Shown here piece by piece: positions 1 to 64,000 of a DNA stretch of 64,000 nt. Below the pieces are notes generated by a model. That model was not told the origin of the DNA, did no database searches, and saw nothing but the letters and a program-made list of their open reading frames with translations. The DNA comes from Lophium mytilinum (taxonomy: Eukaryota). Location of the stretch: assembly GCA_010093605.1 (NCBI GenBank), contig MU004190.1, positions 930,001 through 994,000 of the forward strand, read 5' to 3'. Position 1 is the stretch's first letter, and each line of letters starts with the position of its first letter. Both the position numbers and the translations under genes were made by a program.

Positions 1-1534
1 CCATGATTTTACTCCTTAGTATAATGGCGAGCTCTACCCATTCATGGGTACGACGCGATTGCGAGCGTGGCGTATTCTCTACATCTGCAGAAGCCAACAA
101 ACAGTCGCCATCATGGATCAAAGCGACCGAAGACGTAATCGATATTGCCCACCGATCCACACGCGTATCGATAGAAGGCATTCAAGGGATCATCATCGCA
201 TCGTTCGTGATGGGAAATATCGAAGGCTTCTCTCGGAAGTGCAGAGCAATGTATAGCATGGCTCTTCTATTAGCACGAGAGCTAGGACTACATTGTATCG
301 ACCATCCATCCATGGCGAGTGCTGCAAAATCAGCCAATGCCGAGATGGGACGGAGGGTGTGGTGGTACTTGGCGGCTTCTGATTGGTATGTTCTTACGAG
401 CTCCGGATTACAGAGCAATGTTGACGATTTTTCAGGCAGATGGCCGCGAGGTTCAACGGCGTCGCTCAAGGCGTGTATCAATGCCACGTGCGCCAGATGA
501 TAGTCAGGAAACCTCTGAATATCAACGACGAAGACGTTACAGATGGCATGAATTGCATCGAACAACCACTTTCTCAACCGACCACCATGTCGTATTCATT
601 GCAAAGAATTCGATTATCAGAGATATGCCGGAATATCGTTGACCGCACTCCTCTCATACATGCCGGCGTCCCCGGCTACGAAACTATAATGGACGCCGAC
701 ACGGAGATACAAACGATTCTGAGTGAGACTCCACCATTCTTCTCCATGTCGGTTGAACAGATCATCCAGATCTATCAACTGGACCATCAACACGCCTCCA
801 GGATCTTTTACCAAGGGTACTTGTTAAGCTCACTCACTCACGCCATGCATTGCAAAATTCACTTTGCGTATTTCACCCGCGGCTATGTCGATCCCTCATA
901 TGCAGCCTCCCGGGAAATATGCCTCCGGTCCGCCCGCAAGATCATCCAGAACGAAACACGACTAGAGCAATCAGGCCTCTGTACGGCGGCACGCTATAGG
1001 GTTATCTTGCTCCTGCTTGGCATTTTTATGGCAACCATCGTGCTAATAATGGACATGTGCCACAACAAGTCGTCGACGCAGCGGGAGAAACAGCAAGGAG
1101 AGCTTGCCGACGCTTTTCGCTTACTTGAAGAAGCTCGAGAGGATTCGGAAACCGCCGTCAACTTCCTAGATTCGCTAATGCAAGTGCTGCGGAGGCATAA
1201 GATGCCCCGTCCGAAGCGTGCTGAGGAGACGCTGCTGGACTCTGACATGGGGAATGAGCCTCTCGAGACGGCAACAGGCGCGGTAGGGGCCTACAGCACT
1301 GCCAACAACCAGCCGTATAGCAACCCTGATATATTGCCTTTACCGACGGCCCCACCAAGCGTGTTGGCAAGCAACAATGCTAACATCATGGATATGGGCG
1401 GTGATGGGTTTACGAATGGGGAGGACATGTCGTCGTACTTCAACGAGTTGGCGGAGAGCTTTGAGCAAGGTGTCGACTTTGACTGGAACGACATCTTCGC
1501 CGGGCTCGATTCCTCGTATACGCAAGGGTTGTGA
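1..1534 (+). CDS. Fungal-specific transcription factor (middle homology region; probably Zn2Cys6 family), 5'-truncated by the window edge
   Basis: ORFs 3..500 and 440..1534 join through intron 386..435 (GTATGT...TTCAG). This gives AEMGRRVWWYLAASDW-QMAARF and LARELGLHCID, typical of the Fungal_trans domain. The C-terminus is acidic (DFDWNDIF). Confidence 0.8.
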
Positions 1535-3241
1535 GGGCAGCCAGACTGAGTTATCATTTTGGAGTTTGGATATGTAGCACGAGACATATCACGTGCGAGA
1601 GAGGGATTTGAGGTATATATGCTCTCTATCTGGTTCCATGGCTTTCGAATTCTTCGACAGTGTGGGCGGAAGACTCGAGATCTTATGGTGTGTCAAAAGA
1701 GATGGTTGCAATCCTTGATGCCTGGAGACTTCGAGTTGTGCTTGCGAGGAAATCAAGACGGCGCAAAATTCTTGGGTTGATGCTCAGCATCTCAATATCT
1801 CTTTGGTCATTGCCACAGTATATACCCTATCTTTTCGCTTAGCACTATCCATAATGGTACTCATCATCGTCGTTTCATAGACCCAGCACACCCACCCACG
1901 CCGAGCCATTTCACCGCCTCGAAATCCAAATTCGCAGCCATTCGGCTCCGTTGCTGTTGATTTGATCACCACGCCCGATCTTATATCGAAGTTGTTCCTC
2001 CTGTTTGGTTCCCTGCCATAGAGTAGCTGCGTGAGATTTTTTTGCTGCTTCTGACGCAAAGTCGCCGAAGTCTGTCTCCAAACCAAGAGTCGAAGCCGAG
2101 GAAGCAGACTTTATACAGGTCGCCAGAGGAAAGATTGTGGCTTTGTCAGCCGTGTAGGGCCGGCCCCGTGATACGTCCCTCACTGCCCACTTTTCGGACA
2201 CCTCGTGATACTCACGTGCAAGGTAGGATCGATGGGGTATAAATGTCTTCCGCCGACTTAGAATTTGGGCTTGGACAGTGGGCTTGGTTCCTTTCATAGG
2301 CTCGAAAAAGTAAGCAGCGGACAGCCATGTGGAGGATCGCGGTGCTTGCAAAAGACATGCAAGAAGTGTTTCATGTCTTGTAAAAGCGTGAACGTGACGA
2401 GGAGATGATGTGGTTGGTGGTGGAAGTAAAACCGAAATGTCTACCATTCCATGTCTGGGAAGATGGGCGGTACTACAGTGATGGTGATATCAAGCTTCAG
2501 CTACATGGTATGGGCTCTCGCACAAAGAAGCGAAGTAGATGCGGCATAGCAAGCCATCTCGATGAAGATGGTTGAGCTTGATCATTGCTGCTGACCATCG
2601 AAAGATCGGATAGAGACTAGAACCTCTGGACGGCTCTTCCCAACACCATTGAGCGGCGTTTCCTCCGAGTTTGCACCATGGAGGAGTTTGACCTTGAGGT
2701 TGAGATTAGACTCCGAAGCCTTGTGTGCTGAGGAAGCTGAACCCAATGTAAGAACCAGCTTTATACTCGAAGACCCAGTTCCTAATGTGACCATCGCATA
2801 GGCTAGTGAGATCAAGTGGCTTTCCCGTGAGCATCTCCTGCCTTCTTCCATGGGCTTGCCAGCCAATCACAAAGCTCTGCCTGTTTTCTTCGAGAAAATG
2901 GGCCCCCGTAAACCACCCCTTCAACATTTATACAATTTCCCCCTTCAAGGCCTCAGGCCCTTCTTCTTCTTCTTCTCCCCCTAGGAATGCGCAGCTTGCG
3001 GGATGCAAAACTTGCTATAATCACTCTCGAGCAAACACAAATAGTCTTTGATAGTAGGTATAACTCCATTACCTGACAATATTGTAGCTGTAATTATCTC
3101 TATTGATTTTACGAAGGGTCAAGCAAGTGCCTTGAAGTTAGAGTCCTTCGTGTGCAAATACGGCCCATTCAGACATGTTTCATCTGAATGTACAGAGGCC
3201 AACCCCTAGGTTGCTTAAGTTACAGATAAGAGGTCGTAGGT

Positions 3242-5047
3242 TTATGCTCCACTGCCTCCTCCCTTACCTTTTCCTGCCTGATGGTCCTTCTCCTTCATCC
3301 AATCGGATAGCATTAGGATGCGCCAGGCTCCGTTCGGCGGCCAGGTTACTACCCGATTAGGCTTGCCTGGAACCACGTTGGCCTCAGAATCCTTATCCAT
3401 CTTCTCTTCATGCTTACGATCTCTTTGCTCGGTGAGTTCATCCGCATACTGCTTCAACCACTTCTTCTCATCTTCATCCAGAAGGTCGTCTGTCTCCGCA
3501 GCATCCGCAGCGTTTTGCGCCTCCTCTAACTCGGTCTGTTCCTTGAATATCGGCTGAAAACGGTCACAAGTCTCACGAAGAAGGCCCAAGAGGCGCTGTG
3601 GATCGGCTTCGGTGATATCTGGTATCGCCCACTTCTGCACCCACTCCGAAGCCACCGCCTCCTCGACTGTAATCCTATCCGCAGATTCGTATACCAGCAT
3701 CCTCTTGATAAGGTCTTCGCGCGCCGTGAACTCGTCCTTGCGCATTTCAGCCGTCTCCCACCTCTTTCCTCGAGCGAGAGACACAAGGTTTTCCGCCAGA
3801 GACCTATAAGGCGGCCCCTTCCCCTCCTTCCACGAGCCGTCTTCGGAGAAGTATTTATCCTTCGCATCCCACTTCTCCCACCAATGCCCTGGGAGAGGAC
3901 CCAACGCGCCAATCATGTCCGCGATGATTGCGTCTTCGTCTCCAAGCCACGTCTCAAAGATCGGGTTTCTGTCGAGGATCTGGATCAGCGTGCACGCTAG
4001 CGTCCACGTATCAGACTTTGGTCCGAGAGGCTCGTGGAAGAATTGCTCGGGGGGTAGGAGGCTGATAGGTGTCATGAGCTGGTCGCGGTTGTGGCTGGCA
4101 GCAAGGAAGGCTTCGCCGAAGTCGGTGATGATGATTTGAGGGTCTTGGATCTTCTCTAACTCGTCGCAGTTTAGGAAGAGCATGGCTGGGCTGACGCAGT
4201 GCTTGGGAACTTCTGGACCAAGCGGACGATTGTCGTAGCGCCGAACTTCATGTTGGTTGGGTTCGCCGATATGGAGGTAGAGTTCGTCTTCGTTTAATTC
4301 GGCCAGGCCAGGGATTTGGAAGAGGATGTTGTTGGAGGAGAGATCTGGAGGTCTATTAGTCTGCGAACGTAGGGAAACATGCACACAACAAGATAGAAAG
4401 TTAGTCTTAACGAATGGCGAAAGATAACACAACATGCCAGTTACAACGACCAAACACTCACCTCCATGTACCACACCGCAGGAGTGAATATACTCCATTC
4501 CCAGCAGGACTTGAGCGGCGATCGACCTCGAAACTCGGAGCGGGTGCTTGTATGGACGACACTCGTGCTTTGACTGAGCCACACTACAGCCAGCGATAGG
4601 CATAACTAAGCAAAGATGCTTGCCATTCGGGCCCTCAATGATAAAGTCGTCTAAGAGTGACGCGACGTATACACTTCCCGAATAATTCGCCCTATTCTCT
4701 GTGACCAGGCGCAGAATGTCCCTCTCACGACTATAAGTCGGCTGGTCCGCCTGGAGAATCTTCAAAGCTACGTTCTTCTCCTCGACTGTATCGCGTGCGA
4801 GCCAGGCGAGAGAGTAGCTACTGTGTCCAAGCTTCTGAATGATTTTGTACCGATCATTATGGTAGCGCTCGCCGATGTGAGTGGGGTGGTCGCCACCAGT
4901 GCAGTAGTGCTCAAGATCTTCGACGCCGTGATGGTCAGCCCATTGATAGACTGGGTGGTACGGAGGCCATTCCTCGGACACCTGAACTGTCGAAGGTGAG
5001 AATGGGGGAAGTGGTTGGATGTTCCTGATCTGTGAAGAGTCGGCCAT
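3242..5047 (-). CDS. Fungal SRPK/Sky1-like (CMGC-related) Ser/Thr protein kinase with divergent motifs
   Basis: Motifs RYKIIQKLGH, VALKIL, GPNGKHLCLV, ITDFGEAF and SDTWTLAC. Removing intron 4345..4461 gives the catalytic loop HGDLSSNN. First ATG is at 5047. Confidence 0.85.
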   Translation of the reverse strand: MADSSQIRNIQPLPPFSPSTVQVSEEWPPYHPVYQWADHHGVEDLEHYCTGGDHPTHIGERYHNDRYKIIQKLGHSSYSLAWLARDTVEEKNVALKILQADQPTYSRERDILRLVTENRANYSGSVYVASLLDDFIIEGPNGKHLCLVMPIAGCSVAQSKHECRPYKHPLRVSRSIAAQVLLGMEYIHSCGVVHGGECLVVVTGMLCYLSPFVKTNFLSCCVHVSLRSQTNRPPDLSSNNILFQIPGLAELNEDELYLHIGEPNQHEVRRYDNRPLGPEVPKHCVSPAMLFLNCDELEKIQDPQIIITDFGEAFLAASHNRDQLMTPISLLPPEQFFHEPLGPKSDTWTLACTLIQILDRNPIFETWLGDEDAIIADMIGALGPLPGHWWEKWDAKDKYFSEDGSWKEGKGPPYRSLAENLVSLARGKRWETAEMRKDEFTAREDLIKRMLVYESADRITVEEAVASEWVQKWAIPDITEADPQRLLGLLRETCDRFQPIFKEQTELEEAQNAADAAETDDLLDEDEKKWLKQYADELTEQRDRKHEEKMDKDSEANVVPGKPNRVVTWPPNGAWRILMLSDWMKEKDHQAGKGKGGGSGA

Positions 5048-5860
5048 GGGCACCGGGCGATAGATGAAGTAAAAGTGATGTGGGTATATCGCTTGTGAGC
5101 CGTAGAGAACGGGAGGTGGGTTCAAAAGGAGTAATTAGGGACGATGGAGGCTGAAAGCTTCAATAGTAATAGACATCGGAAGATGCTGGTAATTAGCTAG
5201 TAATCGTTTCCCGCTAGAAGCATCGAATCGTATGATCCGATTCACTTAGACATTTGAAGTGGACAGCAAGCCAAAGCCCGGGCATCCCAATGCCAGAAAT
5301 TTCATCAAGAGCGGTAGAAGACAAAAGAATTGGAGGGCTTCAGCATTGCAGGACCTTGACAAAACCAGAGTTCACTGTAGACACGATATAGTACAAGGAG
5401 AGGAGAGGCAAACACATGAGCGGAAAGGAAAGTGGTATTTTTACGAGTAAGTCAATCAACTACAACATCAGAGTATCATCTTCTGTCATCCACATCATCC
5501 CATTTCCTTGACCTTTGTCTAGGATCATCGCATTTCCATCCGCTCAATCAATCTGCAGAGCGCAAATAAGCAGCAAAGCAAGGCACCCATAAAACACCAA
5601 GTCACCATATCGCCGCATCTGCAGTCAAGCTGGAGGTAGAGGCTCCAAAAAGAGTGAATGGTACACAGACGCACCACAAACGAGGGCAGGCCGGCTGTAT
5701 AGCGCACAGCCGCACTATTCTTGAAAAGGAGGTGAAGCAGAATGAAAAAAGCCTGAGGTACCGGCCACCAATGTAGTTTTCTTGTTTACAGGATCCAGAA
5801 CCAGGATATACGCCGTGACTGCCGCCGTGCTGGTCGTGAGAGTCGTGACTTGAAGCAAAA

Positions 5861-7908
5861 TTAGTTACCCGGGGAAGGGCGTTGGCCTTCCGGGAGACGT
5901 TTGAGGGCTGCCTCGACGTCCTTGTTGTCGACGACGACGCCGCTTTCAGAACACCTGGCCTTGGCGCGGAGTTCTGAGCATAGGTTGTCGATGTCGATTG
6001 TGCCGTCTCTGAAATCGGGCCTCTTGGCGAGTTTATCCCTGTTGTGATAGTGAGCAATGTGTTTAATGAAAGAACGGACAAATAATGAATGCTTACCATA
6101 TTTTGTGACAGTTGAGCAGTTGCGCTGGATCTTCCCCGGGAACAACTTCATCATCAATGCCGTCTTGTATACGCTCAATCTCCTCTAGAGGATTCGACTT
6201 CTGGACAGCAGGCGTGTTGTTGTCGCCAAAGTTGAACGGGCTTCCGAAATCAGCCAATGGGAATGCGTCATTGAAGAAGCCGCCGGTAAAGTCGCCATCG
6301 CCTACGATAGCGGCCTGCGACTCGCGATAGTCACCAAACAAAGTCGGGTCGAACTGCCCGCCGTTCTGGTTGGCGAAGAAGTCAATGCCGTTCAAGTCGG
6401 TTGCAGGCGATTTATTTGCAGCTGCAGCAGCTGGGGTGGCGTTAGATTGAGACATCGCACGAGGAATTGGATTGCGAGAATTGCCGCAGGCCATATTCAG
6501 CTTATCACAGAAGGTGACCTCACCTTCAGGATTTCCAGAACCACATCCTCCTTCATTGATAGTGTCGAGGCCGTTGCTCGGCGAGTTGTGACTTGGCTCC
6601 GGAGATGTGTCGCATGAGGATCCCATGCCGTATTGAGAGACGGACGAAGCCGACGGGGAGTCCGACGTAGACGATCCACTGTTGAATTGGAAGACCCGCG
6701 ACTGGGCTGAGCTGTCAGTGCTGCGACGGCTGCTATGGCTGGTGGCATTGTTGTTATTGTTGTAATCGAAGACGGAACTCGAGTTGATTCCGTTCACCAT
6801 GGGACTGAAAAGTCCGTTGATATTGCTGCTGCTCGAAGCATTGCTATTAGGAAGGCCGTTAGGACTCCCTTTCGAGTTGTTCGTTGGCGAATTGGAGGAG
6901 ATTCCATTGAGCTGACTCTTGGGACTTAGGCTGGCGCCGTTGCTATTCGTGCGAACAGGCGAAGCAGTATTTACGGTCGGCTTGTTGCCTTTCGCGAGAG
7001 CGCCGTTGTCAAGAAGATGGGCGCCGGGAAGACCACCGAATCTTGGGAACTCGAATTGGAAGTTGTTGGCAGGGGTGCCGTTTCCAGTGTTAAGTGATGC
7101 AAATCCACTTGTGACCGCAGGAGCGCGACCTAAACCAGAGCTGTTGAGAGACAGACGCTTGCGATACTCACGCAGCTCGGTTTGCAGTCTCTGAACTTGA
7201 GCGCGAAGCATGCCGTTCTCATGATTTGCAGCATCGGATGCCTGCTCCAGTTCGCCGACCTTGGTCTCGAGGTCTTTCAAATGCTTCTCTTTTCGCTCTC
7301 TGAACGCCCTTTGGGCTGCGCGGTTCTGTGCCTTGCGCTTCTGATACAATATTAGTATATTTATGTGCGTTGATTGAATATGTCGCGGGACTTACAGTTG
7401 TAGGCTCGGATGTCAATGGCTTCCTACCAGGCTTCTTTGCCGTCTTATCTTCACCTTCCCGTCGCTTCCCTCCGCCTTCTTGATCTTCCCCATCGTCATC
7501 GGGGCTCTTTCGCTTATCTGTGCTCTCGTTATCTCCCTCGTTCGAATGACTCGACGAGTCACCTGGCAGACCGCCAATCATCAAATCGCTGTTATCGCCG
7601 TTATCATAATCGAAGCTGTTGTCGCCATCAAGGTAGTCGACAAATGGGCTGTCGTCGAGGTTATCGAAGTTGAGATTGGCACCAAAGGTGTCGGGAGTGC
7701 CCTGCTGAGGGGACGCGAAGAAGGTCGGGTCGATGCTATCGATGCTAGAGTATTGCAGGCCAGCATTGGCCGCACTCTGCTTGTTGGCACCGTTTGAGTA
7801 CATGTTGTTGTTCTTGCCGTTCTGGTTTGAGGCCAGGGCGGCTAGTAGAAGGTCTTGTTGGTTCGGATTGAGGTAGTATTGATTGTTCTTGGTCGATGTG
7901 CCAGCCAT
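5861..7908 (-). CDS. YAP1: AP-1-like oxidative-stress bZIP transcription factor (Yap1/Pap1/NapA orthologue)
   Basis: Exons 7908..7396, 7340..6097, 6038..5861 with canonical introns. bZIP KRKAQNRAAQRAFRERKEKHLKDLE; n-CRD FCDKLNMACG; c-CRD CHKIWDKL...IDIDNLCSELRAKARCSE. Confidence 0.95.
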
Positions 7909-9437
7909 GTCTGATAATTTTGGCGAGCTGGGCTGGAGTTCACGCAGGTGCTCGATGGTAGAGATTCCACCTCAGGCAGACGCCGAACGGGGTCTGGGGT
8001 TGGTGGAAGAAGCCAGACAAGAAAAATTGAGGGGTGGTGTTGGAATCGGTAGGCTACGGAGTGGACAAGACGAGCAAAAACACTGTCGAGCTTCAAAGGG
8101 CTCAATCGGGGCTTGAGGCCACACCGAGGGACTGGGTGGCCGCGGATATGTGAGAGAACAGGCAGCAAACGCTGTGAGATTGCAAAGGGCGTGGAGGACA
8201 GGTTGAAGATTACGGACGAGGACGGACCAGCGGTCGGCAGTGCTGGCGGGGTTCGCTGTGCCTTCACGGGGCGGGCGACTGGGACAGCAGCGCGCACAGG
8301 TCGTTATTGCAACGTCTCGTGGGAAGGCAAGAGTAGGGGAGTCAGAGGGTTGGCGGGAGGCGAAAAGGACGAGGTTGGTGAGATGATGGAACGAGGTGGA
8401 GGGAAGCGGGCCAGGCCAGATGAGCGTAACTAAGATCGGAGGGGAAGTGGAGGAGCAGCAGCGCAAAGCAGCGGGCAGAACGAGACTGGTTCGCGCCCAG
8501 CAGACGCTTTGGTTGGCTGGCGGCGCCGTTGGATGCCTTTGATTCATAATCAGCCTAAAAGCAGCATCACGGACTAAGCGGTGTTAGGGCTGGAAGACAG
8601 TGGAGGAATAAGATCGAATCCTGCACCAGCCAGTGCTTGAGACGCGGCCGCGAGCCGCAGCAGAGCTTGTCGAGCGTTCCTGGCAGGGCGAAGACTTCTT
8701 TTTACGACTTGCTGCACTTGGAGTAGCTCTAGAGACCCTGGTCGACCGAGTTCGTGAAGTGCAGTCTGCTGTAGAGTTGATACAGAGCACCTTGAGGACT
8801 CTGATACTAGCGCTGTCACATGAGCCTAAGATAGCAGAGAGGAATGTACGGTGTGGAATCCCCTAGGAGTAGCTTGTAACGCCTCGCTCCATTAGTAGAT
8901 GTGCTCTTCAAGTAGTCTTTTGACCATGTAAGTCATCCGTACGACGTATGGGACTAAGAAGTTCATTTGGGCCCCTAGCCTTGTATATCTCTCGAACGCT
9001 TCCTTCATAATCTAGCTGGGTCACATTCAAGCATCTACTTCATTACTTCTTTGCTTCTACTTGTGGTGAACTCATAGTAAGCTTCATTTGATCCTGATAG
9101 CTGCCACTTGAATCTGATATGATGTCTGGAGAAGGATCTGGCAAGCGAGTAGAGCATTCATTTGTGCGCTATCTACACGGCTGTGCTACATTCGTATAAG
9201 GGCCGTAGTCGCCGAGCGTCTTTGTTTACTTCAATAAGCATATCGGCACACTCGAGGGACGACCTCGAACGATGATGCCTTGATGCCTCGCACGTGACTT
9301 GATGCCAAGAGACGCTAGCTTAGCGCGCCTCGGCGCGTTTCTCCAAGACCTCACTTTCTTGCCGCTCCGAGGTCCACCTCTCCACCCGCCACAACACCAC
9401 AACACCGGCGACTCCTCTACCGTGGAAGCCTGCCAAG

Positions 9438-10478
9438 ATGGCGCGCACGCTGGATGTCGTTCAGCAAGATGTCATGCACCAGGAGAAGTCGGCTGCGGAA
9501 CTGCGCGTCATGGTAAGTGCACCGCAATTATCGCCAACCGCGAACAGCCCAGAAGATTGTTCCTAACCTATTATGCTAACCTTTCCGAAACAGATGAAGC
9601 AACTGCGAGACTCTGTCAAAGAAGATCCCAACAACATAGATCCTGGTCTCCAAGACCTCATCGATACGACACAGGCACATTTGAACGAAGATGAAGCAAA
9701 GCTTGCTGACTTGATCAAAGAGTTAGCTGTGCTACAAGCGAAGAGCCAGGAGGCTGCCGAGCCCGAGAAGTGGTCCAGAGAAAAGCATCCAGTTCTTGGC
9801 AAAAAGGCCCAAACCCCGGATACCACAACTGGCGAGGCGCAAATTACCAACCAGTTCAAGGTTAACGACATGGTATTGGCCCGCTGGATCCACGGAGATC
9901 GCGGATTCTACAAGGCTAAGATCACCATGGTTATGGGCTCTGTATCGGCTCCGAAGTTCCGCGTCAAATTTCCCGACTTCAATAATGACACGGACGAAGG
10001 CTTAGAGCTAGGAGACCTCAAAGCGTTGGACCCCTCGAAAAAGAGAAAGGCTGAAGAGACCACAGCACCGGCGGCAGCCCCTGTCAAACCATCCATCGCT
10101 ACCACCGTCATCTCGGCCCCAGCCAGTATCAACATGAATCTCGTCACCCAGGCCCGACAGGAGCCCAGCATGGTCAGCGATGGCCCTACCAAGCCCCCCA
10201 AGATCCGTCGCAAGGCTACTGGAACCAAAGCACTCGAGAGCCACAAGAGCAACTGGCAGGCCTTCCAGGCCAAGGGATCTAAGAAGGTCAAGAAGGAGAG
10301 CATGTTCAGGACTCCCGATCTTCCCAACGCTAGGGGTAAACGCCCCTATCTCACTCAGAACTTATTGCTAATCTTAGACTTAGTCGGTGTTACTGGCTCT
10401 GGTCGCCCTATGGCCAAAGATCCTACCCGTGTCCGACACACCTACACCATCGAGAACGAAGACGACGACGATTATTGA
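9438..10478 (+). CDS. SPF30: SPF30/SMNDC1-like Tudor-domain splicing factor
   Basis: ATG at 9438; introns 9513..9593 and 10336..10383. N-terminal DPNN coiled coil, Tudor FKVNDMVLARWIHGDRGFYKAKIT, and C-terminal KSNWQAF...SMFRTPD...RVGVTGSG. Confidence 0.8.
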
Positions 10479-11280
10479 AGGCTACTCACGAACGCACCAT
10501 GACTGAACGGCAGAGAACGGTACTGTGGACAAGGAAACATCATCGCAACATCTTTTCATTTTCTCCCAACTATAAACCATGAGTACAGAGGCTAATGGAT
10601 CATTTGCAAGGCAGAAGCAATGTCCTGACATGACAAAGTCGATTTTGCATCAAGGCGTTCGGTAGGTGCCCAGTACTTTCTTTCTTGTTCTGCCCAACCC
10701 CTATGCCCATTTTCTCTCCTCGGCGGTTTGTGATTGCTTGGCTTTCGATGGCTTGGCTCGGCGGTCGTTGGCTTGGGGAATGGTGCATCGGAGGAGAATG
10801 AGGCCGGATTGGTATATAATTGGCGGAGAATGAGAAGAGGAACCCGAAAATGAGGCATACCGATATTTGCTCTCTATGGGTACAGTAAAGAACTGTAGTC
10901 TGAATACACTACTTCACCACTGCATCAGGGCCTTCAGCATACTGTTGGAATTTTTGACGAAGATGCAAAGCCGCCATTGCGGACCATTGACAAATTCGCT
11001 GTGCTACCTCAGAAGTTGCTATCCAGCACTATCGAAAACGATGTCGAGCGCTCCAGTCAAACGGAGCAGCAGGATCTGCGTATTACTAGGTGAGCTTTCT
11101 TGATCGAGTGTGTATTAAATTTGTTGTTGCAATGTCCCAAAGGGACACATTCCCAATCTGCGTATCTGCATCCTCTCCCGTTTGAAGTGCCTCAGTGCAT
11201 TCTCAAGATGGCCCTAATTCCAAGATGTGTACACTGCCGTAGCGATATTTACGCTATCTCAAAACAATGCACTTTCATCG

Positions 11281-13922
11281 TTATATGGAATCTAAGTCTG
11301 AATCGGACCCTTCAGGGGATTGCGTCCAGGTAGGAGCTTCGGGCCGAGTGGCTTGCAGGTTTGTTGATGCACCGGATGTCGTCGTCACATCCTTGGTTTT
11401 TCCACCCATCTTCCCCTCGCTCCTCGAATGAATCGCCGCTTTAGTCTTCTTCCGATCCTTTTTCGGTGCGGCATCCTCATCACTGGATGTCTTCAGCGCC
11501 TCGTCGAGCGAGTCCAGCGACTTCAGCGAATCCAGCGAGTCCAGTGAATCCAATGAGTCTAGCGAATCGTCGCTCTCCATTCCCGATACCCTCTTCTTAG
11601 CGCTCACTCTACCTTTGCCCTGCCCCTGCCTCTGCCCACCGCTTCTCATATCGTCACTCAACGAGTCTCCGTCCAACGAATCCAATGAATCAACATCGCT
11701 AGCCACTGTCTTCACCACGCTGGTCTTGCGTTCTCTCTCCCGTCGCTTCGCTTTCTTCTTCCGCCCCTCTTCATCACTACTCTCTAGCATTTCCTCCAGC
11801 TTCTCGTCGTCCCACTCGCTGCTATCACTCAGCGTGACGTCGGCGCTTGTGTCGCGATCGGGTAGGCGGGTCGGCCGCAATATTCTAGGTTTTCGCAGAG
11901 AGGCGAGCACGCCTTTGCGGCCGCTAGGCTTCCCCTTCTGACCGAGCTCTATGAACGGGGATACGCGGACGATTGTCATACTTTCTGGCGGCGTTACGTC
12001 GAGCTCCTGGAAGCGGGTCCGTCGCGCCGTAATTAATATCTTAACTAAACTCCAATTAGGAGACCTCCGGAAAGGGGCGGGTCAGGACTTAACATACCAA
12101 CGCGGTTCTCAATCTGCGTCAGCGCATGCAGGCCCTGCAACAACTCATTCAGCTCATTCGCCTCCGTGGAGTCATCGAACGCAGTGTCGATATTATCGAT
12201 CACCACATACACGAATCCGAAGTTGGTCGCGCGGATGCTGCTGAGCAGGACCTGCCACACGCCCTTGAAGTCCGCTTGCGTGGTCAGCAAGCCGGTTACG
12301 AGCGCGCACTGGGCGTCGAAGGTGAAGTAGTCGGGCCGCTGGTGCGCGAGCTGCTCGATGAAGCGCCAGGTCCAGGCGACAGGGCGGCTGGGACTGCTTC
12401 CGCTGCCACTCTCACTGCTGCTGTTCATGGGGGAAGCGGCTGCTTGGGCTTGGTCGCTGGACACGAGCGTTAAAATGACGTTCCCGGCCTCGCGCGCGGC
12501 TTTGGCGACGTCGAGAGAGAGCTGGGTGGTCCAGTCTGGGCGGGCGAGGAAGCCGTCGATGTAGAGGAAAGAAGAGGTCCGCGATTCGACCCACGCGTTT
12601 ATTTGTGGGTTCTCAAGGAGGCCGAGACGTTCGTAGGTGCGGCTTGTGCTGCCTGTTGTTTCGGCGGCGAGGGAGAGGCGGGCGAGTTCGACGTTGGGGG
12701 TTGCTTCTAGAGCCGCTGGAGCAAGGGTTGAAGGACGGATAAGGAGGAGGACTACAGGGAGAGCGCGAGTGCTCAGGAGGGTCTTAGACGCTTCGAAGGG
12801 GTCGATCTCTTCGCGTTTACGTGCTTCTTCTGCTTGTTGGCGCTGCCAGTCGAACTGCTCTTGAGCTGCTTCCATCATAGCGTTTAGCCCCAGGCTGAGC
12901 CCTTTCACAGTTTGGTTTGCTTCGTCGATTTTCCAGTTGCCCATGGCTATCAGGGCGCGGGTTTGCTTGGTGACGGTGGTGTTTTCGGCGATGGCGATGC
13001 CTTGGCCTAATGATGCTACTTCCTTTACTTTGATGACGTGGCCGTTGATGGCTTGCCAAAGTGGCTCGAAGCGGATTTTGTAAGGCAGGGCTATGTTTTT
13101 GAAGAACTTCTCTATTTGCAGTATTAGTTTCTCTGAAGGAAGCGAATCTCGAAGTTGTAGGTCTAACTTATTGAGTTCTCCTGGTAGTATTTGACTGCTT
13201 CCGCGAGGAAATTTGTGAAAGCTTCGTACGCCCCACACACGTGCTTCGCCATAGCTTCCGATGGGTACAGTCCTAAAAAGCATCTCACCACTTCGAACTG
13301 ATCGCCGATATCCGCCAACTTCTGCAGCACTGTCTCTTTAAGCTCTACGGAGTTGATGTTCATGATCAGCAAGAAGCGGATGCTTCCCCACGCCAAAGTT
13401 GCATACTCCGGCGCAGCTTGAGACAGCACGTCCACGATCGGGGCGTAGAAGTAGATGGTAGAGCAAAACTTGTCGAGTCCACTCTTTACTTTCCGCACGA
13501 TCTTGTTGGAGCTTGCGGCCTCTTTTGCCCGTCTATCTCGCGCAGCGAAGGCGGCGTTACGGACGTCAACAAAACATGCTGAGCGCTCTTGGATTTGGGC
13601 AAGCTTTTCGGTGCTGGCTAAGCTGTTGTAAGTGTGAACGGCTGATTTGAGTGCTTGGTAGGATTGTTGAGTTCCATGACTATTACCTTGTTAGTATTTT
13701 CCAAGAAAAAGATGTGAAGTGTGATATGAAGAAAACTCCAAACCTTTTCCAGATCTCTACAGCCCATTGCTTTCCTTGACTCGGAGCTGGGCTCGGGATC
13801 AATGCTCCATCTCCCTCTGCTAGTGGGAGTCGTCTTTGTAGTTGATCTAGAGTGGGTTTGGCGCCTATAGTGGAAGCCCGCTTGGGGGGTTTGATGATGC
13901 TTAGGCCTTCAGAGAGCTCCAT
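11281..13922 (-). CDS. NACHT/STAND-like protein: DUF7708-type N-terminal domain, degenerate NACHT core lacking Walker A, and a low-complexity S/D/K tail
   Basis: Four ORFs join in frame through introns 13680..13743, 13112..13167 and 12045..12097. Motifs FCSTIYFYAPIVDVLSQAAPEYATLAWGSIRFLL, NAWVESRTSSFLYIDG, VYVVIDNID and VKILITAR. Confidence 0.7.
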
Positions 13923-14551
13923 GGCCAGGACAACTTCTTTGGAACGATAGCTTGTTCTAGTTTAGGAAATATAGATCTGGTTTACTCGAGAAGTTCGCCA
14001 TTCGTTTCGTCGTTTCCATGGAGTTCTAGGAGCTGACACTGCTGTCTGCACCACACAGCACCTAGGCAACTTCGGGCATCAAATCCGGTCCTCTCCCTGA
14101 TTGGACAAACTTGGCCCCCAGCCCTAACGCGTGTCCAAGTTCTTGTACCATTCAAACCCCAGCAACGTGCAGCGAGTCGATAAGAGAGACACCGGAAATA
14201 GTCAGCTATGCTTGAAAGCGTCTCAGCCGCTCACACAGGTGCGGGTGGCCGTTCATCACGCCAATCGCGGGCCGTCCATGTGGGGTTCAGCGCCTCTTTC
14301 TCTCGAAAGCTGGCGACAGTGGAGTTCTGCGCGCCCTCTCCGCGCTTGCACAAGCATTCTCGTAACACGAAGAGTAAAGCTTAGGCAAGCATTGTGCTCC
14401 AGGGGCTGACTGCAGCAAAACTTTCGGCTTTTGCGAACGTGCTTCGAAAGAAGTACAACTAAGCATTGACTCCCTAACCACCAGGCAGAAGGCTCGCGGC
14501 AACTAGCTTAATAAACCCCTGCCGCCGCTGCAATCTTCTCCGGTATTTATC

Positions 14552-17236
14552 ATGGCTGCAACAGCCCCACCCATTCAGCCTCAACCTCTCCATCAACCTG
14601 GCCTCTTGCAGGATTCGAAGAAGCCTTCGATTGCGCGGTACGATACGTTCTCTTCAACCGCAACTACCGCAGTCCTTGAAACGGAAAATGAGAGTTGTGG
14701 CGAGTTGACTGGAAGTGAAGTAACTGCCCCGAGCCTTACCAGCATGGAGTCGACAGAGAAGCCAGCCGTCAATGGCAACGACCCGACGGCTCTCAAGGAG
14801 CTCGTGAGAGAGATTCTAAAGCAGGAACGACTAGAGATTCAAGCCCAGGACCGCGACTCTAGACGACCTGAAGGCCTTGATGGTCTCACATCGCGATTCC
14901 TAGCGTCTTACATCACAGAGCTTGAAAAGAAAGTGGCCGCGCTCGAGAAGGATAAGAAAGAGGAACCCAAGGAAGACAGTAAGAAAGATGAGTCCAAGAC
15001 CGAAAAGAAAGAGGAGGAAGACAACAAGGACGAGAATGGACGACCTAAGCTTGTAGTCAAAAGGCTTCGCAAAGAGACTACAGCCGCCGCAGCAGTCGCT
15101 GACGATGACGAAAATGGAAAAGGAAAGAATGCGGCGGACCAGAAGCATATCTTGACTGTGACTCGCAACATCGAGAAAAACAACCAGAAGACTCTCGAGA
15201 TCAGGTCTAGGCTAGTCATCCAGTTCCTTCGCAAGGCTGTCAAATACTACCCCGGGCAAGCCCTCGGAGGGAGTATGGTATCTTTTATGGACCCGTTCAT
15301 GCTACTTTTCCATTACAGAAAAAGCATTCTTGAGGAGCTAGCCACTCTCGAGCTGGAGTCAGAGACCAAAACGCATCTCGAGCATGTTTTGGACTTTATG
15401 AGGACAGAGTGTCCGGAAGTCTCACAGGAGCTGGACGCCTTGGAGGAGGACGAAGATCGGAAAGTCATCTCTTTCGCCAACTCTTGGCTTATCTTCCGCC
15501 CTGGAACTATTGTGTTCTCGACGCAAGAGTCTGAAGATAAAGACGAGGGTGAGAAGGCTAAAGTAGTCGTTTCATCTCCCGAAGGCGAAAAGCGTGCATA
15601 TATGGTCGAAGAGCTGGCAGGTTGCGAGGTTGAAAAACTGCCAAGTGGCCGCGAAATACGAACTTCTCTGAAGCTCCGATGCTGGTCCATTGATTTCGAT
15701 GGTTACCGATTTGGTCGGACATACACAGAGCTTTATGTTCGACCTTTCAATGGTGCCCGTGAGATTGCGGAGCTGGAGGTCGTGCCGGAAAAGTATCATG
15801 ATCCGATCAGGGACAAGCTGATTGAGAGAGGCCATTCATTTTGGAATCTGAAAGATAAATCTAAGATATTCCGGTTGTACACTGGGAGGGCTTGGTCTAA
15901 GACGTCTTTAGCGGTAAGAATACTACACACCATCTTTTCGTGCGCTATTAGCAATACTGAGCTATGCTTTAGGACACTCTCCGAGTAGTAGTGGACCACG
16001 CAGCGTATTCAAAGACCGGCAGTGAAGGTATCAGAATCGAAGGGGTGAGTGACACAACGCAGGAACAGCACTGTCCTTGTAGCGATTGCAAAGAGAAACG
16101 TGAGACCGCTCGACAGAACTTTGAGCGTCTGGATAGAGTGTCGCCATACGCAAAGTACAACTCGATTGAGCCAGATATTGAACCGGACGACGAGATGCTG
16201 CTCCTCTGTCCTGATCGTGCCTACGCATTTTCCCTCCGCGATAAAACCTGGATGCCGGTCAAACTTCGTGATCTGAAGACCGTGGAGTTCAGGAAGAAGG
16301 CGTTTGACAAACTAGTCATGAAGGCTGATTACAAGCGGACTGTCCAAGCCCTCGTCTCCACATACACATCTGATGAGCGCAAATTCCGCGACATCATAGA
16401 AGGCAAGGGTCGCGGGCTCGTGCTGCTTCTCCACGGCCCACCTGGTACCGGTAAAACCCTGACAGCGGGTAAGAAAGCTACTTGATCCTCCCTTAGCAAA
16501 TTTTTATTGTGACTTTACTTACCAACCCCAGAATGCGTCGCCGATGAATACCAACGCCCCCTCTACATGGTCACCTGCGGCGATCTAGGCACCGAGCCCT
16601 GGCAGCTCGAAATGAACCTACGCCGCATCTTCAAAGACGCCACAACCTGGAACGCCGTCCTCCTTCTCGACGAAGCCGACATCTTCCTCCAAATGCGCGA
16701 CTATAAAGACGTCAACCGCAACGCTCTCGTCTCTGTCTTCCTACGAGAACTCGAGTACTTCGACGGGATCTTATTCCTAACCACTAATCGAGTTGGCGCG
16801 ATCGACGAGGCCTTCCAGTCTCGGATCCACGTTACGTTAGGCCTGCCAATGCTAGACGAGGACTCGAGGAGGGACATATGGAAGATATTCATCAAGGATC
16901 TGAATGGCATCCATAGGGATTCGCGGAAAGATTTGCTGAAGCATGTGAACGCAAAGCTTGGGAAGTGTAATTTGAATGGGAGGCAGATTCGGAATTGTGT
17001 GAGGACGGCAATTGCGTTGGCGGACCAGGCGCAGGAGCCGATTAGCGCGAGGCATCTAGATGATGTGGTGAAGATGGGCGAGGAGTTTGCGGAGTATATG
17101 AAGACGTTGCATAAGATGGATGCTGGTGAGTTGAGCCAAGCCGGTTGATGAATGATGGGAGTGAAGCTAACTTTGACTAGATGAGATCCAGGCGTCTGTG
17201 GGGAATCGGCTGGCCAGTTGGAAACCCAGGGATTAG
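14552..17236 (+). CDS. Fungal AAA+ ATPase with DUF7025-type N-terminal region
   Basis: Introns 15914..15972, 16469..16531, 17126..17180; stop TAG at 17234..17236. Walker A LLHGPPGTGKTLTAE, Walker B VLLLDEAD, RNALVSVFLRELEYFDGILFLTTNR, IDEAFQSRIH, LNGRQIRN. Confidence 0.9.
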
Positions 17237-17943
17237 AAGGGGGGAGAACTCCTAAGTAACAATATTTGGCTTTAGTACAACCTTTCAACTATGTTGATGG
17301 TATCGGCATCTTTTCTTTTGAAGCTAATAAACAGTCTAATGTCGAAGGCATCGCTACACGAGAGCACCTCGATATATGTATGCTGCTTAAATCTGGAGAA
17401 CAAGGGCGTAGACTCGAATCGAAGTGAAGGGCGAAAGAATGTATTGGGGTACTTCAGACAGTGCCCGACACCTGTAAACATCCTTTTAAAGTCTCGATGT
17501 AAGTCCAGGTCGATTTGAGGTTGTTCTGTCTCCAGATCACATGGCGGTGGCTCTTGGCAGAGCATTATTCCAGCTTACTCAGCAGATGTAAAGTTAACCT
17601 CTCTATAACTTTTCGAATCATTCCAATCTCATACTTTCTTCACACTGGTGTAAACTGTGCACCACTGCGCACCACTGCGTGAGGCCCTCTGACACAGTAT
17701 TGAATATTGTCGTAGCGTTGGGAAGCCTTATAGCTTTCCGGGGCACGCTAGACAGTGTTCCAAGGACCAAGGTTGAGGCGAGAGCGCTCTGATGCCACGT
17801 GATCCAACGCTCATACAACACGGTCGCACCGCCCACATGTACAGCTCAGAACTCACTTACGAAAGTCACAGCCTGCCCAACCTCTTCTCACTACTTACGA
17901 ACAATAAACCACCAATACTCGCAAAACGCCTTACTCTTTCGAA

Positions 17944-18894
17944 ATGGACTGGCTCAGTGTACTGGAAGAAATGGCCGTCGAGGCCGACCTAGACGATATG
18001 GCCCTCGAAGAAGGCACCCAAGCTGAACTTGCTACCTCCTATGAACCAGTAAAACTCGAGAATCCTCAATTTCTACGCGAAGATGCCCTCAAGCACATCC
18101 ACGACATCAAAAAAGGCGCCAATTCTTGCCAGAAGCGCCCCCAAATGGTCACCTCACGGTCCCGAAAGCGGGAGCCCACGAGCGGCAACGTCTACTACTT
18201 GGTGAAGTTGGAACCACCATTCAGCACTGCCGAAGAACTTGCCGTAGCCGCAAACCTTAGCCCAAACAATACACCCAGCGTGGAAAAAGCGACCGGAGAC
18301 GAAGGCACAGCTCGTTTCTGTCGCCTAAGCACCCATTCAAAAGAAATTCTCACCGACTGGTTGGCTCTCAAGCACCCCTCATACCGGCCAACTTTCATCA
18401 GAATCGGGAAGGCGTCTAAAGAGCTGTCTAGCACGTCCATCTACCCTACTCTAGGTGTCGATACCACACTTCCTCAACATCGACCCAATGCCTGGCACAC
18501 CTCGTGTCCATATCCTTTGCAGGATCAGTATCCCGTTTGGTACTTTTTCTACGGCACGCTTGCGAACGAAAATCTCCTATCCAACCTGTTCGGATGGAGT
18601 GACGATATCACTGACAAGATGCCTATCTTACACCGCGCTTCTGTCAGAGGTGGTGTCTTAAAGACGTGGGGTGGACGCTATCGGGCGATGGTTGACTCAC
18701 CTGGAGCCGTGGTGGAGGGTTTCGCATATCAGGTTCAGTCTAGGGACGAAGAAGATGCTTTACTACTATATGAGACGGAGAAGTATGAGGTGGTGCGGTG
18801 TGAGATCACGCTCGATGGTGCTAAGACGGTGATTATGAGAAGGGTGAAGGGGTGCACGTTTCGCTTTGCTGGATGTGAAGAAGAGCTGGATTGA
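17944..18894 (+). CDS. Gamma-glutamylcyclotransferase (AIG2/GGCT)-like protein
   Basis: Intronless 316-aa ORF with YFFYGTL, WGGRYRAMVD and LLYETEKYEVVRC motifs. Confidence 0.75.
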   Translation: MDWLSVLEEMAVEADLDDMALEEGTQAELATSYEPVKLENPQFLREDALKHIHDIKKGANSCQKRPQMVTSRSRKREPTSGNVYYLVKLEPPFSTAEELAVAANLSPNNTPSVEKATGDEGTARFCRLSTHSKEILTDWLALKHPSYRPTFIRIGKASKELSSTSIYPTLGVDTTLPQHRPNAWHTSCPYPLQDQYPVWYFFYGTLANENLLSNLFGWSDDITDKMPILHRASVRGGVLKTWGGRYRAMVDSPGAVVEGFAYQVQSRDEEDALLLYETEKYEVVRCEITLDGAKTVIMRRVKGCTFRFAGCEEELD

Positions 18895-19124
18895 TTATAG
18901 CCTCTCACGATTATTGATTTATTAGATTTGCGAATGTTGAGATAGAAGAATATGATACCACAGCAAATTAGCCAAAGAGTTGTACATATCCCTTAGTCCG
19001 TCGTGGTGCAATGCTCGGACTTTTCGTTAAACATGGGAGATTCTAACAAGCTTTTGGATTGATCAGAGAAGCGGTAAATGATATGATCTCAATACGAATA
19101 CATAATACTAAATCCATATAAATT

Positions 19125-19229
19125 AGAGCGGGTGGACATGTTTAGTCCGGCGAAGAGAAAGATGGAGGTGAAGAAGATGGCGAACTCGGTGGTTATGTCT
19201 ATGGCGCCGATGACTTGTCAGCGGAGGAA
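19125..19229 (-). pseudogene. Pseudo-exon resembling a Pth11-like/rhodopsin-domain integral membrane protein
   Basis: After a CTACAG acceptor the frame reads [35 protein letters not shown], with TGA where W is expected. I found no rest of the gene nearby. Confidence 0.5.
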
Positions 19230-19237
19230 CTGTAGAG

Positions 19238-19553
19238 AATGGGAGTAGTGGGAGTAATAGGAGTAGTGGGAGTAATGGGAGTAGTGGGAGTAATAGGAGT
19301 AGTAGGACTAAAAGGAGTAGTAGGAGTAGTAGGAGTAATAGGAGTAGTGGGAGTAATAGGAGTAGTGGGAGTAATAGGAGTAGTAGGAGTAATAGGAGTA
19401 GTAAGAGTAATGGGAGTAATGGGAGTAATAGGAGTAATGGGAGTAATGGGAGTAATAGGAGTAATAGGAGTAATAGGAGTAATAGGAGTAATAGGAGTAA
19501 TAGGAGTAATAGGAGTAATGGGAGTAATGGGAGTAATAGGAGTAATGGGAGTA
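19238..19553. repeat. 9-bp minisatellite, about 35 copies of GGAGTARTR
   Basis: Visible tandem GGAGTAATA / GGAGTAATG / GGAGTAGTG / GGAGTAGTA units. Confidence 0.95.
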
Positions 19554-19592
19554 AAAGTAACTAAGCAAGTAAAGCAAGTAAAGTAGCTGGAG

Positions 19593-19678
19593 TACAAAGG
19601 AGCTCGTCTTTCTTAAGTCCTAGGCCCTCGCCTAATCCTGGTGGTCGGGTAGGACTCAAGAAAACGAGCTCCTTCGTA
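19593..19678. mobile_element. Small inverted-repeat element (possible mini-MITE or TIR remnant) flanked by TA
   Basis: Left arm TACAAAGGAGCTCGTCTTTCTTAAGTCCTA; reverse complement of right arm TACGAAGGAGCTCGTTTTCTTGAGTCCTA; 27-nt spacer. Confidence 0.5.
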
Positions 19679-19810
19679 AGTAAAGTTAAGCATGCATATA
19701 CCTTTACAGTATCATCAGTATAAAGAAGAGCTTGAAGCGTTTTCATTCATTAGTCTATACGGCAATAGTGACGTTCTATTTATCCCTAGATCCCTCACAA
19801 TGCTTGTCAA

Positions 19811-21532
19811 TCAATCATCCTCGTCCCACTGTGGTGGTAACGGTATCGAATAGGCGTCTAAGCTATCTTGCAGCAGCGCTGTCATCGTCGCCCCAGTTGG
19901 CCGTCTTGAAGACTGGGGCTGGGACCTAGGTTCTCTGAATCTTTTGAAAGGAGATGTGGGAATGGAGGATGGAATGCTCAGAGGGGGAGGGCGTGTTGGA
20001 GATATTGGAAGAGCGTGGCGAATGTGTCGAACATTATGTAGCGAGGCTTGCGTTCCTTCAATCGTCGATGCTTGTGACGGATGGGAAGACTGGGTCGGCA
20101 GAGGGTAAGATGATGGAATCCGCTGCTCAGGCTGTTCCTCGGGATGCGGCATTTGATTGTATGATGGTAGTACTGAGATACGCTGAGTGAACGTTTCCAG
20201 CTCGCTGTGTAGCTGGGCCGTCGCTTCTTCTGTACCAGTTCCAGTGGTGCATTGGCTCTCCTCAAACTGTGAAGGTTCTTGCTTGGTGGTGCGATCACAT
20301 ATCTCTGGACTAGCTGCTACGGGCAGAGCTCCTGTATTGTTGGGAGTTGGCGTCACCGAAGCGCGATTGGATCTCGTGGTCTCTACGTCCTCATATTCAT
20401 GTATGCCATCTCGGCTGGCACACATGAGATCAATCTGCTGAATCGCAGCTTGTGTTTCTTCCCCAATACTAGCGTCGATAGGGACTATGATATCTTCATC
20501 CGAATCTTCTTCTTCATCATCCGAGTCTGGAATAGTGTCTTTGAATATCCGGCGAGGGGGTGCTACTGGTGAAGATGATGGGTTCTCTTTGACTTGGATT
20601 CCACTATTTCGTGATATTGGTTTGACAGGACTCATATTTCCCGCGTCGCCCGGCTGCAATCGCGAATGGAACAGAGAAGGCCGCTGGATATTCGTGGGTT
20701 TCTCTTCGAGGGGTGACCTAGTAGGTCTTCGAGGCGTATTCCGTGTCGAAAGTGGGCTTTCTGCCGGAGTTTGCGAAGAAGGTACTTCGAGGGGGCGCCG
20801 GCTTCGTGGTGTTGAGCATGGCTCTACTTTCACCCTTGTTGGTCTAGGTGTAGACGCAGCGTCCACTGCCGGTCCGTGTGATGTCTCGTTGTGGCCTCTT
20901 CGCGGTCGCAAATTCCGGTCATTCCTGCGCCCTTGGTCTGACGCGGCTGCATTTCGAGCGGCTCTACGACTCTGTCTTTCTCCCACTGGCCTGTATAGCC
21001 CGCTGTTGGCTAAACGCTCTTCCAGCGCAGCTGCATAAGTCCCATCAATATCCTCTTGTTCCTCTTCGACGTCCGATTGCACGTTAGGTTCTCGCCCAGT
21101 GCCTATCATCTGAGTCAAAGTCTGTTGCCGCTTTTCTTCCTCGGTGAGATCACGACGATTCCTTCGTTTGCTTGCAGACTTCCGATTGCGTTTCCTATCT
21201 CCGAGGAAAGGCTGGGCTGAGTGCCCCAACTGCGTGAGAGTTGTCTGCCGCAGCGTATCCAGGTAGTCTTCTCCCTCGACTTCGGATCCAGATTCAGGCT
21301 CCGACTGCGAGTCTTCCACTTGCTCTATTCTCCGTTTCCTTCCGCCCGAGGATTGTGCCGTGGTAACCCATCCTGCCTGTGTCATAGTTTGCTGTCGTGA
21401 AGCGGGTGGTGGTGGGGATGGCGAAAGTATGCGCTTCTTAGTACGGCGCGATGGGAATTTCTTCTGCCGCAGTACTGTGCCATGGGCGTACACGGTGTCT
21501 GGATTGAAGCGAGTCCGTTTTTTGGGAGGCAT
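19811..21532 (-). CDS. Hypothetical disordered S/P/Q-rich, probably nuclear protein
   Basis: 573-aa ATG ORF. NLS-like PPKKRTR and RRTKKR; three QxTLTQ-type motifs (QQTMTQ, QTTLTQ, QQTLTQ). Divergent from RAD4. Confidence 0.7.
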   Translation of the reverse strand: MPPKKRTRFNPDTVYAHGTVLRQKKFPSRRTKKRILSPSPPPPASRQQTMTQAGWVTTAQSSGGRKRRIEQVEDSQSEPESGSEVEGEDYLDTLRQTTLTQLGHSAQPFLGDRKRNRKSASKRRNRRDLTEEEKRQQTLTQMIGTGREPNVQSDVEEEQEDIDGTYAAALEERLANSGLYRPVGERQSRRAARNAAASDQGRRNDRNLRPRRGHNETSHGPAVDAASTPRPTRVKVEPCSTPRSRRPLEVPSSQTPAESPLSTRNTPRRPTRSPLEEKPTNIQRPSLFHSRLQPGDAGNMSPVKPISRNSGIQVKENPSSSPVAPPRRIFKDTIPDSDDEEEDSDEDIIVPIDASIGEETQAAIQQIDLMCASRDGIHEYEDVETTRSNRASVTPTPNNTGALPVAASPEICDRTTKQEPSQFEESQCTTGTGTEEATAQLHSELETFTQRISVLPSYNQMPHPEEQPEQRIPSSYPLPTQSSHPSQASTIEGTQASLHNVRHIRHALPISPTRPPPLSIPSSIPTSPFKRFREPRSQPQSSRRPTGATMTALLQDSLDAYSIPLPPQWDEDD

Positions 21533-21853
21533 ATTGATCGATTTGTGACGGGTTAGAGGTGCGCAAGGCGAATGATGAAGACGCGCCGAAGTCCAAGCTT
21601 GAGACCGCGACGCAAAGTCTCACGTGATCGCGTGTTCTGAAATTGATGCGTCATCGCAGTTCGTTGAACCAAGTCCGGAAGCACACGGCCGTCTCTGACA
21701 CTTCTTTGTTAAAAACATGTAAATAACGTTAACGAAGTGATGAACAACATTCTCCTCCCCCCAGAACACCCCTTCTCTCTCCGCTGGTCGGCAACCTTAC
21801 TTTAGACGCAACTACGACACCACGGCGACGGTGAAACCTGCAGATGCCTAGCA

Positions 21854-24800
21854 ATGGCTGGTACGCGAGGTCGGCCGCGCAAAGCAGCCGACTCAACGAA
21901 GAATGGTAGTAATGCTCGTACCAGGAGCTCCAGAAAGACGACTAAGAAGGATGCCGATATTCCAGAGGTGTTTCAGGATATGCTCTCAGAGGCAGCGCCC
22001 TCTGCTAGTGCCGGCCCGGATGAGGACAGTAAGCCACTGAAGAAACGCAAGACGACAAGGAGCACTCGTATTGCCGGACCAGAACCACCACTACCTCCTA
22101 TCACTGCGGACAGTCAAACTACCCTTCAGCGAGATCCTTCCCCGCACACCCAAGATGATTCGGCGGACGAAAGATACACAGGGAACGGGCTGCTACAAAC
22201 AGTTACGGATTACTCAGAAGAATCAGAGGAGAGCGATCTTGAATGGGAAGACGTTGGTATAGATCAAGCTGAGGAAGGAGATCAGAAGTCGGACGAAGAA
22301 CGTCCCATAGGAGACGTTTCTATCATCCTGGGTGGCGACAAAAATGTTCAAAAAGCAAGGAAGCAAGTGCGGCGGAAAGGGGTGACTGCTGCAGAGAAAA
22401 AACTAAGGCTTGATATCCATAAGATGCACATTTTGTGTCTGCTCTACCACGTTCATCTGAGGAATGCATGGTGCAACGATTTGAAGACACAGGTATTTGC
22501 GCCGTTTTATGTATCTGAGCGTGATCCTAATAGTGATTCAGGCTACCTTGAGGAAGTTGCTCAATGTTAAGCTAGTTGAAAAACTCACCCAAGACCCAGA
22601 AAAGAATCAAGGGCAATCATCGGCGTGGTTCCTGGACGGGTTAATTAGACTCAAAGATTTATGGTCACAGAGATTCTCCGTCACAGCTATGGGACTTCAT
22701 AAGCCACAGTGGGCTGATAGTACGGGGGGCGTCCTAGACGTAAGTTTTTGAAGAAAATTCAACAAGAACGCACTGGTCCTGACTGTTCTCATATGTGAAG
22801 CTCAACCAATTCGATGAGCTCGACCCCCCTATGGAATGCTCAGACTTTCGCACCGCGGCGCACACACTTCGAGGTTCTCAGGATCTCGGTGCTCAACTAC
22901 TATGTGCGCTTCTTCGAGGAATCGGCGTAGAAGCCAGATTGGTTTGTTCTTTACAGTGCCTGCCATTCTCCTCGGCTGCTCAAAGCTCTACTCCCCAGTC
23001 AACCTCCAAGATGAACCGCATTGTCTTGGATCCATACAATTCAGACGTATCTCCAAGCAAGCCCACTGTCTCGGCCGCGTCTGCATCAAACGCTCCATCT
23101 ACTCCATTGCCGAGGCGTCCCGTGCGATTGTCTAGGCTTGGACAGTTCTTGACTGGTCGAAAGACGTACGATACCGGCAAAGCTCCTCTATCGCCAAAAC
23201 CCAAGAAGGCCTATCGTACCGCATACCCTGTATATTGGGTTGAAGCGTTCGATTTCGCGATGCAAAAATGGATTGTGGTAGACCCACACTCCTCCTCGAC
23301 AGCCAACAGACCAGATAAAATGGAACCTCCCATGAATTACTCACAGAACACGCTAAGTTACGTGGTGGCGTTCGAAGAAGATCTGTCAGCGAGAGACGTT
23401 ACACGGAGATATGCTAAAGCGCTGAACGCGAAGACTCGCAAGACCAGAGTCGAGAGCACTGAAGGAGGTGCGAAATGGTGGAAGAAAGCCTTGAAAATCT
23501 TCAGAAGAAGGACGACTCTGGACAGAGATCAGGTCGAAGACGCGCAACTTGCGCGTAGAGAAGGCGCAGAAGGGATCCCGCGAAACGTTCAAGACTTCAA
23601 AGGTCATCCTGTCTACGTACTTGAGAGACACCTCAAGCATAACGAGATTATCCAACCTAAAAATCAGGTGGGCAAAATCAACGTAGGAAGCGCAACTGCC
23701 AGTAAAATGGAGCCTATCTACCGTCGACGCGACGTGCATGTCGTTAGAAGCGGAGACAAATGGTATCGTATGGGACGAGAAGTGAAGGAGGGCGAGCAGC
23801 CCTTGAAACACGCCAAACCCCGAAAGGGAGCTCGAAACTCTCTTGGTCCTGATGAGCTCGACACGGAAGACATGGAGGATGTCGGTGTCGGACTGTACGC
23901 GGCAATTCAAACAGAGTCATACGTTCCCCCACCTATTGTCCGCGGCAGAGTACCTCGGAACGCGTTTGGAAACCTCGACATCTACGTTCCGTCGATGGTC
24001 CCAATGGGCGGTGTACATATTCGCGCACGCGAAGCTGCGAAGGCCGCTCGAATCGTCGGGGTCGACTTCGCCGATGCTGTGACAGGCTTTCAGTTCCGAG
24101 GCCGGCATGGTACTGCAGTTATTCAAGGTATCATCGTTGCCGCCGAGCATGGAGAGGCAATTGAAGCTGTCTTGAAAGGAATGCTGCAGGCACAAGAGGA
24201 TGCACGGAATGCTTTACGCAGTGCAGAAGCGTTGCGGCTGTGGAGACGATTCTTCTTGGGTCTTCGGATCGCCCAAAGAGTCGCGGGATACGAAATCGAA
24301 GGGGAGAAGGCAGATCTTCGGGAAGAATTAGACCACGAGGAAGAGCAACTTGAAGAGCAGCAAATGGCTGGTGGCTTCTTCCCTGGGGTTGATATGGGAA
24401 GCATTGATCCAACGGAGGATAGGGATGAATATGACCATGAGCACTTTGGGTTCGATGGGGCTTCTAGTGGTGGATTCATTGCAGATTCAGAGCATGATTT
24501 CGTCCTAGAAAGAGCCAATAGCTTCGGAAGCTCGCTCCTAGAACAGGTCCCAATAACACTACGAAGAGCCTGGACAATACCTCAGCACCAAAATTTGCCC
24601 AAAATGAACCCAGACGATGATGGAGGTGGCTATGTGTCGGAAAATCCGGGTGATCAAGGGGGAGGGTTCATCCCAGACGAAGAAGCTGTTTCCGAGGAGA
24701 GTCGGGACGTTCCTCCTCAACGGCCGAGTGATCCAATGGAAATGGACACAGCAGGTGGATTCGTTGTTGACGATGCATCCAAGGAGCATGAATACAATGC

Positions 24801-25140
24801 AGTCGAGCAAGTGGAGCACGCCCAGCTCCCCGTATCTACAGAAACGATGGACAACATAATGCTAGAAACGCCACAGGCCCATCAACTAGTGGCGCCTCCA
24901 AGCGTGTCCATGATCGCAGAGTCTAAGTCGACAAGCCAACACCCTATTCAAGACATGAGCTCGGTTCAGCGAGAAGAGCAAGCGGCAAATATTTCGCAAG
25001 GGTCAGAACACGCACTGCCCGAACACGCACAGCCCACGGACACCTATGAGCAATCGAGCGATGAAGACCGGGACTCATTGCCATCTGAAGACCCAGAGGA
25101 TGAAGATGCAGATCCGGATTGGTTAGTGTATACAACGTAG
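21854..25140 (+). CDS. RAD4: DNA repair protein Rad4/XPC
   Basis: Introns 22493..22541 and 22740..22800. Transglutaminase-like fold (GSQDLGAQLLCALLR, YPVYWVE, ARDVTRRY); BHD domains (DFKGHPVYVLERHLK, VPRNAFGNLD, FADAVTGFQF). Confidence 0.95.
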
Positions 25141-25276
25141 ACATTTGGATGATATGCATATATCATGAGGTAGACAATGAGAACACTTTGGAGTTTCCGG
25201 AGCTTCTCCTTATTCTTCTCTGGACTGCAGTAATGATGGGCTGGCTTTTGTGATTGCTATAATGTTAGATATAGAT

Positions 25277-25712
25277 GTAAGCCATGGAACTGGGGTAAAG
25301 ATGGCACTGTTCAGATGTACAAAGTAGAGCCAGTCCGTGCGATATAGAGTCCATTTTGGTTTGTTATTGCAAGAAAATGCGAACTGGGCCATAGGAACAT
25401 GGTTCATTTTGGGGGTGATGAGAAGTACAAAGTGGAGCCAGTCTGTGTGATTTGCGGGCGATTTTGGCATATTATTCGAGTAGCCTGCGAAATGGTCTCT
25501 ACACCGGTGTTTTTAGAGAGACATCTTAAATCGGGCCATGGAATTGGGGTGAAGTTGGCGGTGTTGAGATGTATAAAGTGGAGCCAATTCGTGCGATTTA
25601 GGGTCGATTTTGGCACACTATTGGAAGAGAGCGAGGATCAGGCTAGATTTCAAGGTTTTTGATAAACGTCCTAGATTTGGACGTGGATTGGAGGTAGAGT
25701 TGACACTATTAA
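25277..25712. repeat. Degenerate direct repeats (3 full copies and 1 partial, ~110-145 bp spacing)
   Basis: Shared core GCCATGGAAYTGGGGTRAAG...GTAYAAAGTRGAGCCARTYYGTGYGAT...ATTTTGG near 25280, 25388 and 25534, with a partial copy near 25680. Confidence 0.7.
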
Positions 25713-26416
25713 GTCCACAGTGTTTTATTCTTCCCATCATCTCCTCTAGCTAGCTTCTTTCCCTCCTTCATCATCACTCTCTCCGCTTCTAGTATCTTCC
25801 TTCCTGCCACTATCTAAGTCGCCCGCCTCACATCCTTTATAAGTACCCCATCCCCTTCTACACCTCCTTCAAATTTCCATTCCGCTGCATCTACTAAAGC
25901 CTCCAGCGCCATTCAGCGCAACGAGGACATCATCCTCTCCAAAACCCCGCCAGCTTGCCTTGCTTAACGTAATCTTTCGCGTAGCCTCTCACCTCTGCGC
26001 TGCAATGCGCATATTTGTTTTTAAGAAAAAGGGTCCCAAAAAAGATTTCAAGAAGCAAAACACCACCCTCTTTCGAGGTTTCTTTCGATCTAAATCCATA
26101 ATTCTTCAATCTGTCAAATCTTTGCCGGCCACACCTTCGTGGTTGCTATTAAATCAACTCCGTTATCAGCTCAACACTCTTGTGCAGCAGCCCGGCCTCT
26201 ACTACAACAACAACAATCTCAGGCAAGCTCGGCATACCGAATCGTATGCTGGATTATGGGGTAGATAATGGGAAGAACTCTGTAGTCTCGAACGCAGCAA
26301 GCAGCTTCCACAATGACCAGGGGCGATTGGCCTGCATTAGGCCTGATCAATCTCTCCAGGAAATATGCCGAGGGCGTATACCTACTCGCAGTATCATCTC
26401 CCAACCCCTCTTCCCC

Positions 26417-28115
26417 CTACCTAAACCGCCCCACCATCCCCCCTCCAACCAACTCATCCACCACCTCCGCCCTCGCGCTCACCAGCACATCAACCCCGTG
26501 TTCAGCCCAATGCCCCGTCCCCTCCTTCCCCCCCTCCCGCCGCAGCCCAGCCTCCATCACCACCACAAGCCCATCCACCTCCGGCATCAGCGGCTCCACA
26601 TACCTGCACCTCCCCCCTCCAAAGTCAACATCCCACACCCCCGCGCGCACCCAACTCGTCACAATCACGTTCCGCGTGCCCAAAACGGAGTTCCAGTACC
26701 GCGTCGACCAGTCATCAAACGCGGCCTCGTGCAACAACGCCGCCACCCTCTCCTCGTCGAACGTCGCCAGCGCCTTAGTGAGAGCAGTCGCGGTGTCCGG
26801 TAAAGAAAGACCGGAGGAAGAGGGTCGGCCAGGGCCAGGGCTAGGTTCCGGAAACGGGATCGAAGCGGCCGCATGCACGATGGGCGAGCCTAGGAAGTTC
26901 GTAGGGAGGGGCGGGGTCACGCGCGGGCGGAGGGAGAGGGTGAGGGTGAGGTGAGCAAGACCGCTTCGTTCCTTCTTTGCCTCTGTTTCTGATGCCATGG
27001 CGGAAGACTCAGAGGTGGCGCGGGCGTGTAGGAGGGAGAGCCAGATGTGGGATACCAGCGCTGCGTGCTGGCTGATTTTCTCGCCGTTTGGAGTGGAGGC
27101 GGCGTGGATGGCGAGGATTTCGGCGGCGGTGAAGTGCAGGACTACTTTTTTTGCTGGAGCGCTTTGGTCCCATAGTTCCCATGGCGGTGGGATGCCGGGG
27201 GCGGCGAGGGTGGAGTTTGCGAGTTCAGGGGGAGGGGTCATGGCGCTTTGGGCCCAGGAGGGTGCGAAAGGGGTGGGGGCGTAATAGTCGTAGCGGGTTC
27301 TGGAGACTGAGTTGGCGGTGGCGAGGAGGGTAGGGTCGGGGCTTGGGGCGTCAATGTTGCCGGAGGCGCGGTAGGAGAGAGTAGAAGGGGAGAACATGGG
27401 AGAGGGGGTGAAGAGTCTGTCATCGTGTTAGTGTGTGAGTATGAAGAACTTTTAGATCGCAGCTGTGGTACTGGGCTAGGAGGTTTACTTACGGATCCCT
27501 ATGCAAGTTTGCCCAGTCTTTCATGAAAGTGTTCAATGTCTGCGCATCCGCCAGAACGTGTGCCATCTTCACCGCGATGGCCAAGGCTCCACACTCAAAG
27601 GTGGTCAACTGGATAATCATCCCGGGCAGTCCTTCGCACGTGCTGGCATCCACGAACGCAAGATTAGTGGCTGGGAATAATTCGTGGGAGGGAAAGCTTG
27701 CGGGCTCCCATGGCCCCTTGGACCTTTCGGCTGCATCTGGTAAGATTTCAGAGATCGTTGAAGAAGAGTGCGTGACTACAACTTCAACGCCAGGGTCGTC
27801 TGGAGAGCCCCATGTTAGCTGGACTCGCTGGCAGCGATTGGCGTGCCCGAGGGAGGGGTTAAAGGGGGTCCAACAGAGCTGGCCGCACCACTGGGGGTAG
27901 TACGAGAGTGCTTTGCGGAGGCTGGTGAGAATGTTTGAGGGGGAGTAGGGAATTTGGGTAGGAGCATCGTAGATCCAGATTGCACCTGCTGGGGTGAAGC
28001 GGAGGACGGTCGAATCGATTGTTGAGAGGGGTTGGGTGCATGATTGAGGTGGTGGCTGAGAGGGGTGGAGACGCGTTTGGGATATTAACTCTAGGTTGAG
28101 AGTTTTGGCGAGCAT
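26417..28115 (-). CDS. CoA-dependent acyltransferase (BAHD/transferase family)
   Basis: Intron 27417..27492 joins the two ORFs. HxxxD motif HVLADA and C-terminal VDFGGG. Confidence 0.88.
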
Positions 28116-28412
28116 GGTGATGAGATGACGCTCAGTTTGGGTTGAGAAATAATGTCTTCACTTCAACTTGAGAAGATGTGGGAATAGTAGAATTGAGAAT
28201 ATATATGAAGATTGAGGAGAGTGACTCAGACAGATATTCAGGCTCTCTACAGAAGACTAACGTACGAATAGGTAAGACACAACGTCTATCCAGAGTTAGT
28301 GAAGTATTGAGCGGTATTCAAACAGGAGAAAACATGGAAGCGGTCAAACATGTTCGACTCATAATGATGCTGCAAGGGAATTCATGCAGTCTGCTGGAAA
28401 AGTGTGGTAAAT

Positions 28413-28584
28413 TGTGGTACATTTTCGCTATTAGCGAGGCTAGCGTGGTGTTGTGCGGGGCGGGTTGAGCTACTTTAGGTAGGTGGTAGCTCTGATGTGG
28501 TACATTATCGCTATTAGCGAGGCTAGCATGGTGTTGTGTGGGGCAGGTTGAGCTGCTTTAAGTATATGGTAGCCTTGCTGTGGT
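28413..28584. repeat. 83-bp tandem duplication; each copy contains the palindrome TCGCTA-T-TAGCGA
   Basis: Copies at 28413..28495 and 28496..28578, differing mostly by transitions. Confidence 0.9.
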
Positions 28585-29282
28585 GGATTGACTTATCATA
28601 ATTGCCTGACTGCTTGACTCGACTGGTGTACGCCGTAGCTATCCCATCGTCCGGTAAAAACGATAAGGCTGCATCCAATCAAAGCCCGTTGCACCGAGAT
28701 GTACGCAGAAGGGACATCTGAGAATGATGTTCGGGCCCAAGCGTTGCACCTTACCGGACGATGGTATAGTTGTTCACCTATAAACGAAAATCCCCCGCCA
28801 CCAAGAATTGGTTGAGGATTCTGCGTGCAGATGTGGCCACGCTTAAGAGATCTTGGACTAGCGTCTCGGGCCCCCAAATGCTCACCAATTCTCGGTGGGG
28901 GGTGAATATGGGGAGAGCATCGTGGGCTGTTTCAAAATACGTACGGAGTAGTGGTCTGTTCCGTAGGATGACGAGCGATACTGTACGTGCGTAAAATTCC
29001 CGAGGCTGGACGCCCCACGTGTCCGCGTGGAGTCAGCCTTACTCCGCCCCAGGATTCATACTTTAGGCGATCGGCGCTGCAGGCCGCGAACTCGTGTATT
29101 TTTACTCTCTCCTGCGATAACGTGTGGACCAGTCGAACATCCTTCATTGCGAAGTAGCAATTTAACACCGCCTAAGGTGGTTCGGAGAACTATTAGGGTG
29201 TCAAAAGTGTCGCTTTACAATGTTGATATTTTAGCGGAGGAGTGCTACGCAATTGCACATAAGTCTAGAAGAGTGTGTGCCT

Positions 29283-31086
29283 TCATGCTTTTATTCTCGC
29301 TTTCATCCAGGATCCTACTTCCTCGACGCCATTTTTCCATCGCTCTGAACTACTGCTCCCAGTCAATAGCCCCAGTCCGTCTTGCACTTTCAAAGACACT
29401 TTGCGATCTGCGATTTCTTGAGCTTTGGCTTTCAGTTGATCGATTTCTTGGCTATCTCGGGTATCTCGGGTATGTCGGTTCGAGGTGAATTGGTGCGCTA
29501 CTGCCCGCTTCACCATGCCGCTGTATTCAGACGCTTGATCTAGCAGAGGGCTCTCAGACCCAGTCGTGATATGCATGAATGGTAGGTCGAGGTCGAGATG
29601 TGAAGGCGGGAAGCCTCGGTAGTACGCGCGGCACCTTAGTAAAGTGGGAAGAGCGGGTGCGGGGCGAGGCTTGTGGGAGTCAGCTTCAGACAGGATCTCC
29701 TGGAAAGAAAGATCTGGGTCTAAAGAAGGACTGTCATCGTCAGACGTGGGAGGTGAAGACGATGCTAGGATATCTTCGTGTTCTGGATACACTAGCTCGC
29801 CTTTCGGGGACCGGAAAAAGCAGATAGGCGACGCGAACCGATCGAAATAGTCTTCCTTTTTCTTGAAGAACACCTCCCGTGATTGGAGGAGCGCAGACGT
29901 TGGCAGAGCGGGGTTATGCGCATAGTCTTTCCATGAAGACTTTGCCACCTTTGGCACCCGTTTGGGGGACTTCGGGGTAGCTTCTTCTTCCGCCTCCTGC
30001 TGTGCCCACCAGTCCATGAGGCTGTTGTGCTCGTAGGACTCGTCTTGATGGTCATGCCCAGGGCGGGGTTCGGGTTTGATAATTGCCGCAAGCTCATCGG
30101 GGAAGACCCAGTCAACGACGGGATTGTTGATTGCTGCAGCGCCAATTCTGCTGGCACCAAGCTTGCATTCTGTTAGTGCCAGCATTGCTGCAAGTCCACC
30201 TCCGACAAGCTCGCCATACACGCCCAATCGCGCAAGTCTACTCGCGGTGCGGCCATTTGTGGGTCCTGTCGTGGAGGATTTGACTAAGTTGTGGAGGATC
30301 CAATCATACGCTGTCAAAACGTCGTGTACAGGGGTTGGAAACTGATGGCGCTCGGAGAGTCGGTAGTTGATGCGTACTACGGTGCTGCTGGAAGAATCTA
30401 GGAGTGCAGATATAGACGCATCTTCATAGTCGTCTGACTGCCCCGGGAGCGCGAGCCCAGCCGGGAGGTAGATCAGTACCGGCGTGGGCTGAGTGAGATC
30501 TCGGGATCGGTATATGCTGGTGATTCTTAGCACTGATCCGAATAGTGATGCCAGTAACAGCACGATAAATTGCTCGGATAAAGCATATATGCATATCTTA
30601 TAGAGAAAGACGCATCATGTGACTGCGAAACGGACCAATCTGACTCGGCAAGTTATAGAGAAGTCTGGTATAGGAAATCTAGCGATCCCGCAGTGGAGTG
30701 AAAAGCTTGGTGGCCCGCTCGGGTGAAGAACCCCAGAGCAGCAACAGGCCGGGCCAAGACGACCAGGGCATGAATACGAGGCCTTGCTCAGAGTTGTTTG
30801 TGACTTCATCGCACAGGAGATCGACTGGCAGAGACCTGCGATACGGCAGGACTTCGCAAGAGAATAATAGCTGCACGTAACGAGGCTGAGCATAGAGAGG
30901 TGCATGTACTAACCTAAGCGTAACGGCGCCGTTGGACCGACACGGAACCACGACGTTCTCGGGAGCAGCCAACTGGAGTGTGGAGAGAGGACTGCATCGC
31001 AGCGGCGTTGCGAGCGAGCGCTGGCGGCGTATTCGCAGCTCGGCGAAGGCTCGTTGTGCGCGTCGCAGCAGTAAGTGCGACGGCAT
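29283..31086 (-). CDS. Alpha/beta-hydrolase-fold (HSL-like) protein, probably catalytically inactive, with an Arg-rich presequence-like N-terminus
   Basis: Exon 31086..30914 splices across intron 30517..30913 to give NGAVTLS-IYRS...VLIYLPAG. Motifs VVRINYRL, FPTPVHDVLTAYDWI, GELVGGGLA and DRFASP. Confidence 0.8.
30615..30862 (-). ncRNA. Candidate intronic structured ncRNA (H/ACA snoRNA-like)
   Basis: Three hand-folded hairpins inside a 397-nt intron; an ANANNA box (AAACAA) after the first hairpin and ACA-NNN right after the last. Confidence 0.4.
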
Positions 31087-31867
31087 GTGTCTCGCAGTCC
31101 AGCAGGCGTCGCGGGGTGTCGATAGCCGTTCTGTGGTGTTGAATTCACAGCAGACTCCCCCCCCTCAGGCCCCCTCTGCCGTCCCCGTCGCGAATGTTGC
31201 CCCATGCTTGCTAGGCTTGCGCGCTGACTGTCAGGGGCTGGGTGGCAGCGAATCAGCCCTGCACCTAAAGCACCTAAAGCTATGGCGGCAGGGTGGTTGC
31301 TGGTCTCAGCCCGTGTCCAATTTCACCAAGTCCGCGCCCCCAACTTGGAAGAGAAGCCCTTCATTCACTTCAGCTGCACCGCCCGCCAGCTCTTCTTCTT
31401 CCCGTCTATCTTTTATGCCTACCCCTCTGACCGCCCAGACAAACTTTTGCCCAATCTTTTATCCATACTGAGCGCGTGGACTGCTCCTGCACGTCTTCTG
31501 CACAGCCGACTCAGTCGCTCCTTGGCCCTCCCCCCGAGCCTGGCTGCACACTCTCTTCAATACACCCACACCTCGCCCGTGGACCACTGTCTCCTGCGAC
31601 CTCCTAACAACCTAGTTACTACCGTATAATTGATTATCGAACCTCGCTACCGTCCGTCAGAGCCCACCGCGGGGTTTACTGCCGCGAGACCTCAGGCTGC
31701 GGACCAGGCTTCAGCCGCACCTCTCGCGACATTCCGAGCACGAGACCGTCGCGGCCGTTTGACTGAGAGGAATAAGGATACATAGAGACATCAGCAGAGC
31801 TGGAGGGTCTACAATAACACCTATAAACATCGGCGGCAGGGTCCAGTACCCCTAGCGAGCTTTGGAC

Positions 31868-33984
31868 ATGGCCGAGGGACGCAATCGCAAGAGCTTTTTC
31901 ACCTTGCTCAGGAATCTTTTCTGTGCAGCCCTGCTGTATACCGCCATCTTTGGAGTCATATCACTGGCCCGAAACCCCAAACTCGCGGCCAAAGGGAAGC
32001 TTGGGATTCCAGCCTTCCTCGACAAGACGGGACCAGCAGAGCTCATCAAGACCACCAAGGCCGGTTTGAAAGTCAAGTTCGCATCGTCCTCCAAGACGGT
32101 CACCATCAACCCTCACGCCAATGTCTTCAACCGGCCAGTCAGTGCTGTCAAGGCGAAGGACGACTACCTAGGCCCAAGGCCCCATGTCGACACCGAGGCT
32201 GACCTACATTTGCTTGTAGAGAAGTGCAGAGGTACATACATGGGGATAGAGAAGATGCGGAACGTGTTCGACTGCCTCCAGTTCTTCGCCAACGACGAGT
32301 CGGAGTACTACCACCTCCCCGAAGAAACAACCCGAGCCAGCACTCAGGACCCTCGCAACGCCGAATACAACAACGCAGACGGACACGATAATACGCTAGC
32401 TAAGTATGTGACTGTCTCGGACGCCCTCCCGGCGAATAAAACCACTATCGGAACTTGTCCCGGCCCCATTCTGCCATACCACACTTACTGGACCGGACCG
32501 GCCACATGGCGGGTTGAGGCCTTCGTCAAGAGCTATCTCCATACCCAAAATCTAGCCTGCTCACGCCTGTTTATCTGGCTAGACAGTGATAGGAACCCAA
32601 ACGCCGTTCGCGACATGCTCAACAAGGACGCGCTCTTTGCACGATTCTTGCCTCTAGTGGAGCGGGGTGACATCGTACTAATGGCTTGGAAGTTCCCCTC
32701 CCGGATTCCCATACCCAAGGCCAACGACACCATTGATGGAGTGGACTACTACAAGACCCCGTCAAAGCCCAACACCAAGGGCGAAAAAGCTGTCGCTGAC
32801 GGGATCATCGAGGACAAGGATGGTCAGCAGTGGCTCGTGCTTACCCCGAAACAAATGACGTTTCTCCCTGTCGCCGTGTCTGACGCAGTGCGATTCGTGG
32901 TCCTGCACATCTATGGCGGATCTTACTACGACATGGACGTGCTGATGCTGCGAGATATGCGCCCGTTGCTGTTGCCCCAGGAACACTCCTTCGCCGAGCG
33001 CTGGGCTGCGCATCCCCACCCAGGTGACTACAACACCGCCATTATGTCGCTGACAGCCAATTCGTCACTCTCGTCCTATCTACTCCGCGGTGGAGTGCGC
33101 ATGGGTATGAACTTCCATCCCCGAGTCCTTGGAAGGATGGCCTGGAAGGATGGACGAGACCAAGAATTTCTCATGTTGGAGACCGCCGCATTTGACCCTA
33201 TTTGGACGGAATTCAACTGGGACAGGGAAGGACGATGCACAGTCCCGTGCTTGCGAGACTACGGCGCAGCTTTCAAGGGCAAACAGGGCGCGTTCAAGGA
33301 CGAGTGGGAGAGCTACGATGGACCACAGTTAGAAAAGATCGATCTAGCAACAGCTCAAGTCAAGGAACTCCGGTTACGAGACGGTTCAACCAACGAAGTC
33401 GACAGCGCCGCACCAGTACCAGTTATGAAGCGGGATCGAGAAGACAACACCCCCATATCCGCCGCAGCACCCAAACCCGCCGTTGAACCACTAGAGTCCT
33501 TCAGCGCCACAACCGATGAGGAAGCTGAGCTGCGAAAGGCGGGCGTTGTATCGGACTACATTTATGAGGAGGACAAGTTCGCCCCCAACAACCGGACCCT
33601 GGAGAACTTCTTCCGCGGTGCCTGGACCTATCACATTCACAACCAAGTAAGCTTAACTTTCTGAAATCCAGCGCTCATCCCGGCATCAAGTTGCCTTCAT
33701 GTATACCATATGCGCCGTTCGCTGCGAGATTGCTGAAATCCTGCGAGTCTCGCACCGTTTGTTATCTATTCCTATCTTCGCTACCACTACCACCTCCGAC
33801 CAATCATAAAATCCGCTAACATCTCATTTCTTAGTGGCTCAAGCACCCGGAACCCTCCTCGTGGATCTCCATCCTCGAGCACGCCCACGACGGCTTCTTC
33901 GCCGGCACCCGCACAAACATGTACGGCGAGAAGTGGCACGGCCCGCCGCTCATGCCCTACAACTACTGGCCCGAGTTCGTATGA
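31868..33984 (+). CDS. Type II membrane glycosyltransferase, GT32-like DxD family
   Basis: N-terminal TM segment; SDAVRFVVLHIYGGSYYDMDV motif. Intron 33647..33834 leads to the last exon WLKHPEPSSW...TNMYGEKW. Confidence 0.75.
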
Positions 33985-35367
33985 TCTCCGCTTCAGCATT
34001 CGACCTTGTCCCAATATTTCCCGCATTGCGTTCCTGCTCCATTTTACGCAGATCCACGAGCTCAAGCGTGTTACGTTTCTTTCCTGCGTTTATTTGCGGT
34101 GTTCATCCCGGCGTTCGGCTCCACTGGGTAGAGGCAAACATCTCATCCCTACCCACTATCCCCCCTTTTGCAAAAAACCCTCATTGTTTTCATTCTGTAG
34201 AAAGGAGAGGGCATGGGCATTTTCTCAATTGTGTGTTTTGCGTTTTCAGGCCGCCTTTTATTCGTGTTCGCCGCCCCCACGGGGACTGGAGTTGTGTTTG
34301 TTTTCGATTGCAAAACATTGCAGGTTAGAAAAGCAGGGACTAGCACCCTTTTTCTTGTTTCTTACTTTCTTGTTGCGCGCGGTATTCTCGTGACTGCAGC
34401 CTACGGGCTTTCAAGTCTGTTCGTGTTTCATGTTTGTTATTATCAGAGAGGGAGGGGAATATGTATAGAGGTGGAATCGTGAGTGCATACGAGCTATGTG
34501 GTGGATGGTGGTGGTGGTGGTGTTGGTGTTGGAGAGGCTTAGTACAGAGAAAGATCATATATGCCAGCTGCGATACAGCGGCAATGTCGATGAATACAGA
34601 TGGAAATGTTCAATACATGCCAGCAACTTCATGACTGTTTCTCCGGCAGTGATTCGATTGCTGCGCGGATTTTGATGAGTTGATGCGTCGCGACCTCCAC
34701 ACCCCTAACCTCAGCCCCTCCTTCCCTATTTTGATTCTCACGACCCAACCGCCCAACGCAACAGCTTGGATAGGGTTGGAATACGAACGCGAGATACAAC
34801 AACGCGAAGTAAACAGAGAGCTGAAAGGATCTCATCCCTGACTTTTGACACCGCGGCCCAGTCTGGCCACAGTCTCGCACGATCTAGCCGCAGCCTTGCC
34901 GCAGGCTAGCCGCGGTCTGGCCTTCACTCTGCCCTCAACACTTCCCTCTCTCGAGCGGCCAAGAGTTGCTGTGTCTGGACATTAGTTTGAGTACGTGTGG
35001 TCTAGAATGTTCATTAGAGACGACTGAATGGACGAGGAATAGAGGAAAGAAGGGTCGAGAGATTACACGACTGGGCGTCATCTGATAGGGTGAGCACGTC
35101 GCTTGATACATAAACAGTTTAGAGTAGTTTGCCACAGCCTTCACGCTATCTATCCTGCTCCACACCTCCGTTTGCAAAAGCCCATTAAGCAGTGGATGGT
35201 ACAAGGGGTTCTAGAAAGCTTGAGTGTGCAACAGCACCTCAACGACTCGCTTTCGCTCGCTCGCTACCTCGAAGTACAAATCGACGTTTCCATCCCGATC
35301 GTTCCACATTCGCTCAAAGTCCCCATTCCGACACTCATCAGGAGCAACTAACCCATCCAACGCACCC

Positions 35368-38300
35368 CTAACCCATCGGACTCGGACTCCCAATCGCCAG
35401 CCCCCTCCCAAACCCCCCCACCCTCCTCGGCGTGGCCCCCGAACTCGGCGTATCGCTGCGCTGCCCTGGCTCCGGCGTATCACTCCTTCCCGCCGTGCTC
35501 GGCCTCGTGCCCTCGCTGCCGGGAGCCTTGAAGCTTACCTCGCGGCCAGTCGCATAGATATCATTGAGCATCGTCTGCAGCACGCCCGCATCCTCGAACT
35601 CCTGGTACTTGCGCCACAGCTTCAGCGCCGTCGCGGCGTCCTCAATGCTGTCATGGTTGCCGAGCTGGATGCGCTCTTTCAGCACGCACCACGCGAGGAA
35701 CTTGAGGTTGAGCTTGCGGTGGAGGTCTGGCTTGAAGAAGAGCTTGACGGTATCGACGACCTGTTTCTTGGGCACGTGGATGTTGATGGTGCGGAAGTCG
35801 TTGGCGAGGCTGTGGCCGACGAAGATGCAGCCTTTGTTCAGCAGCAGCCAGAGCTTCTTGTAGGCGTGCTTCAGCCCGACGGGGCAGTGCGGCGAGGTAG
35901 TGCGGTCGAGGTCCCCCGGGTTGATGCCGGACCACTCGGTTAGGTGGTTGACGATGGGCTCGGTTACGGCGATGTAGTCGTCGATGAAGGGGAGGCCGGC
36001 ATGCTCGCCGGAGCCGCGGCACACGGAGACGCGTCCAAGGCCTTTGCGGTCCGGGCGGATGGTTTCGCGGCTGCCGTCTGCTTTCATTTCGATCTCTTCC
36101 GCTTGGAGACGGATGAATTCTGCGTCTATTGCGACCGGGAAACCTGGGTGTGGCATTTCGGTGTACGGGTCGAGGAGTTTCAGGCGGTCTTCGGGCGGTT
36201 CTGGTTGGGAAGACCACCAGCGGAAAAGGACCTGAGTATCGAGATTGTCTTTCCAAGTGTCGTCAATAACGTGTCTGGCAGATTTCTTCTGATAGGTAAG
36301 CACAGCAGGCAGTTTCCAAGATGGCTCGAACCGTAATGCCTCTTCTTTTGAAATTGGCCGGACGAGGAAGTCGTTAAACAGGTGCCACCTGTCCTCAGAG
36401 GAAGGCTCCGGAGAGGATGGGCTGGTGTTGATCATAGAGACAAGATGGGGCTTCTGATGTTCACCGCTGTTGATATCGGCTACAACACCGATGAGCTCGT
36501 AGATCTCCATTTTGTAAACCCCACGCTGGAGGTGTTGATTGATATCGATCCCTTCGTAGCAAAAGAAGTTGCCTTGCTCGACGATAATGCCAATTTCTGT
36601 AGGCAGCCAATTTGGAGTCGCCCACAATTGCTTAGCTTCGTGGCTTTGGATAGCTGCGTTGATCATCAAGACACTCGGAACGGACAGTATGGTCTTCTTT
36701 TGGTTCATTTGCGTATATCGTCTGCATTTGGGACACCATCCTCGTGGTTGCTCCTGCCTCTCGACACTTGCTTTCAGGATCTGTGAGAATGTAGGCGGAG
36801 GTCTCACTTTGGCCGTGTGCTTGGGCGGATATATCAATTCGTTGACAAAGGTTTTCCCGTCTGACAGGGTCTCATTTCGGCAAACTCCGCATCGTATGCT
36901 GGCCCAGGCTTGTGTTTCAAGTGCCTCGTCCAGTTTGGTTCGATCAGAGGGATACGCACCCATCCTACGAAACTCCTCTGAAATCTTCTGGAACAGAAAC
37001 CGGTTGAAGTTCTGAATCATAGTAGTGAGGGCAACGTTTGGAGACAGCTCCTCGAGCACGTTTAGGGACGCTACGTTCGAGAGGTTGCTGAAAGTCTTCA
37101 AGAAGTTGGAAGCTTGACAATTCAGCCCACTAGCTTTTTCAAGCATGTCGACCAGGAACCCAAGTTCGCAGAGAAGACATGTCTCGTAGAGACATGATGA
37201 CGCTGTATGGGAAAGGGCGAGATTTCGTATCCAAGGAGTAAATCGGCATAGCTGAAGTAGTGGATTCGCATATGAGTTTGCAATGTGGGTCTCCAGTCCC
37301 GAGAACGAGGTTGTATTGTAGTAACTGGCTGATTGTAAGCATGATGAATTAAGGAACGGAAGGATATGCTTACTAGAAGTCGAAATCATCCACTCCGAAC
37401 TTGCTGTACTTGATTTCCACGTTCCCATACATGGCAGGGACTTCTTTCTTCGTTACACCGTCCAGATGCATATCCGTCAACGTCTCCATCGTTTCTCGAG
37501 CTTCCGCATTTACGTCACTGGTCGGCTGAGCTGACCGCGCCCTCTCGCTAAGAAATCTGGGCGCGTTAAGAGAGTCGTTGATCCGATCGGGAAGACGGGT
37601 ATCTTCAACCTGGTTTCTCCGTTTAGTTCTTGGATTTCGTGCCCAGAAGCCCATCTCTGATTTCACCATAGTGCTCTGCACGACGGGATCGGGCTTCGGA
37701 GGTGGGGCGCCGACTTCAGAGACCATGTGGCTCGGCCAAGCAGACAACAGCGGCTCTCTGTAGAAGGGTATCCCAACTGTGCTCAATGGACTAGAAAGCT
37801 GTCAGCGAATGCCGAGCCATTGGTTCCAAGCGATCAACTTACGTATCAATAGACCAGTCTATGGAGGGTGGTGGAACGGGCTGATCGGCAAATTCTGTAG
37901 GATTGCTGTATTCTGGGAAATGTATTTTTGAAGGAGATCCCCAAAGGTGAATATTGCAGGTGTTGCTTGCCATTGCAAATGCTTCCCCAGAAGGAGCGAT
38001 TTCGAAGCCCGTCAAGAACGCGTCATAAAGATTTACTTGACGAAGATTGGCCGTATCAGGATTCATAAGATCGATTACTTGCATCTGTCCATTTTGAGAC
38101 GCAATGATACTTGTCGTGGACATTCGAGGATGCATCCTGACAAATGCTGCACCGGTGTGAAAGGGTATGGGGGGCAATGCAGAGAGCGTCTTCAAAGAAA
38201 ACACATTAGTGAACGGATCCAACATGAAGCCAAACTGCTGTCGAGGAGACCAGCCGCAAGTTACAAGGAAGTCGGCTTTCGCGTCCATATCATTGATTGA

Positions 38301-39121
38301 TCCGGCGTGTGCTTTGAATGTGTGCACCAGGCTCAAATTTCCCGAGTCAAGGATATGCACCTCTCCCCCGTCTGTTGCTGCGCAAACATACTGTCCTGTC
38401 CTCTTCATAATGGTATAGTTTGACTCTGTAGAAATCTGGCGATTATCAGTTATTGCCGCTATACAAGTCCGAGAGAGATCACTCACGGTGTCGACGATAG
38501 TCCCTTTGTCAACGTTCACCTTGAACATGTGGCCCTGACATCCTGCGACAAGCACTTCCCGAGTCCCCTTGGAAGTAAAATTCATGCATCGTAAATCAGT
38601 GAAAGCTTCGTTGCTACGCCACGATATCAGTACCCAGCTTTCAGTCTCAAGCATTGGCCATCACGTACGCAAGATGCCATTGTGTCAACCCGCGGCGGAT
38701 AGCAAAGTGTATGCTTCCCTTCGAAATAGACAAAACCCCATTCTCGGTGAGCAATATTTGTTTGACAGCACCTTCGGACTGAGCGTGTCCTCGATACGAC
38801 GTGTACCTTTCGAGAGTAGGACCGTAGAAGGAGGTAATGCGCCCCTAAGATGGTCAGCTTTGCTTCAAACCTGGTGGCCTGAAAGGCGTGGAAGGCCCCT
38901 ACGTAGTCATTTCCGGTCCATAGGAGCTCTTGAGTGGTATCGAAAGTAAGCGTTGTCGCCGGGGATGGTGCATGCTGAGGTCCGGGTGGGGGAAGCTGAA
39001 TGAGGCCAACCTGTGTAGATAATAATGTGTGGTCAGCCTTCATTGTTGACAATGCGGTCTCTTGGAATCGCGATTGTGGGTTTACGAATCGTCTCTGTAC
39101 CTCGTCCCAGTCTGCCTCCAT
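35368..39121 (-). CDS. PAN2: PAN2-PAN3 deadenylase catalytic subunit Pan2
   Basis: Starts MEADWDE; WD40 region; UCH-like domain ([22 protein letters not shown]); DEDD nuclease ([23 protein letters not shown]). Several canonical introns, e.g. 39011..39100, 38436..38486, 37325..37373. Confidence 0.95.
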
Positions 39122-39722
39122 TCCGACAATGATGTTACCGAGTACTTGTTTCCATGGAGGTCTGTAGGAAATTCTAGCAGGCGTGGGTCATGGCGAGAGC
39201 TTCGCGCGTTGGTGAACGATAGTGGGGCTTTGAGCTTCAAAGCTTCGAGTGACGAGGCCGGTGAGGGTTTCTGAGCCTTAGTAGGCAGCGCTGAGAAGTT
39301 CAAGTAGAGTGAGCGCACCGCGCCAAAACAATGCGCTGCACAGTTCGGTTCGTGGCGATGGGCAACGGCGTCACAGGGACGTTCCAACCAAAGTTCGAGG
39401 TGGAGCTGAGGCGGAGCTACATAAGATCGCCGAAATAGGGTCCGGTGCAGGGTAGGTAGTGCACGGCCCGCGAAGTTCAAGATCTAAAGGAGAACAAAGG
39501 CCTATTTCACAAATCTCCAGCGAGTGAAATCTGGAATAGCCCCACGAAAGAAAGATCTTAATTAGAACCTCAAGAACGTTGATGGTCTTAAATCAAGCTG
39601 AACATATGAGTTTTCATTCTGTAATTGATATAGATAGAAGCTTGACAAATTTACTATACAGCTTGCCGTTTACTGGGTGATCGTGTGAGGGGCGTCATCA
39701 TGTAAGCGTTCCTTACGCATGA

Positions 39723-41070
39723 CTACGTTAAGGCTTCCATTAGGTTGTCCCAAAACCCAAGATCATACAGATTCTCCACCTCCGCCAGCCTCCAACACCG
39801 CTCCCAGCTCCCTTCCTGGGCTGCCTCTCGAAGCCGCCGTGACAACTGCTGTGGCGGCTGGCCGTCCATGGTGCGTACCAGAAGATGTCTTCCCGAGACT
39901 GGCCATGACGTGGGCGGTTCCTCCAGCTCACGTTCTGGATCTAGATCATAATCTTCTTCTTTGCTCTTCTGCTGCCCTACGAAGACGACCCCGTCATACA
40001 TGTCATCTCGCCAGTCAGCCCACTTGCTGCTCTCGTTGGTCGTCATGCCCGCCCATATAAGGTAAATGTGGTATGCTAATAAGCCGAGGGGCATAGGCCA
40101 GGTCAAAAGAGCTAGAAGCCCGACTCCGGCGACAGATACAGAGCCAATATCTAAGGCTATGGACAGATAGGTCATGAAGTAGTGCGTGCGTTCCAGGATG
40201 TTGTCGACCAGAATCGCTAAGCGCGTCGTCTCGACCGGTTGGTCCGGGTATCTGTAGTAGTATTCATACCGCGCATACTGTGCTCTTACTTGTGGCGCAA
40301 GGACGATATATGCCAGATATGCTCCATATGCCAGCAAGACTCCGGTGGAGAGTAGAAGCGCTAGGAACCATTTATAGTTGCCTCGACCAAGACAATTGTT
40401 CACCCACACGCAGTGGTGGTCAGCTCGCGCAACGCAGGCTTTACAGATACTGCAATGTTTACTTCGCGCGGGTTTGAGTAAATAGCACGTCCGGCATTCA
40501 TTCCCAGGATAGTATAGTATTCGGTCATATGGGTAGTGTCGCATTTGAGCCGTGTGATTGGAGGCCGTAACATGAGTCTCGGGGTTGCGGCGAGCGCTGA
40601 GATAGGTAAAGAGATATGGAAGCGGAACAACAAGAGCTAGGATAGCTTTGTGTTTTGCAGGAAGCTTTGACCAGATTGTAGGTATGAAGAGGGACGCACT
40701 GCCTGTTATAAGGCCTAAAAAGAAGACCTGGAGGTGTTAAATCAAGATAAAGTCAAGGACAGCTGGGATTCTACCACGACAACGGGGTGTTTCTCATGCA
40801 TAAGATAGTGGCCCAGTCGAGAGCTTCCATTTGTAATGCGGCCATTGGTGAGGTATAAATCAACACTCCGGAGACCATTTGGGAGGTGTATTATCAGTAA
40901 GCGGTGGAGGAAGCCGATGGGTGTGTTTCTATAGCGGGAGTTAGGATTGATGTCATCTCTCACGGAACTCAGCCATCGTACCTTAAGGCCGGAAGCCTGC
41001 CAAAGAAGGCGACGAAAGTTATGAAGGAGACAGAGATGGTAAATATCGCAAGCCTTTGTAGCAAAGACAT
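39723..41070 (-). CDS. SWF1: DHHC palmitoyltransferase Swf1
   Basis: N-terminal ISVSFITFVAFFGRLPALR; KPARSKHCSICKACVARADHHCVWVNNC; TTNESSKW; C-terminal NLYDLGFWDNL. Introns in the 5' part. Confidence 0.9.
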
Positions 41071-41130
41071 GTCGGCGGTAGTAGAGAGCCAGATCGTCCC
41101 CAGGTCATGGTGGGGCAGGAAAGATTGAGC

Positions 41131-41295
41131 TGTGACGCGTCCGGTTGACTGCCCTCAAGGGTCTCTACGAAGGCGCTGGCGCCATTACTTGATCCCAAAG
41201 TACTCGTAAATAATTTCTTGTGATTATTGTTGTTTGGGGTGGACTCTGAGTGGTGAAGGGTTCAATGTCTTGGCATCGTGTCGCGTCGCGTCAAA
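41131..41295. promoter_or_regulatory. MCB-like (ACGCGT/CGCG) motifs in the SWF1-RAP1 divergent promoter
   Basis: ACGCGT at 41135..41140 and TCGCGTCGCGTC at 41281..41292. Confidence 0.35.
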
Positions 41296-41534
41296 AGCCA
41301 ACCTCACTTTCACCCCACAATTCTTGGACTCTAACTCACTCGCTCTAACCACTCTTAAACCTCAATCATATCCAAGAACTGACTATCTTCCGCCGTGACC
41401 CCGACTGCAGTCTCCCGGACGCCCGTGTCGGGGGCGCATCAGACTACCTGGAAACCTCCCGGCATAAACACAGTCGTTCACTATCGTCGGCAAAACACCG
41501 GTGGCCTTCTAGAGCTTCAACGCAGGACAGCGAC

Positions 41535-44129
41535 ATGGCAGAAGTTCGACCACAAGTGGTCTATAGCGATGTTGTCGAAGGAGCGGATCTCCAAGGGCAG
41601 CTGTTCGCTGGCAAGAAGTTCTTTATAGCACAACGCTGTCCTATGCGCTCGTCTTTCGTGGAACAAGTCAAAAGCAACGGCGGCAAGGTCGTGCCACTGG
41701 AGAAGTTCGCGGACTACATGATTGTGGATCATATGCGCAAGGATATACCAGCAGGCAGCATCTCATACACCTTTATCGAGCAATCCATCAGGAAAGGGGA
41801 GCTGGAAGACCCAGACGACCACATAGCAGGGGAGCCAGCGGGCACGGTGCGAGAGATTGGCTCATTTAGACCGACGAAGAGTGGCCGGATTCCCTTCACC
41901 GCCGAAGATGATAGACAGTTGTATAACTGGATCAAGTCATATGAACGCGATGGCGGCGCAATCATGGGCAACGTGATTTACAAGCAGTTAGAGGAAAAGG
42001 TACGGATTCCAGCTCTTCATAGCCTCATTGATTGACAATTACAGAATCCCCGCCACCCATGGCAATCATGGCGAGATCGCTACGTCAAACAATTGCAATA
42101 CAAACCACCTCCAGGCTGCGCGCCCACTAATGGTCCACTTTCACCTCCATCCGACGTTCCTCCTTCCGACGTGGACTCAGCTGCTCGCCCGCCCGTTCCC
42201 GAACAGCCGAAAAGTCGGACCGTTTCGAAAGACGCCTACAAAGCAGAACGCTTCCGGAGTGAAGTTAATGAGGCCGACAAAGCAGAACGAGTTCAAGTCA
42301 AGGTTGATGAAGCGAAAGAGCCAGAACGGCCTCGGGAAGCTAGCGCTCCAGTTTGGAGCTCGGAAGACTGGGTCGAAGTATACAGCAATGTTTCCACAAT
42401 CCAGGACACTCCGGCTAGAGATTACATAGCGGGCTGGGAGGGATGGGCCGAGGGTACCGATCACACTGCTCAAGAATGGCGAGACTTTTACGAGAAAACG
42501 GTGCTCCCGCGTTGGGAGAAGGACCAAGACGCGAAGAACACAATCAAGGTGAAGTCGGCTAAAGAACAACGTCAAAGACCACCATCTCCGAGCGTGGTAA
42601 TCACTACACCGAAGAAAAAGAACCGGATTCAGAGTTCTTCGTCTGTACAGGCACCAGGAAAGCTCCCTGTGCAAGCGTCCACTACGACGACGCAGTCTCC
42701 AGCTGCGGGCGACTCTAAACAATCCCACGACAACTTAATATACGAGTTGATGGGGCATCGAAAAGGCCGGCAACAAATGGTTGCATATCGATTCTATTTC
42801 GAAGCGCACCGACACGAACTCGAGGACTGCGATCCTACTGACTACTCAGCTCCTCATCGGATACTCAACCCGCGCTGGAAAGCGTTATCAGAACAGGAAC
42901 AAGCTCCTTACTACGACCTGGAAGCTGCCGACAAGGAACGTCATCGCCTAGAAAACAATCCAACCGAATATCGGGAATGGTGTCTCGAGTATAGGAAGTC
43001 TAGTAAATTGAACTCTAGCAAACGAGGTCGTGAAGACGCCGATGGCGACGAGAACCGAGAAGAGTTACCGGACTCGTGGAGAAGTAAGCGGCAACGCCAG
43101 CAGGAAAGCGTATCTCTTGAAGATAAGCATGAGCTTGAGACGCAGAAACAAGATCAAGGCGTTGTGGATCTGGGCGAAGACATAGAGGATCAAGTTGCAG
43201 TCGCAATAGAGCAACACCAACCTGGGGAAAGCAGTGAAGAGGAACCGTCGATGGACCAATTCGCTCAAAAGATATACGTCGATGTTTCTGACGATTCTGA
43301 GCCGGAAGAGCAAGATGAAACCCCGGAAGAAGTACAAGAAGGCAGAACTCCGAAGCATCGAATAATAGACCTTAGTGACGATGAGGATGGAACTGAAGAG
43401 GAACAAGAAGACGAGGGGCAGGAAGAAGAGGAATATGATCACAACGAGCAGACCATATTTGACAACGCTTCTGCGTCGCCATCTCCACGCCAAAGCCGCT
43501 ACAGACCGCCCGCAGTATTAGACACCCAGGCCATTCTCGCGGACCCTACACAGGTGCTTGATGTTAGCATAGCCGAGCCCCCCGACACGCAGTTCGACCA
43601 TTCCAGCGACCGGGCATCTTCTCCACTTGCGGGCCATGCTGCTTCGGACGGGACATCGCACTCGATCCAGGAGTTCCGCAGTTTAGAGGATCTTGAACGC
43701 CAACGCCATTCTACCCCTCCGTTAGACCTGGCCATGCCTCAACCTGACATGGACTCAGACGTCGAATGGGACAGCCAAGATATGCCTGACGACTCAGACC
43801 CACCTCTGGACGGTGAGGATACGATAGAGTTCTACCACGAGATGCTAGACCGCGGCTATGAAGACGAGCTCATCAGAGACGTAATGCGAGCGTGCATGAC
43901 TAGAGCCAAGCTCTCGGAAGAGGTATTGGCGGAGGTAGCCCATGGGGAACCTTGGCCTGAGAGGAGGGGCGTATGGACTGCCGAGGATGATGAGGATTTG
44001 GAGTCCACTGATGCGAGACGGGTCCGGAGAGTCATGAAAAAGCACACTGATGACCAGTGGGGAGGGTGTGAGGAGCGGCGGACGGTGCTGGATTACATTC
44101 GCCAAGTTTCCGGACAACAGCAGGATTGA
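41535..44129 (+). CDS. RAP1: Telomere protein Rap1 (TERF2IP-like): BRCT, Myb, acidic region, C-terminal RCT; contains an HMG-box-like insert
   Basis: BRCT LFAGKKFFIAQRCPMRS...NGGKVV; Myb GRIPFTAEDD...GNVIYKQLE / NPRHPWQSWRDRY across intron 42000..42044; C-terminal GVWTAEDDEDL. Confidence 0.88.
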
Positions 44130-45073
44130 GGGCGTAGAGCACATCCCTCTCATCATATAGGACTAGTCCCACGGACTATTTGTTCCAACGATGCATACGA
44201 TAATTTTAGTGCCTGAATGGGTTTCACAGGGTTATCTAGGCGTGCATAGCATGGATGGGGCGCGTGGAGTCTCTGTTCGGACTACTCACGTGATTGGATT
44301 GTCTCATTATTCAGGAATCACGATAGGTAGCAATTAGCGTTAGCATGAGGCTGCACATATTGAATTTGAATGGTATACATTCGGCACTTCAACCGAGTGC
44401 CGTGACACAACTTTATGTATACTTGAATTCTAAAAACTCCAGTTGTGAGATACCACAAACATGTTGAGCATTTGTGAAGATTGCTAGGGCACCTCAGACG
44501 ATGTCATTCGATAGTACACAGCAGCCTACTTGCTCTGGAATCCGAGTATTACATGAAGCTACCTAATCGAAACGCAGTCCATGACAAGCAAGACATGCGC
44601 AATCCACGATATCCACAAGGGGTTGACACCAAGTAAACGCAAGGGCAAATCATTGTTGTAGCGGCGAAGAAACGCCGTTGTTGGCGAGATGACTAGCGAG
44701 CCATTTGGGGCATTGCGACCAATTAAAAATGCTTGCGGGTGCGCAGCTATGATGAATGAGGGCACAGAGGATTGGAAAGATGACGCCAGCTGGACTCTTA
44801 TTGAAACAAACGATGACTAGACCCCTTCACAGACATACATCCTAGATGAATCACACCTTAGCGCTATTGGAACTACTGTGGATGCAGCAGGGAGTCATTG
44901 GGGCAGATGCAATTCTGGGGCTGAGTAGTACCATGGAGCTCAGCCACTGATGGGCTGACTCATGCCGTTGATAGCTATATTTCTACACCGCTGCGCTCAA
45001 GCTACACATTCCATCTCTAATTCTACATCTATCATTAAAAACTGTATATACTAGTCTGCAGCATCAACAAAAA

Positions 45074-46375
45074 ATGGCGCGCCGTGCTAAGTATCGACCG
45101 CGAAAAACCAATGTTTACCAAGACTCACCACTCCTCGACCTCCCAGCAGAAATCCGAATGCTCATATACGAAGCTGCTCTCGTGCGAGCCGATCCAATTG
45201 ACCTATTCCCTCGCAAATATATCGAAAAGCCAGAAGACGATCCAGGTCTTGCAAAAAGGACAGCTAAAGCAAACGAAGACATTCGCCATGCCAACCGATA
45301 CTTTTCGCGCAACCTTCCACCCCAATTCCGAGACCAAAAAGATCTTCAGTATGTCCGCAAAGAAATGGCCACCGGGCTCATGGCCACCTGCAAGCAGATC
45401 CAGTGGGAAGCGGGCCATCTTTTCTGGACTCAGAACGCATTCCGCTTTTCGAGCGACATTGAGTGGAACGGTTGCCGGCGCTTCTTTACGGCCATCGGGC
45501 CTCGAGCGTTATCATTGATTCGAAAGTTAGAACTCTTCTTGCCGCTAGAAGACGCACGCGGTCTTTGTCCTACCGAGGAGTTCGAATTCCAGGACATACG
45601 GCAAGCTAAGAACCAACCCAAGATGCACATGGGGAAAGCGTGGAAGGATTCGCATAGGACATGGAGCCAAAATCCGACTGCGACGAATGTTGAACATATT
45701 TGCCAAATGCTGGACGAGTGGAAGATGTCGCTGGAGCTGCGCCTTATCCTGCCCAGTGGATTCTCGCTTCAGCTCCATGACGATGACGACGTGCTATATT
45801 TTCCAGAGAGCTTGAAGATAGGGCCCCGGTTCTCGAGAATGACTCTGGTCGTCGAGGCCGGAGCAGGCTTAGACGGGGAGAAGCTCCCGCAGAGGCTTGT
45901 GGAAGAGCACGAGATAGACGTCGTTTGTTTGCCTGGCAGCGCATGGCGCTATAATAAGGATGTGACGGAGCCAGAGTCCAAGATTCTGGAGACAAAACGC
46001 TGGACCAACCCGCGGCCGGACTTGGAGTATCTCTCCGGTGTAGATACGCTGTTCAAAGAAGAAGACGCTATTACTGCCACCGGTCTTGGTGGAAAGGCAA
46101 CGAAAACACCGGGGAAGCGTCCCACGTCGCGAGTGCTAAGAAAGTTCGGTGGCTGCCGGTTCGTGCGTCGGATTGGATTGGATTGCCATAATTGCGGAGC
46201 GACGCTGGTCGTTACTGGAAAATTTGTCCCGCCATCACGCGGGGCCTGTACCCGTTGTGGTTCGAATACATTTTTCGAAGAAAGAGACGTTATCGAGGTG
46301 AAGAAAGTGACTAGGGCGCATCAGCAGGGCTTTACCAGCGACAATGCTCTCTACTCCCATTATCGAGCGAGTTGA
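45074..46375 (+). CDS. Hypothetical protein with an F-box-like/DUF7730-type N-terminus and a C-terminal CxxC-CxxC ribbon
   Basis: SPLLDLPAEIRMLIYEAAL, LMATCKQIQWEA...FWTQNAFRF; CHNC...CTRC. 433-aa ORF. Confidence 0.7.
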   Translation: MARRAKYRPRKTNVYQDSPLLDLPAEIRMLIYEAALVRADPIDLFPRKYIEKPEDDPGLAKRTAKANEDIRHANRYFSRNLPPQFRDQKDLQYVRKEMATGLMATCKQIQWEAGHLFWTQNAFRFSSDIEWNGCRRFFTAIGPRALSLIRKLELFLPLEDARGLCPTEEFEFQDIRQAKNQPKMHMGKAWKDSHRTWSQNPTATNVEHICQMLDEWKMSLELRLILPSGFSLQLHDDDDVLYFPESLKIGPRFSRMTLVVEAGAGLDGEKLPQRLVEEHEIDVVCLPGSAWRYNKDVTEPESKILETKRWTNPRPDLEYLSGVDTLFKEEDAITATGLGGKATKTPGKRPTSRVLRKFGGCRFVRRIGLDCHNCGATLVVTGKFVPPSRGACTRCGSNTFFEERDVIEVKKVTRAHQQGFTSDNALYSHYRAS

Positions 46376-46775
46376 AAGTTTCCGGGTTCAGGCTGTGGCT
46401 GAGAAAGACCTGGAGACATCTACTTAAACACGATTATTCCGCTGCCAATTAAGTCTGTGCACTCAGATGAAAATAAAATACAAATAGTCGAGTGTTGATT
46501 AATTTTTCCTTGAAGACGAGTGTGGATGATACTATGCCAACGTGTGGCTTCCTTACTGCATCGCACTCTTAACGCCTATGTGGAATTATATGAGAAACTT
46601 TGTTTTTCACAAATAGGTAGAAATAGTAGTATGAAACCATGTGAAACCATGAGCAGACGTGTCAGGAGCGTTCTTGAGAGTTGACGGCAGACAAGGCTAG
46701 ATGCGCGGCTGCTCGTTGGAGTAGAAAAGTGTGTTTGAAGAGGCATACGTGGAGCAAAAGTCATGTCTTACTAGG

Positions 46776-48203
46776 TTAAGCAGATAAAGGTGAATGCACT
46801 CCTCTGCCTTTCCCATGATTTTTGAACTCGGTCAGAACGAGTTGCTGAAGTGGCCAGGCAATCCAGCTTTCCCACTCCTTCCCAATCTTGCCATGAATAG
46901 TTTGAAGCAGACGTCTGCTCATGCCTTGCATATACCAGACTTGATCCGCCCTATTGAGTAATAATGAATAATGCGCTAGTAGAATAAGTGCTTCTGGCTT
47001 GAGCTCTTTGACCATAACGAGAAAAGCGGCAGGTACTTTGATAGGCCAAGCGTAGACGACCGAAACTATGTCAATCTGGCCGTCGTCGGGGAAAGATGCC
47101 ATCAGCCGACAATCTTCGTGTAGTAAGGCCAGTGTCTCGTTCAGTGCTTCCACTTCAGTATGACTGGATATCCCAGATGAAACCCAAAGCTGACTCAGCG
47201 TTGCCAACTTGAAGCTCACTTCAGGGTCGGTTGCTTCAGCTAGCGCAGGGTTTGTAGGATGAGGATGTAAAATTAGCCTCATCAAGCTACTCGTCATCCA
47301 CTCCTCAGCCGCTTGGAGTAGAGTGTGGACACTACGTAAGAGACTAGTCCACTCAACATTGGGATCTTCTTCAGAGGTTGGTGTGTCCGAGAAAAACAAG
47401 TCGCCGGTTTGGTTTGAGGATGCCCAAGCGTAAGCAGCAATGATCGTCGAGAAAGCGAGACAAGCGTCACAGTTCTGGGGCGTGATATTCAACATCGCAC
47501 TCCGAAACATCCTCAATCCGATATCATGATGAGCGGATGCTTCGGCATATAAATGGGTTTTGCGTTCACGTTGCGAGCGTGCAAGATGCAGCGCAGAGAA
47601 AGCCAGAATACCATGAAGGAGGAACTCATGGGTGAAGGCAATTTGAGGAACCACTTTTTGCTATATTTGCTGGAGTTCTGGGCGATTGGATAATGTGAGG
47701 CTTGTCGTTGTGGTGTAGAAGTGCAATAATCCGAGGTTCTTTACCTCCAAGCTTATACGAGTCGCTGTAGGTGATCCTCTTGATGGGCTGAATGCGGATA
47801 GGGGGCCATCGCTTATGCCAGGTAGCTGCTCGGACACTGATGATTTCGCTCTGACATCTGAAGCAGAAGATGCGGTTGATAAGGTGCCAGAAAGTGAGCA
47901 CCAGGATTGAAGCCTTCTGTAATGACTACAAGAAGGCTTACGTTCGTCGCACTAGAAGGAGACAGCCACTCTCAGTACATCGTGTCTTGCTTTTGAGAGT
48001 AAATAGAAGACGGGGGAGCTCTTGAATGTACTAAAGGCATAGACTAGGTACACGAGCAATATCATGAGTGCGTACCCTTCTAAAGGAGAGTAATGACCTA
48101 CCTTGATTTTTCTTTGTTTGCACTGCTGACACCCGCTCCTGGACTTCCGATGGGGTCTCCGTTGGCCAGAAGCTCCTGAGACAGCGGTTGGTGTCATTGG
48201 CAT
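46776..48203 (-). pseudogene. Zn2Cys6 (Upc2-like) transcription factor disrupted by an in-frame TAG and loss of Cys5
   Basis: RRPHRKSRSGCQQCKQRKIK | intron 47952..48101 | CDERKPSCSHYRRLQSWC; then LLHFYTTTTS...QQI*QKVVPQIAFTHEFLLHGILAFSALHLA, with TAG at 47661..47663. Confidence 0.8.
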
Positions 48204-48564
48204 TCTGCCTTTGCTCCGCTGCTCTAGCCATAAACTCGCTACTCTTCTGGTCCAGGACGAGATACAAAATTGTATCGTTGATGTATGGGTCAATTACTTA
48301 AACGGTGATGCAACTTCGTCGAAGGGATAAGAATTCCAAATCATTACTCCGCCACCCTGATATCGCGTTCTAAACGAGTAGATAGAAAAGTCTATTTGTG
48401 AGCGGTCACGTGGTTGGCTGAATCACTACCAAAGGTTCTTTAACCTCATGAGCTTTACTTTCATGTAAGTTGTTTATGATACCATGTACCGTGTTGCATT
48501 CGAACCTCATAGAGTCAGGTCCTTTCAGGTAAGGAAATTCCTTCTGGCTCAATATACCTCTTTA

Positions 48565-50909
48565 TCATTCATACAGTCCCCCATGCCTCACCTCCCCTCT
48601 CTCTTCAACCGCCTGATCCCCAAAGACCAACTCGAGATGCCTCGCTCCTGTTTCTCTTACCACAACCATCCGCTGCCACGTCCGCTTATGCTCCAGCCCT
48701 ACCGCCGTATTTATCAGCAACTCTGATGGCCTCGAATTCATAGCCAGCGCAACAAGATCACTGATGCCCGCCCACGCCTTCCAGACTAGCCGCTGCCACA
48801 GTGTAACAGCAACTTTACCCACCGCAAGGACAAAGTGGATCCCAAGCACAGCAAACGCAAATCACAACGTCGGCGTCACCGTCTTAAAGCTCCAAGCGTA
48901 TCCAAAGCGACGAACTCGCACCTGCAACCGCATCCAGCCATTTTCCAGCGAGTCTGCCTCCAATTGGGGCAGCGGGTACTGGTGCCTGCTGCGGAAAGTG
49001 AGGTCGGTCTGCGATGCCTTTTTGACTCCCGGACCATCATGCACGATGAACACGCCAGTGCCGCGGCCAATCAGGCTCAGTGCATCGCTCAGAAGCATGC
49101 TTATCGACGTTGATATCATGCGTGTAGGTAGCGCCTTGTAGCCACCCCGGGGTGCCATAACGCGGCCATTGAATTCAGAGTCAACGAGGAAGATGTCCGC
49201 AAGGTCGCCCACGAGCGTGTTTTCGGTGCCGTCTGAGGGGACGTTGAGCGCGTCCGCCCAGTCTGTCCCGATTTCAATGTGACGGGCGGTCGTGGGAAAA
49301 GCTGCAGTGATGTCTAGTGCAGCGGCTGCGTCAGCGGGGCTGTCCCAGGCTTGGTGGACGAAGAGGTCTTTGCGGGTTTCTAGCCACATTATTCCGGGGA
49401 GCCAGTAGGCTGTGATGGTGCATGGGATGATGCTGTAGCTTGATTCAAGGTATTTGGGATTCTTTGGGTCTGTATGGTCGAAGATGTCTACTGGGACGAA
49501 GAATATGCCGCCGATAGAGGCGTTTCCTCTGGTACTAGATGCGGCATGCTCGTCTATCGGTACCCAGAAGAACTGAGTCTGTTTGCCGGTGAAGTTTTTC
49601 CCTAAATCCAATGCCGACTGCGGAACCTGCCAGACCTCATCGTTTCTGATCCCGAGGTGTCCAAAAGGGAACGCTACTTTCGGGTCGTCCTTGTCATACC
49701 ACGCACATTCAACCCCTACGAGCGGTTTTAGGATGTTTGCAGAAGTCTCTGGGGTCTTTGAGTCCGCCATTTTCGCGGTCATGTCGAGCCGCAACGGGGC
49801 CGGCCCCCCATCATCCCCCCTCAATCTCGGATATGACGACTTCCATGCATATCTCCAAAAGTTCGCCAGGTCAGTAGCAACCAAATGGGTTACTGACGTA
49901 CCAGAAGCCCACCCAAACCAGCTCATTTCAGAAGCGTAAGTAGCGTTCTGTACATCGACTTCGTCCCCAATATCAGTCAAGTACGGCGGCAACATCTGCT
50001 GCGTCCACACATCGGAACTAAGGTAGCGCAATGCACCACTTTCATTATCCACAATCGTGACATTTGCCCACATTCGACCTCTCACGTAGCCCTCCTGCCA
50101 CTCTTTAATCTCGTTGATGTTCGTCGTGGGACATTGGCGGCGAGAGTTTGCTCCGCGCCGAAGACACCGGTCAGATGGTAGCAAACTTGCGTTTACCTTC
50201 GAGGGCCAGATTTGCTCCGAAGTCGCGGTTAAATACAGGAGATCGTCACTACCGTTAAACGGGTCCTCGACAGGCCAGTAATTTAGCTTCGGGAGCGCGA
50301 CAATCGCAGAGACCGGATTCGCGATCGCTGCAAGCAGATACGCGACTCCGACTGACACAACCAGGAGTGGCCGTATTGGTAGTGTACTCCGAAATTCGTT
50401 GCTGAACAGGTAATTGAGCTTTGTAAGCTGGTATCCAGAGGTGAGGAGACCAAAAGGAACACCTTTCGTTCCGCTGAGGCGTCTGCGCATTTCATCAAGA
50501 ACGATGTCAGATAAAGATGCGAGGAGAATTAGCTCGTGAGCCTTTGCAACGAACTGAAAGCCGTTCAAGATTATTGCTTGATTCTTTCCACCGTAGTCGG
50601 CCAGGTAGATCTTTCGCACGTAGAGTGCGAGTAGGCACATTGTCACAGCCATCGCAAGGAGGTGTATGCCACAACGCCATAATGCTAACCAAAGACTTCT
50701 TACGAGTGCAACCTTGGGCTTCTCATTGATTTCAGTGAAATTCTCGGATGCTGATGTTCGGAAGATAGGCGAAAGGCGCTTGGGGTTAAGTTCGATATGA
50801 TGGACATCCAAGGGAAGCGGCTTATATCCAATGTACTCCGTGTCTCTCTGGCTCTGAAGGTGGAAGTCAGCGACTGAGTTTAGATCAATGGACTTGTACT
50901 TACATCCAT
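48565..50909 (-). pseudogene. Multi-pass fungal membrane protein of unknown function, with one in-frame TGA
   Basis: ATG at 50909 and intron 50854..50903 lead into ORF 48862..50811. The frame continues past TGA 48862..48864 into FAFAVLGIH...DLVALAMNSRP...NTAVGL...TW...VRE...HLELVF. Confidence 0.7.
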
Positions 50910-51823
50910 CGCTGAGGGCGAACGAACCAACTTTTGCCTACCATGATGACGACTCAACACCTAATCTCGTGAAAAATAAAGCGTTTCAACTGAAGAGCAT
51001 TTCGAACAAGGCAGCGAACGGACGACCATTTAGTATATGGGCATGTGGCGTGGCGCTTTACCTAGTCTTGCGCCATTTGAATAACACCAATAGACATTGT
51101 GTTGACACAGCCTTGCTGCAGTCGCCTTGCTTGGTATTCGGTTGCAAGATATGTACCAATAGAAACACCGCTCGCACAGCCTTGCTGCAGCCACATCCTC
51201 GTACGGAATCTCGATATAATTCTGCATCGCTGGGCACTTGGCTTTATGTGGGGGACAATCGTTTTAGACGAGACCACGTCATAAAGTTCAATGGAGATGT
51301 CATCCCTTTAGGTGCCTAGGAGCGGTTGATGAAAGTCGAAACGGCCTTCACATTTCATCCGGTTACCGAAAAGAAAACCACCAATTCCATTGATCGGTAT
51401 ACAAGGGCGTCAGTAAGCCTAAGGCACGTGCATCGGATGTTGTTCTTTGAATACGAAGAATGCATAGCTAGGTAAATTCAGCTGGATGGCAGGCGTATAA
51501 GCCAAGGAATTTACGCGAATGAACTTACAAGTACCGCCATGAAATGGCCCAGCGAGGCTACTTACTCTTTGAAATAATCAATTTACAACTCGCTCAGATT
51601 TTCAACAATGACGCCGAAACACTATGGCAGTAGCAAGAAAGCGCACAGAGCTGAATATGTTAGAGATAGTTGCTATCGGCTGGCTGGGAGGCGAAAAGGA
51701 AGGATAAGATCGGAAAGAGGAAACATAGATGGGAGCTTTTGAACCATTGAATCAATGCATTCCAGCGTCCAGGTCAAGACTTGGTCCAGGTAACAATCTG
51801 CCAGCATGACCCCACTAAAAGGC

Positions 51824-52750
51824 CTACTGTTTCCTCTCCCAGTAGTGCTGATCTAGTACTTTGTCTTCGCCACAAACCTCACACAACCCGTCTATCATCC
51901 GATTGAAGGTACTGTCTCTGCTGAAACATGATTGACAGAGGAGCACACTGAGAGAACGCGAATCTAGGCTGTGACGATCGTAGACCCGGTCTCGCTCTTC
52001 TCTGAGCAAAGAAGTAGTAATGGACGAAGAGAAAGGATTCTCGGAACGCGATCGTGTGGGCGACCTAGCAGACGGCGGCTGAAGAGGCCAGACGAATTGG
52101 AGGGGCGACGGAGGTGGAATTGTTGCGGAGAATGATGTGACATCCGAGGGAGTTGAGTGGATGGATCCTGGTGATCGGCTGCTGGATGGCGACATGCTTA
52201 TGCTGAAGTGTCTTCGAGATGGTGACTGGAAGGTGGAGTCTGTATTGCCAGGGAAAAAGGTTCCAGGAATTGTGAGCTCTGCAGGTGATAGAGTCTGAAT
52301 AGGGGATAGGGAACGACCCTCGGGAATAGTCTGAGAAGACAGGCGACGTCGAGCCAACTCCGACGTCATGCGCTTGGCCGTTGGTTGGGGAGCAACTTCG
52401 TTCCGGGCCCTCGATACCCTTCGAATCAGGTGGCTGTATATATTTGTCTCCTCCGAATTGTCGGATGTGGCCACCCTTTGCAAAGCTTGAATGGTGGGTT
52501 CTGTGTATGGTTTCAATTGGACTGAACTTCGCTGGCTGTCACTTTCGGCAGGTGCTGCGTCATTGGTACTGGCTATCGACTGGTGTTTCAGTCGAGCGAT
52601 ATCCAAAGCGCGCAGTTGGTCTCGGCGCCGTTCAGCTTCTTCGTCTCCCCCTATCCAGAGAGATGGGCGACGGGACTGAGGTGGAGAAGGCTCGAAGAAA
52701 TCCGGGCTGATAGAATTACGCCGATCCAGCGGAACCGTGGAAGACTCCAT
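51824..52750 (-). CDS. Hypothetical Ser/Arg/Pro-rich protein with C-terminal CxxC...CxxC
   Basis: Long ORF, first ATG at 52750 (MESSTVP); LCQSCF...LCEVCG. Confidence 0.6.
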   Translation of the reverse strand: MESSTVPLDRRNSISPDFFEPSPPQSRRPSLWIGGDEEAERRRDQLRALDIARLKHQSIASTNDAAPAESDSQRSSVQLKPYTEPTIQALQRVATSDNSEETNIYSHLIRRVSRARNEVAPQPTAKRMTSELARRRLSSQTIPEGRSLSPIQTLSPAELTIPGTFFPGNTDSTFQSPSRRHFSISMSPSSSRSPGSIHSTPSDVTSFSATIPPPSPLQFVWPLQPPSARSPTRSRSENPFSSSITTSLLREERDRVYDRHSLDSRSLSVLLCQSCFSRDSTFNRMIDGLCEVCGEDKVLDQHYWERKQ

Positions 52751-53146
52751 CGATACCTCACGACGTTTGGAGAGAAGTATGACCGGATAGGAGTATCTAC
52801 GAATGACAGAGCAGCGGGTAGTGATAGCAGGGCGTTCGAGGATGGGTTGTGTTTCAGGGCGTCGCGTGAAGGCGACAACGTCCATTCAAATGCACCTGCC
52901 ATGCGCGGCTTCATCTAACCAAAACAACGTGGGTGATAAATCGAGAAAGAGCATGCTATAAAGATTATTGAACAAGAACAAAGGATGAGCTGATCACGAA
53001 ATTCTAAGCAAGCGCAAATAAAAGATCGAGATAGAGGCAAATTCCATCTCACCTGAATGGTATATTACAGACCAAACTCTATGAAGTGAGATACCGGAGC
53101 ACCCCTATGCATTCCTGAGACTCCATCAACTCGTATCGCTCGATTG

Positions 53147-54067
53147 TTACGTTTCTGACATCTCGGTGTCCTCTGCTTTCGCCAAACCATGCTCTTTGAG
53201 CAGGGCATCAATCTCATCCGCTCCCCAAAGGTGGTGGTAGATCTTGCCGTTCTTGGTCCTGCCGACGGTCGCAAACTCAACTGTCGTACTGTTAGAATAG
53301 TACACTTATACGTCGATGCTAGTGTAGATTCACTCTTCTCGCTACTTAGCTTCGTAGAATCCATCGTCTTGCTTAGCACCTTGACAGCCAGGCCACAGGC
53401 CTCCTTCAAGTCGTACTCTTCCTTGTAGTCCTGCTTCAACAGACTCTGCGCGCTGGCGTTGTTCGCGCCTACGCTCGTTGCCTTCCACCCGCCGTAATTG
53501 CCGCTGGGATTGCTCTGGTAGAGCTGGAATTGGCGCTGCGGGTCCCAACCAGCGTAGATGAAGGAGACACCAAATGGCCGGAGACCACCGTGCTGGGTAT
53601 AGCCTTGCTTGAGATCGCACAGACGACGTACGAGCTGTTCGCAGGGGATGTCTTCGTTGTACGTGAGGAGGTAGCGTTGGGCGGCTTGGCGGGCGTAGTT
53701 GATGAGGATGTTCGCATCAGCCGTCATGCCTGCTACAGCGCAGATCATGTTGCTGAATTCTGTCAGCTTCAAAAAGTCGGAGTGAGAGCATAGAGCCGTC
53801 TTACTCGTTGAGAATATAGAGCTTCTCCGCTGATGTATCTTGCTCTAGCAGTTTGCTAGTCACTTTCCTCTCGGCGGCGAGAACAATGCCATCTTGGGCG
53901 AGAATGCCCAGCGCAGTACCGGCATGCGATATAGCCTCCAACGCATACTCGACCTGGTAGAGACGCCCCTCCGGCGAGAAGATGGTGGTCTAGGTGGGTG
54001 TTAGTTGGCGTTGATTGTGGCAGGGCTGCGGTGTATGGCTTACCCGTGAATCGTATCTTCTCGACAT
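53147..54067 (-). CDS. PRE9: 20S proteasome subunit alpha-3
   Basis: MSRRYDSR / [20 protein letters not shown] / [21 protein letters not shown]...[15 protein letters not shown]...[12 protein letters not shown]. Three introns; stop TAA at 53147..53149. Confidence 0.96.
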
Positions 54068-54333
54068 CTTGAATTCTGACAGCTACTGCAAGTGGGGAAG
54101 CCAGATATTGTGTCCAAGGGCTGGATACAAGTCGTGGAGAGAAAGGGATTGGGGTTCTTTGAACAGTGTGATGGAGTTGAGCTCCAGGCACAAGCTCGAT
54201 GCGCGTCTCGGCGACGGCGCCAAAAACCCCGGACTTTGCTTGGCGCTTGTTTTCTTGGACCCTTGGACCTAGAGTATCATCACGGCTTCAATTCTACTGC
54301 AGTGCACGTCACTCCTATTGCGGCTGTGATCTC

Positions 54334-56289
54334 ATGATGCTCTCCTCCGCAAATCTACCCCCAAAACCCCCACCTGGCGTTGCTCCACTCCCTCCAGAAT
54401 GGACTGAGCATAAGGCGCCGACTGGTATGTCACTCTTGAAGCAGACTGAATACGTAGCTAATAGCGATCTAGGGCACTCTTACTACTTCAACAAGACCAC
54501 GAAGCAATCCACATACACGCGACCCGTCTTTCAACCTCAAGCACCCAGCCCGCCGCCACCAGTCGCAGCGTCCTCCCAAGCTCCTCAGACGCCGAGCTTT
54601 CCAGGCCCATTCGGCGGCAACTTTGGCCAGCAGGGGAACTATGGTCAGCAGGGAAACTATGGCCAGCAGGGGAACTATGGTCAGCAGGGAAACTATGGCC
54701 AGCAGGGGAACTATGGTCCCCAGGGAAACTTTGGATTCCAAGGAAGCTTTGGACCACCGGGGAACTTCGGACCGCAAGGAAACTTTGGACTGCAAGGGAA
54801 TTTCGGGCCACAAGGGAACTTTGGTCAACAAAATCAGGGTTTCCCTCGCGGACAGCACCGGGGGGGTCACCGTGGTGGTCATAACTTCGACCGCCGAGAT
54901 GCAGAGAAGCGAGCGAAAGATCGCCCGAAGCACCGAAAAGATATCCCAGGCTGCGCGCCGTGGATTCTAGTCAAGACGAAACTTGGTCGGCGCTTCGTTC
55001 ACAACACCGAAACTAACGAAAGCTTCTGGAAGTACCCAGAGGAAGTCAGGAAAGGGGTTGTGGAGTTGGACAGGATAGAGCGCGAGAAGAAGCAGCGCAA
55101 AGAACGCGGGGAACCCGAAGAAGAGGTGGAAGTAGGTGTACAAGTGGAGAAGACACAAGGCGATACAGCTCAAGATGAGACGGCGCAGGGAGCGGAACCT
55201 AGGCCTGGAGCGTCGGAAGAGCGAGCCAAGGATGATAATGGGGATTCCAGCGAGTACGAAGAAGTAGAGGTAACGGACGACGAAGACGAGGATAACCCAT
55301 CGAAGCGGCAACGGACTGAGGAGCCGGCCGAGGATCAACCCGTCGAGTTCAATGAGGATGACATAGCATACCAGCTTGCTGCAATGGGCCAAGACTACGG
55401 CCTCGATCCTGGTGAATACGGAGACGGTGAAGAAGATGGTGACTGGGAGGAAGGCGCGGACGGTCTCCCGTTGACAGAAGAAGATTCAAAAGCCCTTTTC
55501 CGAGATCTATTAGATGACTTTCACATAAGTCCATATCACACGTGGGAAAAGCTTATCGAAGATGGCCTTGTATTTGACGACGACCGCTACACAGCGCTCA
55601 CCAACATGAAAGCGCGGAAAGAATGCTGGAGCGAATGGTCCAGAGACAAGGTTCAGGAGTTGAGAAAGCTACGCGAGAATCAGGAGAAGAAGGACCCGAA
55701 GATTCCATACATAGCCTTCTTGCAAAAGAATGCGACTCCGAAACTGTTCTGGCCAGAGTTCAAGCGAAAATTCAAGAAAGAGCCTGAGATGAAGGATATC
55801 AAAGTCTCAGACAAAGACAGGGAGAAGTGGTATCGCGAGCATATTAATCGTCTCAAACTACCTCAGGCAACTCTGAAGTCGGATCTCACGGCTCTTCTGA
55901 AGGCACAGCCACTGTCTGTCCTTAATCAGTCAACGTCCATGGATGCGCTTCCTCCTACTCTACTAGGGGACGTTAGGTTCATCTCATTATCCCCGATTAC
56001 ACGAGATCCACTCTTGGAAACCTACATCAGTACCCTCCCAGCAGCCCCAGACGGGACAACAGCTTCGACAGAAAACGAGGACGAGCTTGTGAAGAAGCGC
56101 GCTGAGAGGGAACGACGGGAGAAGGCTCTCGCTGAGCGCGAGAAGAGAGTACAAGAAGAGAAGCGCAAACAGAGGCGGGACTTGGAATATGGGAAGGGCA
56201 GATTACGAGAGGAAGAGATGGAACTAGAACGTGCAATGAGAGTCAACAAAGATGGCCTCAAGGGTTATCTTGCCGAAGAACAAGACTAG
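54334..56289 (+). CDS. WW/FF-domain pre-mRNA splicing factor (TCERG1/Dre4/Urn1-like)
   Basis: WW1 LPPEWTEHKAPTG-HSYYFNKTTKQSTYTRP after intron 54425..54472; WW2-like PWILVKTKLGRRFVHN...SFW; FF-like FRDLLDDFHISPYHTWEK...DDRY. Confidence 0.85.
   Translation: MMLSSANLPPKPPPGVAPLPPEWTEHKAPTGMSLLKQTEYVANSDLGHSYYFNKTTKQSTYTRPVFQPQAPSPPPPVAASSQAPQTPSFPGPFGGNFGQQGNYGQQGNYGQQGNYGQQGNYGQQGNYGPQGNFGFQGSFGPPGNFGPQGNFGLQGNFGPQGNFGQQNQGFPRGQHRGGHRGGHNFDRRDAEKRAKDRPKHRKDIPGCAPWILVKTKLGRRFVHNTETNESFWKYPEEVRKGVVELDRIEREKKQRKERGEPEEEVEVGVQVEKTQGDTAQDETAQGAEPRPGASEERAKDDNGDSSEYEEVEVTDDEDEDNPSKRQRTEEPAEDQPVEFNEDDIAYQLAAMGQDYGLDPGEYGDGEEDGDWEEGADGLPLTEEDSKALFRDLLDDFHISPYHTWEKLIEDGLVFDDDRYTALTNMKARKECWSEWSRDKVQELRKLRENQEKKDPKIPYIAFLQKNATPKLFWPEFKRKFKKEPEMKDIKVSDKDREKWYREHINRLKLPQATLKSDLTALLKAQPLSVLNQSTSMDALPPTLLGDVRFISLSPITRDPLLETYISTLPAAPDGTTASTENEDELVKKRAERERREKALAEREKRVQEEKRKQRRDLEYGKGRLREEEMELERAMRVNKDGLKGYLAEEQD
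54616..54831 (+). repeat. Coding 18-bp tandem repeat, 12 x G[NS][YF]Gxx hexapeptide
   Basis: GNFGQQ (GNYGQQ)x4 GNYGPQ GNFGFQ GSFGPP GNFGPQ GNFGLQ GNFGPQ GNFGQQ. Confidence 0.95.
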
Positions 56290-56656
56290 TAAGGGCTGAT
56301 CGAGTGTTCGCAGTGGGTAGGGTTTAGGAACAAGTTGAACATGATTGCTCATGGCAAATTGCGCCCACCACGAGTTCATGATGTAGGTACCAATCCCAAA
56401 CTGGCCTGAGTTATAGCGACTAAATCTATACATCCACTTCCGCGAAAACTAAAACTTTGATTGTCCCGCCCGATCGTACCCGTGTTTCTGTTAAACCATT
56501 AAACTTAAATGCATTATCATTAATGTCTTACTAAGGACTCTAAACCAGTAACACGTTTACGCCGACGCGTCGCTTTAAATGCTTTACAGACCCAAAACGC
56601 TGGAATAATCGCTTAATCAGATTCGCTCAACCGTCAAGACCCATTTCCCATGATGC

Positions 56657-57744
56657 CTAGGGCTGCTGCGGCAGTGCAGGCGCCGGCCCAATACTCTTCG
56701 GATCACTCGGCCCCATCGCTGGTAAATTTGATTGCGCCGGCGTCGAGATCCAGGACGCAACATTGTGGATTCCATCGTAGAAGACGCGCGCCATCTTAAC
56801 GTAGCCGTTGTTGTTGGGGTGGGTGCCATCGGATTGCATGTCGGCCATACTCCACCCTGGATTCAATTAGCTTCAACCTTTCAAGATAATTCCAGCACTA
56901 TGGCTGGGGTAAAAACTTACAAGAGCTATGGTTATCAACCATGAACACAGGTTTCTTCAGATCGCCCCGTAGTATTTCCACAACATCCGGAAGAAGCGTG
57001 TTATACGCCTTGATCACAGCTTCCGCTTTCTTGTTCCCATTTGGCGGGAGCGTGGAGACGATCACCACGGAGTTGGTCGCGATGCTGAGGATGTAGTTGA
57101 TGAAGTTGTAAATGTCGTTTGCCATGGCGTCTGTATAACCGTCAGTTTCCATTTCCATTAGCCGAAGGAGGGCAACGTACTCGCATCATGGCCTTGCAGG
57201 GCATCATTCGTTCCCGCCAACACAAGCACGACGTTTGGTTTCTGTTTCAATGCTGTCTTCACGCCGGTCTGGTTTCGGATTTCGTTGATTCTTAGACCGG
57301 GGTAGCCGTCGCATTCGTTGTCGCCCATTTGGCCGCATTTTTTGCTGCCTAGAGAAGATTTGTTAGTCCTCACTATTATAGATCGAAAAATTACGCAAAG
57401 GGAAATAGAAGAGCTACGCACCAACCATGTTCACCTGCCTCCCTTCTGCTACCAATGCGCTCCTCATCGCTCGCCGGAACCCGTCCCCATACGCCGAGCC
57501 TTGGCCCCATACGATCGAGGCCCCGATAGCCTGGATGCGGAGAGCTGGTGCCTTGGCCGCTTGCTCGGACCGTATAACAGCGAGAGCATTATCTATTTCG
57601 GTGTTTATCGGTATCGCAGAGACTGTACGTTTGTCAGAGAAAATTGCGTTGGAATGCGGCTCTCAGCACGTGTGAGAGCGTGAATAGCTTACCGGATAAT
57701 AGCGAAACGAAGCTCATGAACAAGCTCCTCGTTCCCCAGACCAT
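56657..57744 (-). CDS. Secreted SGNH/GDSL hydrolase (CE3-like esterase)
   Basis: Signal-peptide-like MVWGTRSLFMSFVSLLSVSA; block I GASIVWG, GYPG, block III LAGTND, block V DGTHPNNNGYVKMA. Four introns, including 57349..57421, 57131..57180 and 56857..56920, keep the frame. Confidence 0.85.
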
Positions 57745-59359
57745 TTTAACGTTCCTACCCTAGTAAGAGCCGCGTAGCTATATGTCCTCGTCGGTCGCCC
57801 TTGGAAGACGAGACACGAGCCACCGAAGTCGGAGTGTCGCGATCTATCTCCTAAATCTGTTTCTGATGGCGAGGAATGCAAACACGCGCAGCGAGACCTC
57901 AAGAACTTAAGAGATAAGAGAAAAGACGCGTAAGTTGTATGTACGTTGGAAGACACGACAGTATGGAATAGTCACATTAGATACCACATCCTAAAGTCTT
58001 ATAACATTCTGACTCCAACCTTCACTGCCTGTACAGGCTCTAACTTGCCCGCATTCGGGTCATAGCCCTGGCCCTGTCATGTCTATGTTCGGGTGGCAGT
58101 ATCGAATTTCATCCTGCGAGGCGCAGACTAGGCGTATAGCGCCTTCGTATGCGTATAGAGCATCGGCTTATTAACCACGCGGAACTTCGACTCATGAAGA
58201 GCGTAAGAGAGTGGGTTAGTAACACCGCCATGTAGGTGGGTATTGCCGTTGTGAACACATGGGAGCATGAGGCTCGTGCTTACACCTCTTCTTGGCTGCA
58301 AGGCGGAGTGCGACGTTGCTGGGGATGGCACAGAACTGGTTGCATGTGGTCTCAATAATCTCATCGACTGGCGCATCGTAGATTGCGGGCTCGCACAGTG
58401 TGCGGGGAAGCCTGAAAGATAGTTGCGTGGTTACGGATTGGAAGAGTTTCGGCAACAATGGTTGCACAGTGTGGAGTGCGACAGTATGTAAACGGTTATT
58501 GTTTTCGTGATGCGCTGGTGTTGTTGTGGGAGGGGGTGAGGGGATGCAGTGGCGGAGTTGGTGAGACGAGGCTCGGGTGGAGGCCTCAACCGAAAATCAA
58601 TGCTGTTCAGAGGATTTTACTATCTTGAGTTGCTGACGACTTGAATAATGGCGAGTCGTGCACACTTCTGCCCTACGTGCCGATCAGACGAGGCGTACTT
58701 TGCTGAGAGCCCTGTAGCTAAGATATCTCACTGCTCGAAAGGTTAAGGAGAATAGCTAGTTTCCTAATCTGACAAAAGGATGTAGAATCAAGCGTGCATC
58801 TAGGGGTGGTACATATCCACTAGGTCCTCTTGTGGACTCGTGCTAGCAGTGATTACTCTATGCGGACAAGTTAGACTGCCCATCCTTCCAGCCCAGTAAT
58901 CACATGATTTCTCCAAGGCTTGTTCGGCGATTAGGACAGTATCCCTGCCGTTCACTGAATTAGATGATTCTAAATATAGAACCCATTCGGGGGTGGTTAT
59001 TTAGGAGAGAACAGCGGCAGTTGATGAGCGGGCCCTATGTCTGCCTCACGTGCATAGCAATAGCTCTGCAAAGTACATTCGCAATCATCTGCCTCTGTGT
59101 CCACTCAAAATTGAAGGACGCCAGGCTGATAAGTTCCAGCCGCCAGAAAGAGCTTGAGACATGCTCAAGACAGATCGGTCCTTGCTTGCCTATATACGCC
59201 TTGGATTCGGCGTTCGGATCGGATGGCCCTCGTCTTCGTGGAATGGCTTTACATCGGCCAACTCGTATAAGTGGTGCTATCGCTACACGGCGCTCGCGCT
59301 AGACCGCGCAGCATTGTCCAGACCGTCTATGCAAGGGTGACAAAGGTTTGGTCACCAAC

Positions 59360-60330
59360 CTATGACTCGATGCGACTCTTGAATTTTTTGAAGACAGCTT
59401 CCCACTCACTCTGATTCGATCTGGCCCATGCCTTCACGGCCTCGACGCCTTCTAGATCTTCCCGCATGTGCTGCAAGGAGGACGTGCCGTTCAGCACGAC
59501 GATGTCTAGGTCCATGACTAGGCTATACAGGGCAATCGGAGTTGTCACACCAGCAGACTTAGCGATCGTAGCAACCTCGTTGCATCCCAACAGCTTCGGA
59601 TTACCCGTTAAGGTCCAGAATGATTCGTAGATGATGTCGTTCTCTTTACAGAATGCTCGTAGTTCGACGTCGTGCCCGGTGGCGGGATAGAACCGATTCT
59701 GGACGACCGAAAGCTTGACTCTTGAGTTCTCGTGTATATGCTCGAGAGTTTCCAGGTCCACGTTGGAGATACCAAGCGATTGAATCTTCTCAGGAACGAA
59801 GGCTTCTAGTACGTACCAGGCATCCAAAGTTTGCGTTAATGTAGGAAGGGGGGAATGCATCAAGAGACAGTCGATGTAAGAGCCGGCTTCGGAGTCGTCC
59901 GATGGCCGAAGGTTCCTGAGTGATGAGGCTACCGACGTTTCGATCTGCTTTTGCAGGGAATCTGCGGCGTTGTAGGGCATGTTAGTCCTGTCTTGGCCAG
60001 CGGGCGTAGTGTATTTAGTCTGAAGCTATTATAGGTTAGATCGGTATATATTAGGTGTATATCTCGGCCTTAATAGGCCGTTCTTTTACTCACAAAGATA
60101 TCTTCCCTACGGATAACGCCATCTTTGTAAACATCTCGCAAGGCGTTCCCTACGAGCTCTTCACGATAATGTCGAGGTTGTGCTGCTGTATCAACAGCTC
60201 GAAAACCTGCAGCCAAGGCTTCTTTCACTAGTTTTGTGGTATTGTCTTTCTTCCAAGCCGTGCCGTAGATGAAAGCTGGCGAGCGTGAAGCTAGAGATGA
60301 AATTGCAGCTCTGCCACCAGTTGAAGCCAT
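59360..60330 (-). CDS. Aldo-keto reductase family protein
   Basis: YGTAWKK, GFRAVDTAAQPRHYREELVG; intron 60026..60093; LQTKYT, IDCLLMHSP, LGISNV, VVQNRFY. Confidence 0.9.
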
Positions 60331-60884
60331 GATGGCCGGACCTGCAAGCTACTAATGGGACTAATGAAGAGATCCTGCCAGAAGAACTGCTGGGTGGAGA
60401 TGACCAGGCTAAGCTAGATGCAGCACATCGACACACACGGATGGAGAGGTGGAGTACGAGCACCGAGGTGGCGTTTAGGTGAATTGAGCCACCACAGCGC
60501 TACTCCAAACATGGCATAGTGCTTCACGTGATCACGATACACATCAATTCACACATCAAGACATTGCTTTATACATAGGAAAAGACGTAACGGTAGCGGA
60601 GTTTCGGAAGACGTGAGCTTCGGAAGCACAATTCTCCTACAGTCCGCCTCTGATCCCGTTCTGTTCCGCCCGGACTCTGGAAGACTGAGATAATTGTATC
60701 ACATCGACATGAAACAACGCGGAACCATTTCATTCATTTCGGATAGCCGAGCAAACGCCGAACACGTCAAGCGGAATAGAAGGCGAGCCGCATCTTCGCA
60801 TGCGGGGAGACCGTTGGTGGTTTGAGTGTCATGTCAGTCGGGATATAAAGACCCACTCTTACCCGCATTCAAATGATCTCTTCG

Positions 60885-62160
60885 AAATGATGGCACGATA
60901 AACATGAGAGATCGGAACGGAGTAAACGGCAGCGCGCTCGGGAATAGTAGGGTATCCGGAAGCCAGTACAGACCTCAGGACAACAAACGGAACTCGAACT
61001 GATCGCCAGTGAGTTGGTACAGGCACGGAAGAAGATACACTATTGTGACACCACGATCGTGAGAGCACGGAACTGATCACTATACCACCATATCCAAATG
61101 GAAAATCACAGCCAGCGGTTCCAACCGGAACCGGGTTGAGTGCGGGACGGAACGCGTCTCCGACTTCTGCTCCCTAGTGTGGAACGAGTGGTGACTGATA
61201 TCAATGTCCCGATCGTGAGAAAGCGGACTGGAATGTCTATACTGCTAATCACCGAAAGGAAGCGGCATCCAGCGCCGTCAATGGGAACCACGCTCGATGC
61301 GGGACGGACCGCTTTTCCAACTTCTACTTTCCGATGTGGAACGAGTGCTGGCTGACTTCAACATCGTGGTTGTGGGAAATCGGGATGGAACCTTTGCGAT
61401 TTCCATCTATGGGGAAGCGGCATCCAACGTTGTCGACCGGAACCGCGTTCAGGGCGGGACGGACCGCTTCTCCGACTTCTAGTTTCCGGTGTGGAACGAT
61501 TGATGCCTGACATCAACATTCCCATCGTCAAAGAGCGGAACGAGACACCACGGCTTCTATCAACGAGACATCGGTGTCCAACGATGCCACTCGGAACCGC
61601 GTTCGGTACGGAAGGGACCGCTTCTCTGTCTCCCAGTTTCCGGTGTCGAACGATGTATGGCTGATGTTGTTATCGTAACACGAAAAAGCGGAACGCACTC
61701 TTGCGTAGTGAGAATCACTGATGAGCCGCTATCCAGCATTATCGACCGGAACCGCGCCATACGGGACGAACCGCCCCTCCGACTTCCAGTTTCCGGTGTC
61801 GAACGATCAATGGCTGATGTTGATATTGCACGATAAGAGAGCGGAACGGAGTGCACCGTAGTACTCGTCGCTGGATAATCGGAGCCGAACGCTGTAAAAA
61901 TGATAGTGGACTCTCCGAGCTTCATTCCCCTGCCTCTAACGATCGAAGGCTGATGTTGAGATCACACGGCAAGGCGGCGGAACGGATACCAGCGTAGTAA
62001 TCACCACTAGAGAATTGGAGCCGAAGAATGTGCGATGGATATGCGTTGGCAGCGGACCCGAGAGCTTCTCCGAGTTCTATTCCCCGGCCTCGAACGATTG
62101 ACAACTGACATTGGCGCCACCATTGCGAGAATTGGAAGGTATGCGGAACCTCTCGCACGA
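60885..62160. repeat. Degenerate tandem array of ~155-bp units (5 clear copies plus about 3 diverged)
   Basis: Anchor GCGGGAC/ACGGGAC-like motif at 61142, 61299, 61454, 61608 and 61761. Shared blocks GGAACCGCG, CTCCGACTTCYAGTTTCCGGTGTSGAACGA, GCTGAY and AGCGGAAC. Confidence 0.85.
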
Positions 62161-63545
62161 ATCCGACGGGACTATGCGGCTCCCCAATTACTGAACGCGG
62201 AACCGGACGCTCTCATGAAAGACACAACGATATTGGAAGCGGAACCGTCCGACGGAGCGGGAAGCTTGAGTTCAGATGGAGTGATCATGGACCAAAATCC
62301 GAGAGAAACCCTTGAATGTCGGAAAAGAATACTTTACTCGGTGAGATACCGGTAGAGGGGCCCTAGCTACCAAAACTCCTTACCTCAATATCGAGTGTCC
62401 TCTCTTTCACCCTCATCCGGCCTTGGCGAAAGCTTGAAGCGTGCCTGTTCTACCATTGGTCTTCAATCTATCGATATCTGAGTTTCCTTAAAGACTCAGA
62501 TCTCCTAGATCTTAGATCTCCATTGAAAAGATCTGTGGATACGTTCCTCTTCCCCAGATTCTCAAGCTGAAATTTCAATCTACGACGCATCAACTCTGAA
62601 CCTCGTCAATGTCGTTTTACTCCCTTCTTACTTGACTTCCTCTTGTCTATACCGTGCCACTCGACTAAGTCCCTACTTACAACACTCTTTCAAATCTCCG
62701 GAGTACTGCATGGCCGGTGCGTCGAATGGTGGTGAAGGGCCAAGACTAAGTTGAAGGTCACGTGAGAGACTCAAGATATTTGGGGATCAACCTTATCTCA
62801 TCAACGGGAACCTGCATCATCGGACCCGCCACGTTGCTTTGCGATCAAGGATGTCTCCTGATGGTAGTGTCAGGAGTGTGGTGGTTCGAGGTCGGAATGA
62901 GGAGACGTTCGAGGCGCGGCCACCTCCGCCCGCGCAAGCGAGGAAAAAGTCAGCCCACTGTCTCTCCACAACACCAGCCAAGGATCACCGCCATCACCCC
63001 ATCGCACCGTGAGCACGTCTCCTTTGTGCTGGATCAGCACCACTCCCATACAAAATAGTCCAAGCATGTAAAAATCCATACCAAACCCGCTTAGTGAGCC
63101 TCCTGCTATGGATGCCGCCTTGGCGGCGTACCCCGCCGTCTCCTGATATCAGCTCCGTCGACTGTTCTAGGTAGACGTGCCAACATGACCCCACAGTGAG
63201 AATACGGTAATGTTTCGGGCATTTCACGCCTCAGGTGATGCTAAGCGATAGACTCACAGCCCCATAGTTTCTTTGACCCGTCCTCATGCTGCTGATATAT
63301 AACCTCTCGTGCTACACCTCACTGTCTCTCCCATCATCATCAAGCATCAATACAGGGCATTCACACCAGTTCCAGCAATCTCCAATCAACCACACATCTC
63401 TACTCCGGCTACTCACGAACGACTAAACTCGATCAAAACTCCTCTTACGCCAAAAAGTGTATTACTAAAATCACATCTCTACAATCGACGAATCAGTAAA
63501 CGCCATTCAACGGTTCTTAATCTCGATTTCGACATAATCCACAAA

Positions 63546-63831
63546 ATGCCTTCCGCAACCCCCATCCGAACCTTCATGCGCTCCGCATCCCGCTACCTCA
63601 CCGAGCCGCACCCATTTGCGCGGAACCCAGTCTCCACCCCAGCGCACCGCCACTACGCGCCGTTCTTCATCAAGCGCGCTGCTGCGACGGCCGGAACGTA
63701 AGCATTTCCCCAATACGTGCTTCCTCTGAGCAATCCAAACTAACAAAATCAACAGCATGATCCCCTTCTACAGCGTGGTCCTCTTCTGGCCCATCCCCGT
63801 CGCCGCCCTCGGCCGCCAAATCGGCATCTGA
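63546..63831 (+). CDS. Small (~75 aa) single-pass membrane protein, possibly mitochondrial
   Basis: ATG in AAAATG context; intron 63698..63755 (GTAAGC...CTAAC...CAG). Product MPSATPIRTFMRSASRYLTEPHPFARNP...MIPFYSVVLFWPIPVAALGRQIGI. Confidence 0.7.
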
Positions 63832-64000
63832 CTTGCTGAATCCCTCGTCATCGCTGTCGACGGCATGGGCCCCTCAACTTACCAGGGCCAGGCCTCAGTC
63901 CCGTGGGAGGTCACCGACATGGCGACGCTCGACGAGATCGAGCGCCATCGGAAGTCGTCGGCTGATGCGAGGGAGGTTATGGACATGATCCTTGGCATGG

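What the first reader, a model, noticed from the sequence alone, without database searches (positions are those of the whole stretch)
11281..17236. Head-to-head pair: Walker-A-less NACHT-like protein and intact AAA+ ATPase, a candidate two-gene module
Seen: the genes diverge from a 629-bp spacer inside an accessory patch between SPF30 and RAD4. The minus-strand protein has an N-terminal domain of the kind found before fungal NACHT domains (FC..Y..IVDVL.Q..PEY..LAWG.IRFLL). It keeps the NACHT scaffold in order (W....S.FLYIDG, Walker-B-like VVIDNID, KILITAR), but GxxGxGKS is replaced by GFLARPDWT and there are no C-terminal ANK/WD/TPR repeats. The partner keeps all AAA+ motifs plus a CxCxxC segment. 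Established: fungal NLR-like STAND genes often work with adjacent partner genes in non-self recognition. Inference: an ATP-dead STAND adaptor or substrate coupled to an AAA+ remodeller, possibly in defence or cell death. I know of no functional description of this pairing.
Basis: partly seen in the sequence, partly recalled or inferred. Interest (0 to 1): 0.7.

Follow-up and report, generated by a model that had tools for sequence, protein, structure and literature searches.

The report
P-loop-less NLR-like gene paired with AAA+ ATPase
A fungal immune-receptor-like gene that has lost its ATP-binding loop sits head-to-head with an intact AAA+ ATPase gene; the same pairing recurs in distant fungi and is once annotated as one fused protein, so the two very likely work together in a way nobody has described.

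Summary

**Minus-strand gene.** It encodes a Goodbye-like DUF7708 domain, a coiled coil, a NACHT/NPHP3_N-derived core without a Walker A, and a long acidic tail with no sensor repeats. The P-loop loss is family-wide: 1 of 18 aligned sequences keeps GxxxxGK[ST]. The fold matches STAND and ORC/Cdc6 NTPases, best Avs3 at Z 8.6.

**Plus-strand gene.** It is a DUF7025-AAA-AAA_lid_13 ATPase of the classical clade, nearest VAT/p97 at E 1e-13. The catalytic motifs are intact, but the aromatic pore loop is missing.

**The pairing recurs.**
- Neighbouring locus tags in Ramalina, Drechmeria (two assemblies) and Colletotrichum fioriniae.
- The same head-to-head layout, with unrelated flanks, on metagenome contigs.
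- One gene model in Chaenotheca that carries all five domains.

No paper in the library names these domains. Physical coupling and a cell-death or defence role remain inferred.

**Verdict.** A real, conserved and undescribed two-gene module, and a new variant of the fungal NLR theme.

The parts
11281..13922 (-). Gene 1, about 822 aa. Four exons: 13922-13744, 13679-13168, 13111-12098 and 12044-11281, stop codon included.
   Evidence: Hand model. The three introns (12045-12097, 13112-13167, 13680-13743; CT..AC on the + strand) are skipped in the RNA-derived contig of run X3 and kept in DNA run X1.
13005..13477 (-). DUF7708, a Goodbye-like N-terminal domain. It spans exon 2 and the start of exon 3, interrupted by intron 13112-13167.
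   Evidence: Pfam DUF7708, E 4.9e-29, profile 3-104, on exon 2. The end of the profile (108-142) matches the homologue of the start of exon 3, P0006. The nearest Atlas clusters carry Goodbye, DUF7708 and NACHT_N, scores 0.95-0.90. Homologues give weak Goodbye and NACHT_N hits.
12813..13088 (-). Long helical (coiled-coil-like) linker between the N-terminal domain and the NTPase-like core.
   Evidence: The AlphaFold2 model has helices at residues 8-37 and 44-99 of exon 3. The structural matches to this part are coiled coils only.
12022..12662 (-). NACHT/NPHP3_N-derived core without a P-loop. It covers exon 3 residues about 150-337 and the KILITAR strand of exon 4, interrupted by intron 12045-12097.
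   Evidence: NPHP3_N scores 19.7 bits on the window piece. 14 of 20 homologues pass the cut-off. VIA-align: Avs3 8dgc_A, Z 8.6, rmsd 3.6, 159 residues aligned, followed by ORC/Cdc6, MalT, ZAR1 and NRC2. ORC subunits score Z 6-6.8.
12525..12563 (-). Degenerate Walker-A site, YIDGFLARPDWTT. Family signature: W[IV]DG[FY]-x(4-7)-WTT.
   Evidence: G186 and W193 are invariant across 18 sequences. GxxxxGK[ST] is present in 1 of 18, P0014.
12186..12209 (-). Walker-B-like strand, YVVIDNID.
   Evidence: D308 is invariant in alignment A1. The motif is found in 15 of the 18 sequences by regex.
11284..11895 (-). Acidic, Ser-rich, probably disordered tail with conserved short motifs: a basic stretch followed by RLPDRD, acidic Ser clusters, and the ending ..ALKTSSDED.
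   Evidence: Composition S 17%, D 15%, K 10% over the last 193 residues. The motifs are conserved across homologues in alignment A5. No Pfam family.
11507..11568 (.). 9-nt tandem repeat that encodes the (SLD)n run of the tail.
   Evidence: Tandem Repeats Finder: period 9, 6.9 copies. The same peptide repeat occurs in P0003 and P0004.
13923..14551 (.). 629-bp spacer between the two start codons, a putative bidirectional promoter.
   Evidence: Coordinates. The RNA-derived contig runs through it. It shares no k-mers with the L002 spacer beyond chance.
14552..17236 (+). Gene 2, about 835 aa. Four exons: 14552-15913, 15973-16468, 16532-17125 and 17181-17236, stop codon included.
   Evidence: Hand model. 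Introns 15914-15972, 16469-16531 and 17126-17180 (GT..AG) are skipped in the X3 contig.
15134..15913 (+). Folded N-domain of the ATPase: an alpha/beta part followed by an SH3-like small barrel. The barrel is DUF7025, 15443-15802, and carries a disordered acidic insert.
   Evidence: Pfam DUF7025, E 2.7e-22. AlphaFold2 model: pLDDT 86, pTM 0.80. Best fold matches are PWWP, KOW, chromo and Tudor barrels at Z 5-6.2 over model residues 112-220. Foldseek's best E-value is 0.025.
16072..16089 (+). C.C..C segment in the linker before the AAA domain.
   Evidence: Read directly from the sequence. Present in 3 of the 13 rows of alignment A4 that cover this segment: the window, P0149 and P0077.
16435..17125 (+). 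AAA+ domain and lid. Walker A is at 16435-16458 and Walker B at 16660-16680. Sensor-1 TTN, the SRH arginine and the lid motif LNGRQIRN are present. Interrupted by intron 16469-16531.
   Evidence: Pfam AAA and AAA_lid_13. These positions are near-invariant in alignment A6. The profile matches VAT, p97/Cdc48, Rix7, NSF and Afg2, best E 1.1e-13.

Best explanation
This is a conserved, expressed two-gene module of filamentous ascomycetes.

Gene 1 encodes an NLR-like protein. It keeps a Goodbye-like (DUF7708) N-terminal output domain and the core of a NACHT/NPHP3_N nucleotide-binding domain. It has lost the Walker-A loop, the helical and winged-helix extension, and all sensor repeats. It ends in an acidic disordered tail that carries conserved short motifs.

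Gene 2 encodes a single-ring, classical-clade AAA+ ATPase. Its catalytic motifs are intact and its N-domain is an SH3-like barrel (DUF7025).

Proposed mechanism (inferred). The ATPase supplies in trans the nucleotide-dependent step that the dead NACHT core can no longer perform. It would dock gene-1 protein through its DUF7025 N-domain and the tail motifs. Its ATP-driven assembly or conformational cycle would then gather or release the Goodbye-like domains, which are the output. Because the family lacks the aromatic pore loop, an ATP-dependent platform or switch is more likely than a threading unfoldase.

Shown:
- The domain anatomy.
- Family-wide P-loop loss.
- Expression and splicing of both genes.
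- Recurrent adjacency, including the same head-to-head layout elsewhere.
- One gene model in which both proteins are fused.

Inferred: direct binding, direction of control, and any role in cell death or defence.
For: Conservation of gene 1:
- phmmer of exon 3 against 1.84 billion representatives gives 20 hits, and 14 of those 20 pass NPHP3_N.
- In 18 aligned sequences the signature W..S..S.LLWIDG[FY]x(4-7)WTT is conserved. G186, W193, W285 and D308 are invariant. GxxxxGK[ST] survives in only 1 of 18.
- The loss is therefore an old, retained trait, not decay.

Fold:
- The exon-3 model has pLDDT 77.5.
- Best matches are the STAND NTPase Avs3 (Z 8.6, 159 aligned), then ORC/Cdc6, BrxC, MalT, ZAR1, a TPR-STAND protein and NRC2.

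Expression:
- One RNA-derived contig carries both genes with all six introns removed. The DNA run keeps the introns.

Linkage:
- Ramalina farinacea: OHK93_006808 (gene-1 homologue) next to OHK93_006809 (AAA).
- Drechmeria coniospora: RJ55_04269 next to RJ55_04268, and DCS_03212 next to DCS_03211 in a second assembly.
- Colletotrichum fioriniae: CFIO01_05712 next to CFIO01_05711.
- In each case both proteins lie on the same contig.
- Metagenome contigs L001 and L002 (one lineage) carry DUF7025-AAA on one strand and DUF7708-NPHP3_N on the other, head-to-head, with a spacer of about 480 bp or less.
- None of 108 ORFs from the window's flanks matches those contigs, so only the pair is shared.
- Chaenotheca gracillima protein P0020 (1130 aa) carries DUF7708, NPHP3_N, DUF7025, AAA and AAA_lid_13 in one model. 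It lacks both the acidic tail and the ATPase's disordered N-terminus.

ATPase:
- Walker A, Walker B, sensor 1 and the SRH arginine are near-invariant in 25 sequences.
- The nearest solved relatives are VAT and p97/Cdc48.
- In the tree, the window's ATPase and the five other linked rows (four lineages) lie in one clade of 69 of 125 rows, local support 99.

Goodbye-like class of DUF7708. Goodbye-like domains share a core with the HeLo/MLKL four-helix bundle (PMC9815663, passages).
Against: - No direct evidence of binding.
- For 2 of the 6 named species with a gene-1 homologue (Toensbergia, Stictis), no neighbouring ATPase appeared among the 120 listed hits. The list was cut at 120 of 3533, so this is uninformative rather than negative.
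- The fused protein is a single MAG gene model. A search with its junction region found only itself, so it may be a merged annotation of two tandem genes.
- The ATPase part of that fused model is degenerate: Walker B reads ND, the sensor-1 Asn is lost, the SRH arginine is lost, and there is an 8-residue insert after the Walker-A lysine.
- On the ATPase tree the 'linked' label is not significantly clustered: 5 changes, and 49 of 500 shuffles do as well.
- The fold Z-scores of 6-8.6 lie in the range the tool calls middling. Foldseek found nothing at E <= 0.001.
- The window's own piece is below the NPHP3_N cut-off.
- The ATPase lacks the aromatic pore loop 1. This weakens any 'remodeller' reading.
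- Retention of the Walker-B aspartates, the sensor-1 arginine (KILxTSR) and one GKS-bearing member leaves open a non-canonical form of nucleotide binding.
Confidence: 0.55

Rival explanations
1. The roles are reversed and there is no link to immunity. The ATPase is the working enzyme of some housekeeping or stress pathway, such as protein or organelle quality control. Gene 1 is its cofactor or substrate adaptor, in the way that p97/Cdc48 uses cofactors.
For: The ATPase's nearest solved relatives are VAT, p97/Cdc48, Rix7 and Afg2, which work with adaptors. Gene 1 has no sensor repeats, and its tail carries conserved short motifs of the kind adaptors use. DUF7025-AAA genes are very numerous, 3533 hits at E <= 1e-20, and most of them probably act without such a partner.
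Against: The N-terminal domain of gene 1 belongs to the Goodbye-like class found at the N-termini of fungal NLRs (PMC12258605 and PMC9815663, passages). The gene-1 family is narrow and patchy, with 20 representative hits in 1.84 billion, which is unlike a core pathway. The ATPase has no aromatic pore loop.
Confidence: 0.2
2. The two genes are only co-regulated. They share a bidirectional promoter and are needed under the same condition, but their proteins never touch.
For: The head-to-head layout with a short spacer appears in two distant lineages: 629 bp here and about 480 bp or less in L002. Both genes sit in one RNA-derived contig.
Against: The single model with all five domains in Chaenotheca is hard to explain without physical cooperation, provided the model is real. 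The two spacers share no sequence words beyond chance. An RNA contig that also merges further genes says nothing about co-regulation.
Confidence: 0.15
3. The adjacency is inherited gene order without any functional meaning, or gene 1 is a decaying NLR remnant.
For: All linked cases descend from one ancestral pair, so they are not independent draws. The window's piece falls below the NPHP3_N cut-off and lacks a P-loop.
Against: The flanks are unrelated while the pair is kept. The pair is found in Lecanoromycetes, two orders of Sordariomycetes and Chaenotheca. Gene 1 has an intact, spliced and expressed reading frame, with invariant residues across 18 sequences of 18-50% identity to the window.
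Confidence: 0.05

Closest known systems
Fungal NLRs with a Goodbye-like N-terminal domain, a NACHT (NPHP3_N type) domain and ANK, WD40 or TPR repeats (Dyrka et al. 2014, PMC4986451, search listing only; PMC12258605 and PMC9815663, passages read)
   Same: The N-terminal domain belongs to the Goodbye/NACHT_N/DUF7708 class. The central domain is homologous to NPHP3_N and has a STAND-like fold. The Walker-B aspartates and the KILxTSR strand are retained.
   Different: No Walker-A lysine or P-loop. No detectable helical or winged-helix extension and no sensor repeats. An acidic disordered tail takes their place. An AAA+ neighbour is conserved.
Head-to-head plant NLR pairs such as RGA4/RGA5 and RRS1/RPS4 (recalled, not read here)
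   Same: Two divergently transcribed genes act as one unit, and one partner does not depend on its own P-loop.
   Different: In those pairs both partners are NLRs. Here the active NTPase is a classical AAA+ protein, and the NLR-like partner has no sensor or integrated decoy domain. The resemblance is by analogy only, not homology.
Fungal NLR and partner gene pairs: NWD2/HET-S, PLP-1/SEC-9 (recalled; neighbour-based amyloid signalling is described in PMC9815663, passages)
   Same: An NLR-type gene is functionally tied to the gene next to it.
   Different: Those NLRs are complete and ATP-competent, and they signal to a separate executioner or guard a target. Here the executioner-like domain sits on the ATP-dead protein and the partner is an ATPase. 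I did not look for an amyloid motif.
Classical-clade AAA+ ATPases with N-domains and cofactors (VAT, p97/Cdc48, Rix7, NSF, Afg2)
   Same: Walker A, Walker B, sensor 1 and the second region of homology are present. The profile match is E 1.1e-13 to VAT.
   Different: There is one AAA domain, not two. The N-domain is an SH3-like barrel (DUF7025), not a double-psi barrel. The aromatic pore-loop-1 motif is replaced by GTxP with a one-residue deletion.
Catalytically dead subunits in AAA+/STAND-like assemblies, for example ORC subunits without a working P-loop (recalled)
   Same: An NTPase fold kept as a scaffold beside active ATPase subunits. The model aligns to ORC subunits at Z 6-7.8.
   Different: There is no evidence that gene-1 protein enters a mixed ring with its partner. 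The two proteins belong to different clades.

Membership tests
NACHT / NPHP3_N STAND NTPase (fungal NLR) | Significant match to the family profile (Pfam NPHP3_N, cut-off 24.8 bits) | tested here: met
   The window's exon 3 alone scores 19.7 bits, E 0.001, profile 75-151. This is below the cut-off, and the domain is split by an intron. 14 of its 20 homologues pass, over profile positions about 6-164, including P0003 (51% identical, 30.0 bits) and P0005 (35.5 bits). Membership is therefore by transitive homology.
NACHT / NPHP3_N STAND NTPase (fungal NLR) | Walker A P-loop, GxxxxGK[ST] | tested here: not met
   Absent from the window, where the site reads YIDGFLARPDWTT. Present in 1 of 18 family sequences, P0014.
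NACHT / NPHP3_N STAND NTPase (fungal NLR) | Walker B acidic strand and the sensor-1 strand hhhTSR | tested here: met
   YVVIDNID with invariant D308. KILITAR in the window and KILxTSR in the family consensus.
NACHT / NPHP3_N STAND NTPase (fungal NLR) | STAND-type NTPase fold | tested here: met
   Model pLDDT 77.5. Avs3 Z 8.6 (rmsd 3.6, 159 aligned), MalT 7.0, ZAR1 6.9, TPR-STAND 6mfv 6.9 and NRC2 6.6, alongside ORC/Cdc6 at 6.8-7.8. These Z values are middling by the tool's own note. Foldseek found nothing at E <= 0.001.
NACHT / NPHP3_N STAND NTPase (fungal NLR) | C-terminal sensor repeats (ANK, WD40, TPR or HEAT) | tested here: not met
   No Pfam family on exon 4 at E <= 0.1. The tail is low-complexity and rich in Ser, Asp and Lys. 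Homologues end in the same way.
NACHT / NPHP3_N STAND NTPase (fungal NLR) | Helical third domain / winged helix after the P-loop core | tested here: inconclusive
   Only about 30 ordered-looking residues follow KILITAR before the acidic tail begins, and no profile hit was found there. The fold of this stretch was not modelled, because the exons could not be joined.
NACHT / NPHP3_N STAND NTPase (fungal NLR) | N-terminal effector-type domain of fungal NLRs | tested here: met
   DUF7708, E 4.9e-29. It occurs together with NPHP3_N in P0010, P0020, P0023, P0026 and P0159. The nearest Atlas clusters are Goodbye, DUF7708 and NACHT_N.
DUF7025-AAA-AAA_lid_13 fungal ATPases | All three Pfam domains, in this order, above their cut-offs | tested here: met
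   DUF7025 79.4 bits, AAA 39.6 bits, AAA_lid_13 54.7 bits. There are 3533 relatives at E <= 1e-20.
Classical-clade AAA+ ATPase | Walker A, Walker B (hhhhDE), sensor-1 Asn, SRH arginine | tested here: met
   GPPGTGKT, LLLDEAD, TTNR and the SRI arginine are in the window. These positions are near-invariant in 25 sequences.
Classical-clade AAA+ ATPase | Aromatic-hydrophobic-Gly pore loop 1 (substrate threading) | tested here: not met
   In the HMMER alignment to VAT, the KYYG position is GTxP with a one-residue deletion in the family profile. The window reads GTEPW, and that W is not conserved.
Classical-clade AAA+ ATPase | Hexameric ring and ATP hydrolysis | not testable with these tools
   Needs biochemistry.
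Functionally coupled two-gene NLR module | Adjacency conserved across distant lineages, beyond the surrounding gene order | tested here: met
   Linkage was seen in the window, in L001/L002, in Ramalina, in Drechmeria (two assemblies) and in C. fioriniae, and as a fused model in Chaenotheca. 0 of 108 flank ORFs are shared with L001/L002.
Functionally coupled two-gene NLR module | Physical or genetic interdependence of the two products | not testable with these tools
   Needs pull-downs, deletions or co-expression.

The most novel reading that the evidence does not exclude
This is a 'split NLR': a fungal cell-death or immune machine in which the nucleotide switch of the NOD has been handed over to a separate classical AAA+ ring.

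The ATP-dead NACHT remnant only carries the Goodbye-like executioner domain and a docking tail. The ATPase, through its SH3-like DUF7025 domain, acts as sensor and oligomerisation platform.

That would be a new way of building an NLR-type signalling hub. It would also give a first function to three widespread fungal domains of unknown function.
Probability: 0.25. Interest if true: 0.85.

Novelty: new variant of a known kind. Interest (0 to 1): 0.65.

Why it matters
Fungal NLR-like proteins number in the thousands, and almost none has a known mechanism. This work defines a family that has given up its own ATP-binding loop yet stays conserved, is expressed, and remains tied to one particular clade of AAA+ ATPase.

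The result turns three 'domains of unknown function' (DUF7708, DUF7025, AAA_lid_13) into a concrete hypothesis that a laboratory can test: does the ATPase supply the nucleotide-dependent step for the NLR-like protein?

If the hypothesis holds, NLR-type hubs can be built from two separate proteins. That bears on how such receptors evolve, and on how cell-death domains of the HeLo/MLKL/Goodbye kind are controlled.

Searches of the paper library for DUF7025, DUF7708, PF22942, PF23232, PF24809 and AAA_lid_13 returned no paper. Two further searches listed nothing on such a pairing. Supplementary tables of the NLR surveys were not opened.

Tried and rejected
- **Whole genome:** none is held, so paralogues and the 'accessory patch' claim could not be examined.
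- **Earlier findings:** nothing near the place or by sequence. A word search returned one unrelated bacterial NACHT and ATPase cassette, which I did not use.
- **Homologue searches with little return:** ATPase exon 1 against longer proteins gave only 2 hits. The junction region of the fused protein P0020 found only itself, so no second fused form is known.
- **Metagenome scans:** alignments A1 and A2 were too divergent for the tool. A3 matched 244 stretches, none of them a relative. The last scan, with P0012, succeeded.
- **Sequence searches of solved structures:** blank for the gene-1 profile at E <= 10, and blank for ATPase exon 3 alone.
- **Foldseek:** nothing at E <= 0.001 for either model. 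The best rows for the DUF7025 model were small barrels such as eL21, E 0.025.
- **Complex prediction:** three chains (gene-1 core, the start of its tail, and the ATPase N-domain). No verdict: score 0.00 against a mark of 0.34, alignments not used, controls not run. This is evidence neither for nor against binding.
- **RNA runs:** no listed holder is on record as RNA. Run X3, guessed to be RNA, turned out to hold the spliced form. Its contig also runs through the spacer and 2362 nt further left, so it says nothing about a common transcript or about expression levels.
- **Spacer comparison:** the window's spacer and L002's share no words of 8-11 nt beyond shuffled controls.
- **Tree:** the 'linked' label is not clustered on the ATPase tree, with 5 changes and 49 of 500 shuffles as low. 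Rows without the label have unknown neighbours; they are not known to be unlinked.
- **Considered and rejected:** a decaying pseudogene (the frame is intact, spliced, expressed and conserved); a chance neighbourhood; CxCxxC as a family feature (3 of the 13 rows that cover it).
- **Limit on the window's own protein:** the exons could not be joined for profile or fold searches. The NACHT-like core was therefore modelled without its last strand.

Full report
**1. What is in the window**

Stop-to-stop frames and GT-AG sites give two divergent genes separated by a 629-bp spacer (13923-14551).

Gene 1 lies on the minus strand and has four exons: 13922-13744, 13679-13168, 13111-12098 and 12044-11281. 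It encodes about 822 aa.

Gene 2 lies on the plus strand and has four exons: 14552-15913, 15973-16468, 16532-17125 and 17181-17236. It encodes about 835 aa.

These models are not only predictions. A public run guessed to be RNA (X3) holds one contig, identical in sequence to the window, that skips exactly the six introns: 53, 56 and 64 nt with CT..AC ends, and 59, 63 and 55 nt with GT..AG ends. A DNA run (X1, possibly the source of this DNA) keeps them all. Both genes are therefore transcribed and spliced. The same contig also covers the spacer and a further 2362 nt to the left, so it merges several genes and says nothing about a common transcript.

**2. Gene 1**

Pfam finds DUF7708 on exon 2 (E 4.9e-29). 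On exon 3 it finds only a sub-threshold NPHP3_N match: 19.7 bits against a cut-off of 24.8, covering profile positions 75-151, the Walker-B half. It finds nothing on exon 4.

A full phmmer search of exon 3 against 1.84 billion representatives gave only 20 hits. Of these, 14 pass NPHP3_N over nearly the whole profile, so the region is a true relative of the NACHT-type domain of fungal NLRs.

Alignment of 18 sequences shows what replaced the P-loop. The conserved signature is W..S..S.LLWIDG[FY], then 4-7 variable residues, then WTT. G186, W193, W285 and D308 are invariant. A regex finds GxxxxGK[ST] in only 1 of the 18, P0014, where GKS directly precedes DWTT. The Walker-B-like YVVIDNID strand and the KILxTSR strand are kept.

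The loss of the P-loop is therefore an old trait that the family has retained. It is not decay of this copy.

An AlphaFold2 model of exon 3 (pLDDT 77.5) has two long helices followed by an alpha/beta domain. Its best match among 48,161 representative chains is the STAND NTPase Avs3 (Z 8.6, rmsd 3.6, 159 residues aligned). Next come ORC/Cdc6 proteins, BrxC, TnsC, MalT, ZAR1, a TPR-STAND protein and NRC2, at Z 6.6-7.8. A second look at Foldseek's candidates gives ORC subunits at Z 6-6.8. Foldseek itself reports nothing at E <= 0.001, and the Z values are middling by the tool's own yardstick. The fold evidence supports the profile evidence but could not stand alone.

After KILITAR there are about 30 ordinary residues. 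The rest is a tail of roughly 190 residues, 17% Ser, 15% Asp and 10% Lys, which includes an (SLD)n run encoded by a 9-nt tandem repeat. The tail is not random. A basic stretch, RLPD[RS]D, acidic Ser clusters and an acidic C-terminal motif recur in homologues that are only about 20% identical. There are no ANK, WD40 or TPR repeats.

The N-terminal domain is of the Goodbye-like class:
- Homologues give weak Goodbye and NACHT_N hits.
- The nearest Atlas clusters are Goodbye (72% of members) and mixed DUF7708/Goodbye/NACHT_N clusters, at scores 0.95-0.90.
- UniRef names the Ramalina homologue a Goodbye-domain protein.

Passages of PMC9815663 state that Goodbye-like domains share a four-helix-bundle core with HeLo and MLKL, carry an N-terminal extension, and have an open function. 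A figure legend in PMC12258605 lists them among the pore-forming classes.

**3. Gene 2**

Pfam gives DUF7025, AAA and AAA_lid_13.

Walker A (GPPGTGKT), Walker B (LLLDEAD), sensor 1 (TTN), the SRH arginine and a lid motif (LNGRQIRN) are present. These positions are near-invariant in 25 sequences.

A profile of the family matches VAT, p97/Cdc48, Rix7, NSF, Afg2 and fidgetin-like proteins, best E 1.1e-13. This places it in the classical clade.

In that alignment the aromatic pore-loop-1 motif (KYYG in VAT) corresponds to GTxP with a one-residue deletion. The usual substrate-threading element is therefore missing.

The N-domain folds with high confidence (pLDDT 86, pTM 0.80). Its beta part resembles small SH3-like barrels (PWWP, NusG-KOW, chromo, Tudor) at Z 5-6.2 over residues 112-220. 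This is a common arrangement and identifies no specific relative.

The C.C..C segment is present in only 3 of the 13 rows of alignment A4 that cover it.

**4. Is the pairing more than a neighbourhood?**

No fungal genomes are held, so I used the locus tags that sources attach to proteins. Gene-1 homologues are named in six species. Among the 120 listed relatives of the ATPase, out of 3533, three of these species have the neighbouring tag on the same contig.

| Species | Gene-1 homologue | AAA neighbour |
|---|---|---|
| Ramalina farinacea | OHK93_006808 | OHK93_006809 |
| Drechmeria coniospora | RJ55_04269 | RJ55_04268 |
| Drechmeria coniospora, second assembly | DCS_03212 | DCS_03211 |
| Colletotrichum fioriniae | CFIO01_05712 | CFIO01_05711 |

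A fourth species, Chaenotheca gracillima, has one 1130-aa model (P0020) with DUF7708, NPHP3_N, DUF7025, AAA and AAA_lid_13 in that order. For Toensbergia and Stictis no neighbour was listed. The list was cut at 120 of 3533, so this is uninformative.

At the DNA level, a metagenome scan with P0012 returned two contigs of one lineage, with 5 mismatches in 14,661 bases. On these contigs the DUF7025-AAA gene and the DUF7708-NPHP3_N gene lie head-to-head with a spacer of about 480 bp or less. This is the same layout as in the window.

None of 108 ORFs from the window's flanks has a match on these contigs. Their flanks hold a DUF7730/2EXR gene and a protein kinase. So the pair is kept while its surroundings differ.

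In a quick tree of 125 ATPase domains, all six linked rows fall in one clade of 69 rows with local support 99. A sister clade of 48 rows, mostly Aspergillus, Penicillium and agarics, holds no known linked case. The linked label is not significantly clustered, with 49 of 500 shuffles doing as well, and unlabelled rows simply have unknown neighbours. The tree is therefore consistent with an ancestrally paired clade and proves no more than that.

**5. Caveats on the fusion**

P0020 is a single gene model from a metagenome-assembled genome. A search with its junction region found only itself.

It lacks the acidic tail of gene 1 and the disordered N-terminus of the ATPase. A true fusion would look like this, but so would a predicted intron bridging two tandem genes.

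Its ATPase part is also degenerate in Walker B, sensor 1 and the SRH arginine, and it has an 8-residue insert at the position of the window's intron.

Either way, it shows the two families side by side in another class of fungi.

**6. Mechanism**

Shown:
- An NLR-like protein that cannot have a canonical P-loop.
- An apparently competent AAA+ neighbour.
- Expression of both genes.
- Conserved linkage and a conserved head-to-head layout.

Inferred: the ATPase provides in trans the nucleotide-dependent step that the dead NACHT core has lost. It would dock the partner through DUF7025 and the conserved tail motifs. This fits the absence of the tail from the fused model, where a tether would be needless.

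Because the pore-loop aromatic is missing, I favour an ATP-dependent platform or switch that gathers or releases the Goodbye-like domains. A threading unfoldase seems less likely.

A cell-death or defence output is suggested only by the class of the N-terminal domain.

**7. Rivals**

- The ATPase is the enzyme of a housekeeping pathway and gene 1 is its adaptor.
- The genes are co-regulated and their proteins never make contact.
- The gene order is inherited and has no functional meaning.
- Gene 1 is a pseudogene.

The last two are disfavoured by the changed flanks, the intact and expressed frame, and the invariant residues.

**8. Novelty**

No paper in the library holds DUF7025, DUF7708, their accession numbers or AAA_lid_13. 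Searches combining fungal NLR terms with AAA terms listed surveys of canonical NLRs and plant work only.

I read passages, not whole texts, of PMC12258605 and PMC9815663, and I did not open their supplements. PMC9815663's supplementary neighbour tables (one search lists them) could in principle contain such a pair.

I file the finding as a new variant of a known kind. It is an NLR-derived protein that fails the P-loop and sensor-repeat tests of NLR membership, coupled to an ATPase of a different clade.

Noticed in passing
window 11200-17300 (run X3): The spliced RNA-derived contig also covers the 629-bp spacer and runs 2362 nt further left. It therefore merges at least three genes on both strands. 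Overlapping untranslated regions or antisense transcription in a compact genome would explain this.
   Followed up: partly
window 11507-11568: A 9-nt tandem repeat (6.9 copies) encodes the (SLD)n run in the tail of gene 1. The same peptide repeat is present in the two closest homologues. This is a likely site of length variation.
   Followed up: partly
protein P0014 (homologue; no window coordinates): One family member keeps a full GxxxxGKS directly before the DWTT motif, and P0013 keeps GTGPS. These look like intermediates in the loss of the P-loop.
   Followed up: partly
protein P0020 (Chaenotheca gracillima): In the fused five-domain model, the ATPase part has lost the Walker-B Asp-Glu, the sensor-1 Asn and the SRH arginine. 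It also has an 8-residue insert where the window has an intron. This points to a doubly inactive fusion or an imperfect gene model.
   Followed up: partly
window 17908-18894 (+): An AIG2-like gamma-glutamyl cyclotransferase (GGACT) gene lies directly downstream of gene 2. No link to the pair was seen, and it is absent from L001/L002.
   Followed up: partly
window 44975-46375 (+) and L002 2687-4360 (-): A DUF7730 ORF lies 28 kb from the pair in the window. A DUF7730/2EXR ORF lies right beside the pair in L002. This is probably coincidence between members of an expanded family.
   Followed up: no
window 54181-56289 (+): An ORF with FF and WW domains (TCERG1/Prp40-like) also scores on the collagen triple-helix repeat, which suggests a Gly/Pro-rich low-complexity stretch.
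   Followed up: no
window 6093-7391 (-), 35368-38660 (-), 42036-44129 (+): Ordinary conserved genes surround the pair: a PAP1/bZIP (AP-1-like) factor, PAN2 (UCH_1 plus RNase_T plus PAN2_N), and Rap1.
   Followed up: no
The label is plausible but was not confirmed here.
   Followed up: partly
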